From Kondoa subrosea (Eukaryota): a stretch of 64,000 bases of DNA. Under the pieces are notes generated by a model, which did no database searches, was not told where the DNA came from, and worked only from the letters and a program-made list of their open reading frames with translations. Made by a program: the position numbers and the translations under genes. Each line of letters opens with the position of its first letter. Positions within the stretch are counted from its first letter, which is position 1. The stretch is taken from NCBI GenBank assembly GCA_039545335.1, contig BCIN01000006.1:1-64000 (forward strand), read 5' to 3'. This document shows positions 1 through 64,000 of this stretch, one piece after another.

Positions 1-80
1 TAACTCTTCATAACTCTTCATAACTCTCGCTAACTCTTCATAACTCTCGCTAACTCTTCATAACTCTCGCTAACTCTTCG
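1..80 (+). repeat. Putative telomeric array of two 10-mer variants (TAACTCTTCA / TAACTCTCGC)
   Basis: Eight tandem 10-mers at the very start of the window, order A A B A B A B A'. The C-rich strand is at the 5' end, as expected for a left chromosome end. The G strand reads TTAGCGAGAG/TTATGAAGAG. Confidence 0.75.
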
Positions 81-1236
81 TGTATTGAGCAATCACTGAT
101 CTATCTTTGATCATTGTGATTGTCGCTCCAGAGTCTGCACAGAGTGTGTCAGAACGAGCAGGGAACAGTGAGGCACGACTTGCAGCTAGCATAGCTTGAG
201 GAGAATCTTCTTCTTCCTCTACTGCGATTCGAGCATGTTGAGCTGGTTTCTTTGCAGATTGAGATGACTTCTTTTTCTCATATTCAGCTTTCTTCTCCTC
301 AACAAAGTTCTTGATAGCAAAGCAGGTTTCTGTAGAATGACTTCCAGTGCCATGAAGCATACAACTCTTTCCATCCACCTTATCACCACCTTTCTTTTGC
401 TGCTGATTGCGACTTCGAACGAAAGCTTTGCTAGCTATTTCTTGTTTGACTACATCAGGCTTGAATCTTGGTTGTAAAGAAGCGTTCTGAAGTGAAGCGA
501 CAAGATGAGACATGGGTAGTTCTGATTGGATTGAGAGATTTGCAGAGAATGATTGGACTGTTTCGCTGTCAGAGTGACCAAGGGCATTAAGAACTGCGTA
601 TTTCTCTATTTCTTTGATGAATTCTCCAAGTGTAAGGGGTTCGTAGCGTTTCTGCGGATTTTGGGAAAGGAGCTGCATAGGATCTTCTGAAGGTTTCTTG
701 CAGGTAGCTAGAAGAACTTCAGACAGTTGTTTAGCTTTGGGCAGAAGGGCTGTGAGAGGTTCTTCGGCGTCATGAGAAAGGGAAAGAAGAGCAGAAATCG
801 CATTGAAGCGACCAGCTCCTGTTGGAAGAGCTCGTTGTCCTTTGAGGATATTGAGCGCATCGACTGGGTTGCGAATGCCACTAATCAAGGTAGCATGTTC
901 TGAGTCGATGTATTGACGAATGATACCAAGCGCCTTGTTATTTGCCTTTCGAAGTTCTTCTGGAGATCGCTCGAATGGTTCTTCAAAAAGATCTTGTACA
1001 TCGTTGAACAGGCACAAAGCGACTAGCTGATTCTCCCATTCTTGAAAATTTGTTTCTTGACCTCCGTTTCGAGAGAGAATGATTTTTCGATGTTTTGAAT
1101 CCTCAGACATGTTTGGTGTCCTTGCTGTTTGTTGCTGAGGAGTATGGTGTGAGTCAGATCTAGCGTAGAGGTCTGCAATGTGATTTGAGCTGTTTGCAGG
1201 AAGTGCAGATTGAACAGTTTTGATGTTCGTTCTTCA

Positions 1237-1249
1237 AGGGCTCATAACC
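1237..1249 (-). other. Primer-binding site complementary to the anticodon stem-loop of initiator tRNA-Met
   Basis: The minus strand reads GGTTATGAGCCCT, complementary to tRNA-iMet AGGGCUCAUAACC. This is the half-tRNA priming mode of Ty5 and Drosophila copia. Confidence 0.8.
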
Positions 1250-1526
1250 TTTCAAAAGCTGAACTCTTAGTAGATCAGAATATGACTTTGCAATATGAAT
1301 GTTCTACATTACCTGAACTCTTAGTAGATCAGAATATGACTGATCAAGAACAACAGAGTTCAGGTTTCTTATATACAGCCAAGTGGCAAGATATTCGATA
1401 CCTTTCCCTCTGGTGGGTTCGATCTGATTCGTTCCCAGGACTGCTGAGCCGCCTCGCGCGAGCTACCCAATCAGGTTTCAATCAACGATCGTCATATCAG
1501 GAAGGGAGGGAGTGTTAAGTGAGAAA
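1250..1526 (-). repeat. Putative 5' LTR of the copia element
   Basis: Adjacent to the PBS. Minus-strand TATATAAG at about 1368-1375. Internal 29-bp direct repeat CTGAACTCTTAGTAGATCAGAATATGACT at 1259-1287 and 1313-1341. The outer boundary is guessed from the TTTC...GAAA symmetry. Confidence 0.55.
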
Positions 1527-1719
1527 GCTTCCCAGCATGACAAGATGAGGAGAGATAGGAAAGATTGGGATAAGCGGATGTCTTTCCTCAGCAACGACTG
1601 AGCAGACATACCGCAGGTATGGGATGTAGATCGCGTATGCAATATAGCAACGACTGAGCAGACATACCGCAGTCCACATCTGCATACATAATGACACTCA
1701 GTACGAGTCGAACAAGACA
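1527..1719 (-). mobile_element. Probable LTR remnant of a second element, interrupted by the copia insertion
   Basis: Non-coding. Contains a 27-bp direct repeat AGCAACGACTGAGCAGACATACCGCAG (1590-1616 and 1646-1672). The minus strand begins TGTC at 1719. Confidence 0.35.
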
Positions 1720-2384
1720 TCAGGCCTAAACCTCACTTGTGAATTGCAGATAATCCATTTTGTGCTCCACTGTATTCTCTACCTGCTGCCATTCTTCAGC
1801 AAAATCGGGATCATTGCACCGTTCAGCGCCAATGTCGAATTGTCTGCGAGGTTTAGTGAAAAGACTCAAGCGCGACTTGACGGAAATCGTATTGCCAAAG
1901 ACAATCTGTTGCATGACCTGGACGTCTATGACTTCTACATCTTCTTCGATCCGATCCATCTCTTCACCTTCTTCATCTTCTTCCTCATCTGCCTCATCTT
2001 GAGCAGCTGGTGCTCGCACGAAAAGATCAGGTGCGAACTCGACCGAGTCAAGCGCGGAAAGCATGACATTTGTTGCGTTAGGCCGACTTCTATGCAAGCT
2101 TTCACTATACACATCTGGGTCTTCATTGAACCTGCGCAGCGCGGACTGCATGCTGCTTCAAAGTCGAGAAAGGTGTTGAGTCGGAACAAAAGGCAAAATC
2201 GTGCCAAGTCTCGATCACCCTCTGAGCGGCTGTCGGATCAATCCGCAGGGATCAGAGACATGTCTTTGCTGACATAAGCGCTCACGTCATCTTCGGAGAC
2301 TTTATGGGAAATGGTTTTTCAAGAGCTCGACATTTTCATTTGAAATAACCAGCCAAATAACCAGATGGTTTTTACCTATATAAT

Positions 2385-3240
2385 TGGTTGTCGCTGAGGG
2401 CGAGTTATTGAGACTGAATTCGACCAATGGGAGTAAATCAGCCCAATCGTCTTGTTCATAACCGATATAAGCGCGAAGAACTTGCTCCAAAGACTGATTC
2501 GCTCTTTCGGTTTGCCCATCAGTTTCAGGATGATAAGAAGTCGACATATTGAGCTTCGTGCCCGATCTAGCAAATAGTTCTTTCCAGAACGCAGAGGTAA
2601 AGCGAGGATCTCGATCTGAAACAATCGATAGCGGGAAACCATGCAAACTGATTACTCGCAGGAAAAGCAAAGCTGACTGTTTCGCATCGATTTCTTTATG
2701 ACACGGGAAGAGGTGAACCATTTTAGTGAAGCGGTCGACTATGGTAAAGATCGCATCGTAACCACTTGAAAGAGGTAAGTCCATGATGAAATCCATCGAA
2801 ACATCTTGCCAAGGTCCTTTTGGAGCAGGTAACGGCTGGATCTGACCACGAGGCTTGTGCGGACGATTCTTTGAGCGTTGGCAGATATCGCAGGAGCAGA
2901 TATACGCTCGAATGAATTCGCGCATTTTTGGGAAGTAAAAGTCGGAGACCACTAGATGTTCCGTTTTATCTTGTCCCAGATGTCCAGCCATATTCGAATC
3001 GTGTCTTTCCGTCAAGATTTCGATCCGTAGGTCATGGGTCGGAAGATATAAGCGCTTCGAATCTTTCCAAATCAACCCATCTTGATAAACCAAACCCTTC
3101 AAACTCGAACTAATTGCCCGGCTTCTGGGTAAGGTAGGGTCCTTGAGGTACGGTAGGTACTCCCAAGTATCATTCGCTTGAGCTAGGCGAACTTTTTGCA
3201 GTAGTTCATTGTTCCAGGATGAGGTAGAGATCGCATTCAC
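2385..3240 (-). mobile_element. Ty3/gypsy integrase fragment
   Basis: H2C2 zinc-binding region (HD...GHLG...CDICQ) and rve core with DDE residues (VSMDFI, SDRDPRFTS, HPETDGQTER). RT and RNaseH are absent, and similarity stops after NNSPSATT. Confidence 0.92.
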
Positions 3241-5959
3241 TTTTTGCGTAGGCCTCTTATTCTGAGCAGGACCGTACTCTTCTTTTGAGACTCAGACATG
3301 GTTTTATACGGATTAAGAGCTATTAGATGCCGCAGAAACAAAGTTTTTTGAGCAGGGTTTGACGACGTTTTGGTTACATTGAAATCTCCCTTATCGCTTA
3401 TCTTTCTTTTCTTTCAAAGTTTTCGGCCGGGACAGACTTGGGTCATTTCCCCGCTACACTTCGGCTTGAAGAATGTTGTTAAATCCGACTCTTGCTTAAA
3501 TCCGACTCCTGGCCAGGAGTCAGCCACAAGGCAGGAGTGGTGGCGGTCTGTTCTAACTTCCTCAAAGCCGTTGGATGTTGCTGAAGGCTCGGCTCTACCA
3601 GTGCCTAAAATGGTATGCGGGCTTGTGATCCTCTTCAATCCTTTCAAAGAGATCCGCATTATATCTGCATCAGCCTATTGAAGTCGCCCGGACCAAATAT
3701 TGGGGCAACTGCCACCTCTACTGTGCTCTACTAGGGATGTTCAAAGACCCCAGGGTTGTCAATATATGCGCGTAAGCGTATTGCCATGCCAGTGATGCTA
3801 AACATTTTTCTTGTCGCTATATCTAGGTGAATATTATACACCTATCGCTACAAGCTCTTGTGTTACGGCATGCATACTATACACACAGATCAAGGCCAAA
3901 AGATTGCCAAAGAAGCAACATTTGGCCTACTAATGACGCGTCGTGATTTGTTTACTCAAAGTCATTTTTCTCCCCGAGAAAAAAAGATCCAGCTTAGCGA
4001 GTAACAGTTCTGGACAGATCTCAATAGCCTCTAAAATACTGTACTATCGAAAATAGATTCGCGAAACCGAAAGAATTACCAAGTGAAGTAGCAAGCGGTA
4101 AAGCAGAAAGAAAGCCGATCACAGCTTGCCAAACAGTAGGTCTCGCTTCAAGTGCTCAGCTTCGGTCGAACGTCGCGTTCAAGCAAGCGCGAAGCAACAG
4201 CTGAGCATAAACAAGGCAGTCTGTCGAAATAGCAGAGCAGAAACCAGCGAGAGATGTTTTGGCAAAAGGTAAGAATGAGAGCCGGGGACAGCATGTGTTT
4301 AGAGTCTTGTATCGCAGCTTCAGTAGCGGTCCTTTTTTGACTGGTAGAAGTAGACCTGAGGGTAGGAGAAGCTGGCAGCAAGCATCTTTTACCAGTCGAG
4401 TAGAAAGGGAAAGAAAGGCGCGAAGTGTGCGTCAGCAAGCTTCAGAAAAATAGAGTGCAAGTGACCAGTGTCTCCAAGTCTTCTAAGGAGAAGTATCGGA
4501 GAAGTATTGAAGCAGTCGCTCAAATAGAGCAGTCAACAGTGAAAGGGCAAGTCGGTGTAGTTCAATCAAGGCCATGACAGCAGCAAGTAGTCTTCAGCCT
4601 CGAGCAATGCTTTCCTCTCGAGCCAAAGCTGTCAATCCAAGTAAGTCGCAAGCTTAGAAGCGTAGGGCGAGCTGGATTCGATCATTGTGGAAGCTTGGCA
4701 CAAGGGCGAAGAGTGGAGAGTGAATTCGAGCTTAAGCAAGCCAGTGGAAGTCTCAGTAGCAATCGAGGCAGATTCATTTGTGTAGATTGTATTATGATCA
4801 TGCTTGACTGTTGACGACTCTGTTCGCCAATAAGCAAGTTGCAGGAAGCCACCTCTTGCAGCTTGAAGCCAATCAATGGGTTGTCGAAACACGATGATCA
4901 CAAGCCTGCTAACTCGACCAGCTCTATCTCGCAAAAGGTGCAGCAGCTTCCGATATCTGACTACTGAAGTACCAGAGGCATTGATAGGTTCATGGGAAAG
5001 GATAGCTCCAAAACGGCAGCAGTATGAAGAGAAGTATGGGCAGGCGCTGGAAGCTGCGGCGAAGGCGTGAGCGAATCGATATTTGTCTTCGGTTCTTGTT
5101 CATCTAGATGTCAGGCTCGTCAAGCTGAGAAGTCAAGTCAACCAAACCAGCGAGCGGCGCTTCTAAGCTATCAAGCAACTCATCTCTGCAACAGGTACCT
5201 TCTGCTGTTGTAGCTCCTTCATTGCCGAGCATTGCCGAGCGAGATAGATCAGGGAGGAGCAAAAGCGGCATGAAGGTCAGCATAGCGCTCTGCGATTTCA
5301 GCCAAGCTCAAGGCATCTCAGCCTCAGTCGGCCATCATGGACCTACAAAAGCTTCTCACAAGGCACCCTGCATCTTCCGCTGAGGAGATTTCTGCCCTTT
5401 AGAGCTTGTCATGCTTCAGCCAAATCAACAGCGAAACTAGGCGCCCTCGTCCCAGTCGAAACCTACAGGCGAATGACTGCAATAGCTCGCGAGAATCTGC
5501 GCTTCATCATGCCTCTGCCTCGATAAACATCTGACGGAACCACTGGAGCGGAAAACAACTGTCTTGAATGGGCATTCGTTCCTTCTCCGTCAATCGTGCC
5601 AGCAGGCACATCAGAAACGAACATCGTTTTCTCTTTAGCCTTGTATAAGAGTCATGGTTCCCCTGCTCAGCCAGCTCTCATTCTAGCACGCTATACCGAT
5701 CTTGCTGTTCGAGGGAATCGTTATGCTTTGTTGCGAAATCGCAGAAGGTGATCTAGGATCTGGTCAGATGGTCTCAAATTGAGTACAAAGAGCTGCTTGA
5801 GATGGCCGGGCTGTCTCATAGCTTGAGGCGTCTTTCCTGCTCGTAACATTTAGCATTTCTCGCGTACTTCTGCTGCTATATTTGTAACATTTACTTGCTA
5901 GATGGCTCTGAGTTGAAAAGTAAATTCATGCTTGATTTGGGTGTGTTCTTAGCCCAGAT

Positions 5960-7197
5960 AGCTCTCCATGAAACACATCATTAAATACAATTCGTGTTCC
6001 GCTTGCTTGACCTTGTAGAAGAATAAGCCAAAGTTCGACCAGCAAGGGCTAGACTTACAAGTTTCTCGCCTTCTGAAGAATCAACTGACCGCATTGTGTG
6101 TTCCGCGCCTTCAACCAAGATAAGATGTGTAGTTGTACCAAGAGCGCGAAGCTTGTTATATGTATGAACTGAGTCTTCAGGCAGAACTGCGATAGCCCTT
6201 TGAGTGATGCGCGAGTAGAAGAAAAACGACGTACCCAGAGAATCTTCCTTGCCGTGCACTAGGTAGGTCGGAGGATATCGGTCAACGAAAAAGTCGGGAA
6301 AGATTGGGCGGAGATTTGGGTGAATTGTGCTCAGGCGGTCTTCCATAGGCATGGAAGCCAACCTAGAAGATATTGCTCGGCCAGAGAAGTGATCCAGATA
6401 AGTACCTTCTGCCATCCACTCTTTCATGTAATTGGTTGCAGTCAAGTTGAAGCGAGAATAAATGAGGGGAAAGGCTGCTTTGGTCCAATGATCGGTCAAA
6501 TGCATTCCCTGGTATCATACAGGTTAGCAAAATTTCGTCTTGACCGATTTAAAATATACCATTGCCCACATAAGACCCATGCAACATGGACGATGCTCTG
6601 CGTGTACTGCTGCAAGACGAGCGATATATCCACCAGCTGATTGTCCAGTGACTGGAATTTTCGTAAGATCGAGTAATTGACCATTGGGGAGGTGTTGAAG
6701 CATGCCGTCTTTGCGCGCAATGAAGGAAAAGAGAGCTTCGACATCCTGGACCATGTCGAAAGCAGTACAGTCTGGAAGCAAAGAATAGGTAGCAGAGATG
6801 AAAGCATAGCCATTCTTCATTGCCCGGTCTGCGTAGAGGTCAAAGAAAGCACACAATCCAAAAATCTGGATTCACCTAGCATCCAAGACGGGAAGTTATG
6901 TCTATCAGTGGCATCATGAGCATAGCGTAGTATGCGCTGAATTCAAGAAGGCTTACGCATCTTGCTTGTGCGAACCAAAGATCAAACCACCTCCGAACAT
7001 AAGTGAGCCTAGATACACCGTCTGACCTCACAGAACTCACCACCATGAAAGTATACTGCAGCAGACGGACTTAGATTGCATCATAGCTTGTCGTAAAGGA
7101 GCTCACTGAGTACAGGCAGTTGCTCTTTCACACTCTGTGGTAGGTAGAGATCTAGCGCTCTACCCTCGCGGTAAATTAAAGGAATGGGAGATGTCAT
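5960..7197 (-). CDS. Alpha/beta hydrolase (lipase/esterase, HSL-like), multi-exon
   Basis: Start MTSPIPLIYREGRALDLYLP, then VYFHGG, nucleophile motif GQSAGG, PTYLVHGKEDS and VEGAEH. The 3' end is approximate. Confidence 0.85.
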
Positions 7198-7486
7198 GTT
7201 CGTAGTTGGAAGCAAGAGAGGCATGGAAGAGGCTCAAGCCAGTAGCCAACGGATCCAAGACTGAAAGATCCGAGGCAAGAATCTATCTTCAGCCGTTCAG
7301 AAGCCCTGTACAGTACAGTGCATCTGACCGGTGCAGGGAGTCATAGTGGGATGGAGCAGTGTAGTCTGTGTATATCAGCGCATTATTGGGAGACTAGGTG
7401 GGCGTATGCAGAAGACCGTAAATGTTTGTTTTAGTTTTTGACCACTTCCTCTCGCTTTCTTTGCCGCTGCTTGCATCTGTCTCAAC

Positions 7487-9922
7487 ATGCCTGGTCAACC
7501 CAAGCAAGAATCAGTGCAGCCAACACGAGGCTTGTCTAGTAGTGCTCGCCCAGCTCGCCCGAAATTGATCATGCGGGCTGTGAGCTTTAAGGACGGCAAG
7601 GTTGCTGGGTTGCTGTTATGCTGATTGTTATCATGCAGCTACCGACACCGAATTCTTATAACATCACCTATTCGACTTTGAATAGTGAGCCTTTGTCCTC
7701 TCTGAAGAATTAGCGAGATTCAGATGATTGCTACAGCTCAGCTGGAGGCTGGAGATATCGATGCAAGCTTATATTTACTGCCAAACACACCGACTCTGAT
7801 CTCATCTCTTTCCAGCTCTCGGCAGATTATCAAAGAGATGGTTAGCTGCCCAGGAAAGACTAATTCGCTGGCTCTGTACTCATGCCTTACTCGACCAGTC
7901 GTATGGACAGAGTAAGTCTCTGTGCTAATATCGAGTATCATTACTAAGACAGGCTTGACAGAAAGAAACAGGTACCCAGCTTGCGATTCTTGCAACTACA
8001 GTACTGATGCGCATATTGTCTTTTAGGAAAGCTTGATCGAATCCATCTTTACAAATTGCTATGTTCCTCCTAGTGCGTAGATCCTTCCTCATTAATGAGC
8101 GCCACTTAGCAATCTGGCCAGTTCTCTTCGCTACACATATCGATCCAGCTGGAGATGAGAAACGTTTATGCATGGTTGGTGGATAACTTCACTGCATGTC
8201 GTATAGCTGATATCCAAATTCCAGGATGGCAAACAACGGCTTACTTCTGTCAACAACTTCCTTGCCGGTCGTATCGCGTACAATGGTACGTCTAGTCACA
8301 ATAGTTCTGACAGATAGAGCTCACTAATACACAGATCGCTTGACCGGAGATCGATGGTACATGCCTACCGGAAACAAAGTAATTGATGACGCTCGAGATA
8401 TATTGGATGCCAGATATCAAAAGCAATTCAACCTGCGAATTGCCAATGTGACAGAGTATAAAGATATCACTGATGAGGATCAGAGGTGAGCTAGCCTTAA
8501 TATGAGCCTTCTTTGAATCCTAATCCTTTGTGCATAAGGGATATCTTCGCGCGGTTGGGTCTTGCGCGCAATTACCGGGAAAGTGGATCTGATGCTTGCT
8601 TTAGTGTACAACTGGGAGAACCGCTGAAAGCTGGCGAGAAGCTTCAAGCTGGCGCTAACCATTATTCACGTTGGATTAAGGTTCGTATTCTGTCTTGTGA
8701 GTTTGCTGTAGCTGACAAGCTTGACATGCATAGGATATGTCTGACACACATGTCAAAAGCTCAGTAGGACGCATCATCTGCTTCATTCTGTTGGGGCTAA
8801 AGCTGTTCTATAGCTTGGCGCTGTTCGTCAAAATGGACTCGATGAGCGCGTATGCCCATTGGAAACAGGCAAAAGTGTAGGTCAAGGGGTCTGTGATGGT
8901 CAAGTCAAATTATTGATTCTCATCCAGTTTCTGCTTGTCGGGTATATTGCGGTTAATATTCTTGAAACTCGAGAAACTGGCAGACCTAAGTACACCACAC
9001 CTACCTCTCTGCAAAAGTTCCTAGCAGCAAAAGAAGAATATCCCAACCCTGAATACAAGATCGGTATGCTTTCATTCAGAATCGAGATCTTTGGCTGAGC
9101 TCGGAATGGTTAGCGGTTGAAAAGACGCTCTCCAAATTGGTTGAACTATCCATTATAGAGCGCGACGATCTCTCGTCTGAAGAAGAAACGCAACCGCAAA
9201 CTCAAGGCAGTCCCAAGAAAATGACTACTTCTGCTGTCAAGAAAGAACGCTTAAAGCAATATGCACCAGTTCCAGCTTGTCTCGTCAAATCTACGTCACT
9301 TGAACTGTCAATCTACGCTTTGTTCATATATTTGAATGATGATCTCACAAATGAACAGTATTTGGATGGTATAAGCAGCATTCGGAATAGTAGGGGTCAC
9401 AATCACTCGCACAATCTTGCGCTGATTTGAGCACATAGCAATCCGTGAAGAGAACAATGGCAAGCCAGTCCAACCAAAGAAGGCTTCATTCGAGGATGGT
9501 CTGAAAGTGGTATATGCATACAAACCTGGTCACGCCAATTCGGCAACAGCGACTGTCAGACCACCTCCGTCTACAGCTAACCTGACTAAGCGACTTCGTC
9601 CGTCTCAAGAAGAAGAGGAGGACGCCGCTTACGAACCGCCTGCCAGTCAAAGGCAATCGCAATCGCTTGTGAGATCAGCTTCAGTTTCAACCACAAGCAG
9701 TCAAACGAGAAGATCGCGAGCTACTTTAGGAAGAGCTAGTGTTTCGAACAACACGCCTGCTCGAGTGCATCAAGCTGAAGGGAGTCACTCGAACAAGAGG
9801 ATGAGGCAGTGAGTCATCTCACTCGAATAATCACCGTGAGATTGATCCGACTTCCTAGACAAGAACCTGTACCTCCAGCTGAAGAGGATGAGCTTGAACA
9901 AGATGATCTAACTGCCCTTTAA
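7487..9922 (+). CDS. DUF262 (ParB/Srx-like, GmrSD N-terminal type) domain protein, copy 1, multi-exon
   Basis: Spliced motifs: DYQRD|VVW (about 7825-7915), KKQ|ESLIESIFTNCYVPP, RLCM|DGKQRLTSVNNFL (8225-), DIFAR|VQLGEPLKAGEKLQA. Low-complexity tail ending DDLTAL*. Confidence 0.85.
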
Positions 9923-10020
9923 AGTTGTTTGTTGGACAACCTCGTACATATTTTCGCTTTGCCAAAGTTCGCTGCCACCTGAGGCACTTTTTCATTGTAC
10001 ATTATCTATCTCTATGTGTA

Positions 10021-11259
10021 TTATGCTTTGGCTTGCCTCAACTTCTCTTTAGTCTGTTCAACTGTTTCCGCGTGCAGCTCATCTACTTTGCTGGCCCTCT
10101 TCGGGCCCGCGTCTACTGAACCGGTGTAAGGCGAATCGCTATCCCTATCGTTGAAAGCTGAATCTATACCAAGTGCCGCTGCTGCTTCTTTGGCCAAAGC
10201 TGATATCGAATCTGCTGCATCTGAGGCTATTCATACATAAATTCCGGCTACAACCCAGACGAAAGCTGAAGCGATAACGAACCTGTTTCCGATATCGATT
10301 CAGCTGTAGATGCAGCTGTAGATGCTGCATGTTCCTCTTCGTCATCATCTCCTAATTCTGCTCCGTACACGTCAGGATCTAATACAATTCGTTCAAATTT
10401 TGGCAATGATGTGCGAAAGGAAGTAGACTCACGCAATCTGAAACAGTCCTGCATTCCTTTGAACTTCTCTACGCAATCCACTCCCTTTGGCTCTTCTTCG
10501 GAATGAACGAAACAAGAGAAAGCCAGCTTGAATTCTTCTCCACAAGGACCATTGGCCATTCCACCTAAACAAGGGCAATCCCAGTTGATCTCGCCCGTTT
10601 CTGGGTTGTAGGCAGCTTGCTGCGATCCGTCTTCACTCTCTTCAGTACGAGCTTCCGAATCCGATGGAGTGGCAGGAGACGAAGAAGCGGCAGAAGAGAC
10701 ATTAGAAGATGTAGTATGGGAAGGTGAGTTGTTCGTTGATTGAGCCTCCGCTTCTTGTGGTGTGGAAGTCTTTGCTAATTGTGCATCTTTCCCTTGTACC
10801 GACTCTTCGTTAGCGTGTGGTGCTATACGTGGTGTAGAAGTCAGCAAGGTAGAAGGAGCTGGTGGCGGTAAGAGTGTTTGAGCTGATTGTTTCGCTTTCG
10901 TCAAGATTGGAGAAGGAGTATCTTTCGATGCGCGAGAAGTATCAAGCTCTGTAATTGCACAGAAGAGATCACATCAAAAAAGTAGAAAAGACAGGACATA
11001 GATGAAGCGCACTTTTGAGAGCTGCGTTACGATTCGTAGAGTTTGGCAATTGAGAGATGACTCCAGCTACACCGAAGACTGCAACGAGCAAGCCAACAGC
11101 TTTCACATAAGGACTGCTGCCCGATGACACATTTCTCGAATTCGGCGAAGTCGAAGCATTGCGCTGAAGTAAGCTGACACGAGATAGACCATTCGAGCGC
11201 AGCGTTCTGCTCGAGTAGGGTATAACCCTGGACAGGCTGCCCCCATTGCCTTTGATCAT
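10021..11259 (-). CDS. MIA40: Mitochondrial intermembrane space import and assembly protein Mia40
   Basis: [30 protein letters not shown]...[14 protein letters not shown] (CPC plus twin CX9C). N-terminal presequence and TM segment. Confidence 0.95.
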
Positions 11260-11358
11260 TTCGGTCGACTGTGGTTAACCTGTCTCGACCACTTTCTGTC
11301 TTCTCGACATACGCACACGATCGCTTTCAACGCACCTAAGACTCTTTAGACTGAAGTA

Positions 11359-12446
11359 ATGGCTACCAGCTCTAGTTACATCCTTAGAAGGCAATTGACT
11401 GGTGAGTGGCCCTCCTCTTGTCGGAAGCTACGGTCGGGCTCTCTGCTCTCCATGCACAAGTAGCTAATAGATTGCGTTGTCTGATCTCTATAGAGCTCAA
11501 CAAGCGGCCAGTAGATGGATTCAGCGGTGAGCCTTCGACTTTCGCGTTGACAGCGTCCCGTGTATTGAGGCCTGCTTGCATCTTTAGCTGGTCTCGTCGA
11601 CGAAGATGATATCTATGTCTGGGATATCACTCTTTTTGGGTCAGTTCCGTCTTTGTACACAAAACGAAAACACGGGCAATCTGACTCCGCTTGTTCCCTT
11701 TGCGTGCAGTCCTCCAGATTCCCTCTAGTTAGTCCAGACATTCTGCTTGCGTGCTATACTGATGTATATCCCAGTGACGGAGCTTTCCTCAAAGGTCAGT
11801 CACGTCATAAACTCGAATCCCAGTTGAGCTCATCTGCCTATTCCAAGCCATTATGACTTTCCCTAAAGGTGAGGCAAATAGTGCCGCGTTCCGAGATGAT
11901 TCCTTTACTTCTATTCTCATAGACTACCCTCTCAATCCTCCAGAACTCAAGTTTAGAACAACAATGTGGCATCCGAACAGTGCGTTCCCTGTCTTTCTCT
12001 TACAATTGTGTCTTAAACTTCGCGTATAGTTTATGCAGATGGAAGGACTTGTATCTCTATCCTCGTTCGTACCCTTCGCCGATCACCTAAGTCAGATGAG
12101 CTGAAAATCGAGTCGAATAGCACGCTCCTGGTGAAGATCCGATGAACCCTTTCGAGAGTGCTGGCGAACGATGGATGCCTGTGCACACTATCGAATCGAT
12201 TGTTAGTCTTTCTTTTCTCACATACTCTTCTGTCTAGCTACTTTTTCCTCTGTTCGTTAAGGATGCTGATGCTTTGTAATCGCTCTACAGCTTGTTTCAG
12301 TTATTTCTCTCTTATCAGCCGATACGCCCTCTACTGAATCCCCAGCCAACGTAGACGCAGCCAAAGAAGTGAGAGACGACATTGCTGGTTATCGAAAGAA
12401 AGTTCGACGTTTGGCTAGACGATCAGCTGAAGAGGCTTTCGATTGA
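11359..12446 (+). CDS. Ubiquitin-conjugating enzyme E2, Ubc7/UBE2G class, many small exons
   Basis: ILRRQL..ELNKRPVDGFS, DYPLNPPELKF..MWHPN, YADGRTCISIL|HAPGEDPMNPFESAGERW (acidic loop insertion), ESPANVDAAK. Confidence 0.9.
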
Positions 12447-12849
12447 TTCTTTCTGGCCTGCGTTGAGGGAACCCGGTAATTGGTAATGGAACGGTTCGAA
12501 GGCTATGGAATGGAAGAAGCAGCAAGCGAGATGGAAGTCCTACGGCTAATTAATTGCTAGCATGGTGGAGGAAGAGACATGAGGGAGAGAAAGGACTTCA
12601 TCTAGATCAGATTGTTGTCTGGGCAGGATTTGTTTTCGCGCTTTTAGTATTATTCTGTGACCCATTGCACGCTATATCATGGCATTAAACACTCTTTGTT
12701 GTCGACTTGAAGACCTATATGTGTATGGTATATACTGAACATGCTAAGAATAATGTTCTAATCGATATCGACTACCCAAGGTCATGCAGGCTTTATTCAG
12801 TTCTATAGAAACGCGCGTAAGACTTAGAGTGACACGTGGATTGACAGCA

Positions 12850-13741
12850 TTACCTTATCCGCTTGTTGGTGTCCCCGCTGTCCGCGACATAATCGCCCTG
12901 AGTATCATCTTCTGGAGCAACCCGTTTATCCGACGATCCATAAAATTCGTCCCTTGAGACCAAATTGTCCCGTTCGATTGGCACAACAGTTCCATCAGGT
13001 AAAACGACTTTGAAGTTGTTGAGGTCTTTGATGGGAGCGTCGGTGACTTGACACCCCGTGCTTTTGGCTGCAACGATAAGAGCTTGTTTCTGATTCCACA
13101 TGTAGTTCGTATAGCTGCGCCAGTAATCTCTTTGACCTATCAAGTCCACAATAGCATTGTCCATGCGTGAATGGGAAATGTTCCATTGTTGAGCTTGCAA
13201 CGATTCTTTCTCTTCTGCTTGGCTGATTTTAGCTTTGAGCTCTTCAATATAGGTAGCAGCTGCGTTGAGAATGGCTGACTTGTTCTTCTCTGAGTGTGCT
13301 GGTAGAAGAGCAGAGATCTTGTCGATACCGGCATTGATGGTTTCCCTTCTGCGTTTCTCTACGATTTTCTGTGACCGACGATGATCAGCTATGAAAGAAT
13401 GCATCAAGGCCGATGAAACCTACGTGAGACTCTTTCCTAGCTGTATGGACTTCTGCAGGCAGGTCTTCCGGTCTCTTGTTTTTCCTCTTCTTTGGCACTT
13501 TGACTTCTGTAGCTGTTGTAGAAGTAGACTGCCGTTGAGGTGATGAACCATTTAAAGCAGGATCCAGCATATAAGGGCCGTCCTCGTCGTCTTCTGGGTG
13601 TTCATCATCGATTACATACTCGTCCCCTTCGTGATCCTTTGGTGCCGGCCCTGCTGATGATTGTACAGGTAAAGCGAAAGGTAAGGCAGAAGTAGAAGGG
13701 AGCGGGATTCGTGGTTGAGGTGCTTGAAAGACCAAATCCAT
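12850..13741 (-). CDS. bHLH transcription factor, Cbf1-like
   Basis: Spliced basic region RKESH|KIVEKRRRETINAGIDKISALLP...NKSAILNAAATYIEELK, followed by a zipper. Confidence 0.85.
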
Positions 13742-14171
13742 TTTTGCAACAACTTCAAAATGCAGACGCGATGACTGGTCACGGGACGGGGTTTCGCTTC
13801 TTAGAGATAACCAGCGCGCTATCTCAGTTCAACCAAACAAGGCCACTGCTGTAAAGACTGACACGATGGCTCTCATAGGAAGAGAGAAAAGAGGCGCTGA
13901 CTCACTTGAACTGCGGCAGCATCGGTAGATCCGGCCGATCACCTGTAGGCCACAAGGGAGGAGAGCAAGCAGAAGCCTCTGAGAGAGTAGTGACAGTTGA
14001 CTGGGCTTTCCATGATTGGCTTTGAAGTTTCTTTGTTTTCGTGTCAGGCTTCTGCGAGACAAAGGGTTATATCTCTCGTTCGTTTTCCGGTCAAACAGAC
14101 GTCTTCTTCTCTCTTCTCTCTCTCTCTTCTCCTTCTGTCCGACCAGCTCACCAGGAAATGATGCTGATACT

Positions 14172-15126
14172 ATGAACGGACTTTCAAATATAATCTTCTT
14201 TCTCTTTGTTATATATGTTCAAGCGCAAGATCCTCCAGCGGTACCTACTACGTATCTCCTAGCTCAGCCAACAGCATCGTCTTTCCAGATCCTCCCTACG
14301 GGAAACCTCGGAGCGAAGTGCGATTCGGGAGTCAATGATTGTATGGGTAGATTGCACGCTGCTTGCGACATCACAAAGCCGAAAACTTATATGGTACGCT
14401 CTTTATGACTATAGATAGCTATATGTGGAGGTCTGATGCATTCCTTTTCGCCAGGCTTGCGTTTGTACAGCTAGACAAGGTTGATCTTCTCAGATATTGC
14501 ATTCGGAGTTCAGCTAAAGCGAGAGATAGGAGGCGAAAACAAGTGTCTGAGGTATGGCTCATGTCAGCTACCATCTTTGCCAAACTCATAACCTATGTTC
14601 AGTGTACCGATAACCGAAGATTGTCGGAATGATGTAACTGGCAGAACCAACAACTATTGCGAGGCCGCAAGAGTCATGGTGCGCATCGTTCTTGATGAAT
14701 ATAAAAGTCGACAAATGATGCTCTGTGTATAGCAAGAACAAAATCTCGACACTTTCCAGACTGTAACATCTCCACCAGCTCCTGCCGCGGTGACAGTAAG
14801 TGGTAGCGTGACAGCTAAATCGTAAGTCTGCCCTATGTCTGAAGGAATGAGCTGACCAAGGCTGCAGAGGGGAAGAAATCGCCTATACATCAATCACGAA
14901 GACTGGGATAGTCAGTAACAGCGCAAACTCGACCTCTCCTACTTCTTCATTTTCCGCGCCTTCATCATCTGCCTCTGATTCTGCTGACAATGGGATCGTC
15001 GTCAATCCTACTCGAACAGGCAGTGGTTCAAACGGCGGCGATTTGACTCTGAATGATTCGAGCGCTCTCCCTCTTGCGATGTCTGTACTTGGCTTTCTTG
15101 TACCTGTCCTACTTGTAGTGTTGTAG
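14172..15126 (+). CDS. Small secreted Cys-rich, probably GPI-anchored protein
   Basis: Signal peptide MNGLSNIIFFLFVIYVQA, Cys-rich exons (AKCDSGVNDC...ACD, ACVCT, EDCR, NYC), Ser/Thr-rich region and hydrophobic end (LAMSVLGFLVPVLLVVL*). Confidence 0.65.
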
Positions 15127-15361
15127 TATAGCTTAGAGCAAAGATAATTATTCTTGTCTTCCTAGATGACTCTAACTGAGTCTCCCTTTGTCTGTCAACC
15201 ATATCTCGACTTTGATATATCGCGATTCCTCTGGTCTATACCCCTCAGTCGTTTGGCTTGACCTCATATATCCATCTCTCATGATCTAGAACAGTCAAGC
15301 TTGCATACAATCACGACCTCGTAACGAAAAGCATTTAACGAAATCTCTTGCCCTCGACGCC

Positions 15362-15697
15362 ATGTCTGCACGTAGCAATGCTTTAGGTATATTGCAAAGG
15401 AGTACATCTCAGCGAGAGCAGCAACAGCAAGCGAGTGCTGTACCATCAAACCTTTCGGCGCCAACTTTACAACGAACAGCTTCTGAACGAGCTAGACAAT
15501 TGGCTGAAGCGAGATTGGAAGGAACTGCTACTCCTGATCAGGATGGCAGTCAGCGGATGGCCAATATCGCGTGAGCTTCCAGACTGTTACACCTTTATGC
15601 GTTCAGTCATCTGATGATTCCGCTTCTTGTTTGGCCAGATCTACTTTTATACCTGAAGGTGCCCCTCCTAGATTATCTGCCCTGCAAAGGAGACATC

Positions 15698-15728
<31 letters not shown>

Positions 15729-18700
15729 ATCCCAAGCTGGACCAAGTCAACTGAGCAGAACTATGAACACAGACGAATATGATTCAGGCAGCGAACAAAG
15801 TCCATCTTTCTCTATCTTCACTCCTTCTATCATCAACGTACCTCAACCATCCTCATCATCATTGGCTAGAAATCCTTCAGTTGAAAGACAGGCAGCCAGA
15901 TCTAACCTCATCCGCAAGTTATCGAAACGGGATGGTCCAGCAACGCCCACTGCACAGTCAGTCGCAGCAATTAACTCCCAGTCCGAATCGGAAACAGAAG
16001 TCATTTCAGATTTCCATGACTCTTCGCCGACTACACCTATAACCAATTCTTCGAACAACCGGACAACTGCAAAGCCTGCTTCCTCTTCTAGTCAGCAAAC
16101 AGCACAGTACCGATCAGATACTTCTAGTGCTGAACCTTCACCTACATCTACAGCATATACGCGTCCATCTTCCATCGCAACAGATGCACCTTCGGAATTT
16201 CGGCCTTACAGGCATACAATTGAAAGAGATAGGGATTCAGCTTTTGCTCAGTTGATGATGGAAGATCAATTTGAATACGCTTCAATACTCAATGGTAGGA
16301 AACCAAAGCACTTGGAGAGTGATGAAGAGGAGCAAGAAGTTTTGGATACACCTCAAGCCTCAAATTTACCGTCCAGAGGTTCTCCGAGACCTGCTTCGAA
16401 GCAAAGTAACCATAGCGCCAACGGAAACAGGAGTCGATCGTCTTCTTCTGCCTCTGCAAATGGCTTTGGGACGCCTTTGCAGCGTAATTCTTCAAGAGAA
16501 ATGAAACGGAATAAGCTATCGTTGGAGGAAATCAAGCCTTTCCCTGCTCCTAGCGCTTCTTATCAATTCCCTAGTCCGCCTCCAACTGCTCATGGCGATG
16601 ACGGGGAAAATAAGAATGGGAGGTTCTCGAATAGTGCAACAAGATCTGGCAGTGGCCTTGCTGCGCCCCCTTTGCACAGACATGGATCGAGCTCGGGCAT
16701 GTCAGATAATCGATCAAGGTTAGTGATGTGTTGCTGACGATCGATGAACGCTGATGCAGCTCCATACTGGCAGAAGCTCGAATAGCAAGAATCGTGATAC
16801 TGCAACTGATCGATCTGAATCTACTCGCTCTTCTAGTAATGGTTCCCATCAGACAGCAAATGGAGCATCCGGACGAGCATCTCATGCCTCTAATGCATCT
16901 CGATCATTTAAAAGTAGTTCAGGCTTTGAGTCGGAAGGCGAAGCTGGATCAGATCTCTCTGAGGAAGAAAATGATTGGGGTAGGCCTCTTCAACAAAGAC
17001 CTGGAGAGATTTCGACATCGACAGATTCAGCAACACGCAAAGCTATTCTAGCTAAATTCTCTTCTATCGTTGCTACCGCTCAACCCACTTTCAGCAAAAA
17101 CGAACTCGATATCCCTCCTCGAAGGTTGCTTATGCATGCTCCGGTGTTACAAGTTGTCAATGCTAATACAGTCAAAGATCGCTACCTTTTTCTGTTCAAC
17201 GATATTCTTGTCATCGCCAAAAGTATTGTCGAAGAAGATCCTGCCACTGGTCTTATGATTCCTCCATCACTAGAAACACGATTTCTCGTCAAGAGCATAA
17301 TAGAGCTGGATAAATTGAAGCTGACCGCCCAAAAAGAAGATGATCCAAACGCTGAGGATCAATCTCAAAAGAAGAAGCACTCACTTTTACAATCCTTCAT
17401 TGATCGATTCGCGAACGATCCAAAGAAAGCAATTGGCACTCTTGTATCTAAAGGCGGGTTGCAGAACGAGCCAATCACTATCGCCAATCTTCTGTTCCGT
17501 ACGACAGATCTCAATCGCTCCCAGCTTGGTGCTTTCCTCTGTAGAAAAGAAAACAAACATGTTCTCAAGGCTTACGTTGATCGGTTCCGACTGACCGGTC
17601 TGAAAATAGAAGATGCGCTTCGAGTTTTCATCGCATCTTTGCGATTGCCCAACGACCCTACAGCAGCAGAGTACCTGTTAGTCATCTTTGGTTCCGTGTA
17701 TGTTACACTCAATCAGGGAAGCGGTATGGAACAAGCGATGTGTGGCAAGCTAGTCATGGCGATGATGGAGTTGAACGATTACCTGCATTCGGGGATGGAC
17801 GAAGAGACAGGAACAATGGGTAATCTCTTTGGTTTCCCTAACCCAGCAATCACCGTGGACGACTTCATGGGTGCATTCCGTTCCAAAGATCCTAAATTCC
17901 AAGTACCGGATGCTACTTTGACTCGAGTTTATATGTCAATCAAGAGAGAACGAGTGCAGCAAGCTGCAGATAACTCCATAGCGGGAATGGCACCTGAAAT
18001 ACCAGTAACCCTCAATCCAGCTCGATTGCCCTCGCGTCTCACCTATCGCATTCCGTCAGAGGAAATTACCGTATCAATACCTCAAGCGGATCCACGATTT
18101 CAAGTCAAGCTATTGGGCAACGACGCAAAATTTGAGCCCAGTGTCCTCAACTTTGCCAAATCGCGCACACAGACATTCCGCATGATTGGAACAGCTTTGG
18201 GTCACAAGAATGTAGTTCTGCTTCGAGCAGGTAGCCATGCAACTTTTTACACGGGTTTGCCAGTCAACAAGACCTTTATCGTCGAGCGGGTGAGGTGACT
18301 CTGTCTTGGCTCTAGATCACGCTGATCAGATACAGGCTTTCATGCGCTATACTTTTCAATTGGCTTTCGTCAATCACCTAGCTGTCAAACGGAAATATAT
18401 GTTCTCAATGTCGGATCTCGACTTGCGCGATAATTGGCTTTCTTGCCTGCGAGCCGGCGTAGAAAACGCGATAGCTGGTCTGGCAGCTCCGAGCGCGATA
18501 TCAAAGAACCATCGGATCGCAAATGCTGTCGCTCTGCAAGTACTTCGAGATGCTCTCATTGCGCCTGAAGAAATGAATGCTGGTACGGCATTGAGCAGTA
18601 CAAGCTTCACGCCTGCTACGCGTAATGGTCGACATACATCCCCCGCCAATGCTCGCCCCGGTCATGTCCGGTCTAATTCTTTCAGCAAGACATATGCCTT

Positions 18701-18980
18701 TGGCCTGGGCAAAGCGGAAATTGATCTTCTCGGAAGTCATGATCCCTCTCGGCTACATCAAAATAGTGTAGTCGCTGAAAGACGACCATCAGGCCAGACA
18801 GTCAGCTCGGCGATAGCAGCTCGCAAGTCAAGCAAGGACGAAGGCGACGGATTAATGTCTACCTTTTGCAAGTCTGGTCACGATATCGTCATGACAGCAT
18901 GCCAAAACTCTCATTTACCTGCTGTCCTTGGTCTCTTGAACGCTCACGTGGGAGATTCCAAGCATCCCTTAGGTAAATAG
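15362..18980 (+). CDS. Sec7-like domain protein with split PH domain and long disordered N-terminus
   Basis: PH N-half RRLL...DRYLFLFNDILVIAK; Sec7-like FANDPKKAI...LNRSQLGAFL...IEDALRVFIASLRLP...MELNDYLH; PH C-half KRKYMFS...RDNWLSCLR. Confidence 0.8.
15703..15729 (+). repeat. (CAG)8CAA microsatellite encoding polyQ
   Basis: Read directly; in frame as Q9. Confidence 0.9.
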
Positions 18981-19033
18981 TAGATTGTATTCAGCATTGT
19001 AAATTTCTTGTGTACATGTACATTTCAAGTAGA

Positions 19034-21952
19034 TCACCGTTTGCATTTCTGAGTCATTGCTAATGAATGCCGTTCTCGCTGGCACTGATTTTTGAAGTGA
19101 TGAACTTCTCGATTGACGGCCAGCTCGTCTGCAGTACATTTGTAGCTCTTGGTTCGCCAGAATCTTGCACTAGGAGGCAATGAATCAGAGGCGGACGAGG
19201 TCGCGCAGGGAAGAGCCTCACGTTGACCATACCTCTTCAGCCTGGCCATTCGCGCATCTATCAGATCATGTGTTGACGGACAATAGATACGAGAGATCTG
19301 ATGTCTGTCAGCTAACAAGCCTTTTCTGGAGGTTATAGACTGACATCGTAGTACCACTTCCGCAAGCCAGGCTTTGAATTCTCGTCTAGGATCAAAGGTG
19401 GTTTCTGCATCCCGCAGATCATGACAGAAGCTTTCAGTCTTTTTTGTGCTGATTTTGAGTGTTGGTTGATGACGCTTGTAAGAGCAGCACATCCAGAAGA
19501 GAGGCCGATGAAGATGACTGATTTAGCTTGTGACAGTCTGCGAACTGATATCAAATTCTGCTCCCGCTTCCGGACTATGGAACTCACTCGACAAAGTTCT
19601 CCCAAATGTGTAAAGCGAGCTCTTTCTCCTGAATCTCTTCTTTCTCCCGCGTCGCCTGTTACAAAATCTTTCAGTGATTGGCTTGAAAGGCTGTTGCGAA
19701 ACCTCACTTTCGGATCGTACTTTTTAGGCGATTTTGCCAGCACATTTACATCAATCAGGCCATAACCTCGGAAAGTAACCCAATCTACAACTTCCTGCGT
19801 GCTATTGATCTGCGCCATTCCATTGAGATACATCTAATGCTGCCTCAAACAGAACTTACCAGGTAGCTCTTCTCTAGTTCAAGGTTGCAAGTCCGCATAC
19901 CAATCTCAGCTCGAACAATACCCCTAAAGCGGAAGATGAGTACTAAAGACCGTCACGATCTACGAAACTTACATATCGTGCATCAATACAACTAAAGTAT
20001 CGGTGGTGTAAACATTCTCGCTATCATTCATAAAGTAAATCGACAGATAGATCGGCGTTTGAGCTCTCAGACTCACGAGCAAAAGACCTGATCTTCGAAC
20101 AGCTCTTGCAACTTAGCATTGGCGAGTTCAGTGTTTACTAACTCGCATCGGAAGTACAGATAGTATGCGAGATGAGCCTTGAGGATATCTATTTGCTTTG
20201 TAAGTAACGAGGGACCCGAAGAATCCAATGTAAGCTGACCGCTGATTGGTATAACCGAGGTCGATTTGCTTCGGCCTGGATGATCGTCAATAGCTTCGCA
20301 CATGAGGTCGTGGGCGACAGACCTTCGCGATCCTCATTAAGGGTCTCATTGATGGATTTCCAATACTTGCCTTGCTCGATCGCAACCTCGTACATCACTT
20401 GAGTTGCAGATTCAGATGCGGTAAGAGAAGGGAGTTTCGGCGGTTGTTCGCCCAGTAAGACATTGACACAGGCAAGAGCAGAATTGGCGATAGACTCGAG
20501 ATTGTATCCACCCTACATGCCGTGTTTAGTCAAGATTCTGACAGAAACTCCATTACACTACCTCTAGAGCCAATACCAGCTTGCCATTCGCTAGCGAGGC
20601 CAGCATGTGAGTCATATGCGCGTATCCCGCCGGTGTCACGCTGCATTGGCCTAAATCATCGCCTTCTGCCGCATCGTAGCCGGCAGAGACTGATTGCACA
20701 TGTATGAGTAAGAGAAGTGAATTCAAGCTTTCACGAACCGATGATAAAGTCTGGTGCGAACTCGTAAGCGATAGGCATTACTATTTTCTGGAATGCGTAG
20801 AGATAATCTGCATCGTCCATGCCTTGTTGATCCCAAGGTATATTCACGTTGCTGACAATTCTGCATGAGCAAAGATACCGACCACAAACAGCGAAGCAGG
20901 AACTAACAGTCCGCTTCCTTTCCCTTCACCGATCTGATCTGATGCTCCACCAATACCTCCCGGATAGAAAGACCCGTTTTGAAACTGGTGAATAGATATG
21001 TAGAGCACATCGGGATCATTCCAGAAAGCCTTTTGCGTTCCGTTGCCTTTGTCTGAATTAGCTTCCCTCAAAAAAATGTCAAATGAACCAACCGTGATGA
21101 ACATCCCTGGATTAGAAATCAGATGTGTATCACGGACAAGACTGGACCGACTGACCAATCAAGAATTAAGATCTTCTTTATGCCTTTATCTTTATACATG
21201 TGCTTGACCGCCTGGGCAGCGACAGCAACATTGTTGAAAAAGCAGAAACCCATGGATTGCTCTGGTTCAGCATGATGGCCAGGAGGTCGGACGATAGCAA
21301 AAGCATTCTTGACTTGACCTTCTGCTACCGCTCTGCACGTCTCGATGACACCACCGCACGAGAGACGAGCGCAGAGTGCGGTGCTCTTGTTCAAATATAG
21401 CGACAGTCTGTTGTAGTACTCGACGGTTGCGTATAATTGTTCTTCAGGTAAGACTATCATATACTTTAGAGAAGAATGTTTGGATATACATGAGCGACAT
21501 ACACATAGTCTCGTAGACCTTGTTCCAGAGTTCCTCAGAATGAACGAGCATGACTTCACTCTTGACTGCTTCTCGAACTCTGATCTTCTGCATGCGTTGA
21601 ACGCAGCCAGCCTCTGTGAGAGTGTAAGCCAGGAGGTTCGGAGAAGCACAATTACGACATACTGTCGAACGCTTCAAAGATCTTCAGAATGCGCATAGGT
21701 TGCTCAGGATGAGGATCTTCAGGGTTCTCATGAGTTGAGCGATGCATGCACATAGTTGGATCAAAGCAGTAGCCTGAAAGAATATAGCAAAGATTATGGA
21801 TGAACAGAAGAAGGACAGCAAGCACGACGAGAAGCACCTGTTGTAGGGCGCGCAGTCTTAATTGCGGTTACTTGACCACCATTGCGAATAGCATTAGCAG
21901 AGGTTGAGGCCAATGGAGGGACCGAATCGCCTCGAGTGTCTTCGTCCATCAT
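19034..21952 (-). CDS. HDA1: Class II histone deacetylase (Hda1/Clr3-like) with C-terminal Arb2-like region
   Basis: [86 protein letters not shown]. Confidence 0.92.
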
Positions 21953-22313
21953 AACGAGCTACAATTGGGTATACTCAGCTCGGGTATTCAGCTACCTGGA
22001 CATGGTCGAGCCAAAATAAGAAAAATGTCGCTTGTCTTCGAACTTGCATGATGCTGATCGTTTGCATGCAAGAGCTCTTACAAGATGCAGGAAATCTGAC
22101 ACACAACTCCCTGTCCCAGAGGTCGTTGAGCATTTCAGCGAGGCAAGGCCGAAGACGTTGGAATGCACAAACAATAGCCCGTGAATAGAAAGGTGTCTCG
22201 CTCAAAATACCTCTTGTTCTCGTTCTACCATCCAACTTCAAGTCTCTCGTTTCGGTTTTCAACAAGGCCTGGTGCCCCTGTGTTGCTTCAGCAATCGCAT
22301 TCGGTCAACGAGT

Positions 22314-23438
22314 ATGTTCTGCTTCGTGACTATCTGGCTCCTCTTCTCGCTCTGGATCGGGTCAACTCAAGCTTCAAGAGGTCGGCACAGAGGCAGAAGC
22401 TTGAAAAGGAGGACAGTAGGAGAGGATGCAGTGAATGCATGCGAAAAAGTTATAGTGCAGCAGGGCGGCGTTGGGCTATTCGTCTGCTATGGAACGGAAT
22501 ATGTCGACGCTGCAGCTGGTACTGCTGGTACGCGTTTGTTCCAAATGCTGTTTTATTGCATTGACTAAAGTTTCACACGCTAAAGGCGGAAGACTGATCG
22601 TCATCTTCAAGCAAGATAATATCCAACATCCTGATCAAATCGCTTTAGAATTATCCTGGCCCGACGAATCATCAATAGTTTCGCCTAACCTTTCGATCCC
22701 GCTGGTAGCCGTCACTTTTGAACCACTTCTACTGCAAGATTTCTACTTCAATCAGAAAGTCAATGGCTCTTCTATACCCAGTATTTCTGCTTCCGATGCC
22801 GCAACTAAGATCAACATCATACATCTGGCATTGAATCAATCTCAAGCTGCTTTTGGAGTATATGCCCAAAATCCTTCTATCGGTTTTCTTCCCTCCGGAT
22901 TGACTCGACGCAATCGAATACAAGCTCGTGCATCTGAAGTTACAGCTCAGGAAACAGCTCGTGGTAGAAACAGACCAGTGAACGAAACCGAAGTGGTTCA
23001 ACCATCGGTTGATGTCATGACTATTGACACAGCTACGCTCCGTAGACATAGAGAAGCATCATCTATTCTCTTATCCGACGTTCCAGGAGAAAGTCCGGTA
23101 ACTACCACTTCGGCGATGGAAGCTGGACAAGTAGCTTCCAAGACCATCTCACCTACAGCTCTAGCTGAACAAGCAATCGCCACATCTACTGGCTATTCTC
23201 TCGGCAATGGTCATACTGTTCATATGAAGCCTACTGGCTTGATTGTTCTCGGTATCTCATTTGCGCTTGCCTTTCTCGTCTGTCCTCTCTTCTAGCATTA
23301 CGATATCAAGCTAATCTCCCTCTCCAGATTGTTGGCGGATGTACTATCGGACGAGTGATGGACCGCAAAGCCTTCAGAGCAGCCAAGGCGAAGGAAATTG
23401 AGCAGTCTCACATCAATGAAAAGGGGACTATAGCTTGA
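22314..23438 (+). CDS. Uncharacterised type I membrane/secreted protein, paralog of 31984-33364
   Basis: Signal peptide, dibasic sites (KRR), Cys-containing domain, Ser/Thr stalk, C-terminal TM and basic tail. Confidence 0.7.
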
Positions 23439-23632
23439 TGCATTTTAGACCTGGAAGCTGGACTTTGGTATGGACTATAGTAGGCCAGGCTGGTGCTACA
23501 TGTGTCTATAAACTGCTCGACCTACCTGATAGCGAAATTTGTAAAGTTGCATCTATACCTAACTCTATTACATGGGATCTATGTCTTAAGGCCCTCCAAT
23601 TGTATCTACCTAGCCCTTTTGCAATCACAAAC

Positions 23633-26021
23633 TTATCTCAATGGTCGACTTCCTCCAATCACTCGACCGCGAACAAAGACTGATCCAATGTTTCGATCGT
23701 CTCCCTGCACGCATAAATATCAGGGCATGTTGAGAGAAGCTTTAAGAAAACTCACAGCGAACATAAACTTTTCAAAGACTGTCGGTACATCGTCTTCTGC
23801 GTCAATGAACAGCGCCGGATTCAGGCCTTCCGGATACGGATCAGGTAGACTCTTGATGATGTCTTCCCAGCTGTTCTCTGGACCTTTCTTAGGTTTTGTG
23901 TCCTCGAAGGTCTTCTGTCCTGTTTGTACAAGCAGCTGACGGTTGCGAATTGAGCGTAATGAAGCGTAAAAAGCAGAAGGAGAAACTCACAGCATCAAAT
24001 TCCTTCCCAACAACGAAATTGCCAATTCTGTCCTCCAAACAGCAGACTTCTGCACCTCCGAGAGTTGCCAGGTAGAACAAAGTATCAAGCTGCAAATGCG
24101 AATCAGCAAACAATTCTTGTCCCTCTACTCTTGGCTTGGCTAAGCGCGTGGGAGTCACAGAACGATTGCGAGACTGAGACCGGGTGGGCGATTCCAGCCG
24201 ACTAGGAATATTAGCTGAAGCTTGCATGCTTAAGACCTTCGAGACGATACTTGCATCTCGAATTGTCGCCAAAATGGATAGAGCAAAGCCTCCAGATACA
24301 TCTGTTCCCAGACCGACCTTGAGGCCTCGATCAAGCATTTCGCCTACTCTTGTAACACCGCTGCGAAGATTGAAATTTGACCTGCGCACGCCTATCGCCA
24401 TCACACTCGTTTCAACAGCTCGCAGAGAAGAACGCACGTGGGACAGTGCGAGATGCCGGCGCCTCGCTCTTTGATCAACTCGATCTCTTCATCGTCAAGA
24501 TGCACGCAATGTGCTAGAATGGTATTGCTTTTCAGAAGGTCAAAGTGATCGTAGATTGCTGTATAGGATTTCGCGAAAGGGAAAAGAGATTTTGTAAAGG
24601 CGACTTCGCTCTGTTGTTTCAGCGCAGTTAGTGAGATCAATCGGTATTGCCAATTGTCTTACCTCGTTCTCGGACAAATGTCTGTCTCCGAGTGTCAGTC
24701 ACGAATCGCATGAGAAGGGAGAGAAACATACGTCTGTATATGCAATGTCTGATCTCTGGTTGCTATTGCGCCGAGAGAAGCGAGTAGAGCATCTGAACAG
24801 CTAATAGCAAAGCGAGGTGTCAAAATAGGATGAACCAAAGCTGTCTCTTCGTAGTCGGATGTATCTAGAGATGATGTACTGCTTGATACAGAGCCAGGAG
24901 TTAGAGGTATTTCTGTCGAGTCCTCGGGCAAAGTTGGTGCACAGCATTCAGCTCGAACATGCCGGATGAACTCTTTAGTATCCTCGATGCTCTTCGAGGC
25001 GGTCTTCTCTTGGTATTCGGGCACAGCATTCCGCTGAAAAGAGCACTTAGCGTCAGCAAGCAAGATTTTTGAACAACTAATGCCTGAAACATACATCCAT
25101 ACAGACTTTGCCAACAAAAGCCCGCTGTCCTTTGCGATGTATAATTGAAGCCAAAGCCTTTGTTGCGTCTGAGTGAGCGCCGTATGTAAGTAAAGTAAAG
25201 CAAAGGATTGAAGCCAACAAACCTAAATGAAGCGTCCCATAGTAGCAGCCTAAGCAGAAGATCAGTTCCGCTCACATTTACATCTAATGATAGAGAGCAG
25301 ACAGGTCTGCAGCTTTGTAAGAACCAGAAATGATAGGGCACAATCACTTACGGTTGTCCCAGCATTGATGATTCGCGTCACAACGCTCTCATATACTTTG
25401 TGAGCGTATGCAATGCTTTCAAACTTCTTCTCCTTTGGAAAAGTGACCTATCGCTATTGCCATCAGCGCAATCCCTTCCGCTCAGATCAGGCTAACATGA
25501 TGTAACCAATCAAGCAATTGATAATTCTGGCCATAGGCAAGGTTAGCATATTGAGGTGCGTGAGCTATCTTAAAGGCTCAGTTTTTCTTCTGCCTTCCGT
25601 GTCTCTACTTACTATGCGTGTCTATCAAGCTGATCCGAAAATCATATTCAGCGTCCAAAGAAGCCATTTCAAAAGACTTAACACTCACCCAGGCATCAAG
25701 AACTCGCCTAGACCGAGAGAAACAACGGAAGCATCTGACCATCCCAGCGCTTGTAATCGCTGAGAAACATTCGACCAAGCTATATCTGCTTCCACAAAGG
25801 ATATAACGCCTGACGAGTTGACACCTGATCCAATTCAGAATAAGCCATCTTTTGCCTGTGAAAGGTAGCAGAACCGACCCAACAAGCAGTTTTCCAAGAA
25901 CTCGGTGCTTCTAAGTCCAGTTGAGTGAATGACCGAGCCATAGAAGACACGCCGAGCCAGAGGCAGCTGAAGCAAAAGCAGTCAGTACGTTAGCGCTGTC
26001 GTATCAGCGACCTACATCCAT
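23633..26021 (-). CDS. GUD1: Guanine deaminase (amidohydrolase family)
   Basis: LIDTH, PILTPRFAISCS, ILAHCVHL, GISHCP, VGLGTDVSGG, LATLGGA, IGNFVVGKEFDA, GDDRNIGSVFVRG. The start codon is approximate. Confidence 0.92.
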
Positions 26022-26047
26022 GAATAGAGATTGTCGTGCAAAGCAAT

Positions 26048-26117
26048 TGCAAGAGATTGGCGAGATTAATCTCTTATCACCGTGCAAGAGATTGGCGAGA
26101 TTAATCTCTTATCACCG
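26048..26117. promoter_or_regulatory. Perfect 35-bp tandem duplication upstream of guanine deaminase, containing GATAAG and a 12-bp palindrome
   Basis: TGCAAGAGATTGGCGAGATTAATCTCTTATCACCG occurs at 26048-26082 and 26083-26117. Each copy has GAGATTAATCTC and CTTATC. Confidence 0.6.
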
Positions 26118-26201
26118 GAAGAATCGTCGGGAAGCCACAGAAACGCGAATATGCTATGCAATGGTACAAATACATATAGACAATGCCTTTTACACCCCTC
26201 A

Positions 26202-29200
26202 TCAAGCTGCAGCGACCTTCGCGTGAGCTTCCGCGATATCCGCATTATCTGTTTCCGAATGCTTGTGAGCTAGATCTACATCGGAGCAGGACATACATAC
26301 CAATAGTAATAGATTTGGTGCAGTTGCTTGTTCTAGTAGCTGACAATCAGCGCATGTCACAATCTTCACGTAAGATACTGACTTATAAATGCCGACTAGT
26401 CTTGACGCAAGTTCAAACCTTCACAAGGTGTCAGTTCACAGGTCTGCTGCGGACATACAACTCACATATTGTTGCGTAACGAAATGACTTGGTAGAAAGC
26501 CATTAGCTGACTACAAAAGCCAAAGCGAAGAGCAGAACTCACTGATAAATTGAGCGTTCTTCGTTCTCTGCGAGATATAATTGGCCACTATACTGACATT
26601 ACGGAAATCCAGCGCAGCCTAGTAAACAGTATCAGTCTATATCGGCCCTATCATTGCCTGAACAAGCAAAGCATACGTCGATTTCGTCCCTATTGTCTGA
26701 TCAACATCGTCTTGGGGGAGCTAGACCACAGATATACGCACATGAAGTACAACGGAGTGGGTTTGAAGACATGTAGGGCGAATACCAAAGCTAGCGAGCT
26801 AAGTGTTTTTTCACCACCTGACAGGTTCGAGATGTGTTTCCAGGACTAATAGTTCCGGTTGTGTCAGCTTCAAGGAAGCGCAGATCATGATCACTTGCCT
26901 TCTTAGGAGGCATTACACTGAAGACGATTCCCTCGGAGAACGGGTCCAAACTATCGACCAATTCCAACTCCGCATTACCTCCTAGAGTAATCATCTGGGA
27001 CGGCATGTTAGGCAGCTGGTTGAGTCCTGAAAGACAAGACTTACTTGATACATTTCTTTGAGCTTAAGACTAATGATGGAAAAGCCGGCCATGAACTTCT
27101 CGAGCCGCTCCTTCCGCAAGTTCTCATAATGTTGCTTGGCATCATCGCGTTGCTGAGTAACGTCAGAGAGCTCCTTTGCTCGCTCTAGAAATTGCTTCTC
27201 GCGTTGTTGATACTCCTTGAGGACTTCGAGATTCGGTTTGGCCGCTTCGATCAATTCTGGCAAAACGGTCATTAGAATGACAGATCTGGTTGATCCCACT
27301 GAATGCACACCTTCCACGCGAGCAAGAACAGCCTTGAGTGCGTTCAGATCCATGTCTTCCAGTTCTTCTTCGGTATAATCCCTGAGTTCGACAACTTCTG
27401 GAGCAGTGTCTCCTTCAGGCCTATCGGCAGTCTCATCGTCATCATCCTCATCGATCTCTTGTAGCTGTAGCTCCTTCATACGCTTGTTGATACTGTCTAA
27501 AGCCTTTTGCTGTGCTGAAAGATCTGTTTCAAACTTCTTGAGAGCTTGTTCCAATTCGGCCTAACGAATATCAGCTATTTCAAAATGTGCTAGGCAAGTA
27601 CATACTTCAGCCTTGCGGAACCGCTGGATTTCAGTGTGCTTCTGTTCCAGCTCGCCTTTGAGTTCAGCTAATTCAGTCGTCTTTTCGGCGACCAGCTCTC
27701 TTGCTTCTTCAGTACTGGATCGGACAGTTTCAGCCGCTTCAGAGTTGACTTTGATTGATTTCATGAGCTCAGCAAGCTGTTCATCGGCTTCTTCTACCGC
27801 TGCTTTGTTGGTTTCTATCGCCTTGTCAAGCTTTACAATATCCTTATCGGCTTTGGCTGCTGCGACTTCGGCTTTGGTGAGACGATCAGAAGCATGATCA
27901 ATCCGTTCTTTCAGATCTTGGACTTTGCCTTGCTGAACACGAAGTTTTGTTCCACCGATAGCCAGGATTTGATCCTGGAAGCCTTGTATTGCTTCTTCTA
28001 TCGAGGCTGTTTGAGCTGTGAGCTTGAGCAGATCGTTATCGGCTTTTTTGATGGTGTCCTCCAATTCGGCTATTCTTTCGAGATCTCCTGCTTCAGGTTG
28101 CGCTTGTGCTCTAGAGAGCATGTTAGCAAGTAGAGAATGAAGTACCACTTGACTCACTGTAGATCGGCAATTCTCGCCTGTGTGTCTGTCAGACGTTGAT
28201 TTGCGCTTCTTATAGTCATTTCGGCTTTGCTGATTGCTGTTGCTAATTCACTTGGGCGCTTCTTGAGTTGTGCAATCTCAGCTTCAATCTCATCTTGACT
28301 TTCAACAACGACCTTGAGATCTCTGTCAGCCTTCTCGTGCTCTTTCTCCAATCGCGCAATATGCTCGGGCGAAACATCGTCTGCTGAAATCTGAGCACCC
28401 ATGAGACCTTTTGCAGGTCGAGATCCGCCCCCAGACATAGTACCCGATGTATCGATGAGTTCACCAGATAGTGTGACGACACGGAAGCGCTGTCTGCCAT
28501 AAGCAATCCGATTGGCTTGTTCAAGATCTTTTGCGACAAGCGTATTCTTCAAGAGTTGATAGAAGGCTGGAATGTATTTAGGATCTTTGGCCGTTATGAG
28601 ATCGAAAAGGCGAGGTACGTTATCGGGAGTTTCGATGGGATTGAGATTGTGCGTTTGAAGTTGAGATAAGCACATAATGACAGCACGACCAGACCTGCTA
28701 CGACGAAGGTGATCGAGACAAGCTTGGCCATCTTCTACAGTATCGCAAATGAGATTGTTGAGTTGCGGACAAGCCGTAGAAATAGCGACATCGTATTTTG
28801 GCTCGATTCTACCAAGATCGCCCAGTCGCCCCTGAAAAGATTGTCAGAGACTAGTCAGCGACGATTATGAGAAAATGCGCACATGGAAACCGCCCAGACG
28901 TCCCTGCTCTTTCAACTTGGTAAGATCTGCGAGAACTTTGGATTGTGATTTAGTAGCTTGTTGAGATGCTTTAGCTTCGTCCGCTTTAGCTCGAGCGGTC
29001 GATGCCTTCTTTTTGAGTTCATCGTTTTGCTTCTTGATGGTCTGTTTCAAAGAATGAGTTGCTTCCTGCAAAAGCGCTGAAAATGACTGACTTCAAGTTT
29101 GGAAACGGCAGCAGCCAGAGCCTTCTCGGCATTTTTCTTCTCAAGAGCAAGATCCGATAACTCAGACTGGCTGGTATCCCTTTGCTGTTTGAGTTTCGAG

Positions 29201-31861
29201 ACACTTGCTTGCGCTTCCTCGATAGATCGCGCAACTGACGTGACCCGCTCCTGCAATAGGTCCCGCTCACCGACAGCCACTGAGCGAGCTGCTTGTTTCT
29301 CTGATACTCTGGCCGCCCAAGGTTGCAATTCGGCTTGTTTGACTTCGATTTGAGCGGAAATATGCTCAGTTTTGCCTAGAACGGTTCCATCATTAGTGAC
29401 ATGTCAAGCAGTGAATCGTAGATTGCACCTTTCAAGCTATCGCGGACCTTATCCAGCTCAACCTCTTCTTGCTCTAGTTCCTTCTCGAGCTTAGCGATCT
29501 CTTTGCCGAATTTCTCAGAAGCAGCCTTGCTGTCGCGACTACTATTCAGAGCTTCAGAGCGTGTATGCGAGTCCTATTGTCTGCAGTGAGCAAAAGAACA
29601 GATTGCAATAAAATAAGCGATACATCGCTCAAAGTCTTTGCGGCCTTCTTCTGTTTAGCAGAAAAGTGTTTGCGTTGTTCCTGCATCTGAACTTCTTTCT
29701 TGTCAAAGACTGCCAATTCCTTTTCCAACGCTTTCGAAGCCGTTTCAATTTCCTTGCATTCTTTTCAGCATGATGGATGTCAGTAGCCAAGTAAGACGTA
29801 CCTTCAGTTCCGCTTCTGCTTCAGTATATATAGCTTGGTGCTCTTCGTACTCTTGCTTGACACCAGCATTCTTCTTCTGTTCCTCTTCTAGCTGAGTAGC
29901 GGCTTCCGTCTATAGAGAAGATTCAGTACCAAGCGGTAGCACAGCGAAAATCGGAGGCCGTACCATATTACTGTTCAGAGCCTCCACATTCTGCTGAGTT
30001 GTCCACCTATAATGCTGGTAAAGCTTGGATTGAAGGATAGCTTTCTCATTCAAGTTCTTCAGGTATTCATCAGCTTCCTTCTTTCGTCCCTATAGATCGA
30101 TTTGTGAGCAAGAGGTATACGACCGGAAAACGAAACCTACTTCAAGGTTCTTCTTCTCCTTTTCGACGAGCTTCACGCGGGCCAATTTCTCACCTCGTTC
30201 TTCGTTCAAGCGATCTACATCTTCCAAAGCTTTCTCGATAGGTCCCTTGAGCTGTAACAGCAAAGAGCGAGTGAGGGAACGACTTGGAACCTAGGTAGAC
30301 CATTGCTTACATCTGATGTTCCGATGATATCTTCAAGATATTCTAGCAAACCATCTTCGTGCTCTGTAGCTCCTTTTGGCTTCATCTGAGCAATACTCTC
30401 TACCTCACCCTGTTTCGTATGACAAGAGAGAGATCAGTGAACTTTACAAGTTGCCAAGACGAGACACAAACCTGCAGGATCAAGAATCGATTATGATCCA
30501 AATCGATTCCCTTTTCTTTGAACAAGGTGACTACCTCAGTGAAATTACTGCTTCTGCTGTTGATCGTATATTTGGACTTGTTGTCTTTGAAAGCTTGACG
30601 CGAGACGACAAGATTCGAGCCTGGTACAACATCATAGAGTCCGTCTCCCGGCTAGCGATATCTCTGAATAAAGGTCAACGTCCATGTATGAAAGCACCTA
30701 CAAGGTCGATGATCTCGCGGAAGTGCTATAGGCAAAAGTCAACTGAGAGCTGAAGGGTGGAAGTACATTGAACTGACGACTTCGACTGCACAATAATCCA
30801 GATTCATTTTGCCTTCAGAATTGTGAATCAATTCACTGAGCTACGAGTCTAGCGATGAGCACTTTCGCAGACTTGATGATAGGTGAGGACTGGCTCACCT
30901 TGCCCTGCCTCATCTTGGAAGCTCGATAACCGAAAACAAAGAGTAAAGCGTCGATAGTATTCGATTTGCCTGATCCATTAGGACCAACGATAGCAGAGAA
31001 GGAAGAATGGAAAGGACCGATTTCAACTCGACCAGCATAAGATTTGAAATTGATCAAAACGATCTTGTGAATGACTAGTCTGGCTTTAGGTTTTTCAGGT
31101 TCTCTATTCTTCGGTGGTAAATAGATAGGTTCAGGAGTTGCTTCTGTTGTAGTTGCAGGCTCTTGAGTAGGATCAGCAACGGCCGGAGTTCCGCTAAGAG
31201 AGGGAGAAGCTAAAGGAGGAGTCTTTGCTTCCTGTTCTTCTGCAGCATCTGATTGAGAATTAGAGTCAGAGTTATTTTCTTCAGCTTCAGGTTCGACAGC
31301 AGATGGATCGACATGTTCTTGCTTGACTACAAATTCTTGTTGAACAGCTTGAGCGGATGTGGGCTCGTCATCCTCATCACTATCGACCTCTGGTACTGCT
31401 TCTGGTACTGGTATAGGTGCAGGTTTGCTTTTTGGTGCTCGTCGACTGGTTGATTTACGCGCTGGAGCAGCTCTTCTCTTTGGCGCAGGCTTCTCCTCTT
31501 CCACTTCTGAGTCCTCCTGATCATCTTGCTCTTCCTCAGCCTCTGATTCTGATTCCTGGACTACAGCTTTTGCTGGTTTGCGTACAGAGTTACGAGCAGT
31601 CGGTTTTGATCGCATTGTAGGCTTCACATCGCTTTCTTGCTCTTGATCAACATGCTCCTCATCCTCCTCCTGCTCAGATTCAGATTCTGGTATCACCGGT
31701 GCTTTCTTTCGTGTATTTCGACCAGCAGCTTTAGCTGGAACTCGCTTGGCTGGTTTTACTTCTTCCTCTTCCTCCTGCTCCGAGCTTTCAGGTGTAGGCA
31801 CTTTAGTAGGCTTCTTGGAAGTGCTCGAAGCAGTAGAAGCACGCGTTCCTCGAGGCGGCAT
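26202..31861 (-). CDS. SMC4: Condensin subunit SMC4
   Basis: INFKSYAG...[30 protein letters not shown], hinge ([20 protein letters not shown]), [36 protein letters not shown]. Confidence 0.97.
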
Positions 31862-31983
31862 GATTGTTTCGCGACGAAAGAGGTTCGAAAACTAAAAGTA
31901 AACAAGACATGGAAATCACCTCGAGAGCCCCAAATGTGTCAGCATACATTACAGCTGGTTACTAAGTACTGTGGGAAGTATGA

Positions 31984-33364
31984 TCACGACTCAAAGACAG
32001 ATTTCCCTTTTGAATACTGATATTCCTGCTGAACCCTTTTCCTCAAAGCTTTTCTTCTATAAGCAGCATAGCCAACACCCTGTCCAACTAATCAGCTAAA
32101 TCTGATCCTCGCTGAAGATACTCACGAATACGCCTAGCAGGAGAACACCACCAACGGCTGAAACACCAATAGGCAGCATTGCTGAGCCCACAGTCTGACC
32201 ACTGTGAGTATGGAATTCAGCTCCAAGATCAGTGGTAATCATAGCACTGTCGGCAGTACTTGTATTACTACTGCTGTCCATATCAATTGACGAAACACCA
32301 GCTTCAGCTGATTGTCGCATGCTTGAGACATCGATGGTCTTGATAGATGCGTACACAGGAGACGAAAGTACGATGGAAAGGATCGGCTCGGTCTTGACAA
32401 TCGAAGGACTTGCTGATGCTGATCTTGGTTCTCTTCCGCTCGTTCGTAATGAGAATTTGCTTGCGGCAGCCACAGAAATAGGCCGAATTGCAGGAGAATC
32501 AGAATGGTCTCGGAATGAGCTGATACGATCAGCTTTGTCAACGAAAGATGCTGATCTAGAGGTAAGACTACCAGCGTTGCGAGAAGTTTGGCTAAGGGGA
32601 ACAGAGTGCGATGGAGATCCTTGCGGTTTTGTAAGAGCGATTGATGGTACTACAGCAGATGCTGCATCGTTACTAAAGGATGGATAAGATGTTGCGGTTC
32701 GCCGAATAGTAGTGGTCGGTGTTTGGTCAGCTAGCTGCCTTCTTGCTAGCGAAGATGAAGAGATGATACCAATTGCGGAGCTCTGCTTGTATACACCGAA
32801 AGAAGAGTTGGCTACGGGCAAACTTATCTCGATAACAGTGAAATTCTTTCGAGACAGATCTTGAGTGACCACAGGTGAGGTATTGCCATTTGATGGGATA
32901 AGCTGGTTGTAATTGAGCGTCTGAGAAAGAAGAGAAGAACTGCTTGCAAGAGGTTGAAGAACGATAGGCGGAGAAGTAATGTTGTCCGATCCTTCCCAAT
33001 TCAACAGGACAGAGAATTCAGATTGCCCTGAATTTCTTGAGACGTCCCAAAGCATCACGAGTTGACCACCTGATCGATAATTCAGAATCATTTTAGCCAC
33101 ATGACAAAACGACTCACCAAACATGTTGGTCTCCTCATCTTTGTAAGCTACCCGATGACAAGCTACTACACCTTCCGCCTCTTGAGCCTTCACATATCTC
33201 ACACATTCCCTGATTAACTCTTGCTCGAAGAGATTTGAAGTGGCCAATGCTCTTCCTCTCCGATGAGGATGCTTTCGATGTCCTGTTACTGAGGCTGCGG
33301 AAGAAGTCTTGATACAGAGCACAGAGCACAATAGAAAGAAGGGAAAGTTGAGCAGAGCGACCAT
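31984..33364 (-). CDS. Uncharacterised type I membrane/secreted protein, paralog of 22314-23438
   Basis: Signal peptide, Cys-containing domain, long Ser/Thr stalk, TM segment and basic tail (YRRKALRKR). Confidence 0.7.
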
Positions 33365-33747
33365 GTGCGCTTCTAATGCAAGCGGGAGTCCAGCTCAAAC
33401 GCAATAGTATGAGCAAGGGCACCAGGCCTTTTGCCAGAGTTGTCGGAAAGAGTCTGTACAGGAAAGAGAGCAAAGAACAGCATCAGGAGTTCATTATAAT
33501 TAGAAGTGCCAAGACTCGTCGTCAGGACATTTCAGCAATTGCATTGTGAATCAGTTGTCAATGTTTCAAATTCGTCATATTGCTCGCAAGCCAGCTGATC
33601 CAGAGTGGCTCACATGTGATATACATCAGAGTGGTATTTGTAGCGCAATGTACCAAGAGTGAACCAAGCAGGGCAAATGGGCGTCGACTATATCACAGCT
33701 TCTCTTGCTTAGACCATCGCTTTCTTCTTGTTTTCTATATCGGAAAG

Positions 33748-34252
33748 ATGACTACAACAGCTGTTGCGCCGAGCAAGAATGTATCAGGGAGACCATGGAA
33801 GCAGCCAAAGACAGCTACAAAGCGGAGTCAAGGCAAAAAGCTGTTGAGCAAAAGTTGGAATGATCGAATGGCGGAAAGGTCAAAGCATGAGGCTATCAAG
33901 AAATTGGAAAGGGAGCTCAAAGCAGAAAAAGCAGCAGAACTACAAAGGTGATTGCTCAGGGTCAAGCCATAAACGAGATGGCATTGAAACCCATTTTTTC
34001 TTCAGAGTCAAGGACATTACACAGCAGCGCAAGCAAATAGAAGCAGACAAGGCTAGATTAGCAGCTGCTGCAGAGAAGGTCAGTATTTTCTCATTACTCT
34101 GCGTTGCTGAAGTTCATTGCTCTGCTGTATAGATGAGTGCGAAACGTTTACAGCGGCTCAAGAAGAAGCTAGGTAGGACGAAGAGTGAGCATCCCTTGAC
34201 TCTGTACTCCTTCAATCTTCAGCTGATGCCTTTCGCAGAGGTGAATGCGTGA
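33748..34252 (+). CDS. CGR1: rRNA-processing protein Cgr1
   Basis: NVSGRPWK...SWNDRM...AIKKLERELK...MSAKRLQRLKKKLGRTK. Confidence 0.88.
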
Positions 34253-34380
34253 TCATTGCGCTGGATCATTGAGAGAGGCTTCAGTCTGTTAATATTGTAA
34301 TATCGACGACGTGCATTGACAATGCTTGTACAACATTGGCATGAATAGAACTAGTAATACAATGAACTGTCGAAGCTGTA

Positions 34381-36978
34381 TTACTTCCGAGGAGAAATCG
34401 CTGCCTGTTCCAATTCTTCACTCGAAGGATTACTCGTGTCTTTTGGCCCAACGTCAGTGTTGGGATCAACAGGGTGGACACCTGTCTTTTCGTGCATTGT
34501 CGTCTTCTCGGACATCGGCATGCCTTTCTTGTCTTCCTCACGGACCGATTGCATCTGCGAAACAGTCAGAACAGCTCGCCTGCTAAGAGCACCAGTGTAT
34601 CTCACGTTGGCGACTGTAGGGTACTCTGTCAGTGATTATTCAGCTTGTGGGCCTTCAAAAACTCACAATCATGGATATTCCATCCGTCAACTTCAATATC
34701 ACGATCTGTAGGTAGAAATGAGCCCGAATACACTCGAAAATGGCTAGCAACTCAAGTGCGTGCACAAAATCGTACCTGGGACTCATATCAGCTCATCCTG
34801 GGAGTTTAAAGGGCGACCTACGCATATTCACCACATTCTTCATCGTCAATTCCAACAATCTCGGCATCTTCAGAAGCGCGAATGGAGCAGTACTGTAGGA
34901 AAGCTTAGCCAGGACCAGCACAGCCACACAGAGCACACGCACAGGTATGTGATCGATGATCACAAGAAGAATGTAAGAAATGACGAAAGTCCAACCAGAA
35001 CCGGCGCAAATCCAGGCGATCTGATAGCCAAGTTGAACCCAGTCTACATGAGTGTATGAGCGGGGCGACCGGAGGTAATGTCTGAAGATACTGACTATGA
35101 TCAAACCATCCACCTGGAATTCGAGTGAAAGCATCGTTGAAAGTAACACTGCCTTGAGCAAAGAGACCAGTGCAGATCAGACCGACTATGCCTGAAACAC
35201 CGTGGCTGCGATTACAGCGTAAGACGACATCAGTGCGTAAATGGTGAAGCATACCAAGTGAAAATATCCCTAGGTCGAGTATAAGCGACCATCGATCGAT
35301 CTTATAATGCTTGACTTACATTGGGTCATCGAAGCGGAACCAGACTTTGAAAGAGGTGAGCAAATTACTGATTCCTGATGCCAAAAATCCGACAGCGATA
35401 GACGCAGCTAACGACAAGGGTAAGCACACATTATGAATACGAATCAGCTGTACGTACGGACACCAATGAAACCAGCGGCAGGAGTCTGTCATCGATATAT
35501 CAGCCGCCAGCCGCCTACCGCCTGAAATAGTTGGAACACTTACAATAGCAACAAGACCGCAAATAGCACCTGTGCAGAAACCCACAACAGACCATTTCCT
35601 CTCTAGGCGCCAATCAAGGAACATCCACGTCAAACCACCGACACTGCCGGCGAAATTGGTATTGAAGATTGCCATTGCCGCTTTCAAGTTTGCAGCGAAA
35701 GTAGATCCTCCATTGAAACCGATCCACTGCACACATGTATGTAAGCATGTGCAGCATTAAGATATCAATGCGAGCTTACTCCGACCCATAGGAATACTGT
35801 TCCAATCACGACGTGACTAACGTTGTGCGGTCTGAACTGAAGTCTTGGTGTTCCATAGCCTCTTCTTTTGCCCAAGTAGATAGAGTATGCCAGACCGGTG
35901 AAACCAGAAGCGATTTCAATAGGTACACTACGATAAAATAAGCGGTTGAATGTTAGATGAGCGAAAGAACCCTACCCTCCTGCATAATCTAGCACGCTGA
36001 AACACAGATTTATAAGCTCATATCTACCGCGTTCGAAGCCGTGGAGCGAACCCAAGTTTGAAAGCCCATCCGTTTGGATCTATATCTATAATCAGTAACC
36101 TATTGAACATACCAGGAATATATACACACTCCACACCCAATACGCTAGCGGACAGTATACAACTGTTGCCCAGCAGAAGAAGAACAGCATAGTCGGACCA
36201 ATTCTTCCTCGTTCACATGCTGCTCCAATAAAAATTGCTGGAACCAAAGCCGCAAATTGACCTTGATACAGCGCGTAGACGATTCTTGGGACTTTGTTGT
36301 TTGCTCCTGGTACAGGTTGTTCCAAGACACCTTTGAAACCGAAATGTGAAAGGTCCCCGATAAAAGAAGAACCAGTATCGGAAAACGCAAGAGCTGCAGC
36401 GGGATTAGCTTCGGATGGAGTCCACCTGCTAATGAACCTCACAATATCCCCAGAACATCCACTGGAACGTTACCACAGCTTGAGACAACAAAGTCAGCAG
36501 CAGGAGAGAAAGCGCGTTCTTTCGTCGGACAAGTCCAGAGTAAAGATATCCAAGACCGGGCTGAAGATTGCATCAGCGAGGATTCTCTATAGTGCATGAC
36601 AAGCCACTCACAATCATGATCCTGAGACAGCAGCAATTAGCTTCCCGCTTCGAATGCTAGAGTGCGGAAAAACTTACCAAACCAAAGCTGAACACGTCAA
36701 CACCCATGCCAGATCACCAGGATTGTAAGCCACTAGTGTGCCATCAGGAAGAGTTGTAATTAGATCCGTGCCTATGCAATGTTAACATCTCGGTCAGAGG
36801 CTGTATCTCTGGGTTCTGCTGGACCAGAGCTCACCAAATTGATTGGCGATGTAGGATGGGGCTGTAGCTCCAGCTTCACCTCCCAAGATTCCATAACTAT
36901 CGCACACAAGGCTGGCGATAAGACTTTAAAGAGTTTTGTTATGTTTCCGTCTACTCGCCTTAAATCTACCGTTGGCAT
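34381..36978 (-). CDS. Ammonium transporter (Amt/Mep family), many exons
   Basis: YNPGDLAW, ERGRIGP, WATVVYCPLAYWVW, WIGFNGGS, GAICGLVAI, HGVSGIVG..TGLFA. Confidence 0.95.
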
Positions 36979-37435
36979 GGCACTACTCTGTGTTTGACGT
37001 TGCTGCTCTAAGGATATTCTCTATGTCTAGTCGTGCAAAAGGGTATAGAGCCTTCTATGGTAACAATTTTCTAGTGCTTGGGTCGAAAGATAGAATTCAA
37101 CTTCGAAAACTGACTCTGCCGATCCTTCTGCCAGTGCATTTTGTCCGAGATTACCCCTTAAATCCGATCAGCTTGGCGCTTTATATAGGCAGTGCCTAGA
37201 CACCAGACCACTCAGGTTTGCACAGCTGTATGAATCTCAGTCGCGACCGATCCACACTCCTAGTCTCAATGAAGACATAATGATCCGGTGGATTGAATGC
37301 TGTACCATCGCTGATACACACGCCGTTCGTACTCGAACTGGACGTGGACAGAAGAGAGGAGCTTTTGAATATGAAATAGAGAGGGAGAGAATCGCGTTAA
37401 GTTAATTAAGAAGCGTGACTTTCGGTAAAGTTGTC

Positions 37436-39765
37436 TTAGAGAATTGTACATGAGCTGAGAGTGATACATTGCAAGTGGTGTAAGCATAAGGATATGAACA
37501 TGAAAGGATATCGAAGATGTTGGTCTTGAAGAGCAGTGAAGTCGTCCTCATCCATCGGTGTGGATTGATGAGTTTGCCTGAATTGTACTCAGCGTCCGAT
37601 TTTAATCGATAATCAGACTCACTGTCTCAGGCGCTTGCTAGAAGGCTGAGAAGAAGCTCCTTCGGTACCAGACTTGTGAGGAGTTTGCTGAGATCCTTCT
37701 GGTCGAGAGCATCGTGGACGCTTGTTTGAGCGAGTAGACAGAGATTCGATCAATGAAAGCAGAGTAGCGAAAGTTTTTGCTGAAGCTCGAAAAGTCTTGT
37801 CACCGAGATCTTGTCTCATGGCTGTTTTGAAAATGTCAGCTAGCTTCTTTGGTATCAAGTTGGGGCTCACTATGACGCATGGTTTCGAAAGCATCAAGAT
37901 ACTGCTCGTTGGTCCAACCTTCATTCTTGACTGTTCCATGATCAATCAGAAAAGGATGTATTTGAGCTGGATTACTCACAAATGAAATAAGTCCAGAGAC
38001 AAAGTTCCATTCCTGTGACTTTCTTGGAGCAATCTGGAACTGGAGCAAGTTGCTTCAAACGAGCAGCTCGACTACCCTTCTTAGGCGTTTTGGTATTCTT
38101 AGCAGTCTCTGCTTCGCTTTCTGCCTCATCTTCTTCGGCGATAGACAGATCAACCAGCTTAGACAAAGCATCATCGACAGCTGCCAAGGGAGATGAGAGA
38201 GAATACTGGCATCCGGAATGCGTGCTTACCAGTTTTGAAGGCTTCGGACGGCTGTTCTTTTCGCTCCTGAAAGGTTTTCTGGATTGCAACAGTTGTATGA
38301 TACTTGACGGAGTTGCCCTCCCACTCCTCCAAGATAGCTAAAGCAGCTGCAGCGACTAGTACATACTGTATGAGCAGATGTGAGTTCTCGCTTGAAAGCT
38401 TCTGACCGATGGCTTACATCGCTGCCTCGATCAAGTTGGGCTACTCGATCGTGCAAACCATTTTTTACAGAAGGCATAAGCTATTCCGGACTGCTCGGTA
38501 CGAGAAATTCATGCTGTCTGAGATTGACATACCGTAGTAGAGATGTGAGTTCGAGCAAGCTCCTCGATCCACTTGGAATAGCCATCACTAGAGGCTTGTA
38601 GCTTTTCGCCAGCTTTGAGAGGTTCGCCGAGTTGAACTCTGTGGCAGAGTCTTCAGCTCAATTTGGAGAATTCGAAATAGTATGACTATACCGAGCAAAA
38701 ATATCACTATCAAACAGTTCAATTAACGCAAGGTGAAATTAGAGAAAACACGCTTACCGCTGATCAAGATCGCTAATATCGTTGTATTCTGTCACCGCAA
38801 TGGCCTTACTCTGTTCTCGCGTCAGATGTGCTAACACTGTCTGATGCACTGAGATTACCTTGAACAACCTTCACGACCAGTGATACTTCTCAGCTATAAT
38901 CCGCCTCGTAAGGAAAGCGAAGCACCTGACATATCGGATTTCCAGAACATTTCTTTTCTCGTCGATTTCTTTTTCGCCAGATGGCACATACCAACGCGCA
39001 CCAGAAAGCTTGTCTGTGGATGATACGTATGATTGATAAGCAAGCATGATTTCAACACATGAGATCACCAACTACTGACCGACATAGGCAATCTCAGAGT
39101 CAAGAAAACGAGCAATAGAAGTCAATCGCCTAAATCAGACATAATAGACATGAGCGAACCAAAAGATACTACTAGAGAGGTTCTTGACGCACTGTTTGCC
39201 ATCCATACAAATTCTCGATTCAGACCCGTCGGTTTCTTGGTCCACCGCAAAGAGAACCGGAGGGATATAGATGTCTTTGAGATGACAGATCAAAAATTAG
39301 CGAGAGTCACTCTCGAGAGATGCCTGTGCCCAGCAAGAAAAGCCTACTTTGAAAGATTGAGTCGATTAGAGCTTCCTGTTTCTTGTCTTCGAATAGCATG
39401 GATGAGCAGTATACAGGGCGCTCGATTGATTTACTGACCATTCCAGACTACTTCTCTCTGATAGGCAGCATCCAAATCAATCAATTCCTCGCTGATCAAT
39501 GCTATACGGCACTCGATGAGTCCAATCTCCCGAAGACAGCACGAGAACAAACTATGCAGTTCAGCACAGGTAGCAGTAGTAAAGAGAGGTTTGGCGAGCT
39601 GTTGTGTGCATAAGTAAGAGACCCTTGAGCGCAAGAATTGGGCGTTACAGCCTGTATGACCAATTTCGGGACATTGGGTGTGACAGCAATAGAAGCATCC
39701 TCTTGCGTAGGGGCCTCTTCTCTCTCACTGGTAGGCTGCTTGACCTTAGTAGCGGAGCGCTTCAT
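37436..39765 (-). CDS. DUF262 domain protein, copy 2 (close paralog of copy 1)
   Basis: IDLDAAYQREVVWN (about 39440-39480), KKQEALIDSIFQ, RICMDGKQ|RLTSIARFL, DIFAR|VQLGEPLKAGEKLQA, RLKQLAPVP, TNEQYLD. Confidence 0.85.
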
Positions 39766-39978
39766 CGTAGTTGAAGACAAAGGACAGACGCCAAAATCAA
39801 TTGTCTCTGAGTATCTGCGTAAGCGCATCGCAACGCGTCGTGAACATCTCAATGCGAGTTTCCGTTCGTCGTTCATGCAAGTCTATCCACAAAAGGAGGA
39901 AGTAGAATGATATTCCATTCAGATATGAGTATAAAATATAAGGTCATGATATATCAGCGGCTCATCCTGTCCGGCGCT

Positions 39979-42383
39979 TCAAACAGTCACAATCCGGCCA
40001 TTGATAGCTTTAGCATAAAGCTGAAGAGCATCAGGAAGCGAATTTTGAGATATCAACTGGATCAGCTTACTTTATCATTTTTGTAGAAGATCCAATCCGA
40101 GGGAGGAAGCTTCTCGGGTGTGCCGTATTTGTGTAAGAATGAGTCGATTGAAGGAGAGCTATGGGCACGTTTGCAGAGCTTGTTGGCTTGATGGTAGTGG
40201 CAACTATTTGAAGAACAACATCAGTTGGCAGCCAACAACACATGAAACCGCCTCCTCACTCGCCCAGAATATAGAATATGCAAGCTTCGTTCGGCCAGTG
40301 AGGAGGCACATGTCTATAGCGGCCATGGACATTGTATTCGTCGATAATCTTGCCTGGCGAAGATACTCTCTGGGCTGATGAACTCAACGCATGCGATGTG
40401 TTTTTGGTCAGATTCTTGGGACCAGTTGGTATGGGCAGCTGTAAGGCATTGAACGCTTCTTGATGACTAAAGCATTGCAAATAGAGTAAGTACCTGCTTG
40501 AGAATATTAACTTTTGCCTACTTCTCCGTTGGAGCTTTCCCAATTCGATCAAAAAGAGCCGTCGCTCTGCCTCTTATCGAAAACGCGTCGGGTTTCACAT
40601 TCGAAGATGTACTTTCTACATAAGCAGCGTCTGGTATTGAAACACGCTTTTCTAATGGTGTTGCACATAGAGGTTTGCTTTCCATCGGATGAGTGGACGT
40701 GCGCGCCTCCTGATCCTTTGCGCTCTGCATCAGCACATCTTTCAGAAGAGCTTCCCAAGCATCGTCATGAGCAGCAGTATCGTTGACTTGGACTGTTTCT
40801 ACGCGTTCCGTTGAGACGGAAACATTACTCTCGGAGCTGTTGTCTTCAACCGATAGTATTTCCACGTCTCCCCAAGGACTCTTAGTCGGCTTCTTATTAT
40901 CGCGAATCTTGAATTCACATGATGCATCTATTTCGCTGCTTGAATCAAGCCTTCGTCTTTTGTTGATGGAGTCATCGGATGCTGCTTCTAATGTTCGTTT
41001 ACTGCCAGGACTGACGGCAGAAGGTTCGATGATAGGTGGGCGAGCTTCAGCTGAAGTTTCCACTGAGATCCGGCTACATCCAATGTTAACTAAACGAGCG
41101 GATCTTTTCCTAGCGAACGCACTTGACGATCTTCACCAAAAAGGTCCATGCTTCATCTGTCCTGGGTATATCTGCCGTGTACCTTTCGCCTACTTCTAGT
41201 CTGAAAAACCTAATTGCATTTCGCAGTACGTCGTCGGTTAGATGCTGGAGCTTGTGCATGAGATAAGGGAGAATGATGAATTCCATAGCGCGAAGGATGC
41301 TAGGATTGTTGAAAACGGGGTGAGTGGCCTCTGTTTCCGCACTCCGGACGATCGATCCAGGTCGCATGTCTAGAGATAGTTTCCCGATACGATCACTGCG
41401 GTGCACAGTATCAGAATCAGTAACGCTACATGGTATCGTACGCACAGTATACGTATAGCCAAAGCTATGGTGCTTCCCAAGTCTACCTGAGAGCTACTCG
41501 AGTCTAGCCATACTGAGAGATCAACCAGATCGAAAGGACCACAAGTAAGCTGATCTTGAAGAAGATTGAGAGATCTTATGATGTATGCAAAGATGATGAA
41601 GAGCTCGGTCTGCGAGGCAGGAGGTAAAAAGCGATGGAAAGTGACTGATGGCCGACCAAAGCTGTCTACAGGCTGGAGATATTGCTTCATCATTTCATGG
41701 ACCATTTGAGCAGTGTCTGAGTCTGAACAGGCTAGCTTTTCCGCAGCTGACAAAGGTGAAGAGCAATTCGACCTAAGGAATATTTCCCTTTCTTGCTGGG
41801 AAGACAGGTTTGGGTATTCGCAGATAGCAATTTCAAGCTGACAAAAAGTCTGAAGATCCATTGTGGACAGCACAAGAATCTCGTTTCTAAAGATTGGCTT
41901 GGAGCCGCGATTTGCTGAAATACGTGTGCATTTTCAGCACAAAGATGGAGAGCTGATACATTCACTAACTCATATCAAGGAAAGAGCGTAGAGTCTGCAA
42001 GCGTTGCGTCCCATCGATAATCCTACGCGATCCATCTTCATTGGAAGCTCTGTTTCGATTTCAGTACTATTTAGTCAGAGCCATTCAGCTGGTAGACCAA
42101 CAATACGATCGGAGCAATCTAGAGGAGAAATATCAGAGGCGGGCTGACAAAGGCCAGACTCGTTATACATACGTGCTCATAGCCTTCGCCAATACAATGG
42201 ATGTAAAGTGCTTGTGCTTCAGCTGACCATTGTGACTCTCTCTCAAAGAGCCTGGGACTATTGCACCTGCAAGCAGCTGGTCATAGATGTTTTGCACAGA
42301 AAGTCGCTCGCAACGAGATTTGGGCAAAGGCTGACAAGGATGATCAGCATGCGAAACAAGCTGAATACACGACTGCAGACCAT
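39979..42383 (-). CDS. Divergent DUF262 protein with C-terminal CCCH zinc finger, copy 3 (apparent frameshift near 42250)
   Basis: NIYDQL, FERESQWSAEAQALYI, IIDGTQRLQTLRSFL (about 42000), EREIFLRSN; C-terminal PPHWPNEACIFYILGD|CHYHQANKLCKRAH. Confidence 0.72.
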
Positions 42384-42644
42384 AATTCGAGCTTTAGAAC
42401 CGTCTGTGTTTGGCCTGTGGCTTATGTCTGCAGATATTCAGACTTCCAAAATCTAGAAATGTTGTTTTAGAGATCACGCTAGGTCTTCTGCTGCAACACT
42501 CTTGTATCGCGAGGACAGAGTGAGTGATGCTACACGCGTGCGCTGGTATGATCCTCTAGAAGTAATATCGTTGTTGCATGAAGCAAGACAATCATTACAT
42601 AATCTGAATCCGAATATGAACATGGCAATTCGATCGAAGAATAG

Positions 42645-45499
42645 CTACAATACGAGTATGTTCTCATTTACATCCACGTAAGCGCACTTGATTTCGTCTT
42701 TGAACCAACACCATCGTCCTTGCAACATCCGAGGTTGACCGAAGTACGCAAGATATACGTCCAGCTCTCTTGATCTCCCATGGTATCTATCGCATTTGAA
42801 GCCTCTGTTGCAATCCTTGGAGTAATCAAACCAACTATGGCGCAAGATAATGAAGCTTCAGCGCAAAACGATCTCGGAACAGAGCTCTGAATGGCTTACC
42901 AAGAGTCAAAAGGCCAATACGGAGGGAATCTGTTACCCCCTTTGCGATCAACAGAGCCAATAACGAGACCCTTTTTCAGAGCTGCCGGGTTTGGCCATGG
43001 CCAAGGAGGATCAGAATGTCTATGGCCCGGCGTGACAGCTGTTGGCGGCGCTGGGACGAAATTGGTACTAGAAGTAGGTTGCGGTCTTTCAAAAGTCGAT
43101 GTATTTATAGCAGGAGAAATAGGTCGATGTTGAGGCCAAGCTGTCGGCAAGGCGTTTCCTAGCTGTGAAGAGCTTGAGCAGCCGGGTATCTTGAACTCCT
43201 GTCTTCCATTGCCTGGCACATTGCTCTCAAGAGATGCAGATCTGCCAGTTGGTTGCACATTGACTCCTTCAGGTCCTCTCTTGCTACCTTGACCCAAAGC
43301 CGCTTGTGCATTTGAGCCTTCTGCTAGTATAGGATCTGGCACGAAGGAATTGATCGGTGAAGGTGATCTGCGAAAACTGAGAATTCCTGAATTGGCAGCA
43401 GAGTCTGGTCGTGAGGTGTTTTGCACCGGAGTAGACTGGGATCGAGCATCGCCTAGAGATCCGTGTCGCGTGAAATTGGGAAGTTCTCGTATCAAAGACG
43501 TAGGTGACGCCGCGAAGCCAACACTTCTAGCGGGCTGCGGTGCTGCAAAAGAAGCATTCTGCATTGCTTTCGACCTATCAGGCGATCCTGTAGCAGGTTC
43601 GACCACTGCGCTACTTGATTGGGTACTGATAGGCTGCAAAGCGTTCTGCGGTGAAGGGAATTTGCGGGGATCAAGAGAGGGCAGCGACGCTTGCAAAGGA
43701 GAAGTGTGACGCGAAGAGGGTTGCTGAAGCGATGCTTGCCTTCGAGGATCCACTGTAGGAGATTGTTGCTTGCTGCGCATGATGTTGGGAGACAAGGTCG
43801 ACTCAGCTGAAGAGATTCTTGAATGAGCTTCTGTGAGAGTCGGACTAGCTGCGACTGTGTTCGCTTGAGCCAGATCAGAGTTCGGAGGTATAAAGGTGTT
43901 AGAAGCAGGCGAAGGCGAAACATCATGGATAGACATAGGCGCAGGTGATTCTGATTTGACCGATTCATGTCTGGGTCGCTTGTAGCTAGTAGATCTGTTC
44001 AGTATTGTCCGAGCTGGACGTTTGAGCCCTCTTGATGATGTTGAAGAGGCCGCGTTAGAGACATATGTTCCTGTCATTTGCGTTGCGCTGATGGATCTAT
44101 AGGAGAATTTGAGCTGGACGTGACTGCTGTAGAATAATAACAGATAACTGACTCGATGATGATCTTCAGGGCGTTCCAGGTATGGAAACTGTACGAGAAG
44201 CCTTCTGGATACGTGCTAGATGCATTGCGCCGAAAAACTTCGACAGCTTCCCGAAGCAATCCCTTTTCCAGAGATCGGTGGACGTGTAGCAAATATGGTA
44301 GTAGAATAAATTCAATAGAAGATAGAAGACCGCCATTGGTGATGCACGAATGGACAGGCAAATGCTCCTCTTGAAGGTCATGTTTACCATGCTCAGGGAC
44401 AGAAAGTTGATTAAGATGATCCCTGTTAACATGCAGTCATCCTGTTGAAGCAAAGGACTTCATCCAGCAGAAGAACAACTTACAACGTCTGCCGAGAGAT
44501 TTGCACTACTTGTTCGCTCACTTCTTCTGCTGAATTTAGCCAATCATCGAGACTGTCGTCGTCGACGAAAGCGTAAGTTCCATTGACTGTCAGATTCTCC
44601 ATAGCTTTCAAGACTCTAGCCCAAGCGGTATGAACATAACTGTTGGGTTTGATCACAGCGAAAGCGAGAAGTCGGTCATAAGTAGGAGATGGACCAATGT
44701 AGTTTGGATAGGTGCTATTGCAGATTCTATTGAGGCAGGAGCTGTGCAATAGAAGATGATAGCTTACTATTCTTCCCTCCTGATCAACAGCTTCAGCAAA
44801 AGCGATGACACAGCGCACCGAGAACACTCACATCTGATTTATATAAGACGTGACAGGACCAAAAGAAAGACCGCTCCGAACCTCAGCTCGAGACAGGCTC
44901 AAGTGAATATTGGATCGCTGGAAAATTACAGCCTCGTCTTCCTCTGAAAGGTCATCATAATTGACTACTCTGATGGGAATCTTTTGGAAGATTTCGCGTT
45001 GAGATTGAGGGAGTACACGCCGATCGGGTGAAGATTGGCCGGGGGAAGAAAAATAGAAATAGTTCACATCGAAAGAGTCTTTAACAGGAATTTGACCAGT
45101 CATGAAGGCTTGAATAGCTAGCAGTCTTTGCTTTCCATCGATGACCAGACCGTGTAGAACGCCCTTCTCTGTTTGCCCTGAGCTTCTGCTTGTGTCTTCA
45201 GCCAAGCAGCCTACTGCAGAGTACTTCAACTAACATTACGATAGGTGCGACATGCTGGAAACGCCTGAAAAGACTGTTGATGTACGAAGATTGCTGCTCA
45301 GGGCTCCAATCTGAATCTATTCGCATTTGCCCAAAACGGGTTCATCAAAATACAACGACGAAATTGGCTCATCGAGCTCACCTCTGGTAAAAGGAAAGGA
45401 AATCTCATTATTCTGCAACTGATCGTACAGCTCAGACAGGAATGGAGAGCCAGGCGTGCCAGCAGGCAAGCATTCAAGTTGAAATTCGTGTCCAGACAT
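42645..45499 (-). CDS. Divergent DUF262 protein with C-terminal CCCH zinc finger, copy 4
   Basis: ELYDQL...PFTR|DSDWSPEQQSSYINSLF, VIDGKQRLLAIQAFM (about 45100-45145), EAVIFQRSN, long Ser/Pro linker, PPYWPFDSC|WFDYSKDCNRGFKCDRYH. Confidence 0.8.
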
Positions 45500-45786
45500 C
45501 TGCTTGTCCTTAGATTCTTCTGTAAGTATTCTGCAAGCGTCTTTCACTTCTTGCTGTGCTCTTATCGACTTGCTGTGCTCCCTGTGCCTGATTGTTATTA
45601 AATAAGCCCTTTTTAAACTTTCCGACATCCGCTTGATCAAAACCAAAGCCAAGGCCAAAGCCCAAAGGTCAGAGCTCGAGCGAACAGTGCTTCTATGAAT
45701 TAGTCCATGCGTTACTCTCTGTTCTTGTTCTCTTCTCTTCTGTCTCTTCCTCTTGTGGTAGCCTCGCTTCAATCTCATTCAAGCAA

Positions 45787-46284
45787 ATGTCATCCATTAT
45801 TAAATCCGTCACCGACCTGGTCTCCAGCATAGTAGGCTTCGTTCGCCTTGCAGGAGGTCTGCACAACACAGGACGAGCGCTGATGATAACTGGTTCCCTT
45901 CTGCAAAAGAGTCAATACTTGTCCCTTGAGCTGTTCTTCGCTTGTCTAAATGCACATGAACAACAACAGTTTCAAGCATTCTTGCGGTCGTTAACAATCT
46001 TGTCAATGTCGTCATGTCTGTCTTTGGAAGTGCTGTACATTTGGCAACGACTTTCGTTACTTCTTGCTTGAACTTCATCACCCGTGCGTTTCCTATATCA
46101 GATGTCTTTCGTCTTACTGATAACCCGATAGAGAATATTGGACTTGTTCTTCTGGTCGGAGTCGCATTCGTTGGCTGTACTTATCTATCCTTTGCCTGCA
46201 TTGTAGAAGAACGCTTATCGAGCGACAGGGCAACTTTACTTACAACAGCAAAGAACAGGAAAGGTTTTGCCGAAGAAAGTAGCT
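45787..46284 (+). CDS. Small hydrophobic hypothetical protein, multi-exon
   Basis: MSSIIKSVTDLVSSI, an amphipathic second exon, then TM-like IGLVLLVGVAFVG. The end is uncertain. Confidence 0.45.
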
Positions 46285-46380
46285 TGATCTGTATAGTCGA
46301 AGCAATAGGCACATTTGGACCTTGTACTCGCATGTGGAAGAGTATCATGCAATTTTCGATTCTGCAGCCCTCAATATTTG

Positions 46381-48488
46381 CTATTTTGCTCCTAAATACC
46401 CTCTCAATTCCCTCAGCAGGATATGTTGATCTTCAGGCGATAAATGATTGACAATAGTATCCATCAAGCCTGCTACGCTGACCGCATCTATTCTGACCAA
46501 AGAAGTGTAGTAGAAATACGCAAAGACGCCCATCAAAAATCTGTGCATGTTTCAAGTCATGACATGCCCTGTAGTGCATAATTAAAGGCTTGAGACGCAC
46601 TGGCAATCCATTCGATCTGTCATTCCACCATGACCAGGAATTGAATCGCCGAAATCTTTGATTCCAAAAGCTCTCTTGAACCCTGAAGCGAAGAATCCAC
46701 CAAAAGGTGCGACCAGGGAAGCAAAGATGGCCATGACGATCGTATGTAGTTGGAAAGGTGCCCAAGAGAAGGTTTCAAAGTTACCTGGTAGCCAATTCGG
46801 TAAATCGTAAGAACGCCAAAGGAAAGCTGGATTAGGATCGCAAGTAGTATTCGAGAAGGCAGATGTGCCTAGATCTCTACATGGGCAGATCATGTATTGA
46901 TATCGCATGAAGAAGGTAGCCCACTGTGCACATGACGACGTGATTGAATCAGCATAATACTGACTACTTCCGCGTCGAACGCACAGCATAACCAAAGATG
47001 ACAGTCATGAATAGAGCTCCAACAAAACCTTCAACAGTCTTCTTGGGACTGAGTTTGATCAGTTGATGTCGACCAAAGAGCATGCCTGTCAGATTAAAAA
47101 TGGATGATATCAGACTAATCTGAAGGCCAAGCATCATGTACTGACCACATATGTACGCCCAAATGTCATTGCAAATGACTAAAGAAGCAGGAACGAAGAA
47201 CCAGATCAACCCTTCGAGGATGTTATTGACCATGAAATGACTGTCAAAGAAGACAAAGACAAATCAGTATCATCCTGATGTCTTCAGTATCATCCCTGAC
47301 CTTGAGAATACAATCAAGAGCAAACTCATATGGATCCAACAGAACAAGCTGAATTGTCTTGCCAGAGTTTCTCTTTGCAAAGTAGTAACGAAAGCGACAA
47401 AACCAAGAGTCCACAACATGAATGAGAGGAAGCGATGATGTTTTGCAAAGCCAAGAAAGTATGTGTCGACCAGAACGATGTGCTGTCAGTGATCATGATC
47501 GCCTCGAGCCAATAAGTTGACTCAAGCTGAAACAACTGACCTTGAAATAGTATATAATGGATTCACCATAAAGGAAATAATTCGAGATAGCAAAGAAGTA
47601 CCAGCTGAGCATCTTGCTATAAGTGTCTTTTTCTCCTTCCCTGCGTCCACTTCTTTTCGCTTTAGCAGGTTGATGTGTCATTGATCTCCATCCCGCATCA
47701 AACAAACCGACCAATTCCCTGAACACACTAGCTTGCAAGAAGAGCACGCCAACAATGATGTAGATATGACCCATAAGCATTGTAGCGATGAAAACAGCAA
47801 TCATGACTAAAGTCCAAACCGTTCTTGTAATGATTGCTTTCCTTTTGGTCGACGGAGCATGATCAGCGCCGTGTGGTAAAGAGTTGACGTTCTGAGGTTG
47901 AGTAGTATCCACTTCTTTCGATCCCGCTTCCTGCTCAGCTTCTGCTTGACCTTCTTTCACATTGTCAACATCATCGCTTGCATCGGCCTCTTCACTCTCC
48001 TCCTCCTCATCCTCTTGATCATCAGCTTCGTCATCTGCTGTGACAGACGATTCGTTTGCCATAGAAGAAGCAGGTCTTGAAACTTGAGCGGATTCATTGC
48101 CCTCTGATTCCAGAGGCTCATCCTCATGAGAAACAGTCACAGCAGGTACACTCTGTTGCTCTCGCTGCACAGGTGAAGCCTCTTGTTCTTGTTCTCGCTC
48201 ATTAGCCTTCTCAACCGAATTCGACAATTGCTGCTGTTCTACACTTTTGGTCTCCAGCTGACCATTGACTTTCTTCAGATCCGAAACTGAAGTTTTTGGA
48301 GTTAACGCTCTGCTAGCTTTCCTTTCTTGCGCCCGTCTTCGAGCTCTTTGCTTTTTCGACAAAGGTGCTTCCAATTGCGTAGCATTCGGTGTGTCGGGTT
48401 GGGAGGACGAGGACTCGTTGTCTGAATCTTCTCCTCCTGATCCCTGAACATCCAACAAGCTGTACACTGACTTGTAAGGTGCTGACAT
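46381..48488 (-). CDS. CDS1: Phosphatidate cytidylyltransferase (CDP-DAG synthase)
   Basis: [65 protein letters not shown]. Confidence 0.96.
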
Positions 48489-48780
48489 GGTCGAAGCGAA
48501 AAAGAGACAATGCATAATTCGAGGCGAGCCAACATATTCGAGGTGAATAGACAGGAGAATTAATGCCATACTATCATGATTACTGTACACGACGATACAT
48601 TGCATCTAATTCGACCGGCCTTTCATTCTCGCTTGCATGACGTTTGCTCCGCTTGTTACAAATTCATAAAGGCAGGTCATAGATCTGTGAGCATAGAAGG
48701 GATCCATTGTACGTAGACATGGAATTGTAAGGCGACAGCTTACTATAGGAAACCAGAATCAACCCAAATTCAGCACACGA

Positions 48781-50523
48781 TCACAGAACCAAACCAGCAG
48801 TCTTCAGCTGTTTCTTCAGCAAGACTGAAAGAATGGCTTCAGCATACATAATTGCGCATCAGAAGATCCCAACCGTACAAGCTGTGATATCATTTATGCA
48901 TTTCTTCATCCCACTCGAATCGCTGAATTGGATTTGATCAGCTTGGCAAAGTAGCTAGAGATTAGACTCACGTAGCCTGAGTAAAATGACAGAAGAAGTT
49001 GGACTTATTCTCTTCTTTGACCACAGCGAGAAACTTCTTTCGAAAGAATCGTTTGACTTGTTCATAATCTATATCGGAGCCTGTCAGGTCGAACGGCCTT
49101 TTAGCTCAATATTGAGCACTCAAACTACCTCAAACTGACCTTCATAGTCTGGAAAGTACTGCTTTACGGAAGCTTTCGGTAGTTTCTCCTTTAGCTGAAA
49201 GAAGCTTCAGCTTGAAAGAAAAAGCAATACACAAAAATGAAACTGACGAGATCGACTTTGTTCAAGAAAAGAATATGTGCAGACTTTGCAAACAACTTAG
49301 AGTTCACACTGTGAGCGGAGCAAAGCAGAAAATAAGTATTAGGAATGCTTGTAACATAATGACTAACACCGAGTCGTACACTACGAAAAACAGATCAGCT
49401 TGACAGTAAGAGCACAAGAGACTGCGGGTATACCTTCTAAGGCTTCTTCTATCCTAGGCTTGTTTGCATCTTCCCTTATCCGTTGATCGTATTCCGATAT
49501 TGAAGCGATAAAAAGCAGAACGTCGACATTCTCGAAGCCTATAAGCAAATCAGAGGTATCGAGAAGTGTGTTCGATGCTCATACAATGAATCCTGTCAGG
49601 GACCGAGTCAGAATAGAATGTTTGAAACAAGGTCAGAGACAAACTAACCATTTTCGCCTTTCTGATCTCTGGCCGCCGCAATCAAAGACATGCAGTTTCA
49701 GACCGCCAACATCTGGGAAGAAGACTTCTACTATTCCTCTATTCAAATGAACGAATGGGCATTGCAATTCATGGCTGTACAGACAAAACATACGTTGTCT
49801 TTATTCGGGATTTGATGATGTCCATATCAGTTGGAATGTAATGATAGTCTTCCTTGTCCACAAAGCGATCGATCCTTTCGATAAAGTACGTTGCGCTAGT
49901 GAAACTGGCGATGAGCCTCGGCATCCGAGTGTCAAGTAAATGCTAACCTGTCATTCAGCTGATACTCACTTCTCCGCGATATTGCCAACTGTACAGCCGT
50001 CTCTTTATATAGGATTGATATAGCTTTAGCCGTCTCATCGTCCAAATGATCTACTGTATCTTCTCTTCCGCGATCTTGCAACAAGCGAGCGTACTCTTGA
50101 CTAACGGAATCTGATAACTTGATGCCCATGATATCCATAGCGTCGAGAATACATTGCATAGATTGAAGTGTGTTGGCTAGAACGACTTCTCGATATTCAG
50201 CTCGTTCTGCTTCTGGTAGTGGGCCAAGATGCATGAATCGCATTTGTTTCAGCACAGTGGATCTATCTAAATCTATCAGACATTCTCCACCGTTTCCTGT
50301 TTACACCTACTTTCCAGATTCCCCGGCTCCAAGAAGTAAAGTTTTGATTACTATATTGAAGTCGCGTCAGATTGGATCTCGATTAAGCAGGACAAATCTT
50401 ACCCGTCTTCTGCTGTAACGCATCCTGCTTGAGCTTCTCATCTATACTGCGACTTCTTTTTGCAGGAGTAAGTGTTAGACTTTGTGTGTCTTCGGCCAAA
50501 TCTTTCGATGCTATACAACCCAT
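48781..50523 (-). CDS. Heterotrimeric G-protein alpha subunit (copy 1)
   Basis: MGC N-terminus, LLLGAGESGK|STVLKQM, SRIKTT, DCGGQRSERRKW, FLNKVD. Confidence 0.92.
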
Positions 50524-50970
50524 TGCTTTGAAAATACAGAACGTTCAAAGGAGAAGGAGGAGAGAAAAGGTACAGTAAAAGCCAGCAGGAGAACGGCAAC
50601 AAAGACGAAAACAGAAACGGCATCATTAGATTGCGAGAACGCAATATTTTGGCTAAAGAGGCGGCAGCTAGAAGACAGTATCTTGGAGTAGTCATCATGG
50701 GGCAGCACCACAAGTTAAAGGCACATAACAGGAGAACGGTCGTACAGTACTGTAGTAAAAAGAGAGGGCGCAAGAGAACGGGACATTAGCTAGTGCAAAC
50801 CGACTCGAGTATGTTTCACGAATGATCTGTTTGACACAATGTATATCGCGATATATGCAGCTGTGTTAGTGTATTGGCATAGCTTGAAGTATAAGGCGCA
50901 GCCCTTTCTGAACAAAATCCCTTGGGTATCCCATAGAACAACATTCATGCACAAGACCTCTTCAATCAAG

Positions 50971-53278
50971 CTAAATCTACCCGTATCAATTTTAAGAAGC
51001 GTGCAGTAGGTTTTTGCAAACAACTTACGAGACCGGTGATTTCCAGGTGGTATTTAACCAGAGCTGCAAAGCTTTGATTTAGCCAAGCCTTAAACTGGGG
51101 CATCAAGAGAGCATACTGTCTGTTACCGCAGTGATGACCTTGCTCATTGCAGTTGTATCCCTAATGCATGTTCAGCTTGTACCTCTGTCAACGGAACAGA
51201 TGAGCTTACGTTGCGGATGTAAAACTGCAAGATCGTCAGAACAGATCGACCGCCATACTGTGAAGGCAAGAGACACTGACTGTACATAGATTTGGCGTTC
51301 CTTCTGCATCATTAAAAGCATATCAATACCAAATACACATCGGAACAGATGAAGCTCACGTCTTGTACTAGTCCGGTAAACATTTTTCGGAAGAAGCGAG
51401 CTACTTGATCGAAGTCTTGCGGATCGCCTGTGCTTGGAAAGTGAGACGGATATACAATGGTGTATATAATAGACGAACCGTTGTACTCTGGAAAATACTT
51501 TTGTAACGGTGATTTCGGCAGCTTTTCACGTAACTGAAGATACTACTTTCAGTAGCTTCAGTGGCTGATGTGCGAATGGACTGACCAGATCACACTTGTT
51601 CAAGAAGAGCTACGCCTGTTGTCAGAGACTATCCGGCCGAAATCAAGGCAAACATACTATTTGAGCACTCTTTGCGAACCACTTGCTGTTCACACTACAA
51701 GGTCTTCAGTCAGATGAGGAATGAAGAGCAGAGGGAGGAAGTACATGGCTTCATATACTGCGAGTACGAAGAAACTTTCCCAATGAGCAATATCTCACCG
51801 GGTGCTAGTTCAACTCACCCAGTAAAGCTTCCGCTATTCGTGGATGTTCCGTATCTTCGCGCTTGATCAAATGTTCAGACTAACCCTATCAAATTGAAAA
51901 ATACACATACCAAAGTCATATCATACTCTGCTATACTGACCAAGAACAGCATAACATTGACATCTTGGAAGCCTTTCAACAAAATCAGTTATGGAAATGA
52001 CGCGCTTCGAGAATTCGCACAATGTATCCCTGTGAGAGCAATTCCTCTGCATCAGCAATCATACTGCACGACGCAAAAGGAAACCCACATTTCTTTCGTT
52101 CCGATCTCTGTCCGCCAACGTCTAGAACTCTGAAAGGCATTCCTCCACTATTGCTGCTCATCAGGCAAAATCCTAAGTAAGGGCACAAGGCTTACACATT
52201 CGGGAAGAAGACTTCGACAATTCCGCTACAAGCCATATTTAGTTGGTTTCTTCCTTAGGATAAAGCACGCACGTAGTCTTGATTCTCGCTTTGATGATAT
52301 CCATATCGCTTGGAATATAGCGATATTCTGGAGGATGATCAACGAATCGATCCACGCTGTCGAAGAAGTACGTTGCGCTGTAGAATACATCCAAATGTCC
52401 TCAGCCTTCCATAAGGCTAAGATTGACAGCATGACCTACCTATCATTCAGTTGATACTCATTCGTCCTGCTTATCGCAATCTGAACAGCTTCTTGCTCTT
52501 TCAATACCTTCACAGCGTTCTTGAGTCTTTCGTCAAAGATCGCGCTACCCACATCTCTAGAAAGACTTTGTAGAAGAGTAGCGTATTCTAAAGCTGTTGG
52601 ATCAGTGATTTTCAGCTCCATCCATTCTGCTGCATCGAGAATGGATTGCATGGATTGAATAGTGTTGGTGAAGATGATTTCTTTGTATTCGATCCGTTCG
52701 TGTTCAGGTAGACCTCCGAGATGGATCAGCTGTGCCAGGCACACGCGATCAATTAAGCTCATGAGCTTTAACAATCTTGCGAAGCCGCACCTTCATTTGC
52801 TTCAGTACAGTAGATCTGTACGGACGGAATTCAGTAAGCTCTAGCGAGCGCAATGAATCCATCTACGTACTTTCCAGATTCTCCTACGCTTACCAAATCA
52901 GTATCGTTCGACCGTATCAAGAGGAAGTCAAGACGAACCAGCACCAAGCATGAGCACTATATCTTTAAATGAGTATCTCGCACTTTATCACGGGCTGAAT
53001 GACATTACTCTTGATAACTAGCCGTTCCGTTAAATTCAGCTCATTTTTGACAGCCCTTGTCTAAAAACTCACCTTTTCTTTCTTTCTGACCATCTCTTTT
53101 CAACTCGGCATCCCTGTACGAAGCAAACAGCACTAAGCAAACTTTTCCGCATAAACGTGAGCGGGAATTGGGGGATGTGCACGGACAAGCGTTTAGAGTG
53201 CTTCGAAGGATCTAAAACTGTTGTACTACTGCTCGAATTGCTAGTAGCTATCTGCTCTTTAGAAGGATTGCAGCCCAT
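50971..53278 (-). CDS. Heterotrimeric G-protein alpha subunit (copy 2)
   Basis: MGC N-terminus, VLMLGAG..ESGK, ARIKTT, DVGGQRSERKK, HFTSATDT. Confidence 0.9.
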
Positions 53279-53704
53279 TTGCGCGTTCAGATGATAGTGA
53301 TAGTACGAGAGCAAGAAAGATGAGAGCAGAGCTGTTAAATTTACAGAAGCATGGGTGCGCGCGCACTCAGAGAACAAAGCTCGGAATGCAATGGCTTTGA
53401 GCCCGAGATGAGAGATATGAGACAGATGAGACGTAAAGAAGCATCGATGCAACAATGACTGTACTGTACAGAGCAGACCGGCAAGCGAGAGGTTTCATCG
53501 AGGAAAGCATTTCCACATCGAACAAGGCGAATCTGGCTTGCTTCGTCTTCTTCATGATCAATTCTAGTTGTTATGATGTGATAGCGCTGTGCCCATCAAC
53601 CGACGTAGCTGGGTTTCAACGCGTGTAGGCAAGAAAAGCATCATTGTTTTGGTCCAACCTCTCTTTTACTCTGATAGCGATTCACGAGCTATTTCCTGAC
53701 TGAC

Positions 53705-54869
53705 ATGGCTATGAAGCGCAGAGTATCCCCATCTGCCATACCATCCCCAAACAAGATCGCTCGCCTGTCCAATTCCAGCGCTGCAGAACGAATCAAGATC
53801 GTTAGCTGGAATATCGAGACTCCATTACCTTATCTTTCTCTGCAACCTACTGTAGCTTCTTATTTCTCTTCTCCTGCTTCTTCTTCTTCTTCATCTTCTC
53901 CAATAACTTTTTCTTCTTCTTCTTCGAGTAAGAGATCGATACGAGATATACGTATGTTCTATCTTGCTCTGCTTCTCTCTCTGACCCGCTGAAATTTGTT
54001 TAGTGAAGAAGCACAACTTTCCTCACTTCCTATGCCTTCAAGAAATCCGCGCTCGTGCGAAAGATAAAGATTGGCTGGCCGCTTTAAGAAACGTTAATCA
54101 AGCGGATCCGAAATACAATGTACATTTCTCTCTTTGCGCCAACGAAAAGGGTAGTAGAAGGTTCGGTGTAGCTACTTATATACGGCAAGATGTTAGTGTC
54201 AGAAAGGTTAGAGAAGTAGATTGGGATAAAGAAGGTCGAGTCTTAATCGTTGAGATGAAAGGCTGGTGTCTGATCAATGTACGTTCTGTTCCTCACAGAA
54301 GATATTCAAGCTCATTTTAGAGCAGGTTTATGCTTTAAACGGAAGTGAATATGATTGGCGGAATGAGAAGAATCAAGTTCAAGGTACTCGAAATGAACGC
54401 AAACGGGAATTCAACCGTCTGCTTGCAGAAGAAGTGCTTCGGATCAAAGCGAATGGAATGAAAGTGGTTCTAATAGGTACTTTTCCCTTTCTATTGAGAT
54501 CGCTTCAAGTTAATGGACTTTGTTTCAGGCGATTTCAACATTTCTCTTGCAGCAATAGATTGTCATCCTCGTTTGCGGACAGAAGCACCTCATACATTAG
54601 CAAGAAAAGAATTCAATCAAACTTTTGTCCCTAAGGCTGGTGTAGTCGATATCTTCAGACATCTTTACCCCGACAAGAAATCGTATTCTTGGTTCAGTAA
54701 GACTAAACCTGATCGATCTGATGCTGCTCGAGTCGACTATGCATTGGTGGGTCAAGATCTCGTCGATAGAGTCGAGCGAATCGAGTATCTGGAAAGCATA
54801 GAAGACAGGGAGAGTTCCGATCATTGTCCTCTTGTCCTGGAATTGGGTCGCGAAGGACTATCTACCTGA
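53705..54869 (+). CDS. Exonuclease III / AP endonuclease-like EEP family protein
   Basis: KIVSWNI, LCLQEIR, GVATY, EGRVL, VYALNG, GDFNI, DIFRHLYP..YSW, RVDY, SDHCP. Confidence 0.92.
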
Positions 54870-55148
54870 ATAACAATAATAATATGCACTAATGTAAACC
54901 TATGTATGATAACTGAACAAATGTATAATATTAATGGCTGCACTAATTGATACTGATCAAATGCTTGAATTGTGCCTATGCCTTGTTGCGATGTGTTATG
55001 ATGCTGATGTGATGTGAACGATATGCGATGACTGAGAAGTGCAAAGAACGACTATGCTGCAGTACCACATCAGCCAATTCCCTGTTTTTGGAGAAGTGAA
55101 CCAACTATTTATGCTTGACAGGCGATCTGCAGCTCTAAGCGCACAGTC

Positions 55149-56621
55149 TTATTCGCTATCAAAATCCACCGGATCTGTACGCGAGACGCCAAATGGGCAA
55201 TCATTCGTGCACTTGTGAATGTCATACCTAAACGTAGCCCTTGATAAGGTGCGCATGCCATCTGCAAGCTATCGAGAGATTTAACACCCTCCATGAAAGT
55301 GAAGAAAGGAGATGCTTACCAGACTGGACGACGCTTCTTTTCTGAATATGCCTTGAATTCAATCACTCCAGGAAGCTTGAGCAAATGGGGATCAGTAATA
55401 GCGAAAGCGAGCCATGAGTAATATAGTTCAGCTCCTTCTTGAATGATCGGATCTGCGGATGTTTGCAAAACATCGATGCGTTCATAAAGCTGCAAAGCTC
55501 GGGTACGGCTTTCAGACAGATATCAGCTATCACCTTGTACCGTCCAAGAAAATAACATACCAGTATTGATCTTTCACAGAGTCTGACATAACAGCATATT
55601 GCTCCTTGAACTCAACATCTCCGCCTTCCATTTCCAATTCCTTGTCCAACCTTTCTCGAAGCGATGTAGCATACCCAGCAATATCATTCATCTCAACCGC
55701 CAGATCATCAATCGTCTCCTTCTCGTCTTCTTCAATCTGTCTCGAAGCCTCTTGTTCCATCAATTCCTCTTCGTACTCTTTCATTTGGCGAGCAGCTTCT
55801 TCCATAACAGCTTGATAAAGAAGATGCTCTTCCGTCACTTCTTCATCATCGTTCCAATGTTTCGGCGTGACAGTGTCTGCTTCTGTGCGAAGACTGGAAG
55901 TAGATGAGATACAGGAGCTAGGCAATGTGAAAGATCCTACTTGTGCTCAGGTTCAGCATGATCCTCCGGAGTATGATCCTTTTCGTACTCCTCCAGTTTT
56001 GTTGAGCTGGCAACGCAGAGGAAGATGGGGTTGATCCAGTCCACGAAACAGAAGGATCACCTACCTTTCCTGCAATTCGGCTTCACCTTCTGGCAGCACA
56101 AGTGGAGGAAAATGCATTGGAAAAGGGAAAGGAGCAGGAGCAAGGAAAGGATCAAGGGAAAAGCGCGGTACTACATCCAGTCCGAAATAATTCAAAGGTC
56201 CAATGTCAAATGGCCAAGTCGCAGCGACCTCTTCAATCCCTTTCTTGTTGACAATGTCTTGCAATTCTACCATCAGAGCTGTTCCATCTCTGTAAGACAT
56301 AGTCTCCAGAAGCTGACGCATTTGATGTACTGTATGCTTGTGATCAGAGGGAGTACTTGAGGATGAAGCTGAAAGCTGAAGCGTCTTTGCCTGATTATCT
56401 GAAGGAGGTAGTGGATCTGGCTCATACGGATTACCGAATATTCTTCCGAAAAATGAATCTTGGGCTAGTCTTATGAATTCATTTTCGATTTCTATTGACT
56501 TGAAGTCTTGTGCAGTACCAGTGGATAGATATTTGCGCTTATCAAGTTCACGAATATGCCATCGTTGCTCTATTGCCTGAACTTGGGCGTCCTGAAGGAA
56601 AGTTGCGGTCTCTAGACGCAT
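55149..56621 (-). CDS. Hypothetical protein, multi-exon
   Basis: Long same-strand ORFs (56621-56061, 55925-55530) joined by plausible introns. No recognisable family. Confidence 0.5.
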
Positions 56622-57299
56622 CTTGGTTGTAGTACAACTGACTTGAGTTGAATGAGAGCGGCAAGAAGGTGCAGTTGAGCTCGTCAGGCTGCTACATAGG
56701 CAGAATACTTGTGATCAGGATGGGTGTTGAGGCAAATGAGTTGTCACCTACTCGGTAAACAAAAGAGGGTACTCTACTGGCGCGTAAGGAACCCGAGAAG
56801 CGGAGTAGTAGAAGCACGACAGCCAGACAAGAAGTATTGGCTTGTAATTCGACGCGAATCGAGCCAACACTGGGGGACAAGATCGAGCTGCTTTCTATGA
56901 ACGGGCTGCCAATGGCAAGCGCAGGCCTTGCACCCGGTAGCCTTGTAGGTGTATCTGATAGCGTTGTATACGTGGGTATGTGAAGGACGATGAAGGCAAG
57001 GTGGAAGTTTGGGACAAGCACAAGAGCGCGAAAATGGGTCCAAAATGGTGACGATGTCTCTCAGCCTAACACTCAGCAAGAGATATCTAAATTATGGATG
57101 CTCTGATCGACCTCAAAAGAGAAGCGCTGGAAATGTCGGTATTTGAAAGTTAATAGGACAAGAAAGCTGAATCTGGCAAGATACCTCATGAAGCGCGACG
57201 AAGATGAAATATCGAGCCCAGGCGCGCAACGAGCTACAATCGTATGTCAGCCATTAGTGCTGGACTTCAAAGACGTACGATGGCATCACGAATGCTGCT

Positions 57300-57800
57300 G
57301 GCTGTCCTTAAAGCTGGAATAATGGAATTGGACTTTATAACGAATTTCATGAGCATATCTCGAATTTGCCGTTCACTATCTCTGGGCTGTCATTTGATGT
57401 TGAGACAATAAGCGTTAGGCTTATGTGAACAACTTCCACTGACCTGATCTCCGACTGGAACCTGAGATCAAGAAGAAATGGGCAGCATCAGAAATGTAAT
57501 CTGAATATGCCACATCCTTGATCACCTTTGTCAGACCCGGAAGATCAACCATCGTGAGCATAAGAATTTTCGGACTGAATATTCGGAGATCGATAGGTAA
57601 AGGTGAAATGCTTAGATACATGTAATGATTACGAATTCTGTACAGTCGTAGAATTGCTATCCGGGCTGTCATACCAAAGAATGTAGATCAGGGACAGCTG
57701 AATGAGCCCGCTTCGGCCTGACCATGTGTAGAGAATCTGCCCATTCATCTTGATTTGGTCCCTTGCCGAAAGCAGTAGGTTGCATTTGCTCTGTTCTTTG
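57300..57800 (-). pseudogene. Dynamin-family (Vps1/Dnm1-like) gene fragment
   Basis: ISPLPIDLRIFSPKILMLTMVDLPGLTK|VPVGDQ|PRDSERQIRDMLMKF, plus degraded NQDEWADSLH. No P-loop, middle domain or GED nearby. Confidence 0.75.
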
Positions 57801-57831
57801 CAGCGACAAGGAGTGCTGTGCATAATTGTGA

Positions 57832-57910
57832 CAACAAGCAAGCTCGTTCGTTTCTCCTCCGCCAGAATCCCCAACAAGCAAGCCGTTCGTTTCTCCTCCG
57901 CCAGAATCCC
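57832..57910. repeat. About 40-bp tandem duplication
   Basis: CAACAAGCAAGC(T)CGTTCGTTTCTCCTCCGCCAGAATCCC twice, with a 1-nt indel. Confidence 0.85.
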
Positions 57911-58592
57911 AGCTGGCTAGAAGCGGCAGTCCTTAAAATGATCAATTTGCATAATCAAAGCTCTTGTAAAGGATTCCACCCGCTCCATCCGATGAGATGA
58001 GAAGCGAGGCAGTGTCGGGAGCGCGATGCGCAATGCTAGCTGGACAGGGTGAAATATTCGGAGTGCTGCTCGAGACCGCAGACATCGATATCATATCAAA
58101 TCGCTCTCAAAGACCGAAATTAAGCGTTGTTGAAAGCACTTCGTTTGCCAGCCATTCAGGACATATGAGATAGCATGACTAAAGGGAAGGCAGAGCATTT
58201 TCCTGCCAAAAAGTCTCCGAGCAAGTTTCGCGATAGCATCAACGCGTTGTTTGCAGCCTTGCGTTGGTATATCGGACGAGCTGGATATATAGAGCCCTCT
58301 GGTATTTGCTCCTTCATACTACACTTGCTGAACATGGTTCGGGTCAAGAAGCGAATTCGAAATTGAGAGGTTGCTTCGAGCCGCCATCCATCCGCTGCCC
58401 TCCTCCAAGCAAGCACTGATTCAGGATATTTGACGATATATCTCTGATTGGTTGCTGGTCTTTCGGGCCCCGAGTATGTCAGATCCGTCTTGGTGTCGCC
58501 AAAGTTGATGTCTTGCATTGGGACTGTAGCCTGCTGTTTCCTCTTTCCTTTTTCTCATTCTTTCATCTCCTACTCTTTCAGCTATCTAAGCT

Positions 58593-59675
58593 ATGAGCGG
58601 CTCCTCGAAACCAGCTCTTAAGCAACTTCCAGCCAATGTTGTGCAAGAAGCTATCAAACAGGCTCATGTAGCAAGCGAGGCAGTACAACGGCAAGATTGG
58701 GGAACGATGATGCGGGCTCTAGGAATGGATCCCATAGGAATCAGCTTAGACGAAAAGCAATTCGAAGTCTACGTCAACTTAATCAACAGGCGTTTCGTCC
58801 TATTATCAGCCAAAGGCTTCTTGCGGTGGATTCAATCTTGTGGAGAGAAATCGTATTTGGGCAAAGGAGGAAACGACGATCTATTGACCACGAACACCTC
58901 AAGAGCTCTTTTGGCAACCAAGATGTTCACCGACTGTAGTCCAGGCTTTTTGCGTTATGCTTCTACAGAAGTTACCGTCGAATTCGTCGACGCCTTCTTA
59001 GATATCGCTCTCGTTCTTGCTCCTACAATTCTCGAGCCGTCGCATTACAAGGGAATCACTGGTCGTTCTCCACTTGCACCTTTCGAAAGCATCTTGATGT
59101 CTATCAACGTCATTCTTTGCATTCGACCAGATGTTTGCGATAAAGGTTTACCTCTGGTCACAATGAAGCGAGGAAGTAGTTACGCTTCCGGCAATATCAT
59201 GAAATTGATGAATATAATCAAATCAACCTTTTCTGTGGACTCTGCAGCATCTGCGTTGAATATTGCAAAGGTTTTGGGCATCATTGATGAGAACGGAGAT
59301 GCGCTGTCTGAAGAAGAACGCCAGCAAACACCAGCTTCAGAGCGCATCGAGAAGATTCTTACAAAAGAGGTCTTACAATACTACAACATCAGTCAAGTCG
59401 ACGTCTGTGTCAAATGTGCACGATATCAACACGCTCGCGATCAAGATAGACAAAAGACTTTTCCAATTTGCGCTCGTTGTAGAGTAGCAACTTATTGCGT
59501 GCGTCTTAATTTCAGCTCCTGCGGTTTCTGCCCACCCTGATTTGTCTTCTGTAGTCAGCTGATTGTCAAGCAGCGGGTCAGCTCTATCGTTTTCATATTG
59601 TCTCGTCATGCTGAATCAAAATCAGACTGGAAAGCAGGTCATAAAGCCATATGTAAACCTGTCAAGCTGGATTGA
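58593..59675 (+). CDS. MYND-type zinc finger protein
   Basis: CVKC...ICARCRVATYC|..DCQ..|DWKAGHKAIC at the C-terminus. Confidence 0.85.
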
Positions 59676-61492
59676 AGACATTTGGGTCATTGTATATTTT
59701 GGATGTTTGAGATAATGTGAGTGTATATCTATGAATGGATGTATATGAACTGATAACATTTGGTACAGGTACATTTGAAGTTGTACATAAAGGTTATCGG
59801 CTGTCAAGGAACAGTCTCATTGCATACTGAATCGCTCGCTTGTTTCCGGAATTCAAACAAGGACAGCACAGCCATGGCCTAAGTTCTGATGCAGAAATAG
59901 ACCGTATGCATCTTGCAAAGAGACAACAATATCCAATCATGTAGATATAAGTATGAGAAACTAATAAGTATAATGACAATGCTCATTTCGCCGGTAAAAC
60001 AACGAAAGGGAATCCAGAGATCTGATGAAGCAGCTTCTCAGGAATATACAGGCAAAATACAGCAAAGACTAAGTCGTTCACTTTGCTTGCCTTGCTTGCA
60101 GCTATCGCTTGTTTTAATTCGTGCATCCAAGCAGGAAGCTGTTTGCTCGAAAGTGGCTCTTCGCCGCCAACCATACGCTCCGAATTAAGGCTGACGAAGA
60201 GTATAAGCACATGTGTAAGTATGAAGCTATTGGTGCTGCTGACGGTTATTTCCGGTGAGAGATGACCAGAACGGATGGAAGTTTCTGAAATATAATGCTC
60301 CTCTGCAGCTTCGTTCATATCCTCGTCTTCATCAGAATCATATTCGAGCAGTTCTAGCATCCAAGCAGGTTTCTGAGACAAATCGATGTCTTTGCAGTGT
60401 GCAGCAGCGTTAATACTGCGCTAAAAGTTGGTATGCAAATAAAGGCTGACTGCGTGTGGAAACATACTATAATTGGGCTTTGTCCTCTTCGGTAAAAGCG
60501 AGGAATTTACGCTTGGTTTCTTCCGACACATAATCGAGGACGCTCTTTCTGGAGTAATTCAATTGAGCGATAGTTAAAGATGCAGGCGATTGAGCTTACT
60601 TTTGTTTAGACTGAGCAGTTGATCGAGTGGGGATGGGAGACCGGATCTCGTCGGGTGGACTATGAATTGCATGTGCATGTAGACTACCTGAGGTATCAGT
60701 GTAGCGGCACATCAAATGCTCAGGAAGCCCACTGCATTGAGTCAATCTCGTCTGCACTCAATTCTGGCTGCGGCCAATCGAGTACTTCGCTGGAAAGCGA
60801 TCGATTCTGAGCTGCAGTGGTTCCAGGTTTGGAGAGAAAGATGCCTTGAAGCTGACGGGTCAGATCAGAAATATGAGTAGTGTGTAGGGTTTGGGCCGCG
60901 CTTTGGGAAGCTAAGATGAAGAAGTTCAAGAGGTCGGCTACGGACGAAGCGCTTATGAAAACACAACAAACGGATGGATCCTTGAGTGCGGCCGAGATGA
61001 GTTGCGGTCGAGTATCCACCATAATCCACAGCAAAATCTAAGCCGTCCCCATTCAGCACATTCCTTGATTTGCCTAGTGACTTAGCTTACCATCGACAGA
61101 CGCGCCGTGCTTAGCAGGGAAAGCCTATACAGATTATTGTTAGAACATGGTCAGCGAGCGAGAGCGCGAGAGATATACCTTGGGGTAGTGAGCCTCCTCG
61201 TAAGAATTGGAAAAATCGGGCATAGTAAAGAAGGGTTATGGAGCACCGAACCAGATCTCGAAGCACGGATCAACCACTAAATGTTCTAGAGCTGATCAAC
61301 ACTTGTGATTGAGAGAATCAGAAGAAACGCACGTACAAAGTGGCTCTCAGGTTACCTATTTGAGTGCTTCGCGAATGAACAATAATGACAGGCAGATTCA
61401 GAGGTATATGATCAATATGAAGCTGAAGATCCTGTCTATAGCATCAGCTTGAAGAGGAGCTTGAGAAGAGTGAGATTCGCGGCTTACAAACA

Positions 61493-61532
61493 GATTATTA
61501 TCGTATTTGTATGATTATTATCGTATTTGTAT
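61493..61532. repeat. Perfect 20-bp tandem duplication
   Basis: GATTATTATCGTATTTGTAT twice. Confidence 0.9.
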
Positions 61533-64000
61533 AACTCGAGCGGAGGCTCACGAGACGATACAGATACCTGGAGGGCTGGAGGCTGCGTATAAGTTGATCA
61601 ATAGGTATAGCAGCCCAGCTGACTATGAGCGAAGTTGCCAGACAAGAGAGTACAGCCACAAGGAGCCTGAGCCCAGACCAGCAAGCGTAGGCTGGCCAGA
61701 GGGCTTCGAAAGACTGATGTATGAGCTTGCAGTGGATCGAGGTGAACTCGCGGACAAGAAACGACTGAAGTGACGGATTGCGGACAAAAAAAGCTGAGAC
61801 TCAAAAATCGCAAGGTCTCGGTGAATGACTCTCGCAATTTAGGCTTAGAATATACATTGTGGTAAATGCTAGACAGACGAAAAGCTAATGTCCTCGTGTG
61901 GGAGGCCAATATCTTTTGGACATTCAGCTGCAGGCTTTCCAGGACTTACCTCGATAACATGTGCCTTAGCGCTATGAATTGGCGTACTACAAGAAGCGTT
62001 ATTGTGGTAGAAGCGGAGGTCAGATAACTTGAATGTCAGGCTGACTCATTGGCGTCAATAGCCAATTGCAGCCGAAAGCCAATGGTCAGACGGATAAGTG
62101 CACAACTCGCTAAAGTAGATGCAATGGAAGAGGCCAGAGTGCATAAGATGGACCTGTGATCTGTTTCATGTGATATCAGTAGTATCACTGACATGACAGA
62201 ACAAAAGCATACCGAGAAGATCTCGATTGAGAAAAATATTGAACAGAAATAGGCGAGTCGAACGATGGCGAATTATAGAATCCTAAAGGAAAAGAAGAAG
62301 TCACCTGCGCCGTAGGTCACAGAAGACATCCAGATCAGTTTTAAAAATGGGCTAGGGGGTATATACTACCACTGTTCAAGTACCAGAAGATACTTGAACA
62401 GAGTAGCTTGAATGAGAGCAAATAGAGCTCTTCACTAGAAAGAGTCTGAAAAGCTTGGGTATAAACCTCTCTCTAGCCGGCTGTTCCAGAACTCGTCCGA
62501 AAGGACTCGTCCGGGACACTCCAAAGACTAGAGATGACGAATGCTGGGTAATGAGATGATGGGTATGTGAGAACAAGAAGAGAACAAGCAGAACCAGCCG
62601 TTTTGTTCTGTCTGAATCAAAACAATGGTTTCGGAACCGGTCTTTTTCCTTAGCGAACTTTTCTTCAATTTTTCTTGAAGGCTGGCAATGAGAAGGCTTG
62701 ATGTATTGAGGCACATATAACACACGTGTGCGAAAGTTGCGTCCACGGATACGGAAACAACCGCGAGAGAAAGCTTTGGCGGATTTGGCTGAACCAAAAA
62801 TTGTTCAGAGCAGCATGCTCTGGATTGCAAATGATCGCAATCATATTATAGCCTAGGAGTACTCCAGATGACGATAACGACGCGCATGTATATGCGGTTG
62901 TCGAGTTGTATGAGTTGAGTCGAGCAGACAGTTCTTTGCAGAGTTGCAGCAACACCAGATTCACAATGAAAGAAGCCGCTGAGAAACAATAATTCAGATG
63001 AAAGACGGACAGGACACTTGAGAGATAGTCTAGCGTCAAAATGGCTTCGACCCAATCGCGTCAAGTGAGCGTATTTCAGTGAAGCCGGTAGGTCTACTGG
63101 CTTGAGTATTGTTGAAGACACATCATGAACCAGGCTCTTGACCAAATCACAGCAGGAAACCTCAGCACAAAGCGATTCGTTCACACATTAGGCCTTGTTG
63201 TGCCTGCATTCTGCCTCGTCTTGCTCTGATTGCGTGTCATAGATATGTCTGAGTGAGTATCAAGGCTTCACGGTACCTGAAAGGCTTCATTGTCAGCTTG
63301 ACTTTCGGCGTTCCGATCCAAGAGAGTATCAGGATCTGTGCTCCGCGGAACAAAGATCTTATCGGGGTGGCCACAGGGCTAGCTTAGGAGGAAAACATGA
63401 CTACATGATCAATACGAGTGTCCTAGTGCTGAAATTTACAAGAAAACGAATGCAAGAGTTAAAGCGCTCAAACTGTCCTTGAGCCGAAGCAACGACACTA
63501 TGCTGGTCGTCTCGTCATTTGCAATTAGACCCATGCATTACCATATCGAGCTTCATTTGAGTGCAGTGGTAGACGAAGTCTGTAGTTGAAAGAGGAAAAA
63601 AATCGCGATACACAGGGTCACCTGCAGGATGAAAGAGTTGAACCGCACAGCTGAAGCACTCAGTCAGTTGATTGATTGAGAGTGTAATGAGTATATCAAA
63701 AATGGATGAACAGGTATATCGAGATCCTGATAGACATGGGAAGATTGAGAGATGAGGTGGTTGAGTAGAAGGTAGGTAATCGTTGAAGCGAAAGTGGTGT
63801 TGCGATAGGTTTTGCGAATAGCTGAATATTCCAGAATGAGAGGTAAGGGAAGCTTGGCGATTGGGAGATGAGAACGACGTTTTCAAAGGCTCGCTGATTC
63901 TTGATGAGAAATTATACCTAGGTGTGAGCAATAATCACATCAGAAGGGGAAAAGGAACGAACCTTCCGGATGAGGTTGAGGCGACCAGCTATTGAATTCC

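Follow-up and report, generated by a model that had tools for sequence, protein, structure and literature searches.

The first 80 nucleotides of the 64-kb stretch of DNA analyzed here, to which we refer as the window, are very probably a native telomere repeat forming the inner part of a true chromosome end. The whole reading at which we arrived, in which a compound 20-nt telomere is copied from a single, internally repeated template with slippage and caps a healed break, stands about an even chance of being right, and its mechanism is one that we infer. More tentatively, a lineage of Pucciniomycotina may have swapped the ancestral TTAGGG for a GG-free 20-nt repeat together with a long telomerase RNA template that slips by half-units.

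Structure and position of the repeat

The array consists of eight 10-nt units, with A=TAACTCTTCA, B=TAACTCTCGC and, next to the unique DNA that starts at position 81, A'=TAACTCTTCG (Table 1). On the forward strand the two halves of the compound unit have a 7-nt core, TAACTCT, in common and carry a 3-nt spacer that is either TCA or CGC; A and B are mismatched at all of positions 8 to 10 and identical elsewhere. Read on the outward strand, the compound unit runs core AGAGTTA, spacer GCG, core AGAGTTA, spacer TGA. Tandem Repeats Finder reported a period of 10 over 1-79 (7.9 copies, 75% matches) and a period of 20 over 11-79 (3.5 copies, 100% matches, score 138), so both the sequence and this program bear out the two-variant 10-nt array described in an earlier note on this DNA. 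The two-core pattern TAACTCTNNNTAACTCT, allowing at most one mismatch, matched seven times in the 64-kb window, every time inside 1-77, against 0.01 matches expected by chance, and none of 100 shuffles attained seven. The 13-mers that cross the A and B spacers were confined to the array within the same window.

The earlier note had also pointed to the order of the units, in which AA is present and BB absent. The counts are correct (one AA and no BB over seven junctions), but the absence of BB carries little weight because 20 of the 56 possible arrangements of three B among eight units lack a BB pair by chance. An alternating run of seven or more units is found in 2 of the 56 arrangements, and the 20-nt periodicity is mildly non-random. 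The perfect 20-nt periodicity and the regular alternation favor one templated compound 20-nt unit. Since A and B are distinguished by three adjacent bases, misincorporation at one position cannot interconvert them, and both must be either templated or copied. The sole A-A pair is the outermost part of the array as assembled. Slippage could have produced it by adding a half-unit, or it could be an assembly-end error; no contig matched exactly across it in the 16 pieces examined of 991, and the pair is thus taken from the assembly alone.

Table 1. Features of the window, with their coordinates, strand and basis
Feature	Coordinates	Strand	Basis or remark
Probable telomeric array, eight 10-nt units	1..80	-	Forward strand is the C-strand; order A A B A B A B A'
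Sole A-A pair, distal end of assembled array	1..20	-	Sequence
Compound 20-nt unit (A+B), three perfect copies	11..70	-	Tandem Repeats Finder
Junction unit A' (TAACTCTTCG)	71..80	-	Overlaps final codons and stop of the gag-protease frame
Putative copia-like gag-protease frame, 346 aa	70..1110	-	Open reading frame; Atlas lead
Overlapping 9-12-nt low-complexity repeats	1961..1999		Tandem Repeats Finder
Ty3-type retrotransposon integrase fragment	2302..3291	-	PF17921 5e-19, PF00665 1.7e-9
BD-FAE-type esterase	5984..6871	-	Split by an intron or frameshift
Sec7 frame	16748..18295		Used for host placement
G-protein alpha frame	49935..50300	-	Profile positions 34-142
G-protein alpha frame	52439..52792	-	Profile positions 42-139
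Two-copy tandem duplication, 35 bp	26048..26117		Perfect or near-perfect
Two-copy tandem duplication, 39 bp	57832..57910		Perfect or near-perfect
Two-copy tandem duplication, 20 bp	61493..61532		Perfect or near-perfect
Other genes: HLH factor, Sec7 protein, histone deacetylase, SMC4, ammonium transporter, CDP-diacylglycerol synthase

The composition and placement of the array point to a chromosome end. Over its 80 nt the outward strand, read 5' to 3' on the minus strand, holds 29 A, 27 G, 20 T and 4 C; it is G-rich and C-poor in the manner of a telomere, yet contains no GG dinucleotide, which is atypical of telomerase products, though yeast cases exist. The array begins at the first base of the window, and no unique DNA lay distal to it in the contigs examined, which represent one sample. 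They are Logan contigs, amounting to about 19 million letters in either of two public runs, X1 and X2, which come from one sample of one study. The runs contain 0.92 and 0.91, respectively, of the words sampled from window 1-6000, and they may underlie the assembly itself, so they are not independent support. Contigs rather than reads were aligned to window 1-3000, which gave 884 records for X1 and 107 for X2. In each run a 1553-nt contig spans 51-1603 with no differing letter and stops within the array, and the junction between array and unique DNA is therefore real in the reads.

The summed word depth of bin 1-100 was 232768 in X1 against 183.9 in the adjacent DNA, and 86346.8 against 56.1 in X2. 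Depth on the repeat thus exceeds that of neighboring DNA more than 1000-fold, as a sum over contigs that is not a copy number, and the repeat is clearly highly multi-copy. Twelve of the 16 contig pieces examined were 45 to 60 nt long and lay on the array, so the bulk of the remaining records probably lie there too. Among the loose ends listed, those behind places 59, 66 and 77 lead into three distinct unique sequences; the repeat accordingly adjoins at least three other unique flanks, all on the same side. Several ends, though not necessarily all, thus carry the same repeat, and it always faces the same way with respect to unique DNA. One loose end before the array was among those listed (place 8), and its 18 nt are repeat-like. 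Taken together, the polarity, the junction contigs, the very high summed depth and the three or more same-side flanks uphold the view in the earlier note that this is a terminal, telomere-like array.

Two observations concern variation within the repeat. In the place-8 record, which comes from X2, the array is extended outward by shortened 7-nt units that lack three of the A-unit bases; these could reflect either an uncommon form of the telomere or an error of sequencing. Furthermore, 635 of the 884 X1 records were less than 99% alike to the array, which may mean that the real telomeres are more heterogeneous than the clean 20-nt unit, or may reflect error k-mers at high depth.

Host and comparison with known telomeres

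Placement of the host drew on two of the genes in the window. The Sec7 frame has metagenome relatives at 84% and 73% identity, and its best named matches are Cystobasidium minutum (58%), Sporobolomyces salmoneus (49%) and Mrakia frigida (41%). A search with the N-terminal part of SMC4 confirmed Basidiomycota, with about 20% of the query aligned and no resolution at the level of class. Judging from these sequences, the host is probably a Pucciniomycotina yeast whose nearest relative among named genomes is Cystobasidium, and it perhaps belongs in Cystobasidiomycetes, a class-level placement that comes from one gene. The contig totals put its genome at about 19 Mb.

In the parts of the sources covered here, most Basidiomycota typically have TTAGGG, while TTTAGGG and TTAGG occur as variants (PMC7857110), and 21 basidiomycetes carry mostly TTAGGG, with TTAGGA and TTAGTG in Malassezia (PMC10100673). 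Within Pucciniomycotina, the portions consulted give TTAGGG for Rhodotorula and TTAGG for Rhodosporidiobolus (PMC12800127), and TTAGGG-like repeats are presented as the basidiomycete norm (PMC13234504). Telomeric repeats are mentioned for Microbotryomycetes assemblies, with no motif in the text covered (PMC13082103). The repeat is therefore unusual in a host that belongs to the basidiomycetes, where TTAGGG-like repeats prevail; the Sec7 and SMC4 matches and the covered parts of these papers (PMC7857110, PMC10100673, PMC13234504) thus agree with the earlier note, which had proposed both a probable basidiomycete and an unusual telomere for it. The array resembles canonical basidiomycete telomeres in that it is found in the same phylum, has the same polarity and keeps a TTA start, but unlike in those telomeres, both half-units depart from TTAGGG by more than a single base.

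Likenesses are also found outside the phylum. The telomere unit of Yarrowia, for example, is 10 nt long. Like the repeats of ascomycete yeasts, the array has a unit much longer than 6 nt that is not simply G-rich, retains a TTAG-like remnant (TTAGCG against TTAGGG), and sits at a chromosome end with its C-poor strand outward; it is unlike them in its basidiomycete rather than Saccharomycotina host, in its compound half-units with a 7-nt core, and in its lack of GG. Mixed variant repeats made from one template are known from ciliates, Plasmodium and plants, and irregular repeats from budding and fission yeasts; for the most part these variants are set apart by a single base or by the length of the unit, and effects of alignment register have been proposed for them. 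The present array, too, intermixes two kinds of unit, but these differ at three adjacent bases and alternate regularly. For ascomycete yeasts in general, the sections covered describe long or complex telomerase-templated repeats with units of 8 to 27 nt (PMC7857110, PMC10100673).

A second comparison is with Microstromatales yeasts, in which, in the part of the paper covered, TERT and Tpp1 are absent and the motifs measure 41-132 bp and are mostly specific to one chromosome end (PMC13234504). The likeness lies in a basidiomycete yeast of about 17-21 Mb with no TTAGGG at the end examined. The difference lies in the unit, which here is 10/20 nt long and common to several ends rather than 41-132 bp and end-specific. 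A motif pattern of the Microstromatales type, as far as that source was covered, is rejected for the array on the basis of this unit length and of the three or more other flanks that carry the same repeat (PMC13234504).

We also looked for the repeat elsewhere. A metagenome scan with the three-core pattern TAACTCTNNNTAACTCTNNNTAACTCT returned at least 119 loci, and the mix of TCA and CGC spacers was present in 0 of the 119 loci listed; all of the listed loci were unrelated 10-nt minisatellites and were rejected as relatives. In one of them (L070, 948-987), TAACTCTCGC occurs four times within a long, degenerate "TAACTTTCGC/CAACTT..." minisatellite. This array was rejected as a telomere, as it is internal to a 9.3-kb metagenome contig and resembles unit B by chance. 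As expected, the exact A-B-A 27-mer had no match in contigs of prokaryote genomes. Four 17-mers across two cores did not occur in the literature searched, and among the papers listed for them both 10-mers were found, judged by titles and abstracts, only as unrelated primer-like strings. The literature searched, in the parts covered, yielded no paper on the telomeres of Cystobasidiomycetes or Cystobasidium.

Possible origins of the compound unit

The repeat suggests that the telomerase template has changed in this lineage. In the likeliest mechanism, a single telomerase RNA would have a template longer than 20 nt, and hence the core would be present in it two or three times. After each round the chromosome's 3' end, ...AGAGTTA, would usually pair again with the template's 3' end, and a full B+A unit would be added; occasional realignment at an internal core would contribute just one A half-unit, so that AA would arise and BB never. 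The earlier note had proposed such a scheme, with one 27-nt template and two alignment registers. Telomerase, the template length and the realignment registers are parts of this proposal that we infer. The slippage model alone leaves the dominance of full units unexplained: the common core is just 7 nt, so both registers pair equally well (7 bp). In the 64-kb window no template-like copy of the repeat was found elsewhere, an Rfam scan gave 0 matches, and TERT was absent among the 84 frames scanned.

An ALT-like mode of maintenance, in which recombination or rolling-circle copying takes the place of telomerase, is an unlikely alternative with a basidiomycete precedent in the Microstromatales yeasts without TERT described in the covered part of PMC13234504. 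A repeat without G runs would suit such copying, as would a very high summed depth, which could reflect long arrays, and a higher-order 20-nt periodicity, which is typical of copied arrays. However, the motifs described for Microstromatales in the text covered are 41-132 bp long and mostly specific to single ends, whereas the unit here is 10/20 nt (PMC13234504), and three or more further unique sequences border on the repeat. The array also directly adjoins a truncated retroelement, with possible microhomology, as in telomerase healing, and its unit retains a TTAG-containing, TTAGGG-like half (TTAGCG).

It is improbable that A and B are added independently by a telomerase with two 10-nt templates, whether from two RNA genes or alleles or from one RNA with two templates. 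The equal length of A and B, their common 7-nt core, the existence of an AA pair and the many variant contigs on the array would all be in keeping with two templates. Such a telomerase, however, predicts runs of both kinds, BB included, without strict alternation, and against this stand the 100% 20-nt periodicity across 3.5 copies and the observed 7-unit alternation, which only 2 of 56 arrangements show and which, in so small a sample, is weak evidence.

We likewise consider it improbable that the real telomere (perhaps of TTAGGG type) lies beyond the array, which would then be an artefact of the assembly end or a 10-nt satellite, subtelomeric or dispersed, where assembly came to a halt. The assembled array is just 80 nt, short-read contigs cannot span such arrays, and a summed depth of more than 1000 times that of unique DNA, although no copy number, exceeds what would be expected for short fungal telomeres. 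Against a satellite or artefact, the three listed unique flanks all lie on one side of the repeat and none on the opposite side, the listed loose end outward of the array also consists of repeat-like sequence, and the array has the polarity of a telomere in a window with no TTAGGG dimer. A chance or purely local repeat is disfavored by the polarity, the junction, the summed depth and the three or more other unique flanks, and a canonical TTAGGG-type telomere is excluded for this array by its 10-nt units and by the window, in which a TTAGGG dimer is absent even with one mismatch allowed.

Basidiomycete telomeres are treated as uniformly TTAGGG-like, with one documented exception in the source as covered, the Microstromatales, which lost telomerase (PMC13234504). 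If the single internally repeated template is correct, a short compound 10/20-nt repeat shared among ends would mark the second departure from the TTAGGG-like pattern among basidiomycetes, with a different mechanism, and the first long, complex telomere repeat made by telomerase in Basidiomycota. It would parallel the diversification seen in budding yeasts and would imply co-evolved telomere-binding proteins, giving an independent case of joint change in the telomerase RNA template and in the proteins that bind telomeric duplex and single-stranded DNA. How an internally repeated template sets the alignment register would become apparent as well. Pipelines that seek TTAGGG would score this assembly as without telomeres.

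Junction, subtelomere and neighboring genes

The inner end of the array runs into a 346-aa reading frame whose C terminus reads ...CADSGATITMIKDRSVIAQYTKS and whose stop codon lies within unit A'. The protein Atlas places this frame beside copia-type gag and Pol_BBD clusters (score 0.95, a lead only); it matched no Pfam family at E<=10, and sequence search gave no longer homologues. Near its end is a DSGAT motif, which we take to be the active site of a retroviral-type protease. On this reading, the rest of pol, beyond the start of the protease, is absent because the array begins there. The array truncates the copia-like frame, in keeping with a retrotransposon that broke and whose broken end would have been healed by the addition of repeats. 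The chromosome end would then have arisen by breakage within the copia-like element and de novo addition of repeats; the last bases of the retroelement resemble the A unit, and the point of addition is thus ambiguous within about 8 nt.

The subtelomere is made up of retrotransposon remnants, namely this copia-like frame and a Ty3-type integrase fragment (Table 1). Contig depth across the remnants is about that of neighboring DNA (183.9 and 189.5 in X1), so they are diverged and effectively single-copy. The low-complexity repeats that overlap one another at 1961-1999 coincide with extra contig depth and with loose ends at 1963, 1968 and 2000; this short motif is common to other loci in the genome.

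Farther in, a profile scan of the window's frames found ordinary intron-containing nuclear genes, and the G+C content of the window is 46%. The first ordinary gene is the BD-FAE-type esterase, about 6 kb from the end, and no long subtelomeric repeat block lies between it and the end. Perfect or near-perfect two-copy tandem duplications occur at three places in the window, with copies of 20 to 39 bp. The two G-protein alpha frames, separated by about 2.5 kb, correspond to one and the same stretch of the profile and, judging from sequence, look like a tandem gene pair.

Follow-up and report, generated by a model that had tools for sequence, protein, structure and literature searches.

A telomere array joined directly to a truncated copia-type retrotransposon in Kondoa subrosea, a probable case of chromosome healing

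The left end of contig C6 (C6L) of the Kondoa subrosea assembly carries a telomere array that directly adjoins a copia-type LTR retrotransposon cut off shortly after the start of its protease. Comparison with related copies points to terminal truncation of the element followed by telomerase healing as the probable, although by no means certain, origin of this structure. The window discussed below is the whole stretch of 64,000 nt that was analysed, i.e. bases 1–64000 of contig C6, with window base 1 corresponding to contig base 1. For a Sec7-domain gene of the window, the nearest match among named proteins comes from Cystobasidium minutum (58% identity), as would be expected for a Pucciniomycotina yeast.

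The array (positions 1–79, plus strand, the assembled part only) presents the C-rich strand and is made up of two alternative 10-nt units, A (TAACTCTTCA) and B (TAACTCTCGC), of which seven complete ones follow in the order AABABAB, plus 9 nt of A. Arrays of the same units were identified at 6 of the 54 contig ends read in the 18.9-Mb assembly of 27 contigs (C1L, C2L, C2R, C3L, C4R and C6L), in all cases with the C-rich strand outward. The search of the assembly with a three-unit pattern returned 19 matches, every one at contig termini, and none for the reversed control, while the RNA-binding domain of TERT (PF12009) was detected at C3:1768358–1768805 (above the cut-off over C3:1768431–1768805, E-value 6.4e-19). 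Thus, the common polarity at six ends, the exclusively terminal pattern and the presence of a TERT domain in the genome identify positions 1–79 as a telomere of this genome. The innermost unit, described in the original prediction as imperfect, is indeed not whole, but it is simply an incomplete A unit, in which 9 of 9 bases match.

The assembly also contains eight internal 15-mer matches to the telomere, which were examined with a view to the telomerase RNA template. On the minus strand of the C5:193685 region, a 24-nt internal match with one B and one A unit exhibits a 4-nt direct repeat at both ends and lies in an intergenic gap of ~2.3 kb, with a long coding region on either side. Judging from its sequence, this locus is a candidate telomerase RNA template, which would account for the alternating units and for the AA and BB slips; rival internal matches are found at C1:3311047, C2:1399258 and C3:1936037. 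The Rfam search with the start of the window and four candidate templates yielded two matches, both far under the gathering score and none of them to telomerase. No paper on the telomere repeat of Cystobasidiomycetes was found in the open-access literature.

On the minus strand, an ORF runs from position 1110 to position 70 (346 aa from the ATG, 387 codons open from stop to stop, ending with ...ADSGATITMIKDRSVIAQYTKS) and exhibits neither an internal stop codon nor a frameshift. It covers the copia gag and the first ~20 residues of the protease, including the DSGA aspartic-protease motif (124–135, minus strand) about 15 codons ahead of the break, which aligns with the start of the Pol_BBD match (327–403) of C13. 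The ORF alone matched none of the Pfam families, hence its copia identity is drawn from its relatives. Residues 2–344 are 53% identical to an 877-codon ORF of two unplaced 4753-bp contigs, C13 and C14, which comprises Pol_BBD, gag_pre-integrase, rve and SH3 domains and is followed by an RVT_2 ORF, i.e. these relatives exhibit the order gag, protease, integrase and RVT_2-type reverse transcriptase (RT) typical for Ty1/copia. The window ORF is also 48–49% identical to a frameshifted copia copy on C3 and 33% identical to the protein P0095, which matches Retrotran_gag_2; the latter value is the best among seven matches in a protein library clustered at 50%. Three of the seven matches (P0097, P0099 and P0101) seem unrelated or are doubtful and were set aside, while P0098 and P0100 were left out of the comparison. 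Among the 340 codons compared with C13, the differences are concentrated in the third position (191, vs 123 and 78 at the other two), as would be expected for two lineages that diverged under selection.

No closer relative was found: the nearest copy in the same assembly shows 65% nucleotide identity over 1.3 kb, the protein database searches identified a close copy in none of 6067 longer candidates and in none of 2901 candidates of near length, and a close copy was confirmed in 0 of 575 and 0 of 599 pattern matches among metagenome contigs. In the absence of a parent or sister copy above 65% nucleotide identity, we infer the former presence of a full-length element at C6L from these more distant relatives.

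The upstream end of the element is well preserved. The 5' LTR (1250–1400, minus strand, 151 bp) is 78% identical over 150 bp to the LTR of C13 and to a solo LTR on C9 (L035 129–273), from which, together with its 5-bp flanking duplication, the ends of the window LTR were fixed. The termini are TA...TA in the C13 family, where a 5-bp duplication at the flanks sets them, and TA...AA in the window LTR; canonical LTRs begin with TG and end with CA. Since the window LTR begins exactly at the terminus known from its solo relative, as expected after integration, the copy seems to have arrived by integration. An exact direct repeat of 29 bp lies within the LTR (1313–1341 and 1259–1287); in this segment (1259–1341) the repeat ends in CAG and the first copy is followed by GT. 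Directly after the LTR lies a 12-mer resembling a primer-binding site (1238–1249, minus strand), whose exact sequence is single in the genome and which may be a half-tRNA(iMet) primer site. The tRNA scan of five loci revealed no tRNA genes, an uninformative outcome.

Downstream of the protease start everything is missing, including the 3' LTR. Compared with the ~4.8-kb element of C13/C14, ~3.5 kb have been lost, which agrees with the predicted deletion of integrase and RT. The known loss concerns only a distal patch of retroelements, and no gene is known to have been lost. The element had also been called young. This is plausible, because the frame is still open and argues against more than ~3–5% of neutral decay (the chance that a frame of 343 codons stays open after 5% neutral change is 0.02–0.10, assuming 0–5 indels per 100 substitutions), but with the second LTR gone the copy offers no date.

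At the junction the reading frame passes from the element into the array, as had been predicted: the gag-pol ORF is uninterrupted up to the repeats, and its stop codon TAG (70–72, minus strand) lies inside the array, at a place where the relatives exhibit sense codons. The window reads TAC ACG AAG AGT TAG in frame, vs TAC AGA GAG AGT AGT at the homologous site of C3 and TAC AGA GAG AGG AGT in C13 and C14. All three relatives continue in frame without an internal array, even if they are only 65% identical to the window copy; therefore, the telomere adjoins a sequence that in 3 of 3 related copies runs on array-free, and the truncation of the copia element under a genuine telomere is borne out by these continuing copies as well as by the restriction of the arrays to contig termini.

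The segment GAAGAGT (73–79, minus strand) constitutes an ambiguous zone, which may stem from the element as a seed, from newly added repeats, or in part from both. AGAG matches the array in register in all three relatives (77–74 for C13 and C14), AGAGT only in C3 (77–73). Near the homologous site, telomere-matching runs reach 5 nt in C13 and 6 nt in C3, compared with a background in which runs of at least 5 nt are found at 1.9–2.5% of positions and runs of at least 6 nt at 0.6–0.8%, or, calculated per 8-nt span, 11% and 3%, respectively. C3, C13 and C14 are sisters rather than independent samples of the seed. These comparisons lend mild support to a seed of 4–5 nt. A GAAGAG-like seed had been proposed; the relatives share 4–5 nt (AGAG or AGAGT) in register, but since the closest copy is only 65% identical, the full 6-nt GAAGAG is a possible seed that cannot be assigned to the element.

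The other chromosome ends provide a measure of how much of a seed is customary. Of the seven junctions, C6L included, three (C2R, C3L and a remnant buried at C2R) have a continuing copy by which the overlap was measured; C1L, C2L and C4R have no continuing copy among the loci examined and were left out of the seed measurement. At C2R, the telomere is joined to a sequence whose continuation is preserved on C5 in a copy of 99.6% identity, with an overlap of 2 nt. At C3L, it is joined inside the subtelomeric repeat (97% identical to C2R; compared with C2R, C5 and C4R), with an overlap of 1 nt. The buried 14-nt telomere remnant (C2R 571–584) also shows a 1-nt overlap, and its distal side is joined at a telomere-like AGAGTT site of a C5-type copy. 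Both testable termini and one buried remnant are thus truncated and re-capped ends, and these three junctions, with overlaps of only 1–2 nt, suggest that truncation and re-capping are common in this genome and require almost no seed.

C2R deserves attention in its own right: its layout (a 14-nt remnant, then 535 bp with 99.6% identity to C5, then the present telomere; C2R 43–584, L068, compared with C5:1492016–1492550) records at least two rounds of repair. Inverted telomere remnants were found at C2L (650–674, L029, 25 nt) and C4R (89–100, L070, 12 nt), and the one at C2L, which adjoins the subtelomeric repeat, is a possible old end fusion.

Or perhaps the telomere at C6L was acquired by recombination, if a microhomology deletion fused an AGAG(T) site of the element to the old telomere or if the end copied another telomere tract? 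The possible overlap of 4–7 nt exceeds the 1–2 nt at the three measured junctions, and the AGAGTT join at the C2R remnant demonstrates that joints at telomere-like microhomology do occur in this genome. Nonetheless, short overlaps appear to have sufficed for telomerase at other ends, seeds as long as 7 nt have been described for de novo telomere formation (PMC7367193), and the joint at C6L exhibits no positive sign of recombination, hence we regard this explanation as rather unlikely. The proposal that telomerase capped a break within the element is consistent with a real truncation and with the presence of TERT, and neither an array inside the related copies nor a failure of sequencing contigs to span the junction was found to contradict it; the sequence itself would look the same after synthesis by telomerase and after recombinational joining to an existing tract.

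The spanning of the junction was checked in the only two public runs recorded for this stretch (X1 and X2), no RNA run being found among the records in a search of the DNA kind; both come from one sample, perhaps the source of the assembly, and were analysed as contigs rather than reads. In each of them a single contig of 1553 nt covers positions 51–1603 with no differences. Its depth is 183.9 in X1 (182.8–189.7 in the neighbouring unique contigs) and 56.1 in X2 (62–90 in the neighbours), i.e. in both runs the junction is spanned by a contig of single-copy depth, though as one sample the runs are not independent. The telomere side of this contig comprises 29–30 letters, slightly less than the 31-letter bridging rule, and the evidence concerns the contigs listed, with 32 further loose ends.

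An assembly chimera, in which a telomere read was joined to a copia contig, would be in keeping with the short-read style of the assembly, the collapse of copia sequences into C13 and C14 and the overlaps between contig ends, and with the origin of both runs from one sample seen as contigs. It is opposed by the independently built run contigs, which span the junction free of differences and with the depth of unique sequence and thus speak for a single copy, by the overlap of at most 7 nt, which is far below the 31-letter word and probably too short to mislead an assembler, and by the subtelomeric repeat located 4 kb inside in the right orientation. We consider such an artefact very improbable.

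This subtelomeric repeat (4082–5775, plus strand) exhibits 72–88% identity to its counterparts at C1L, C2L, C2R, C3L and C4R, as well as at C11R, C5:1490055 and C6:1215260. It is present at all six capped ends in the same orientation to the telomere, its depth is raised in both runs, and the homologue of window position 4854 lies from 675 to 4854 bases from the tip, depending on the end. The copy at C6:1215260–1215916 is an internal partial one, far from the capped ends and continuous with 1.9 kb common to C1L (89%). According to the original prediction no subtelomeric buffer separates the element from the array; the element does adjoin the array directly, but the shared repeat is retained on its proximal side. 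Because the repeat is intact and proximal to copia, the break must have fallen in a distal patch of retroelement remnants.

Within this patch, positions 1499–1714 (plus strand, right end uncertain) contain a purine tract (1499–1512) followed by a TG-starting, LTR-like piece of another element in the opposite orientation, which is 88% identical over 106 bp to C6:633207–633312 in a match beginning at the same TG; from these sequence features it is probably an LTR. In the segment 1401–1512, an 11-nt purine run (minus strand) precedes the copia LTR and a 14-nt run (plus strand) precedes the LTR-like piece, the two pointing away from each other with 87 bp between them. Further inside, an open frame of 329 codons (2302–3291, minus strand) encodes a fragment of a Ty3/gypsy-type integrase (Integrase_H2C2, 5e-19, and rve); it is single in the assembly (one match, itself, among three candidates scored) and constitutes the second orphan, little-decayed retroelement piece at C6L. 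A 169-bp segment (3283–3451) is 96% identical to C10:285067–285235 and has double depth in both runs.

Such composition leaves some room for another history, in which the terminal 4 kb were built at a broken end from captured fragments of retroelements (a partial cDNA or a circle of copia and part of a gypsy element) and then capped, so that the copia copy would never have been full-length. The frames of the copia and the gypsy integrase pieces are both open and the assembly contains no close copy of either, two units of purine tract and LTR face apart at a distance of 87 bp, and the capture of internal DNA at failed telomeres is described for Pyricularia (PMC8381367). The 11-nt purine run ahead of the LTR, of a kind seen at 0.24–0.28% of positions in the background, was likewise counted against the healing of an integrated element. 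A circle or tandem junction should have left RT/RNase H coding sequence upstream of the LTR, but there is none; a tandem or circle origin of the LTR was rejected on this ground, and we find the capture of pieces as a whole quite unlikely.

Truncation followed by telomerase healing, the reading that we prefer, would involve the following steps. A copia element presumably integrated, pointing tipward, into the cluster of retroelement remnants on the distal side of the subtelomeric repeat. The chromosome end then broke or eroded back into the element from some cause, the truncation itself being evident from the comparison with relatives; this would have removed ~3.5 kb, i.e. most of the protease, integrase, RT/RNase H and the 3' LTR, together with anything beyond. 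Telomerase would have annealed to the exposed 3' end through its template, probably via an AGAG(T)-like match of 0–7 nt, and added repeats. The first full TTAG of the array falls in frame by chance and closes the ORF. The outcome would be a scar without a required function, one among several independently truncated and re-capped ends.

It may be asked whether copia has any particular association with telomeres. Telomere-targeted insertion of the element, or retention of a gag-only gene or of a telomere-ward promoter for some function, would fit with the intact LTR, primer site and frame pointing at the telomere, and Ty5 provides a precedent of a subtelomere-targeted LTR element (PMC1635262). 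However, no copia match was found in the last 10 kb of any of the five other capped ends, and among 14 RVT_2 matches none is at a capped end: they occupy internal sites (C2, C3 and C10), C13/C14, or positions within 5 kb of the uncapped right end of C6 (C6R). With copia at one of six capped ends, the element does not behave like the telomere-specific retroelements (Ty5-, MoTeR- or HeT-A-like), telomere targeting by the window copia was rejected because the other matches are internal, unplaced or near the uncapped C6R, and the open frame is accounted for by a recent origin. Targeting or retained function is therefore highly doubtful, and the event at C6L is not special to copia.

One could imagine, purely by analogy, that the healed end became a working unit and was kept: the LTR would drive a tipward RNA ending in telomere repeats, the Gag with a stub of protease would terminate at the telomere-derived stop, and the product might act as a dominant copia restriction factor or the locus as a promoter of telomeric RNA. 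The p22 protein of Ty1 is an analogue for Gag-derived dominant restriction of a copia family. We consider this scenario far-fetched.

The uncapped end has a peculiarity of its own. The right end of C6 and the left end of C4 overlap by 3496 bp at 99.9% identity inside a copia-rich cluster, hence the two contigs may belong to a single chromosome capped at C6L and C4R, and the cluster may be a centromere.

The closest parallels to C6L come from Pyricularia (Magnaporthe) oryzae, where telomere repeats lie directly on a truncated retroelement or subtelomeric repeat, common subtelomeres are truncated to differing depths (PMC1635262), seeds of 1–4 nt occur in 19 of 24 new telomeres and of 1–7 nt in 17 of 23 truncated MoTeRs (PMC7367193), and ends that failed may take up DNA from internal sites and leave remnants of telomeres buried (PMC8381367). 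In contrast, the MoTeRs are non-LTR elements inserted in the telomere that lose their 5' ends, and these events were caught in culture, whereas at C6L an LTR copia lacks its 3' part, at one end and in one assembly from which the event has to be reconstructed, in a basidiomycete whose telomere repeat comprises two 10-nt units.

In Cryptococcus neoformans, also a basidiomycete yeast, telomere repeats were added beside cut Tcn2 retrotransposons, in one of three cases after a telomere-like sequence (10.1101/809848); those breaks were Cas9-induced and centromeric, while the one at C6L is natural and subtelomeric. Among Ty1/copia elements (Pseudoviridae), the half-tRNA-primed ones such as Ty5 (PMC1181622) resemble the window element in the LTR, primer site, zinc-knuckle gag and the protease-integrase-RT order of its relatives. 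The LTR termini (TA...AA in the window, TA...TA in the C13 family) depart from the canonical TG...CA, and the window copy bears no sign of Ty5-like telomere targeting. No report of a telomere on a truncated copia element was found in the open-access literature, most subscription papers being outside this scope.

In summary, C6L offers a clean natural example of what appears to be chromosome healing in an LTR element, for which the genome supplies its own controls; the healing is ordinary for this genome, as other ends show the same. The three measured junctions suggest that chromosome ends of this yeast take new repeats on 1–2 matching bases, which is of modest value and implies no new mechanism. 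The two-unit repeat is unusual, and the seven junctions together with the candidate template locus could help to fix the register of the telomerase template in a little-studied fungal group.

Follow-up and report, generated by a model that had tools for sequence, protein, structure and literature searches.

A small paralog family of nuclease-less DUF262 loci in a 64-kb window of Kondoa subrosea

Described DUF262 systems and the fungal proteins

In several bacterial anti-phage systems, the DUF262 domain provides the half that acts as sensor and NTPase, and GmrSD, BrxU and SspE (PDB 7P9K, 6JIV) are single-chain type IV restriction and phosphorothioate-sensing enzymes. In the review PMC10952713, BrxU is a dimer responding to NTPs, and Menshen and PD-T4-2 are systems without DUF1524. 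In Li et al. 2025 (PMC12065111), the DUF262 motifs are named QRxxxW, DGxQR and FxxxN, and the Menshen sensor NsnA (PADLOC PDLC03877) has a ParB-DUF262 domain and, after it, a helical domain of the ParBDB type, but lacks a DUF1524 nuclease. Menshen itself is a three-gene operon of NsnA, the ABC ATPase NsnB and the effector NsnC.

Here, we analyzed four loci, denoted as A to D, in a window of 64,000 nucleotides at the start of contig BCIN01000006.1. The fungal proteins share the domain order of NsnA, its lack of DUF1524 and the three DUF262 motifs, but they carry additional long disordered S/P/R-rich tails with basic motifs, their motif II reads DGKQR and their motif III is mostly FxxxQ. In contrast with the Menshen operon, the fungal genes are intron-rich, nuclear and vertically inherited, and neither NsnB (ABC-ATPase, DUF3696) nor NsnC was found adjoining them within the window. 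NsnA was the best PADLOC profile for an exon of gene A (3.7e-8) and for all seven relatives tested, with E-values of 1e-20 to 4.4e-24 in five of them and of 2e-13 and 1.3e-05 in the other two; the match in relative P0007 covered profile positions 41-348 of 385. The next-nearest defence-system profile was PD-T4-2_A. The C-terminal DUF1524 HNH nuclease that defines GmrSD, BrxU and SspE is absent from the fungal proteins. With the CTP-dependent DNA clamps ParB, Noc and KorB they have in common the N-terminal nucleotide-binding fold and, as predicted for one fungal relative, a symmetric dimer of N-terminal domains, whereas they have no HTH DNA-binding domain and their motif set differs. The ParB profile TIGR00180 (NCBIfam), whose cut-off is 58.45 bits, scored 16.4 bits for one of eight queries and did not match the others. 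We know of no parS-like site or partition partner for the fungal family.

Four family members in the window

The initial annotation had placed four genes with three DUF262 signatures each in the window, three of them in tandem, and had assigned them to the DUF262/GmrSD_N family with a ParB/Srx fold. All four are present (Table 1), and the outer limits that it gave for the tandem cluster, 37436 and 45499, are exactly the stop codon of C and the ATG of A, but gene B is not intact. The exon models were made by hand from the coordinates, and three of them need GC-AG introns. When the window was searched by tblastn with 150 database relatives, all 542 HSPs (E<=1e-3) fell within loci A-D, and the match of the four loci to the DUF262 family is far beyond chance. 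A family HMM of 104 relatives, PF03235-verified where scanned, identified the spliced A-D as DUF262 members; 113 of the 120 scanned relatives (37 of 40 and 76 of 80) scored above the PF03235 cut-off, and 30 of the 150 listed relatives lay outside this Pfam scan. Among unspliced ORF pieces, the piece 44831-45229 of A matched PF03235 at E 0.0011 with 19.5 bits against a gathering cut-off of 33.2 bits, and no other piece of A-D reached E<=1. For the same A exon, 28 of 30 ESM Atlas matches belonged to the PF03235 set (top score 0.95), and phmmer retrieved 253 relatives at E<=1e-3.

Table 1. Positions of the four DUF262 loci and their parts in the window, with motifs, family HMM results and conserved family positions kept
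Feature	Position	Strand	Structure	Motifs I / II / III	Family HMM	Positions kept
Gene A	45499..42896	-	6 exons, 757 aa, intact; hand-built spliced model	FTRDSDW / DGKQRL / IFQRSN	157.9 bits, E 5.8e-46	22/32
Gene A exons	45499-45382, 45316-45225, 45166-44832, 44741-44484, 44422-44153, 44096-42896	-	all introns GT-AG, no internal stop
Exon 3 of A	44832..45166	-	carries motifs II and III	DGKQRL / IFQRSN (II / III)
Gene B	42393..40518 (about)	-	core 42250..40518 plus upstream homologous coding sequence to 42393; model requires a 46-nt GC-AG intron	FERESQW / DGTQRL / IFLRSN	110.4 bits, E 1.4e-31 (X put at break)	17/32
Gene B core exons	42250-42173, 42118-42082, 42035-41970, 41914-41453, 41369-41123, 41073-40518	-	spliced model
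Gene B upstream piece	42393-42253	-	homologous, in a different frame from the core
Gene B frame break	42252-42251	-	2 nt
Gene C	39765..37436	-	15 exons, 485 aa; hand-built spliced model; one GC-AG intron, donor at 39599	YQREVVW / DGKQRL / IFARVQ	270.4 bits, E 4.5e-80	28/32
Gene D	7487..9922	+	18 exons, 517 aa; hand-built spliced model; one GC-AG intron, donor at 7763	YQRDVVW / DGKQRL / IFARVQ	278.5 bits, E 1.6e-82	29/32
Gene D micro-exon	7962-7971	+	10 nt

Comparing the motifs among the four genes, motifs II and III are found in all of them, while motif I is complete only in C (QREVVW) and D (QRDVVW). In A (TRDSDW) and B (ERESQW), only the R and W of QRxxxW are kept; T in A and E in B stand in place of the Q, a residue that 103 of the 104 relatives have. 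Motif II (DGxQR) is DGKQR in A, C and D and DGTQR in B. Motif III is FQRSN in A and FLRSN in B, both of the FxxxN form, and FARVQ in C and D, a variant type shared by 101 of the 104 fungal relatives. Genes C and D, which keep the NTP pocket, are 47.5% identical over 385 aa and have 10 intron positions in common. They are canonical paralogs, and they probably keep the ancestral, conserved job of the family.

Gene A and gene B are altered at positions where conservation among the 104 relatives is 90% or more. The core of A (~340 aa) is followed by a 398-aa S/P-rich tail with a KRPR motif. All 8 invariant family residues, including those of DGKQR, are present in A, and its core can be aligned over the whole 345 positions (2.4e-43), but 10 of the 32 near-invariant positions are lost, including the motif I Q. 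Gene A is intact and may either have taken on a new role or be drifting. In gene B, 15 of the 32 positions are lost, again including the motif I Q. The spliced model of B has no in-frame ATG, and its frame break lies within the conserved N-terminal segment, to which the upstream piece aligned in the family HMM. The frame break could be an assembly error. Gene B, the sister of A, is probably a pseudogene and appears to be dead or dying.

The family spans fungal phyla from Mucoromycota to Dikarya, with a tree that tracks taxonomy and two conserved subgroups in Agaricomycetes; other mushrooms have 2-4 family copies per genome. Such a wide spread with a taxonomy-like tree fits vertical descent of a cellular function. 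The fungal members are annotated as 'GmrSD restriction endonucleases N-terminal domain-containing protein' (UniRef) or 'hypothetical protein' (NCBI), for example Coprinopsis marcescibilis TFK28924.1, Athelia sp. KAF7976870.1 and Atractiella rhizophila KAH8923668.1, and the database rows bear out that they are known as hypothetical proteins only. They have the same core, tails and motifs as A-D, but none of the rows retrieved exceeds about 44% identity to C or D. In the limited literature collection that we searched, no paper discussed a nuclease-less fungal DUF262 family, and we found no biochemical study of a fungal member. The locus adds a member to a known, automatically annotated family, and the cluster consists of ordinary paralogs that had been correctly recognised.

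Fold, tail and predicted dimer of the family

The fold was examined on relative P0082, which is 35-44% identical to C and D. The AF2 model of P0082 has a mean pLDDT of 86.1 and is disordered after about residue 385. BrxU was the top match of this family model in both Foldseek (2e-4) and VIA-align, where model residues 48-384 aligned with chain residues 3-425 (Z 8.8, 302 residues). The alignment ends at residue 425 of the 557 residues of BrxU, and the nuclease domain of BrxU presumably lies beyond the aligned stretch. The model also superimposed on ParB-CDP (6sdk; Z 8.3, rmsd 2.7 over 96 residues), on 7bm8 (Z 7.8) and on ATP-bound human sulfiredoxin (3cyi; Z 6.8, rmsd 3.3 over 96 residues). Based on the predicted structure of P0082, the family members combine a ParB/Srx fold with a helical domain that corresponds to the middle domain in BrxU and SspE and to ParBDB in NsnA.

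None of the 120 scanned relatives had a second Pfam domain. Another domain (amidohydrolase or NIPA) appeared in three of 120 rows of precomputed domains, and these three look like merged gene models. DUF1524/HNH (PF07510) was found neither in the window ORFs nor in the 120 scanned relatives or the 120 precomputed-domain rows, in agreement with the initial statement that no such partner domain is visible. The tails of the family have a median length of 159 aa. Of the 230 tails with 30 aa or more, 207 fit a loose basic-motif expression, but this nuclear localization pattern is crude and R/K-rich disorder would often match it by chance. Binding of nucleic acid is suggested by the basic tails and the ParBDB-like helical domain.

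To describe pairing of the N-terminal part, two copies of P0082 residues 40-390 were modeled together, and the score was 0.46 compared with 0.00 for the best of three controls. At least 62% of the contacts agreed among the runs, with a partner pLDDT of at least 77. Among proteins of solved structure, 21 of 30 pairs but 0 of 23 single chains reach the mark applied here, and the pass of P0082 may echo solved dimers of ParB or BrxU. The predicted interface comprises residues 41-50, 90-99, 116, 170-174 and 190-194, among which positions 96, 191 and 194 are altered in both A and B.

Proposed function and duplication history of the four loci

We favor, with a probability of roughly 0.6, the reading that the locus holds a few fungal paralogs encoding 'sensor-only' DUF262 proteins that lack a nuclease, and no recognisable defence system. 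Each protein would consist of the ParB/Srx-fold DUF262 domain, the helical domain and an S/P/R-rich, disordered tail that carries a basic motif of the KRxR type. From these parts we infer NTP switching, dimerisation and nuclear nucleic-acid binding. The DGKQR pocket together with QRxxxW and FxxxQ/N would bind NTP and probably hydrolyse it, the N-terminal domains would form the symmetric dimer, and the helical domain and basic tail would hold nucleic acid in the nucleus, so that the nucleotide state may toggle pairing and binding as in BrxU, SspE and ParB. Since a catalytic nuclease is absent, the output would have to pass through other, unlinked factors. A DUF262 protein without a nuclease is conserved across fungal phyla; its nucleotide pocket is intact, it is predicted to form a dimer and its tails are of a nuclear type. 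If the nucleotide and the nucleic acid that it reads were shown, the family would represent either a new eukaryotic NTP-gated DNA/RNA switch or a further case in which eukaryotes reuse bacterial immune parts. The locus also lends itself to a natural comparison, since C and D are canonical, A is intact but differs in motif I and the dimer face, and B is decaying.

The cluster had initially been interpreted as a candidate immune-type locus. In a genome-defence reading, the DUF262 proteins would detect DNA or RNA that is modified or foreign (mycovirus, transposon or incoming nuclei), as NsnA, GmrS and SspE do, and would signal to an unlinked effector, with A and B as diversified sensors. The proximity of the family to NsnA and PD-T4-2_A among defence profiles is in favor of it, as is a tandem array with very fast-evolving copies, one of them decaying, and the changes in A and B hit motif I, which Li et al. 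(PMC12065111) locate beside the substrate groove. However, the genes around the cluster have core housekeeping roles (ammonium transporter, CDP-diacylglycerol synthase, SMC, HDAC and G-alpha), and scans of window ORFs, which may miss small or heavily spliced genes, showed no effector or transducer in the 64 kb: no nuclease, NACHT, HET, TIR or Menshen partner near the cluster, no NB-ARC or HeLo-type domain in the ORFs scanned, and no OLD-type, TOPRIM, PIN or BECR domain in the Pfam scans. PADLOC, run on 92 window ORFs, matched only the A exon and, as generic ATPase matches, a hinge-bearing SMC gene. Considering also that the family is widespread with a taxonomy-following tree, two conserved Agaricomycetes subgroups and several copies in other mushrooms, that B looks broken, and that C and D keep the NTP pocket and nearly all conserved positions, a genome-defence or surveillance role is unlikely; it is unsupported, and these data do not refute it. 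A still bolder version, which we regard as slightly less likely again, is that fungi kept an NTP-gated sensor of the NsnA/GmrS type, stripped of its nuclease and provided with a nuclear tail, since before the split of Mucoromycota and Dikarya, and that the locus is a sensor array for foreign or modified nucleic acid with an unlinked effector, in which motif I and the dimer face of A and B were re-tuned. If true, DUF262-based anti-phage sensing would have a eukaryotic descendant in this array.

It is conceivable, although doubtful, that function is confined to C and D, or to just one of these, and that A and B are relics of a tandem duplication freed from constraint, so that their divergence would reflect decay and not specialisation. 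The missing ATG and frame break of B would agree with this, and so would the near-invariant residues lost from both copies, an amino-acid make-up of A unlike that of the family, and a core of A for which a search of 1.84 billion representatives gave no relative above 38% identity among the rows retrieved. On the other hand, A is an uninterrupted frame of 757 codons in six exons with canonical splice sites, and keeps every invariant residue and the whole core. Even B has open exons of 154, 82 and 185 codons, and open frames of such lengths are unlikely in long-dead DNA, as (61/64)^187 is about 1e-4. Enzymes of the sulfiredoxin or ParB-nuclease type, which would perform ATP-dependent phosphotransfer on a protein or small molecule, or cut DNA, without acting as a switch, are suggested by the superposition on human sulfiredoxin. 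This is highly improbable: in structure and profile comparisons, DUF262 sensors and ParB CTPase domains came out ahead of Srx, no Srx or ParB family model scored above its cut-off, and the helical domain and basic tails suggest nucleic-acid binding.

The initial interpretation as a whole is partly supported. Its local duplication and strong divergence agree with the identities, which besides the C-D value are 27% between A and B and 23-28% between A or B and C or D; of the two divergent copies that it pairs with a canonical one, B looks broken. The tree supports A+B (100/99) and C+D (100/100), a single clade of A-D is not rejected (p-AU 0.459), and intron positions are shared among the four genes. 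A and B seem to have arisen by duplication, and motif I and the predicted dimer face probably changed before they split. The branches of A and B are very long, at 1.8 and 2.6 changes per column. Such rapid change in a tandem pair would likewise be expected of a conflict gene.

Gene models and family membership

The structures of the four DUF262 (PF03235) genes, denoted A to D, are hand-made models from three-frame displays, for which a script joined the exons by coordinate and reported splice sites, frame and stops. The initial annotation had drawn a tandem array of three such genes with a fourth one apart, and the models of C and A matched the limits of this array, 37436 and 45499, to the base. 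The window is intron-rich eukaryotic DNA with a G+C content of about 46%, and its composition does not break at the DUF262 locus. The three signatures expected of each spliced gene, named QRxxxW, DGxQR and FxxxN by Li et al. 2025 (PMC12065111), were read in all four models. Motif I is canonical in C (YQREVVW) and D (YQRDVVW), both of which continue with DGKQRL and FARVQ, and is altered in A (FTRDSDW, with DGKQRL and FQRSN) and B (FERESQW, with DGTQRL and FLRSN).

Features of the DUF262 loci and their neighbours in window order (neighbours from a Pfam scan of window ORFs no shorter than 85 aa, plus the D region)
Feature	Position	Strand	Description
Retroelement integrase	2305-3291	minus	329-aa open ORF, Integrase_H2C2 and rve domains
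ATP11, then α/β-hydrolase	between integrase and gene D		Pfam
Gene D	7487..9922	plus	18 exons including a 10-nt micro-exon, 517 aa, introns 49-59 nt, one GC-AG
CHCH protein, HLH factor, Sec7 GEF, Arb2/HDAC gene	after gene D, in this order		Pfam
Amidohydrolase	23892-24658	minus	Pfam
SMC protein	27564-31891 (gene about 27-32 kb)	minus	Pfam, SMC_N and hinge
Cgr1	between SMC and ammonium transporter		Pfam
Ammonium transporter	34.9-36.5 kb		Pfam; followed by genes C, B, A
Gene C	39765..37436	minus	15 exons, 485 aa, introns 45-120 nt, one GC-AG
Gene B	core 42250..40518	minus	open spliced core, 481 codons
Gene A	45499..42896	minus	6 exons, 757 aa, introns 56-90 nt, every one GT-AG
CDP-diacylglycerol synthase	46.4-48.6 kb		Pfam
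G-alpha fragment	49935-50300	minus	PF00503, E 2.7e-16
G-alpha fragment	52439-52792	minus	PF00503, E 8.1e-11
Exo_endo_phos protein	last in order, after the G-alpha genes		Pfam

Three of the hand-built introns required GC instead of GT donors, at 7763 in D, 39599 in C and 42081 in B (gcaagc, gctcgc and gctctg, in that order), and the GC intron of C coincides in position and phase with a GT intron of D. The micro-exon of D (7962-7971) was required for restoring the conserved VVWTEKKQESLIESIF stretch, which gene C encodes without this split. The last exons of C (37436-37577) and D (9859-9922) are small and separate, lie after a phase-2 intron behind KR(L/M)RQ, and encode an acidic DD[F/L]TAL motif; as a loose regex matched the tails of only 1 of 255 relatives, DD[FL]TAL was rejected as a family feature.

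When 150 database relatives were compared with the window using tblastn, all 542 HSPs at E ≤ 1e-3 fell within loci A to D, so that the initial count of four DUF262 genes is correct at that sensitivity. The 112-aa exon 3 of A, which carries motifs II and III, matched Pfam PF03235 on its own with E 0.0011 and 19.5 bits versus a cut-off of 33.2, and the PADLOC model of NsnA, the sensor subunit of the bacterial Menshen anti-phage system, at 3.7e-8. Among its ESM-Atlas neighbours, 28 of 30 belonged to the PF03235 set (top score 0.95), and in a phmmer search of 1.84 billion representatives, 253 proteins matched at E ≤ 1e-3, led by one at 1.2e-15 with 38% identity. That best match, P0001, has an internally repeated DUF262 region of about 238 residues, probably an assembly or gene-model artefact, and was excluded from alignments and trees. 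The Pfam cut-off for PF03235 was passed by 113 of the 120 relatives scanned among the 150 listed (37/40 and 76/80); the other seven comprised two sub-cut-off PF03235 matches and five low-complexity false hits or no match.

A family HMM was built from 104 verified relatives (alignment A1), with E-values at Z = 20000. It scored 278.5 bits on spliced D (1.6e-82), 270.4 on C (4.5e-80), 157.9 on A (5.8e-46) and 110.4 on B (1.4e-31), each alignment spanning the full conserved core of about 345 positions. The predicted placement of A to D in the DUF262 family, as first annotated, is as safe as it can be short of Pfam on the spliced proteins. Word-indexed homologue searches with exon 3 of A and a C-terminal exon of D gave no match at E ≤ 1e-3, which is weak evidence, and an NCBIfam scan gave no model above cut-off.

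Divergence of A and B and the frame break in gene B

The local expansion and strong divergence noted initially are real: C and D share 47.5% identity over 385 aa, A and B 27% over 354 aa, and A or B versus C or D 23-28%. In a maximum likelihood tree (LG+C20 PMSF, 41 rows), C paired with D (100/100) and A with B (100/99), and the terminal branches of A and B measured 1.8 and 2.6 changes per column, the median being 0.74. Constraining A to D into one clade cost 0.47 log-likelihood units (p-AU 0.459), and an origin of all four copies within this lineage would be allowed. C+D fell in an unresolved basidiomycete polytomy; their position next to Pucciniomycotina rows in an earlier FastTree was rejected, being without support in the maximum likelihood tree.

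Of 32 positions conserved in at least 90% of the 104 relatives, A retained 22, B 17, C 28 and D 29, and nine were substituted in both A and B, namely Y71F, Q72T/E, V76D/Q, P96A, F100M/L, C114V/I, V191S, Q192N and G194H/S (numbering of P0082, a relative from Coprinopsis marcescibilis). Furthermore, one intron position and phase is common to A and B and missing in C and D. Considering these common substitutions and the A/B-only intron, the pairing of A with B is not just long-branch attraction. All eight fully invariant family residues are present in A and seven in B. C and D have ten intron positions in common, B shares two positions and phases with them to within one or two alignment columns, and A has lost most introns. 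At the DNA level, the repeats in 36.5-46.5 kb were limited to two short pairs at chance level, and no trace of a recent duplication is left in this interval.

Gene B differs in its integrity. Ahead of its motif I, a stretch of coding sequence homologous to the family (42393-42253) is out of frame with the rest and separated from it by 2 nt, and when the family HMM was applied with X at the break, this piece aligned to the conserved N-terminal segment, which places the break inside the DUF262 domain. No in-frame ATG was found in the spliced model, and the model needs one 46-nt GC-AG intron with a poor donor; the other exons have long open frames (154, 82 and 185 codons). As such, B either became a pseudogene recently or owes its break to an assembly indel, and we favour the pseudogene, while the indel keeps a smaller but real share. 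The initial annotation had described a canonical copy paired with two divergent copies; the divergence of A and B stands, but B as an intact gene does not.

Predicted fold and closest known systems

All structural work was done on the AlphaFold2 model of P0082 (426 aa, mean pLDDT 86.1) as a stand-in for A to D. A PDB sequence search with the family profile gave no chain at E ≤ 0.01, and relatives were found there through fold comparison only. Foldseek placed BrxU on top (7p9k, 2e-4), and behind it came ParB-N domains, Noc, SspE and sulfiredoxin. In VIA-align, the model (48-384) aligned with BrxU (3-425 of 557) at Z 8.8 over 302 residues, with CDP-bound ParB at Z 8.3 (rmsd 2.7 Å, 96 residues) and with ATP-bound sulfiredoxin at Z 6.8, values that are middling by the tool's calibration, yet mutually consistent and above unrelated helical rows (Z about 4). 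These matches agree with the ParB/Srx fold assigned beforehand, and the predicted P0082 protein corresponds to BrxU in the DUF262 domain as well as in the helical middle domain.

Beyond the BrxU-matching region the model turns disordered, which is presumably where the DUF1524 nuclease of BrxU starts. The initial annotation saw no HNH (DUF1524) partner, and none appeared among the window ORFs scanned with Pfam, while the 120 Pfam-scanned relatives showed neither DUF1524 or HNH nor a second domain of another kind. The precomputed domains of the best 120 family-profile rows likewise held no DUF1524/HNH, and the extra domain in 3 rows (amidohydrolase or NIPA) looks like the product of merged neighbouring genes. 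The tails after the core are variable in the relatives (median 159 aa, range 0-750) and enriched in S, P, A and R; by a crude test of the 230 tails of at least 30 aa, a loose basic motif was matched in 207 and an RGG-like pattern in 60. The tails of A, B, C and D measure 398, 177, 79 and 137 aa, all four with a KRxR-type motif.

When residues 40-390 of P0082 were predicted as two copies, the score was 0.46, whereas none of three controls exceeded 0.00, with at least 62% contact agreement and a partner pLDDT of at least 77, although by the tool's own warning this pass is possibly a memory of solved relatives. In calibration, 21 of 30 proteins with a solved pair structure attained this mark, whereas 0 of 23 proteins solved as single chains did so. 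The predicted interface is a face of the N-terminal domain (41-50, 90-99, 116, 170-174 and 190-194). Its positions 96, 191 and 194 are near-invariant in the family and altered in A and B alike, which suggests that the A/B lineage may have lost pairing with the canonical copies.

In PADLOC, NsnA was the best profile for 7 of 7 fungal relatives tested (1.3e-05 to 4.4e-24), with the match of P0007 covering profile positions 41-348 of 385; PD-T4-2_A came second, and the GmrSD-like HEC-05/06 models were much weaker. According to Li et al. (PMC12065111), NsnA combines ParB-DUF262 with a helical DNA-binding 'ParBDB' domain, the latter also present in GmrSD, SspE and DndB, and is proposed to act as sensor in Menshen, a system of three genes. 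A review (PMC10952713) describes Menshen, Dazbog and PD-T4-2 as carrying DUF262 without DUF1524, a dimer/monomer switch of BrxU upon NTP binding, and a conformational change of SspE triggered by its NTPase activity. Considering the PADLOC ranking and these sensor roles, the fungal family is predicted, from profile likeness, to work most like an NsnA-type sensor module. The family does not belong to Menshen itself. Neither an NsnB-type ABC ATPase nor an NsnC effector was found in the 64-kb window, where the ATPase matches were limited to Walker-A matches inside the hinge-bearing SMC gene.

Distribution, neighbourhood and the defence interpretation

The relatives are named 'hypothetical protein', as was anticipated, or carry the automatic UniRef name 'GmrSD restriction endonucleases N-terminal domain-containing protein'. 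Among the best 120 family-profile rows, 107 had an organism name, all of which we take to be Agaricomycetes; they represent 91 species, 14 of them at least twice, and one Coprinopsis species appears four times among the 120, three of these rows lying on contigs of equal length. Further relatives were found in Ascomycota (Dendryphion, Lophium, Xylona, Rhizina, Choiromyces, Saitoella), Mucoromycota (Hesseltinella), Ustilaginomycotina (Violaceomyces, Sympodiomycopsis) and Pucciniomycotina (Atractiella twice, Leucosporidium), and four of these lineages outside Agaricomycetes were checked. In the 41-row tree, rows cluster by taxon, with Agaricomycetes in two subgroups (100/99 and 93/96), which argues for vertical descent with occasional duplication and not for patchy transfer. 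We found no dedicated paper on fungal DUF262 proteins in the literature searched, outside subscription journals and supplements. Of the 613 completely sequenced organisms in PMC4619093, three are eukaryotes, fungi being unmentioned in the passages searched; PMC5406856 merely names a shiitake marker located in a 'DUF262' gene, and nothing dealing with fungal DUF262 proteins was found in the passages of PMC3710099.

The cluster had been proposed to resemble an immune-type locus, an inference that is not borne out by the tests made. The neighbourhood of the DUF262 genes is ordinary core genome, and neither an effector gene nor a defence-type neighbourhood was found in the window. Furthermore, the family is inherited broadly and vertically, the nucleotide pocket is well preserved in C and D, and one of the supposed divergent partners, B, is broken. 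The fast change and decay of the tandem pair are accounted for at least as well by plain birth-and-death of duplicates. Considering that the nearest characterised relatives of the fungal family are all phage-DNA sensors, a defence role of the A-D locus keeps a modest probability, though we regard it as distinctly unlikely.

About 5.5 kb separate the SMC gene from the ParB-fold gene C, but a functional ParB-SMC link was rejected as coincidence, since Cgr1 and the ammonium transporter lie between them and the SMC protein has a standard eukaryotic look. The integrase ORF, close to the window's left end, belongs to a retrotransposon, as a remnant or a copy, and the two G-alpha fragments, about 2.5 kb apart, have the appearance of a tandem pair of genes. 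P0207 from Mycena chlorophos is annotated as a fusion of an amidohydrolase/guanine-deaminase with PF03235, which is probably two merged neighbouring genes. The amidohydrolase gene of the window is 13 kb away from C and 14 kb away from D, and its vicinity to the DUF262 genes could be a trace of old synteny.

Follow-up and report, generated by a model that had tools for sequence, protein, structure and literature searches.

Bacterial DUF262 domains are known from anti-phage nucleases, in which they form the nucleotide-dependent sensor half. Among them, GmrSD, BrxU and SspE belong to type IV restriction and phosphorothioate-sensing defence, and they carry an N-terminal DUF262 domain with the motif (I/V)(I/V)DGxQR, followed by a helical region. 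In the anti-phage system Menshen (NsnABC), the DUF262-type protein NsnA is itself nuclease-less; it works with partners encoded beside it and has no zinc finger. CCCH zinc fingers (C-x8-C-x5-C-x3-H, PF00642) occur in RNA-binding proteins such as TIS11/tristetraprolin, MBNL, and ZAP, and the ligand spacing of the zf-CCCH family is C-x(7-8)-C-x(4-6)-C-x3-H. In the literature searched, neither a studied function of a eukaryotic DUF262 member nor a CCCH protein fused to DUF262 was found. The (I/V)(I/V)DGxQR motif is predicted to bind and hydrolyse NTP (PMC4619093).

DUF262 Paralogues in the Window

The window, that is, the whole stretch of 64,000 nucleotides of Kondoa subrosea DNA that was analysed, contains four DUF262 copies. 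Copy 1 (7700-9810, plus strand) and copy 2 (37600-39765, minus strand) are paralogues with standard motifs. Copy 3 (42393-39979) and copy 4 (45499-42645), both on the minus strand, have the same layout as each other, and copy 3 is followed directly downstream by copy 2, which makes three DUF262 genes in tandem. The locus is a natural comparison: within 40 kb it has two copies with standard motifs and two with a CCCH tail, of which one is intact and the other freshly truncated.

Copies 3 and 4 share with GmrSD, BrxU, and SspE the N-terminal DUF262 domain with its (I/V)(I/V)DGxQR motif and the helical region behind it. They differ in being eukaryotic and intron-bearing, in lacking DUF1524/HNH, in the change of QR to TR in copy 4, and in ending with a long disordered linker that bears a nuclear localisation signal (NLS) and with a CCCH tail, not with a nuclease. 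Like NsnA they are nuclease-less; their neighbours are paralogues and housekeeping genes. With copies 1 and 2 they have in common the genome, the richness in introns, and the order of the DUF262 motifs. Copies 1 and 2, however, retain YQREVVW, IPPV, and IFARVQ, and their tails are basic (...KR(M/L)RQ); no Cys/His finger was seen in them, and their similarity to copies 3 and 4 outside the motifs is not significant. Compared with the CCCH proteins of PF00642, copy 4 matches the ligand order, the spacing, and the Gly after the second Cys, whereas the single finger lies within a longer conserved tail, the second spacer of copy 3 has 8 residues, and the exons scanned gave no profile match.

Copies 3 and 4 are probably a new DUF262 architecture. 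The first-pass annotation had considered it undescribed, in agreement with the literature searched. The DUF262-CCCH combination is put forward with modest confidence, as a gene prediction in one window.

DUF262 Identity of Copies 3 and 4

The kinship of copies 3 and 4 to DUF262 (PF03235, ParB/Srx-type) is supported at the level of sequence by profiles and by motifs. The PADLOC NsnA profile (PDLC03877) is the best profile match of both copies, with E=3.7e-8 and 31 bits on exon 3 of copy 4 and E=1.1e-4 on the 26-residue DGTQR exon of copy 3. When these two exons were scanned singly with Pfam, GmrSD_N was matched at E=8.4e-4 (19.9 bits) in copy 4 and E=4.7e-4 (20.8 bits) in copy 3, against a cut-off of 33.2 bits, and both matches fall at the same region of the profile.

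The (I/V)(I/V)DGQQR-type motif is present as VIDGKQR in copy 4 and IIDGTQR in copy 3, with the central Q replaced by K or T. The N-terminal QR..W motif and the IPPI strand keep their standard order and spacing, but T (copy 4) or E (copy 3) stands in place of the Q. The altered QR motif reported earlier was indeed found as TR in copy 4 (FTRDSDW) and as ER in copy 3 (FERESQW), against YQREVVW in copy 2; the ER motif of copy 3 sits in the frameshifted, broken part of that copy. The same holds for the replacement of IFARVQ by IFxRSN, which reads IFQRSN in copy 4 and IFLRSN in copy 3, the IFARVQ of copy 2 appearing only after splicing (IFAR|VQ). A DUF1524/HNH nuclease domain had no Pfam match on 12 ORFs (E<=1) or 7 exons (E<=10) of copies 3 and 4, where the linker and the CCCH tail occupy the place of the nuclease.

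Gene Structure of Copy 4

Copy 4 is predicted, from this one window, as a spliced frame of 833 codons without a break in 7 exons, in which a DUF262 N-domain with the motifs TR..W, APIV, DGKQR, and IFQRSN is followed by a helical middle part, a 390-residue linker, and a 75-residue tail. Each of the six introns has GT-AG ends and a length of 46-65 nt, and most have branch sites of the CTGA(A/T) or TTAAC type 15-30 nt upstream of the AG.

Exon 1 (45499-45382) begins with the ATG at 45499-45497 and encodes ELYDQL and the FTR form of the DUF262 QR motif. A 65-nt phase 1 intron (45381-45317, GTGAGC..AATAG) separates it from exon 2 (45316-45215), which encodes DSDW...APIVMLV, corresponding to the DUF262 IPPI strand (45248-45228). 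The frame then hinges on a short intron of 46 nt (45214-45169, GTAGGC..AAACAG) with a GTAGGC donor. With this intron, 17 residues separate PIV from DGKQR, which is the spacing between IPPV and DGKQ in copy 2, and the acceptor AAACAG|AG is kept in copy 3. Exon 3 (45168-44832) holds the DUF262 core with DGKQR (45139-45125) and IFQRSN (44926-44909). A 60-nt intron (44831-44772; 69 nt if it extends to 44763) leads into the middle region in exons 4 and 5 (44771-44484 and 44422-44153), which are separated by a 61-nt intron (44483-44423) and include EFILLPYL at 44313-44290. The middle region has no Pfam match and matches no known family; its AF2 model is helical, at a low confidence (pLDDT 49.7).

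A 56-nt phase 2 intron (44152-44097, GTCAGT..TATAG) joins the middle region to exon 6 (44096-42900). This exon encodes the Ser/Pro/Ala-rich linker of 390 residues, with a bipartite NLS-like KR-x12-KRPR at 44023-43970, and PPYWP at 42925-42911, and it ends with the TG of a Cys codon. The longest exon of copy 4 is by itself an open frame of 439 codons. By codon-usage score, trained on only 9 long ORFs that are mostly Ser/Pro-rich, the proposed frame is the best one in 6/7 exons of copy 4 and 7/8 exons of copy 3, both failures being the finger exons.

The junction between the middle region and the linker bears on whether each copy is one gene or two. If the intron were not removed, the frame of copy 4 would stop at 44074, where an ATG overlaps the stop (ATGA), and the locus could then be read as a DUF262 gene ending at this stop and a downstream disordered-CCCH gene starting from the overlapping ATG. 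This division is very unlikely. In both copies the frame enters the linker across a GT-AG intron (49 nt in copy 3, 56 nt in copy 4) whose codon position and phase agree, the linker ORF of copy 3 has its first Met only after about 135 codons, downstream of the conserved NLS, and the colinear order is identical in both old paralogues. Two introns in all are common to copies 3 and 4 in position and phase, namely, the one at L|D upstream of the middle exon and the one that follows KIVK/IIIE and leads into the linker. The bipartite NLS (KR-x12-KRPR in copy 4, KR-x11-KRRR in copy 3) follows in frame, at matching places, just past the common linker intron. The common introns and the conserved in-frame NLS argue for assigning the finger exons to the DUF262 genes and against their being genes of their own.

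The Cys/His Tail Module

In copy 4, the predicted splicing yields a finger of the form C-x7-C-x5-C-x3-H (42901-42780). Both fingers of the first-pass annotation, C-WFDYSKD-C-NRGFK-C-DRY-H in copy 4 and C-IFYILGD-C-HYHQANKL-C-KRA-H in copy 3, were reproduced from the window sequence. The predicted splitting of the first Cys codon of copy 4 by an intron was likewise reproduced, with bounds now set at 42899-42835 where about 42836-42898 had been noted. This intron has 65 nt (GTAAGC...CTGAA...CCATAG, phase 2, TG|T), and its branch-like CTGAA site lies 21 nt upstream of the AG. Exon 6 ends as ...PPYWP-FDS plus TG at 42900, and since exon 7 begins with T, the codon of Cys1 is TGT. An alternative AG 21 nt upstream would also keep the Cys in frame, as C-x14-C; the resulting intron would have 44 nt and no space for a branch site. 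The last exon (42834-42645) encodes the remainder of the finger, YFGQP, and WCWFK and ends with the stop at 42647-42645. The AF2 model of this exon alone (pLDDT 69) has one helix and three strands, and no structural match to it was obtained (Foldseek best E 1.2; VIA best Z 2.4).

In copy 3, PPHWP (40306-40292) precedes a finger of the form C-x7-C-x8-C-x3-H (40282-40161). Here Cys1 sits in the exon upstream of the finger intron (40259-40204, 56 nt, GTGAGG...AAATAG), which interrupts the codon of the Asp that precedes Cys2. The finger exon (40203-40071) encodes Cys2, Cys3, the His, KYGTP, and WIFYK; after a 50-nt intron (40070-40021), a last exon of 13 codons (40020-39979) closes the gene with the stop at 39981-39979, and its end is the 39979 boundary given previously. 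The position of the finger intron thus differs between the copies: in copy 4 it interrupts Cys1, and in copy 3 it precedes Cys2.

The two tails are homologous: their alignment scores 80, while shuffles give a mean of 24.6 (sd 4.5) and a maximum of 55, with 0/2000 attaining the score of the real pair. Identity amounts to 22/73 aligned residues, and 12 of the 22 identical residues are coded by different codons. The DGxQR region (28/91 identical) and the middle exon (26/90) have diverged to about the same extent, that is, to about 30% identity. The matching levels of divergence and the differing codons therefore argue for a long joint constraint at the protein level, with no recent gene conversion. 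All four ligand positions, and no other Cys/His positions, are conserved between the tails. The flanking PP(Y/H)WP before the finger and (F/Y)GxP and W.(W/F)(F/Y)K after it are found in both copies, as the first reading had described, and in copy 4 a Gly stands three residues past Cys2. PPxWP occurs 3 times in the 64-kb window, against 0.2 in shuffles, and 2/3 occurrences directly precede the two fingers. When the 64 kb are translated unspliced in six frames, the strict CCCH pattern is found 0 times, and 30 shuffles give a mean of 0.23.

The spacing of copy 4 fits the zf-CCCH pattern, and the second spacer of copy 3, with 8 residues, lies outside the usual 4-6. Pfam reported no family at E<=10 on the last exon of copy 4 or on the finger exon of copy 3, neither of which includes Cys1. 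In the Atlas feature search, the nearest clusters of the last exon of copy 4 are zf-CCCH (0.89, 162/256 features), which is below the 0.9 level and serves as a lead only. By its pattern and the Atlas lead, the tail is a candidate member of the CCCH family. No convincing relative of the tail was found among 1.84 billion representative proteins, in a search of low power, as a control search likewise failed; 3 unconvincing matches at E about 9e-4 were one granulin repeat protein and two proteins without a Pfam family. An RRM after the finger was also considered: phmmer gave a match to TDP-43 RRM1 short of significance (E=1.1), the tail is too short for a full RRM, and no RRM appeared in Pfam at E<=10 or among the structure matches of the last exon of copy 4.

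The fusion may also be real with a tail that is not an RNA-binding CCCH finger and is instead a zinc- or Cys/His-stabilised module for protein contact or DNA binding, or a structural knuckle in a larger alpha/beta domain. The absence of a Pfam zf-CCCH match and the unusual spacing of copy 3 are in line with such a module, as is the conserved length of about 75 residues, which far exceeds a finger of about 27, with a conserved PPxWP before the finger and a predicted helix and three strands after it; moreover, the aromatics are not where RNA-stacking CCCH fingers usually have them. Copy 4, however, has a textbook C-x7-C-x5-C-x3-H with a Gly after Cys2, and the Atlas neighbours, as a lead, are zf-CCCH families. 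This alternative is considered unlikely.

Proposed Origin and Function

On balance, it is considered somewhat more likely than not that copies 3 and 4 are old tandem duplicates, about 30% identical, of an ancestor that already joined DUF262, an NLS-bearing linker, and the CCCH module, and that copy 4 is intact. The ancestral gene would have belonged to a eukaryote with fungal-type introns. It would have combined a nuclease-less DUF262 N-domain (ParB/Srx-type, NTP-binding) and a helical middle region with a long disordered linker bearing a bipartite NLS and with a 75-residue C-terminal module around a CCCH-type zinc knuckle, partly assembled by splicing. Copy 4 would most likely give rise to a nuclear protein of 833 residues, in which the DGKQR domain may work as a switch or clamp governed by a nucleotide, while the CCCH module on its tether may bind single-stranded nucleic acid, most likely RNA. 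The anatomy of the sequence, the open spliced frame, the conservation between the two paralogues, and the kinship to DUF262 are shown by the data; expression, nuclear location, and the binding of zinc, RNA, and NTP are inferred. A DUF262 domain that has a nuclear signal and a CCCH tail but no nuclease would point to a concrete role in the nucleus, in which RNA or single-stranded nucleic acid is bound under the control of a nucleotide switch, and copies 3 and 4, if this is true, would be another prokaryotic immune domain rewired in eukaryotes.

A more specific and speculative reading, to which a low probability is given, is that a prokaryotic defence-type DUF262 NTP sensor was domesticated, with the NLS tether and CCCH module replacing the nuclease, and that the product would act as a nuclear RNA sensor or RNA-chromatin coupler in genome conflict with viruses or transposons. 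If so, an arms race would have left its traces in the tandem triplication, in the fast divergence, and in the one freshly eroded copy.

Copy 3 and Its Eroded 5′ End

Past its 5′ end, copy 3 is open for about 590 codons. Its DGTQR (42015-42001), IFLRSN (41783-41766), and middle region, with EFIILPYL at 41283-41260, lie in exons 42049-41970, 41914-41446, and 41395-41123, separated by introns of 55 and 50 nt. A 49-nt intron (41122-41074) leads into the linker exons (41073-40522 and 40466-40260, including Cys1), which are divided by a 55-nt intron (40521-40467) and carry the NLS-like KR-x11-KRRR at 41000-40950. The region 42393-42074 holds only relics of the DUF262 N-terminus in shifting frames, namely, NIYDQL (frame 0), FERESQW...YEH (frame 1), and IAPIVLLV (frame 1), the last two being separated by a 54-nt intron (42172-42119). 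An in-frame ATG is missing, there are one or two frameshifts, and the splice donor after the IAPIV exon is changed from GT to GC. The relic pieces are nevertheless identical to copy 4 at 16/33 positions (residues 37-69), with an alignment score of 91 against 21.4 +/- 4.1 in shuffles, reached by 0/1000. Copy 4 looks intact; copy 3, with its damaged start, does not form an intact fusion. The DUF262-CCCH fusion claimed in the first-pass annotation for both copies is supported for copy 4, by its predicted uninterrupted spliced frame, and the tail module is present in both, but in copy 3 the DUF262 N-terminus is broken.

This damage speaks for regarding both copies as decaying pseudogenes, in which the CCCH pattern would be a relic and the open frame of copy 4 would reflect the choice of splice sites. 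To it may be added that copy 4 is in frame only with an unusually short 46-nt intron, that neither relatives nor transcripts were found in searches of low power, and that the codon score is not the best in the finger exons. Against this, copy 4 has 833 open codons, six canonical introns, and one exon of 439 open codons; the 46-nt intron gives back the exact 17-residue spacing of copy 2, with an acceptor kept in copy 3, and the frame of copy 3 stays open past the 5′ lesions. Joint decay is considered unlikely. The three or four lesions of copy 3 fall in the first ~330 nt, with none over the next ~1770 nt, and their confinement to the 5′ end argues against uniform neutral decay. Under the favoured account of old duplicates, copy 3 would have recently lost its start codon and first DUF262 strands and may be either a pseudogene of young age or a derivative truncated at the N-terminus that retains the linker and the finger. 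The erosion of copy 3 shows the family to be at least partly dispensable. The erosion of the 5′ end had escaped the earlier reading of the sequence.

Gene Structure and Splicing of Copy 4

Copy 4 of the DUF262 genes of Kondoa subrosea (45499-42645, minus strand) probably encodes a genuine fusion, in which an N-terminal DUF262 domain is followed by a Ser/Pro-rich linker and by a 75-residue C-terminal module of CCCH pattern (the tail). A eukaryotic DUF262 protein with a CCCH-type tail is an unusual and testable architecture, and one of its two copies is broken. Gene models of copy 4 and of the neighbouring copy 3, which has the same layout (42393-39979, minus strand), were built by script from coordinates on the minus strand. 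Copy 4 starts with an ATG at 45499 and comprises seven exons (45499-45382, 45316-45215, 45168-44832, 44771-44484, 44422-44153, 44096-42900, and 42834-42645), whose splicing yields a single open frame of 833 codons. All its introns are GT-AG and measure, in order, 65, 46, 60, 61, 56, and 65 nt. With the 46-nt intron (45214-45169) removed, 17 residues separate PIV from DGKQR, as they do IPPV from DGKQ in copy 2, a paralogue with standard motifs; the acceptor of this intron, AAACAG/AG, is also kept in copy 3. An intron of 49 nt from a GTTTCC donor would delete the APIV strand and was dropped; introns of 26 and 29 nt were too short.

Exon 6 ends with ...PPYWP-x3 and then TG. The donor of the following intron is GTAAGC at 42899, and no other usable donor precedes the in-frame stop. 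With CCATAG at 42835 as acceptor, exon 7 begins with T, so that the split codon is TGT and the finger C-x7-C-x5-C-x3-H. The first-pass annotation had read exactly this finger, with its first Cys codon split by an intron, and the spliced model bears it out (TG/T across 42899-42835). Codon-usage scoring was unable to decide the finger exons. Within the same intron (42857-42835, minus strand), a second AG 21 nt upstream also gives an in-frame Cys (C-x14-C); it would leave a 44-nt intron devoid of a branch site and may serve as an alternative 3′ splice site.

The CCCH Tail

In copy 3, PPHWP and the first Cys lie on the upstream exon, a 56-nt intron splits the Asp codon ahead of the second Cys, and another 50-nt intron leads to a last exon of 13 codons with its stop at 39981-39979. 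The spliced model reproduces the C-x7-C-x8-C-x3-H finger proposed earlier for this copy. The flanking signatures reported with the fingers, PP(Y/H)WP before and (F/Y)GxP and W.(W/F)(F/Y)K after, were all found in both copies. PPxWP occurs three times in the six-frame translation of the 64 kb, as compared to 0.2 in shuffles, and two of the three immediately precede the fingers. The strict CCCH pattern is absent from the unspliced six-frame translation (0.23 in shuffles).

The last ~80 residues of the two models align locally with a score of 80, which none of 2000 composition-preserving shuffles reached (mean 24.6, sd 4.5, maximum 55). The tails are identical at 22 of 73 aligned positions, 12 of which use different codons. 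Corresponding values are 28 of 91 (21 with different codons) for the DGxQR region and 26 of 90 (18 with different codons) for the middle exon, which belongs to the region between the DUF262 domain and the linker. Retention at the protein level has therefore been equally long and about equally strict for the tail as for these regions. The likeness of the tails is, as far as the sequences indicate, not the result of recent gene conversion.

The tail exon without its first Cys gave nothing in Pfam at E≤10. An ESM Atlas feature search with the same exon placed zf-CCCH clusters first (0.89, 162 of 256 features), which is a lead only. Modelling of the C-terminal domain had been suggested in the earlier work; AF2 predicted a helix and three strands past the knuckle for the last exon of copy 4 without the first Cys (pLDDT 69.1), and no convincing structural neighbour emerged. 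Foldseek against the PDB returned nothing at E≤0.001 (best 1.2), and the best hit of the VIA wide search had a Z of 2.4. An RRM was considered for the part of the tail behind the finger (42648-42779, minus strand), where TDP-43 RRM1 appeared at E 1.1 only and the likeness to part of RRM1 was faint and non-significant; it was dropped, as Pfam, PDB sequence, and structure searches gave it no support. Binding of RNA by the copy 4 tail is a tentative proposal, and a real fusion whose tail does not bind RNA is unlikely.

One Gene or Two

Removal of a short intron, 56 nt long in copy 4 and 49 nt long in copy 3, joins the middle region to the linker in one frame. This intron occupies the identical codon position and phase in the two copies, behind ...IIIE and ...KIVK. 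One exon upstream lies another intron common to both (L/D, phase 2). Just past the linking intron, where the linkers begin, a bipartite NLS-like motif stands at corresponding positions, KR-x12-KRPR in copy 4 (44023-43970, minus strand) and KR-x11-KRRR in copy 3 (41000-40950, minus strand). The linkers, of 390 residues in copy 4 and 237 in copy 3, have a high content of Ser, Pro, and Ala and, this motif aside, are unrelated, in agreement with their earlier description as unrelated disordered segments.

Each copy could instead consist of a DUF262 gene and a separate downstream gene encoding linker and tail, a possibility that the first-pass annotation had also raised for the finger exons. The sole feature in its favour is found in copy 4, where the unspliced DUF262 frame ends at a stop (44074) that overlaps an ATG of the linker frame (ATGA, 44077-44074, minus strand), an overlap that is probably coincidental. 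The frame-carrying intron at the same position and phase in both copies argues against it. Moreover, the NLS-like motif of copy 3 precedes the first Met of the linker ORF by ~100 codons, which fits poorly with a downstream gene of its own. Two genes per copy are thus regarded as very improbable, and a single fused gene is preferred.

The Damaged 5′ End of Copy 3

The fusion proposed earlier is supported for copy 4, in its one open frame, whereas copy 3 is broken at its start, damage that the first-pass annotation did not mention. The eroded 5′ end of copy 3 (42393-42074, minus strand) lacks an ATG, contains two frameshifts, and has GC in place of a GT donor. Its relics, FERESQW...YEH and IAPIVLLV, are well preserved and identical to residues 37-69 of copy 4 at 16 of 33 positions (48%), with a score of 91 against 21.4 ± 4.1 in shuffles, reached in none of 1000. 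Between NIYDQL and FERESQW the frame shifts, and the gap leaves no room for an intron. No in-frame ATG occurs upstream of the relics. The GC donor lies behind the IAPIV exon, and 34 nt separate the conserved acceptor from GATGGG instead of the required 2+3k.

Past DGTQR, copy 3 retains ~590 open codons in seven exons with good splice sites. Its lesions number three to four within the first ~330 nt and none in the following ~1770 nt, a clustering unlike uniform decay. As the gene is open beyond its damaged end, copy 3 would be either a very young, very recently inactivated pseudogene or the source of a truncated product. One start that could conceivably be used is an ATG three codons ahead of a GTATGT donor (42172): a 123-nt intron (42172-42050), omitting the IAPIV exon, would bring it into frame with DGTQR. 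A 50-nt intron with a GTATAA donor was dropped, having been read from the wrong frame, as was a 38-nt intron borrowing an upstream ATG. It is improbable, in light of the open frame of copy 4, that both copies are pseudogenes.

The DUF262 Domain and Proposed Function

Profile matches support the identification of the N-terminal domain of copies 3 and 4 as DUF262. The PADLOC model NsnA was matched by copy 4 exon 3 at E=3.7e-8 and by the DGTQR exon of copy 3 (26 residues) at E=1.1e-4, with weaker matches to HEC-06 and PD-T4-2_A. Pfam GmrSD_N scores 19.9 bits (copy 4 exon 3) and 20.8 bits (copy 3 exon) at the DGQQR region, under the cut-off of 33.2, which is unsurprising since single exons were scanned. 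The accessible text of PMC4619093 predicts a role in NTP binding for the motif (I/V)(I/V)DGQQR. Both departures from the standard that were noted earlier, TR or ER for QR and the IFxRSN motif, are present in copies 3 and 4, and the IFARVQ of the comparison is the reading of copy 2 after splicing. No DUF1524/HNH nuclease domain or other Pfam family was detected in any exon or ORF of the two copies. The only match of copy 4 exon 3 to PDB sequences, a glycosyl transferase (E 0.035), was rejected as chance. The middle region matches no known family; one of its exons is predicted by AF2 to be helical, unreliably so (pLDDT 49.7) and too poorly for a structure search, and an Atlas search gave no usable match.

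Next to the gene anatomy, open frame, paralogue conservation, and DUF262 kinship established here, a function may be proposed. The copy 4 product, if expressed, would most likely be a nuclear DUF262 protein without a nuclease. A nucleotide would be bound, and perhaps hydrolysed, at the DGKQR of its ParB/Srx-type domain, which would serve as a nucleic-acid switch or clamp. Tethered by ~390 disordered residues, the CCCH module, presumably zinc-bearing, would make contact with single-stranded nucleic acid, RNA being the most likely. This combined reading of a nuclear, nuclease-less nucleotide switch or clamp with a tethered CCCH module is mildly favoured. The original observation is confirmed and its interpretation partly supported, from gene prediction in one window.

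Relatives and Prior Description

No credible relative of the last exon was found among 1,835,955,588 representative proteins; three matches at E ~9e-4, one to a granulin repeat protein and two without a Pfam family, were judged spurious. Of the word-seeded searches, that with the copy 4 DGKQR exon against longer proteins gave 141 candidates and that with the middle-exon alignment of copies 3 and 4 gave 1563, none of which scored. A control with an ORF of copy 1, which has standard motifs, was also blank (264 candidates, none scored), so that word-seeded searches are weak on single exons here and their blanks say little. In metagenome scans, 200 patterns matched for the middle-exon alignment and 240 for the tail alignment, with none confirmed.

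The fusion of DUF262 or a ParB-like domain with CCCH had no description in the literature searched, mostly without subscription journals, and is provisionally unreported. In the accessible text of PMC3710099, DUF262/ParB-like and CCCH co-occur only in unrelated table rows. That of PMC4619093 contains neither "zinc" nor "fung", and 3 of its 613 fully sequenced organisms are eukaryotic. Among the matches listed, no title or abstract opening indicated a study of eukaryotic DUF262 function.

Genomic Setting

The window is eukaryotic, with a GC content of 43-49% and housekeeping genes present in pieces. It includes a CHCH (Mia40-like) protein (10251-10973, minus strand), a bHLH protein (12853-13419, minus), a Sec7 GEF (16748-18295, plus), a histone deacetylase (21122-21673, minus), an SMC N-terminal domain (30833-31891, minus), an ammonium transporter (35316-36469, minus), and a CDP-diacylglycerol synthase family protein (46582-47004, minus). 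The numerous short GT-AG introns of copies 3 and 4 (46-65 nt) suggest a fungal-type pattern. In about 10 of the 13 proposed introns of these copies (45381-40021, minus strand), a branch motif resembling CTGA(A/T), CTGAC, or TTAAC lies ahead of the 3′ AG, in most cases by 15-30 nt; it may be the branch-site consensus of the species.

The paralogues copy 1 (7700-9810, plus strand) and copy 2 (37600-39765, minus strand) keep the standard motifs YQREVVW, LIDSI, IPPVLF, DGKQ/RLTS, and IFAR/VQLGEPLKAGEK, together with a basic C-terminal tail, KRMRQ or KRLRQ. Copy 2 follows copy 3 immediately downstream, giving three DUF262 genes in tandem. Copies 1 and 2 have very small exons, such as the 48-nt exon of copy 2 for RLTSIARFLDSEIAYV, and copy 2 may extend beyond 37619 via one additional intron.
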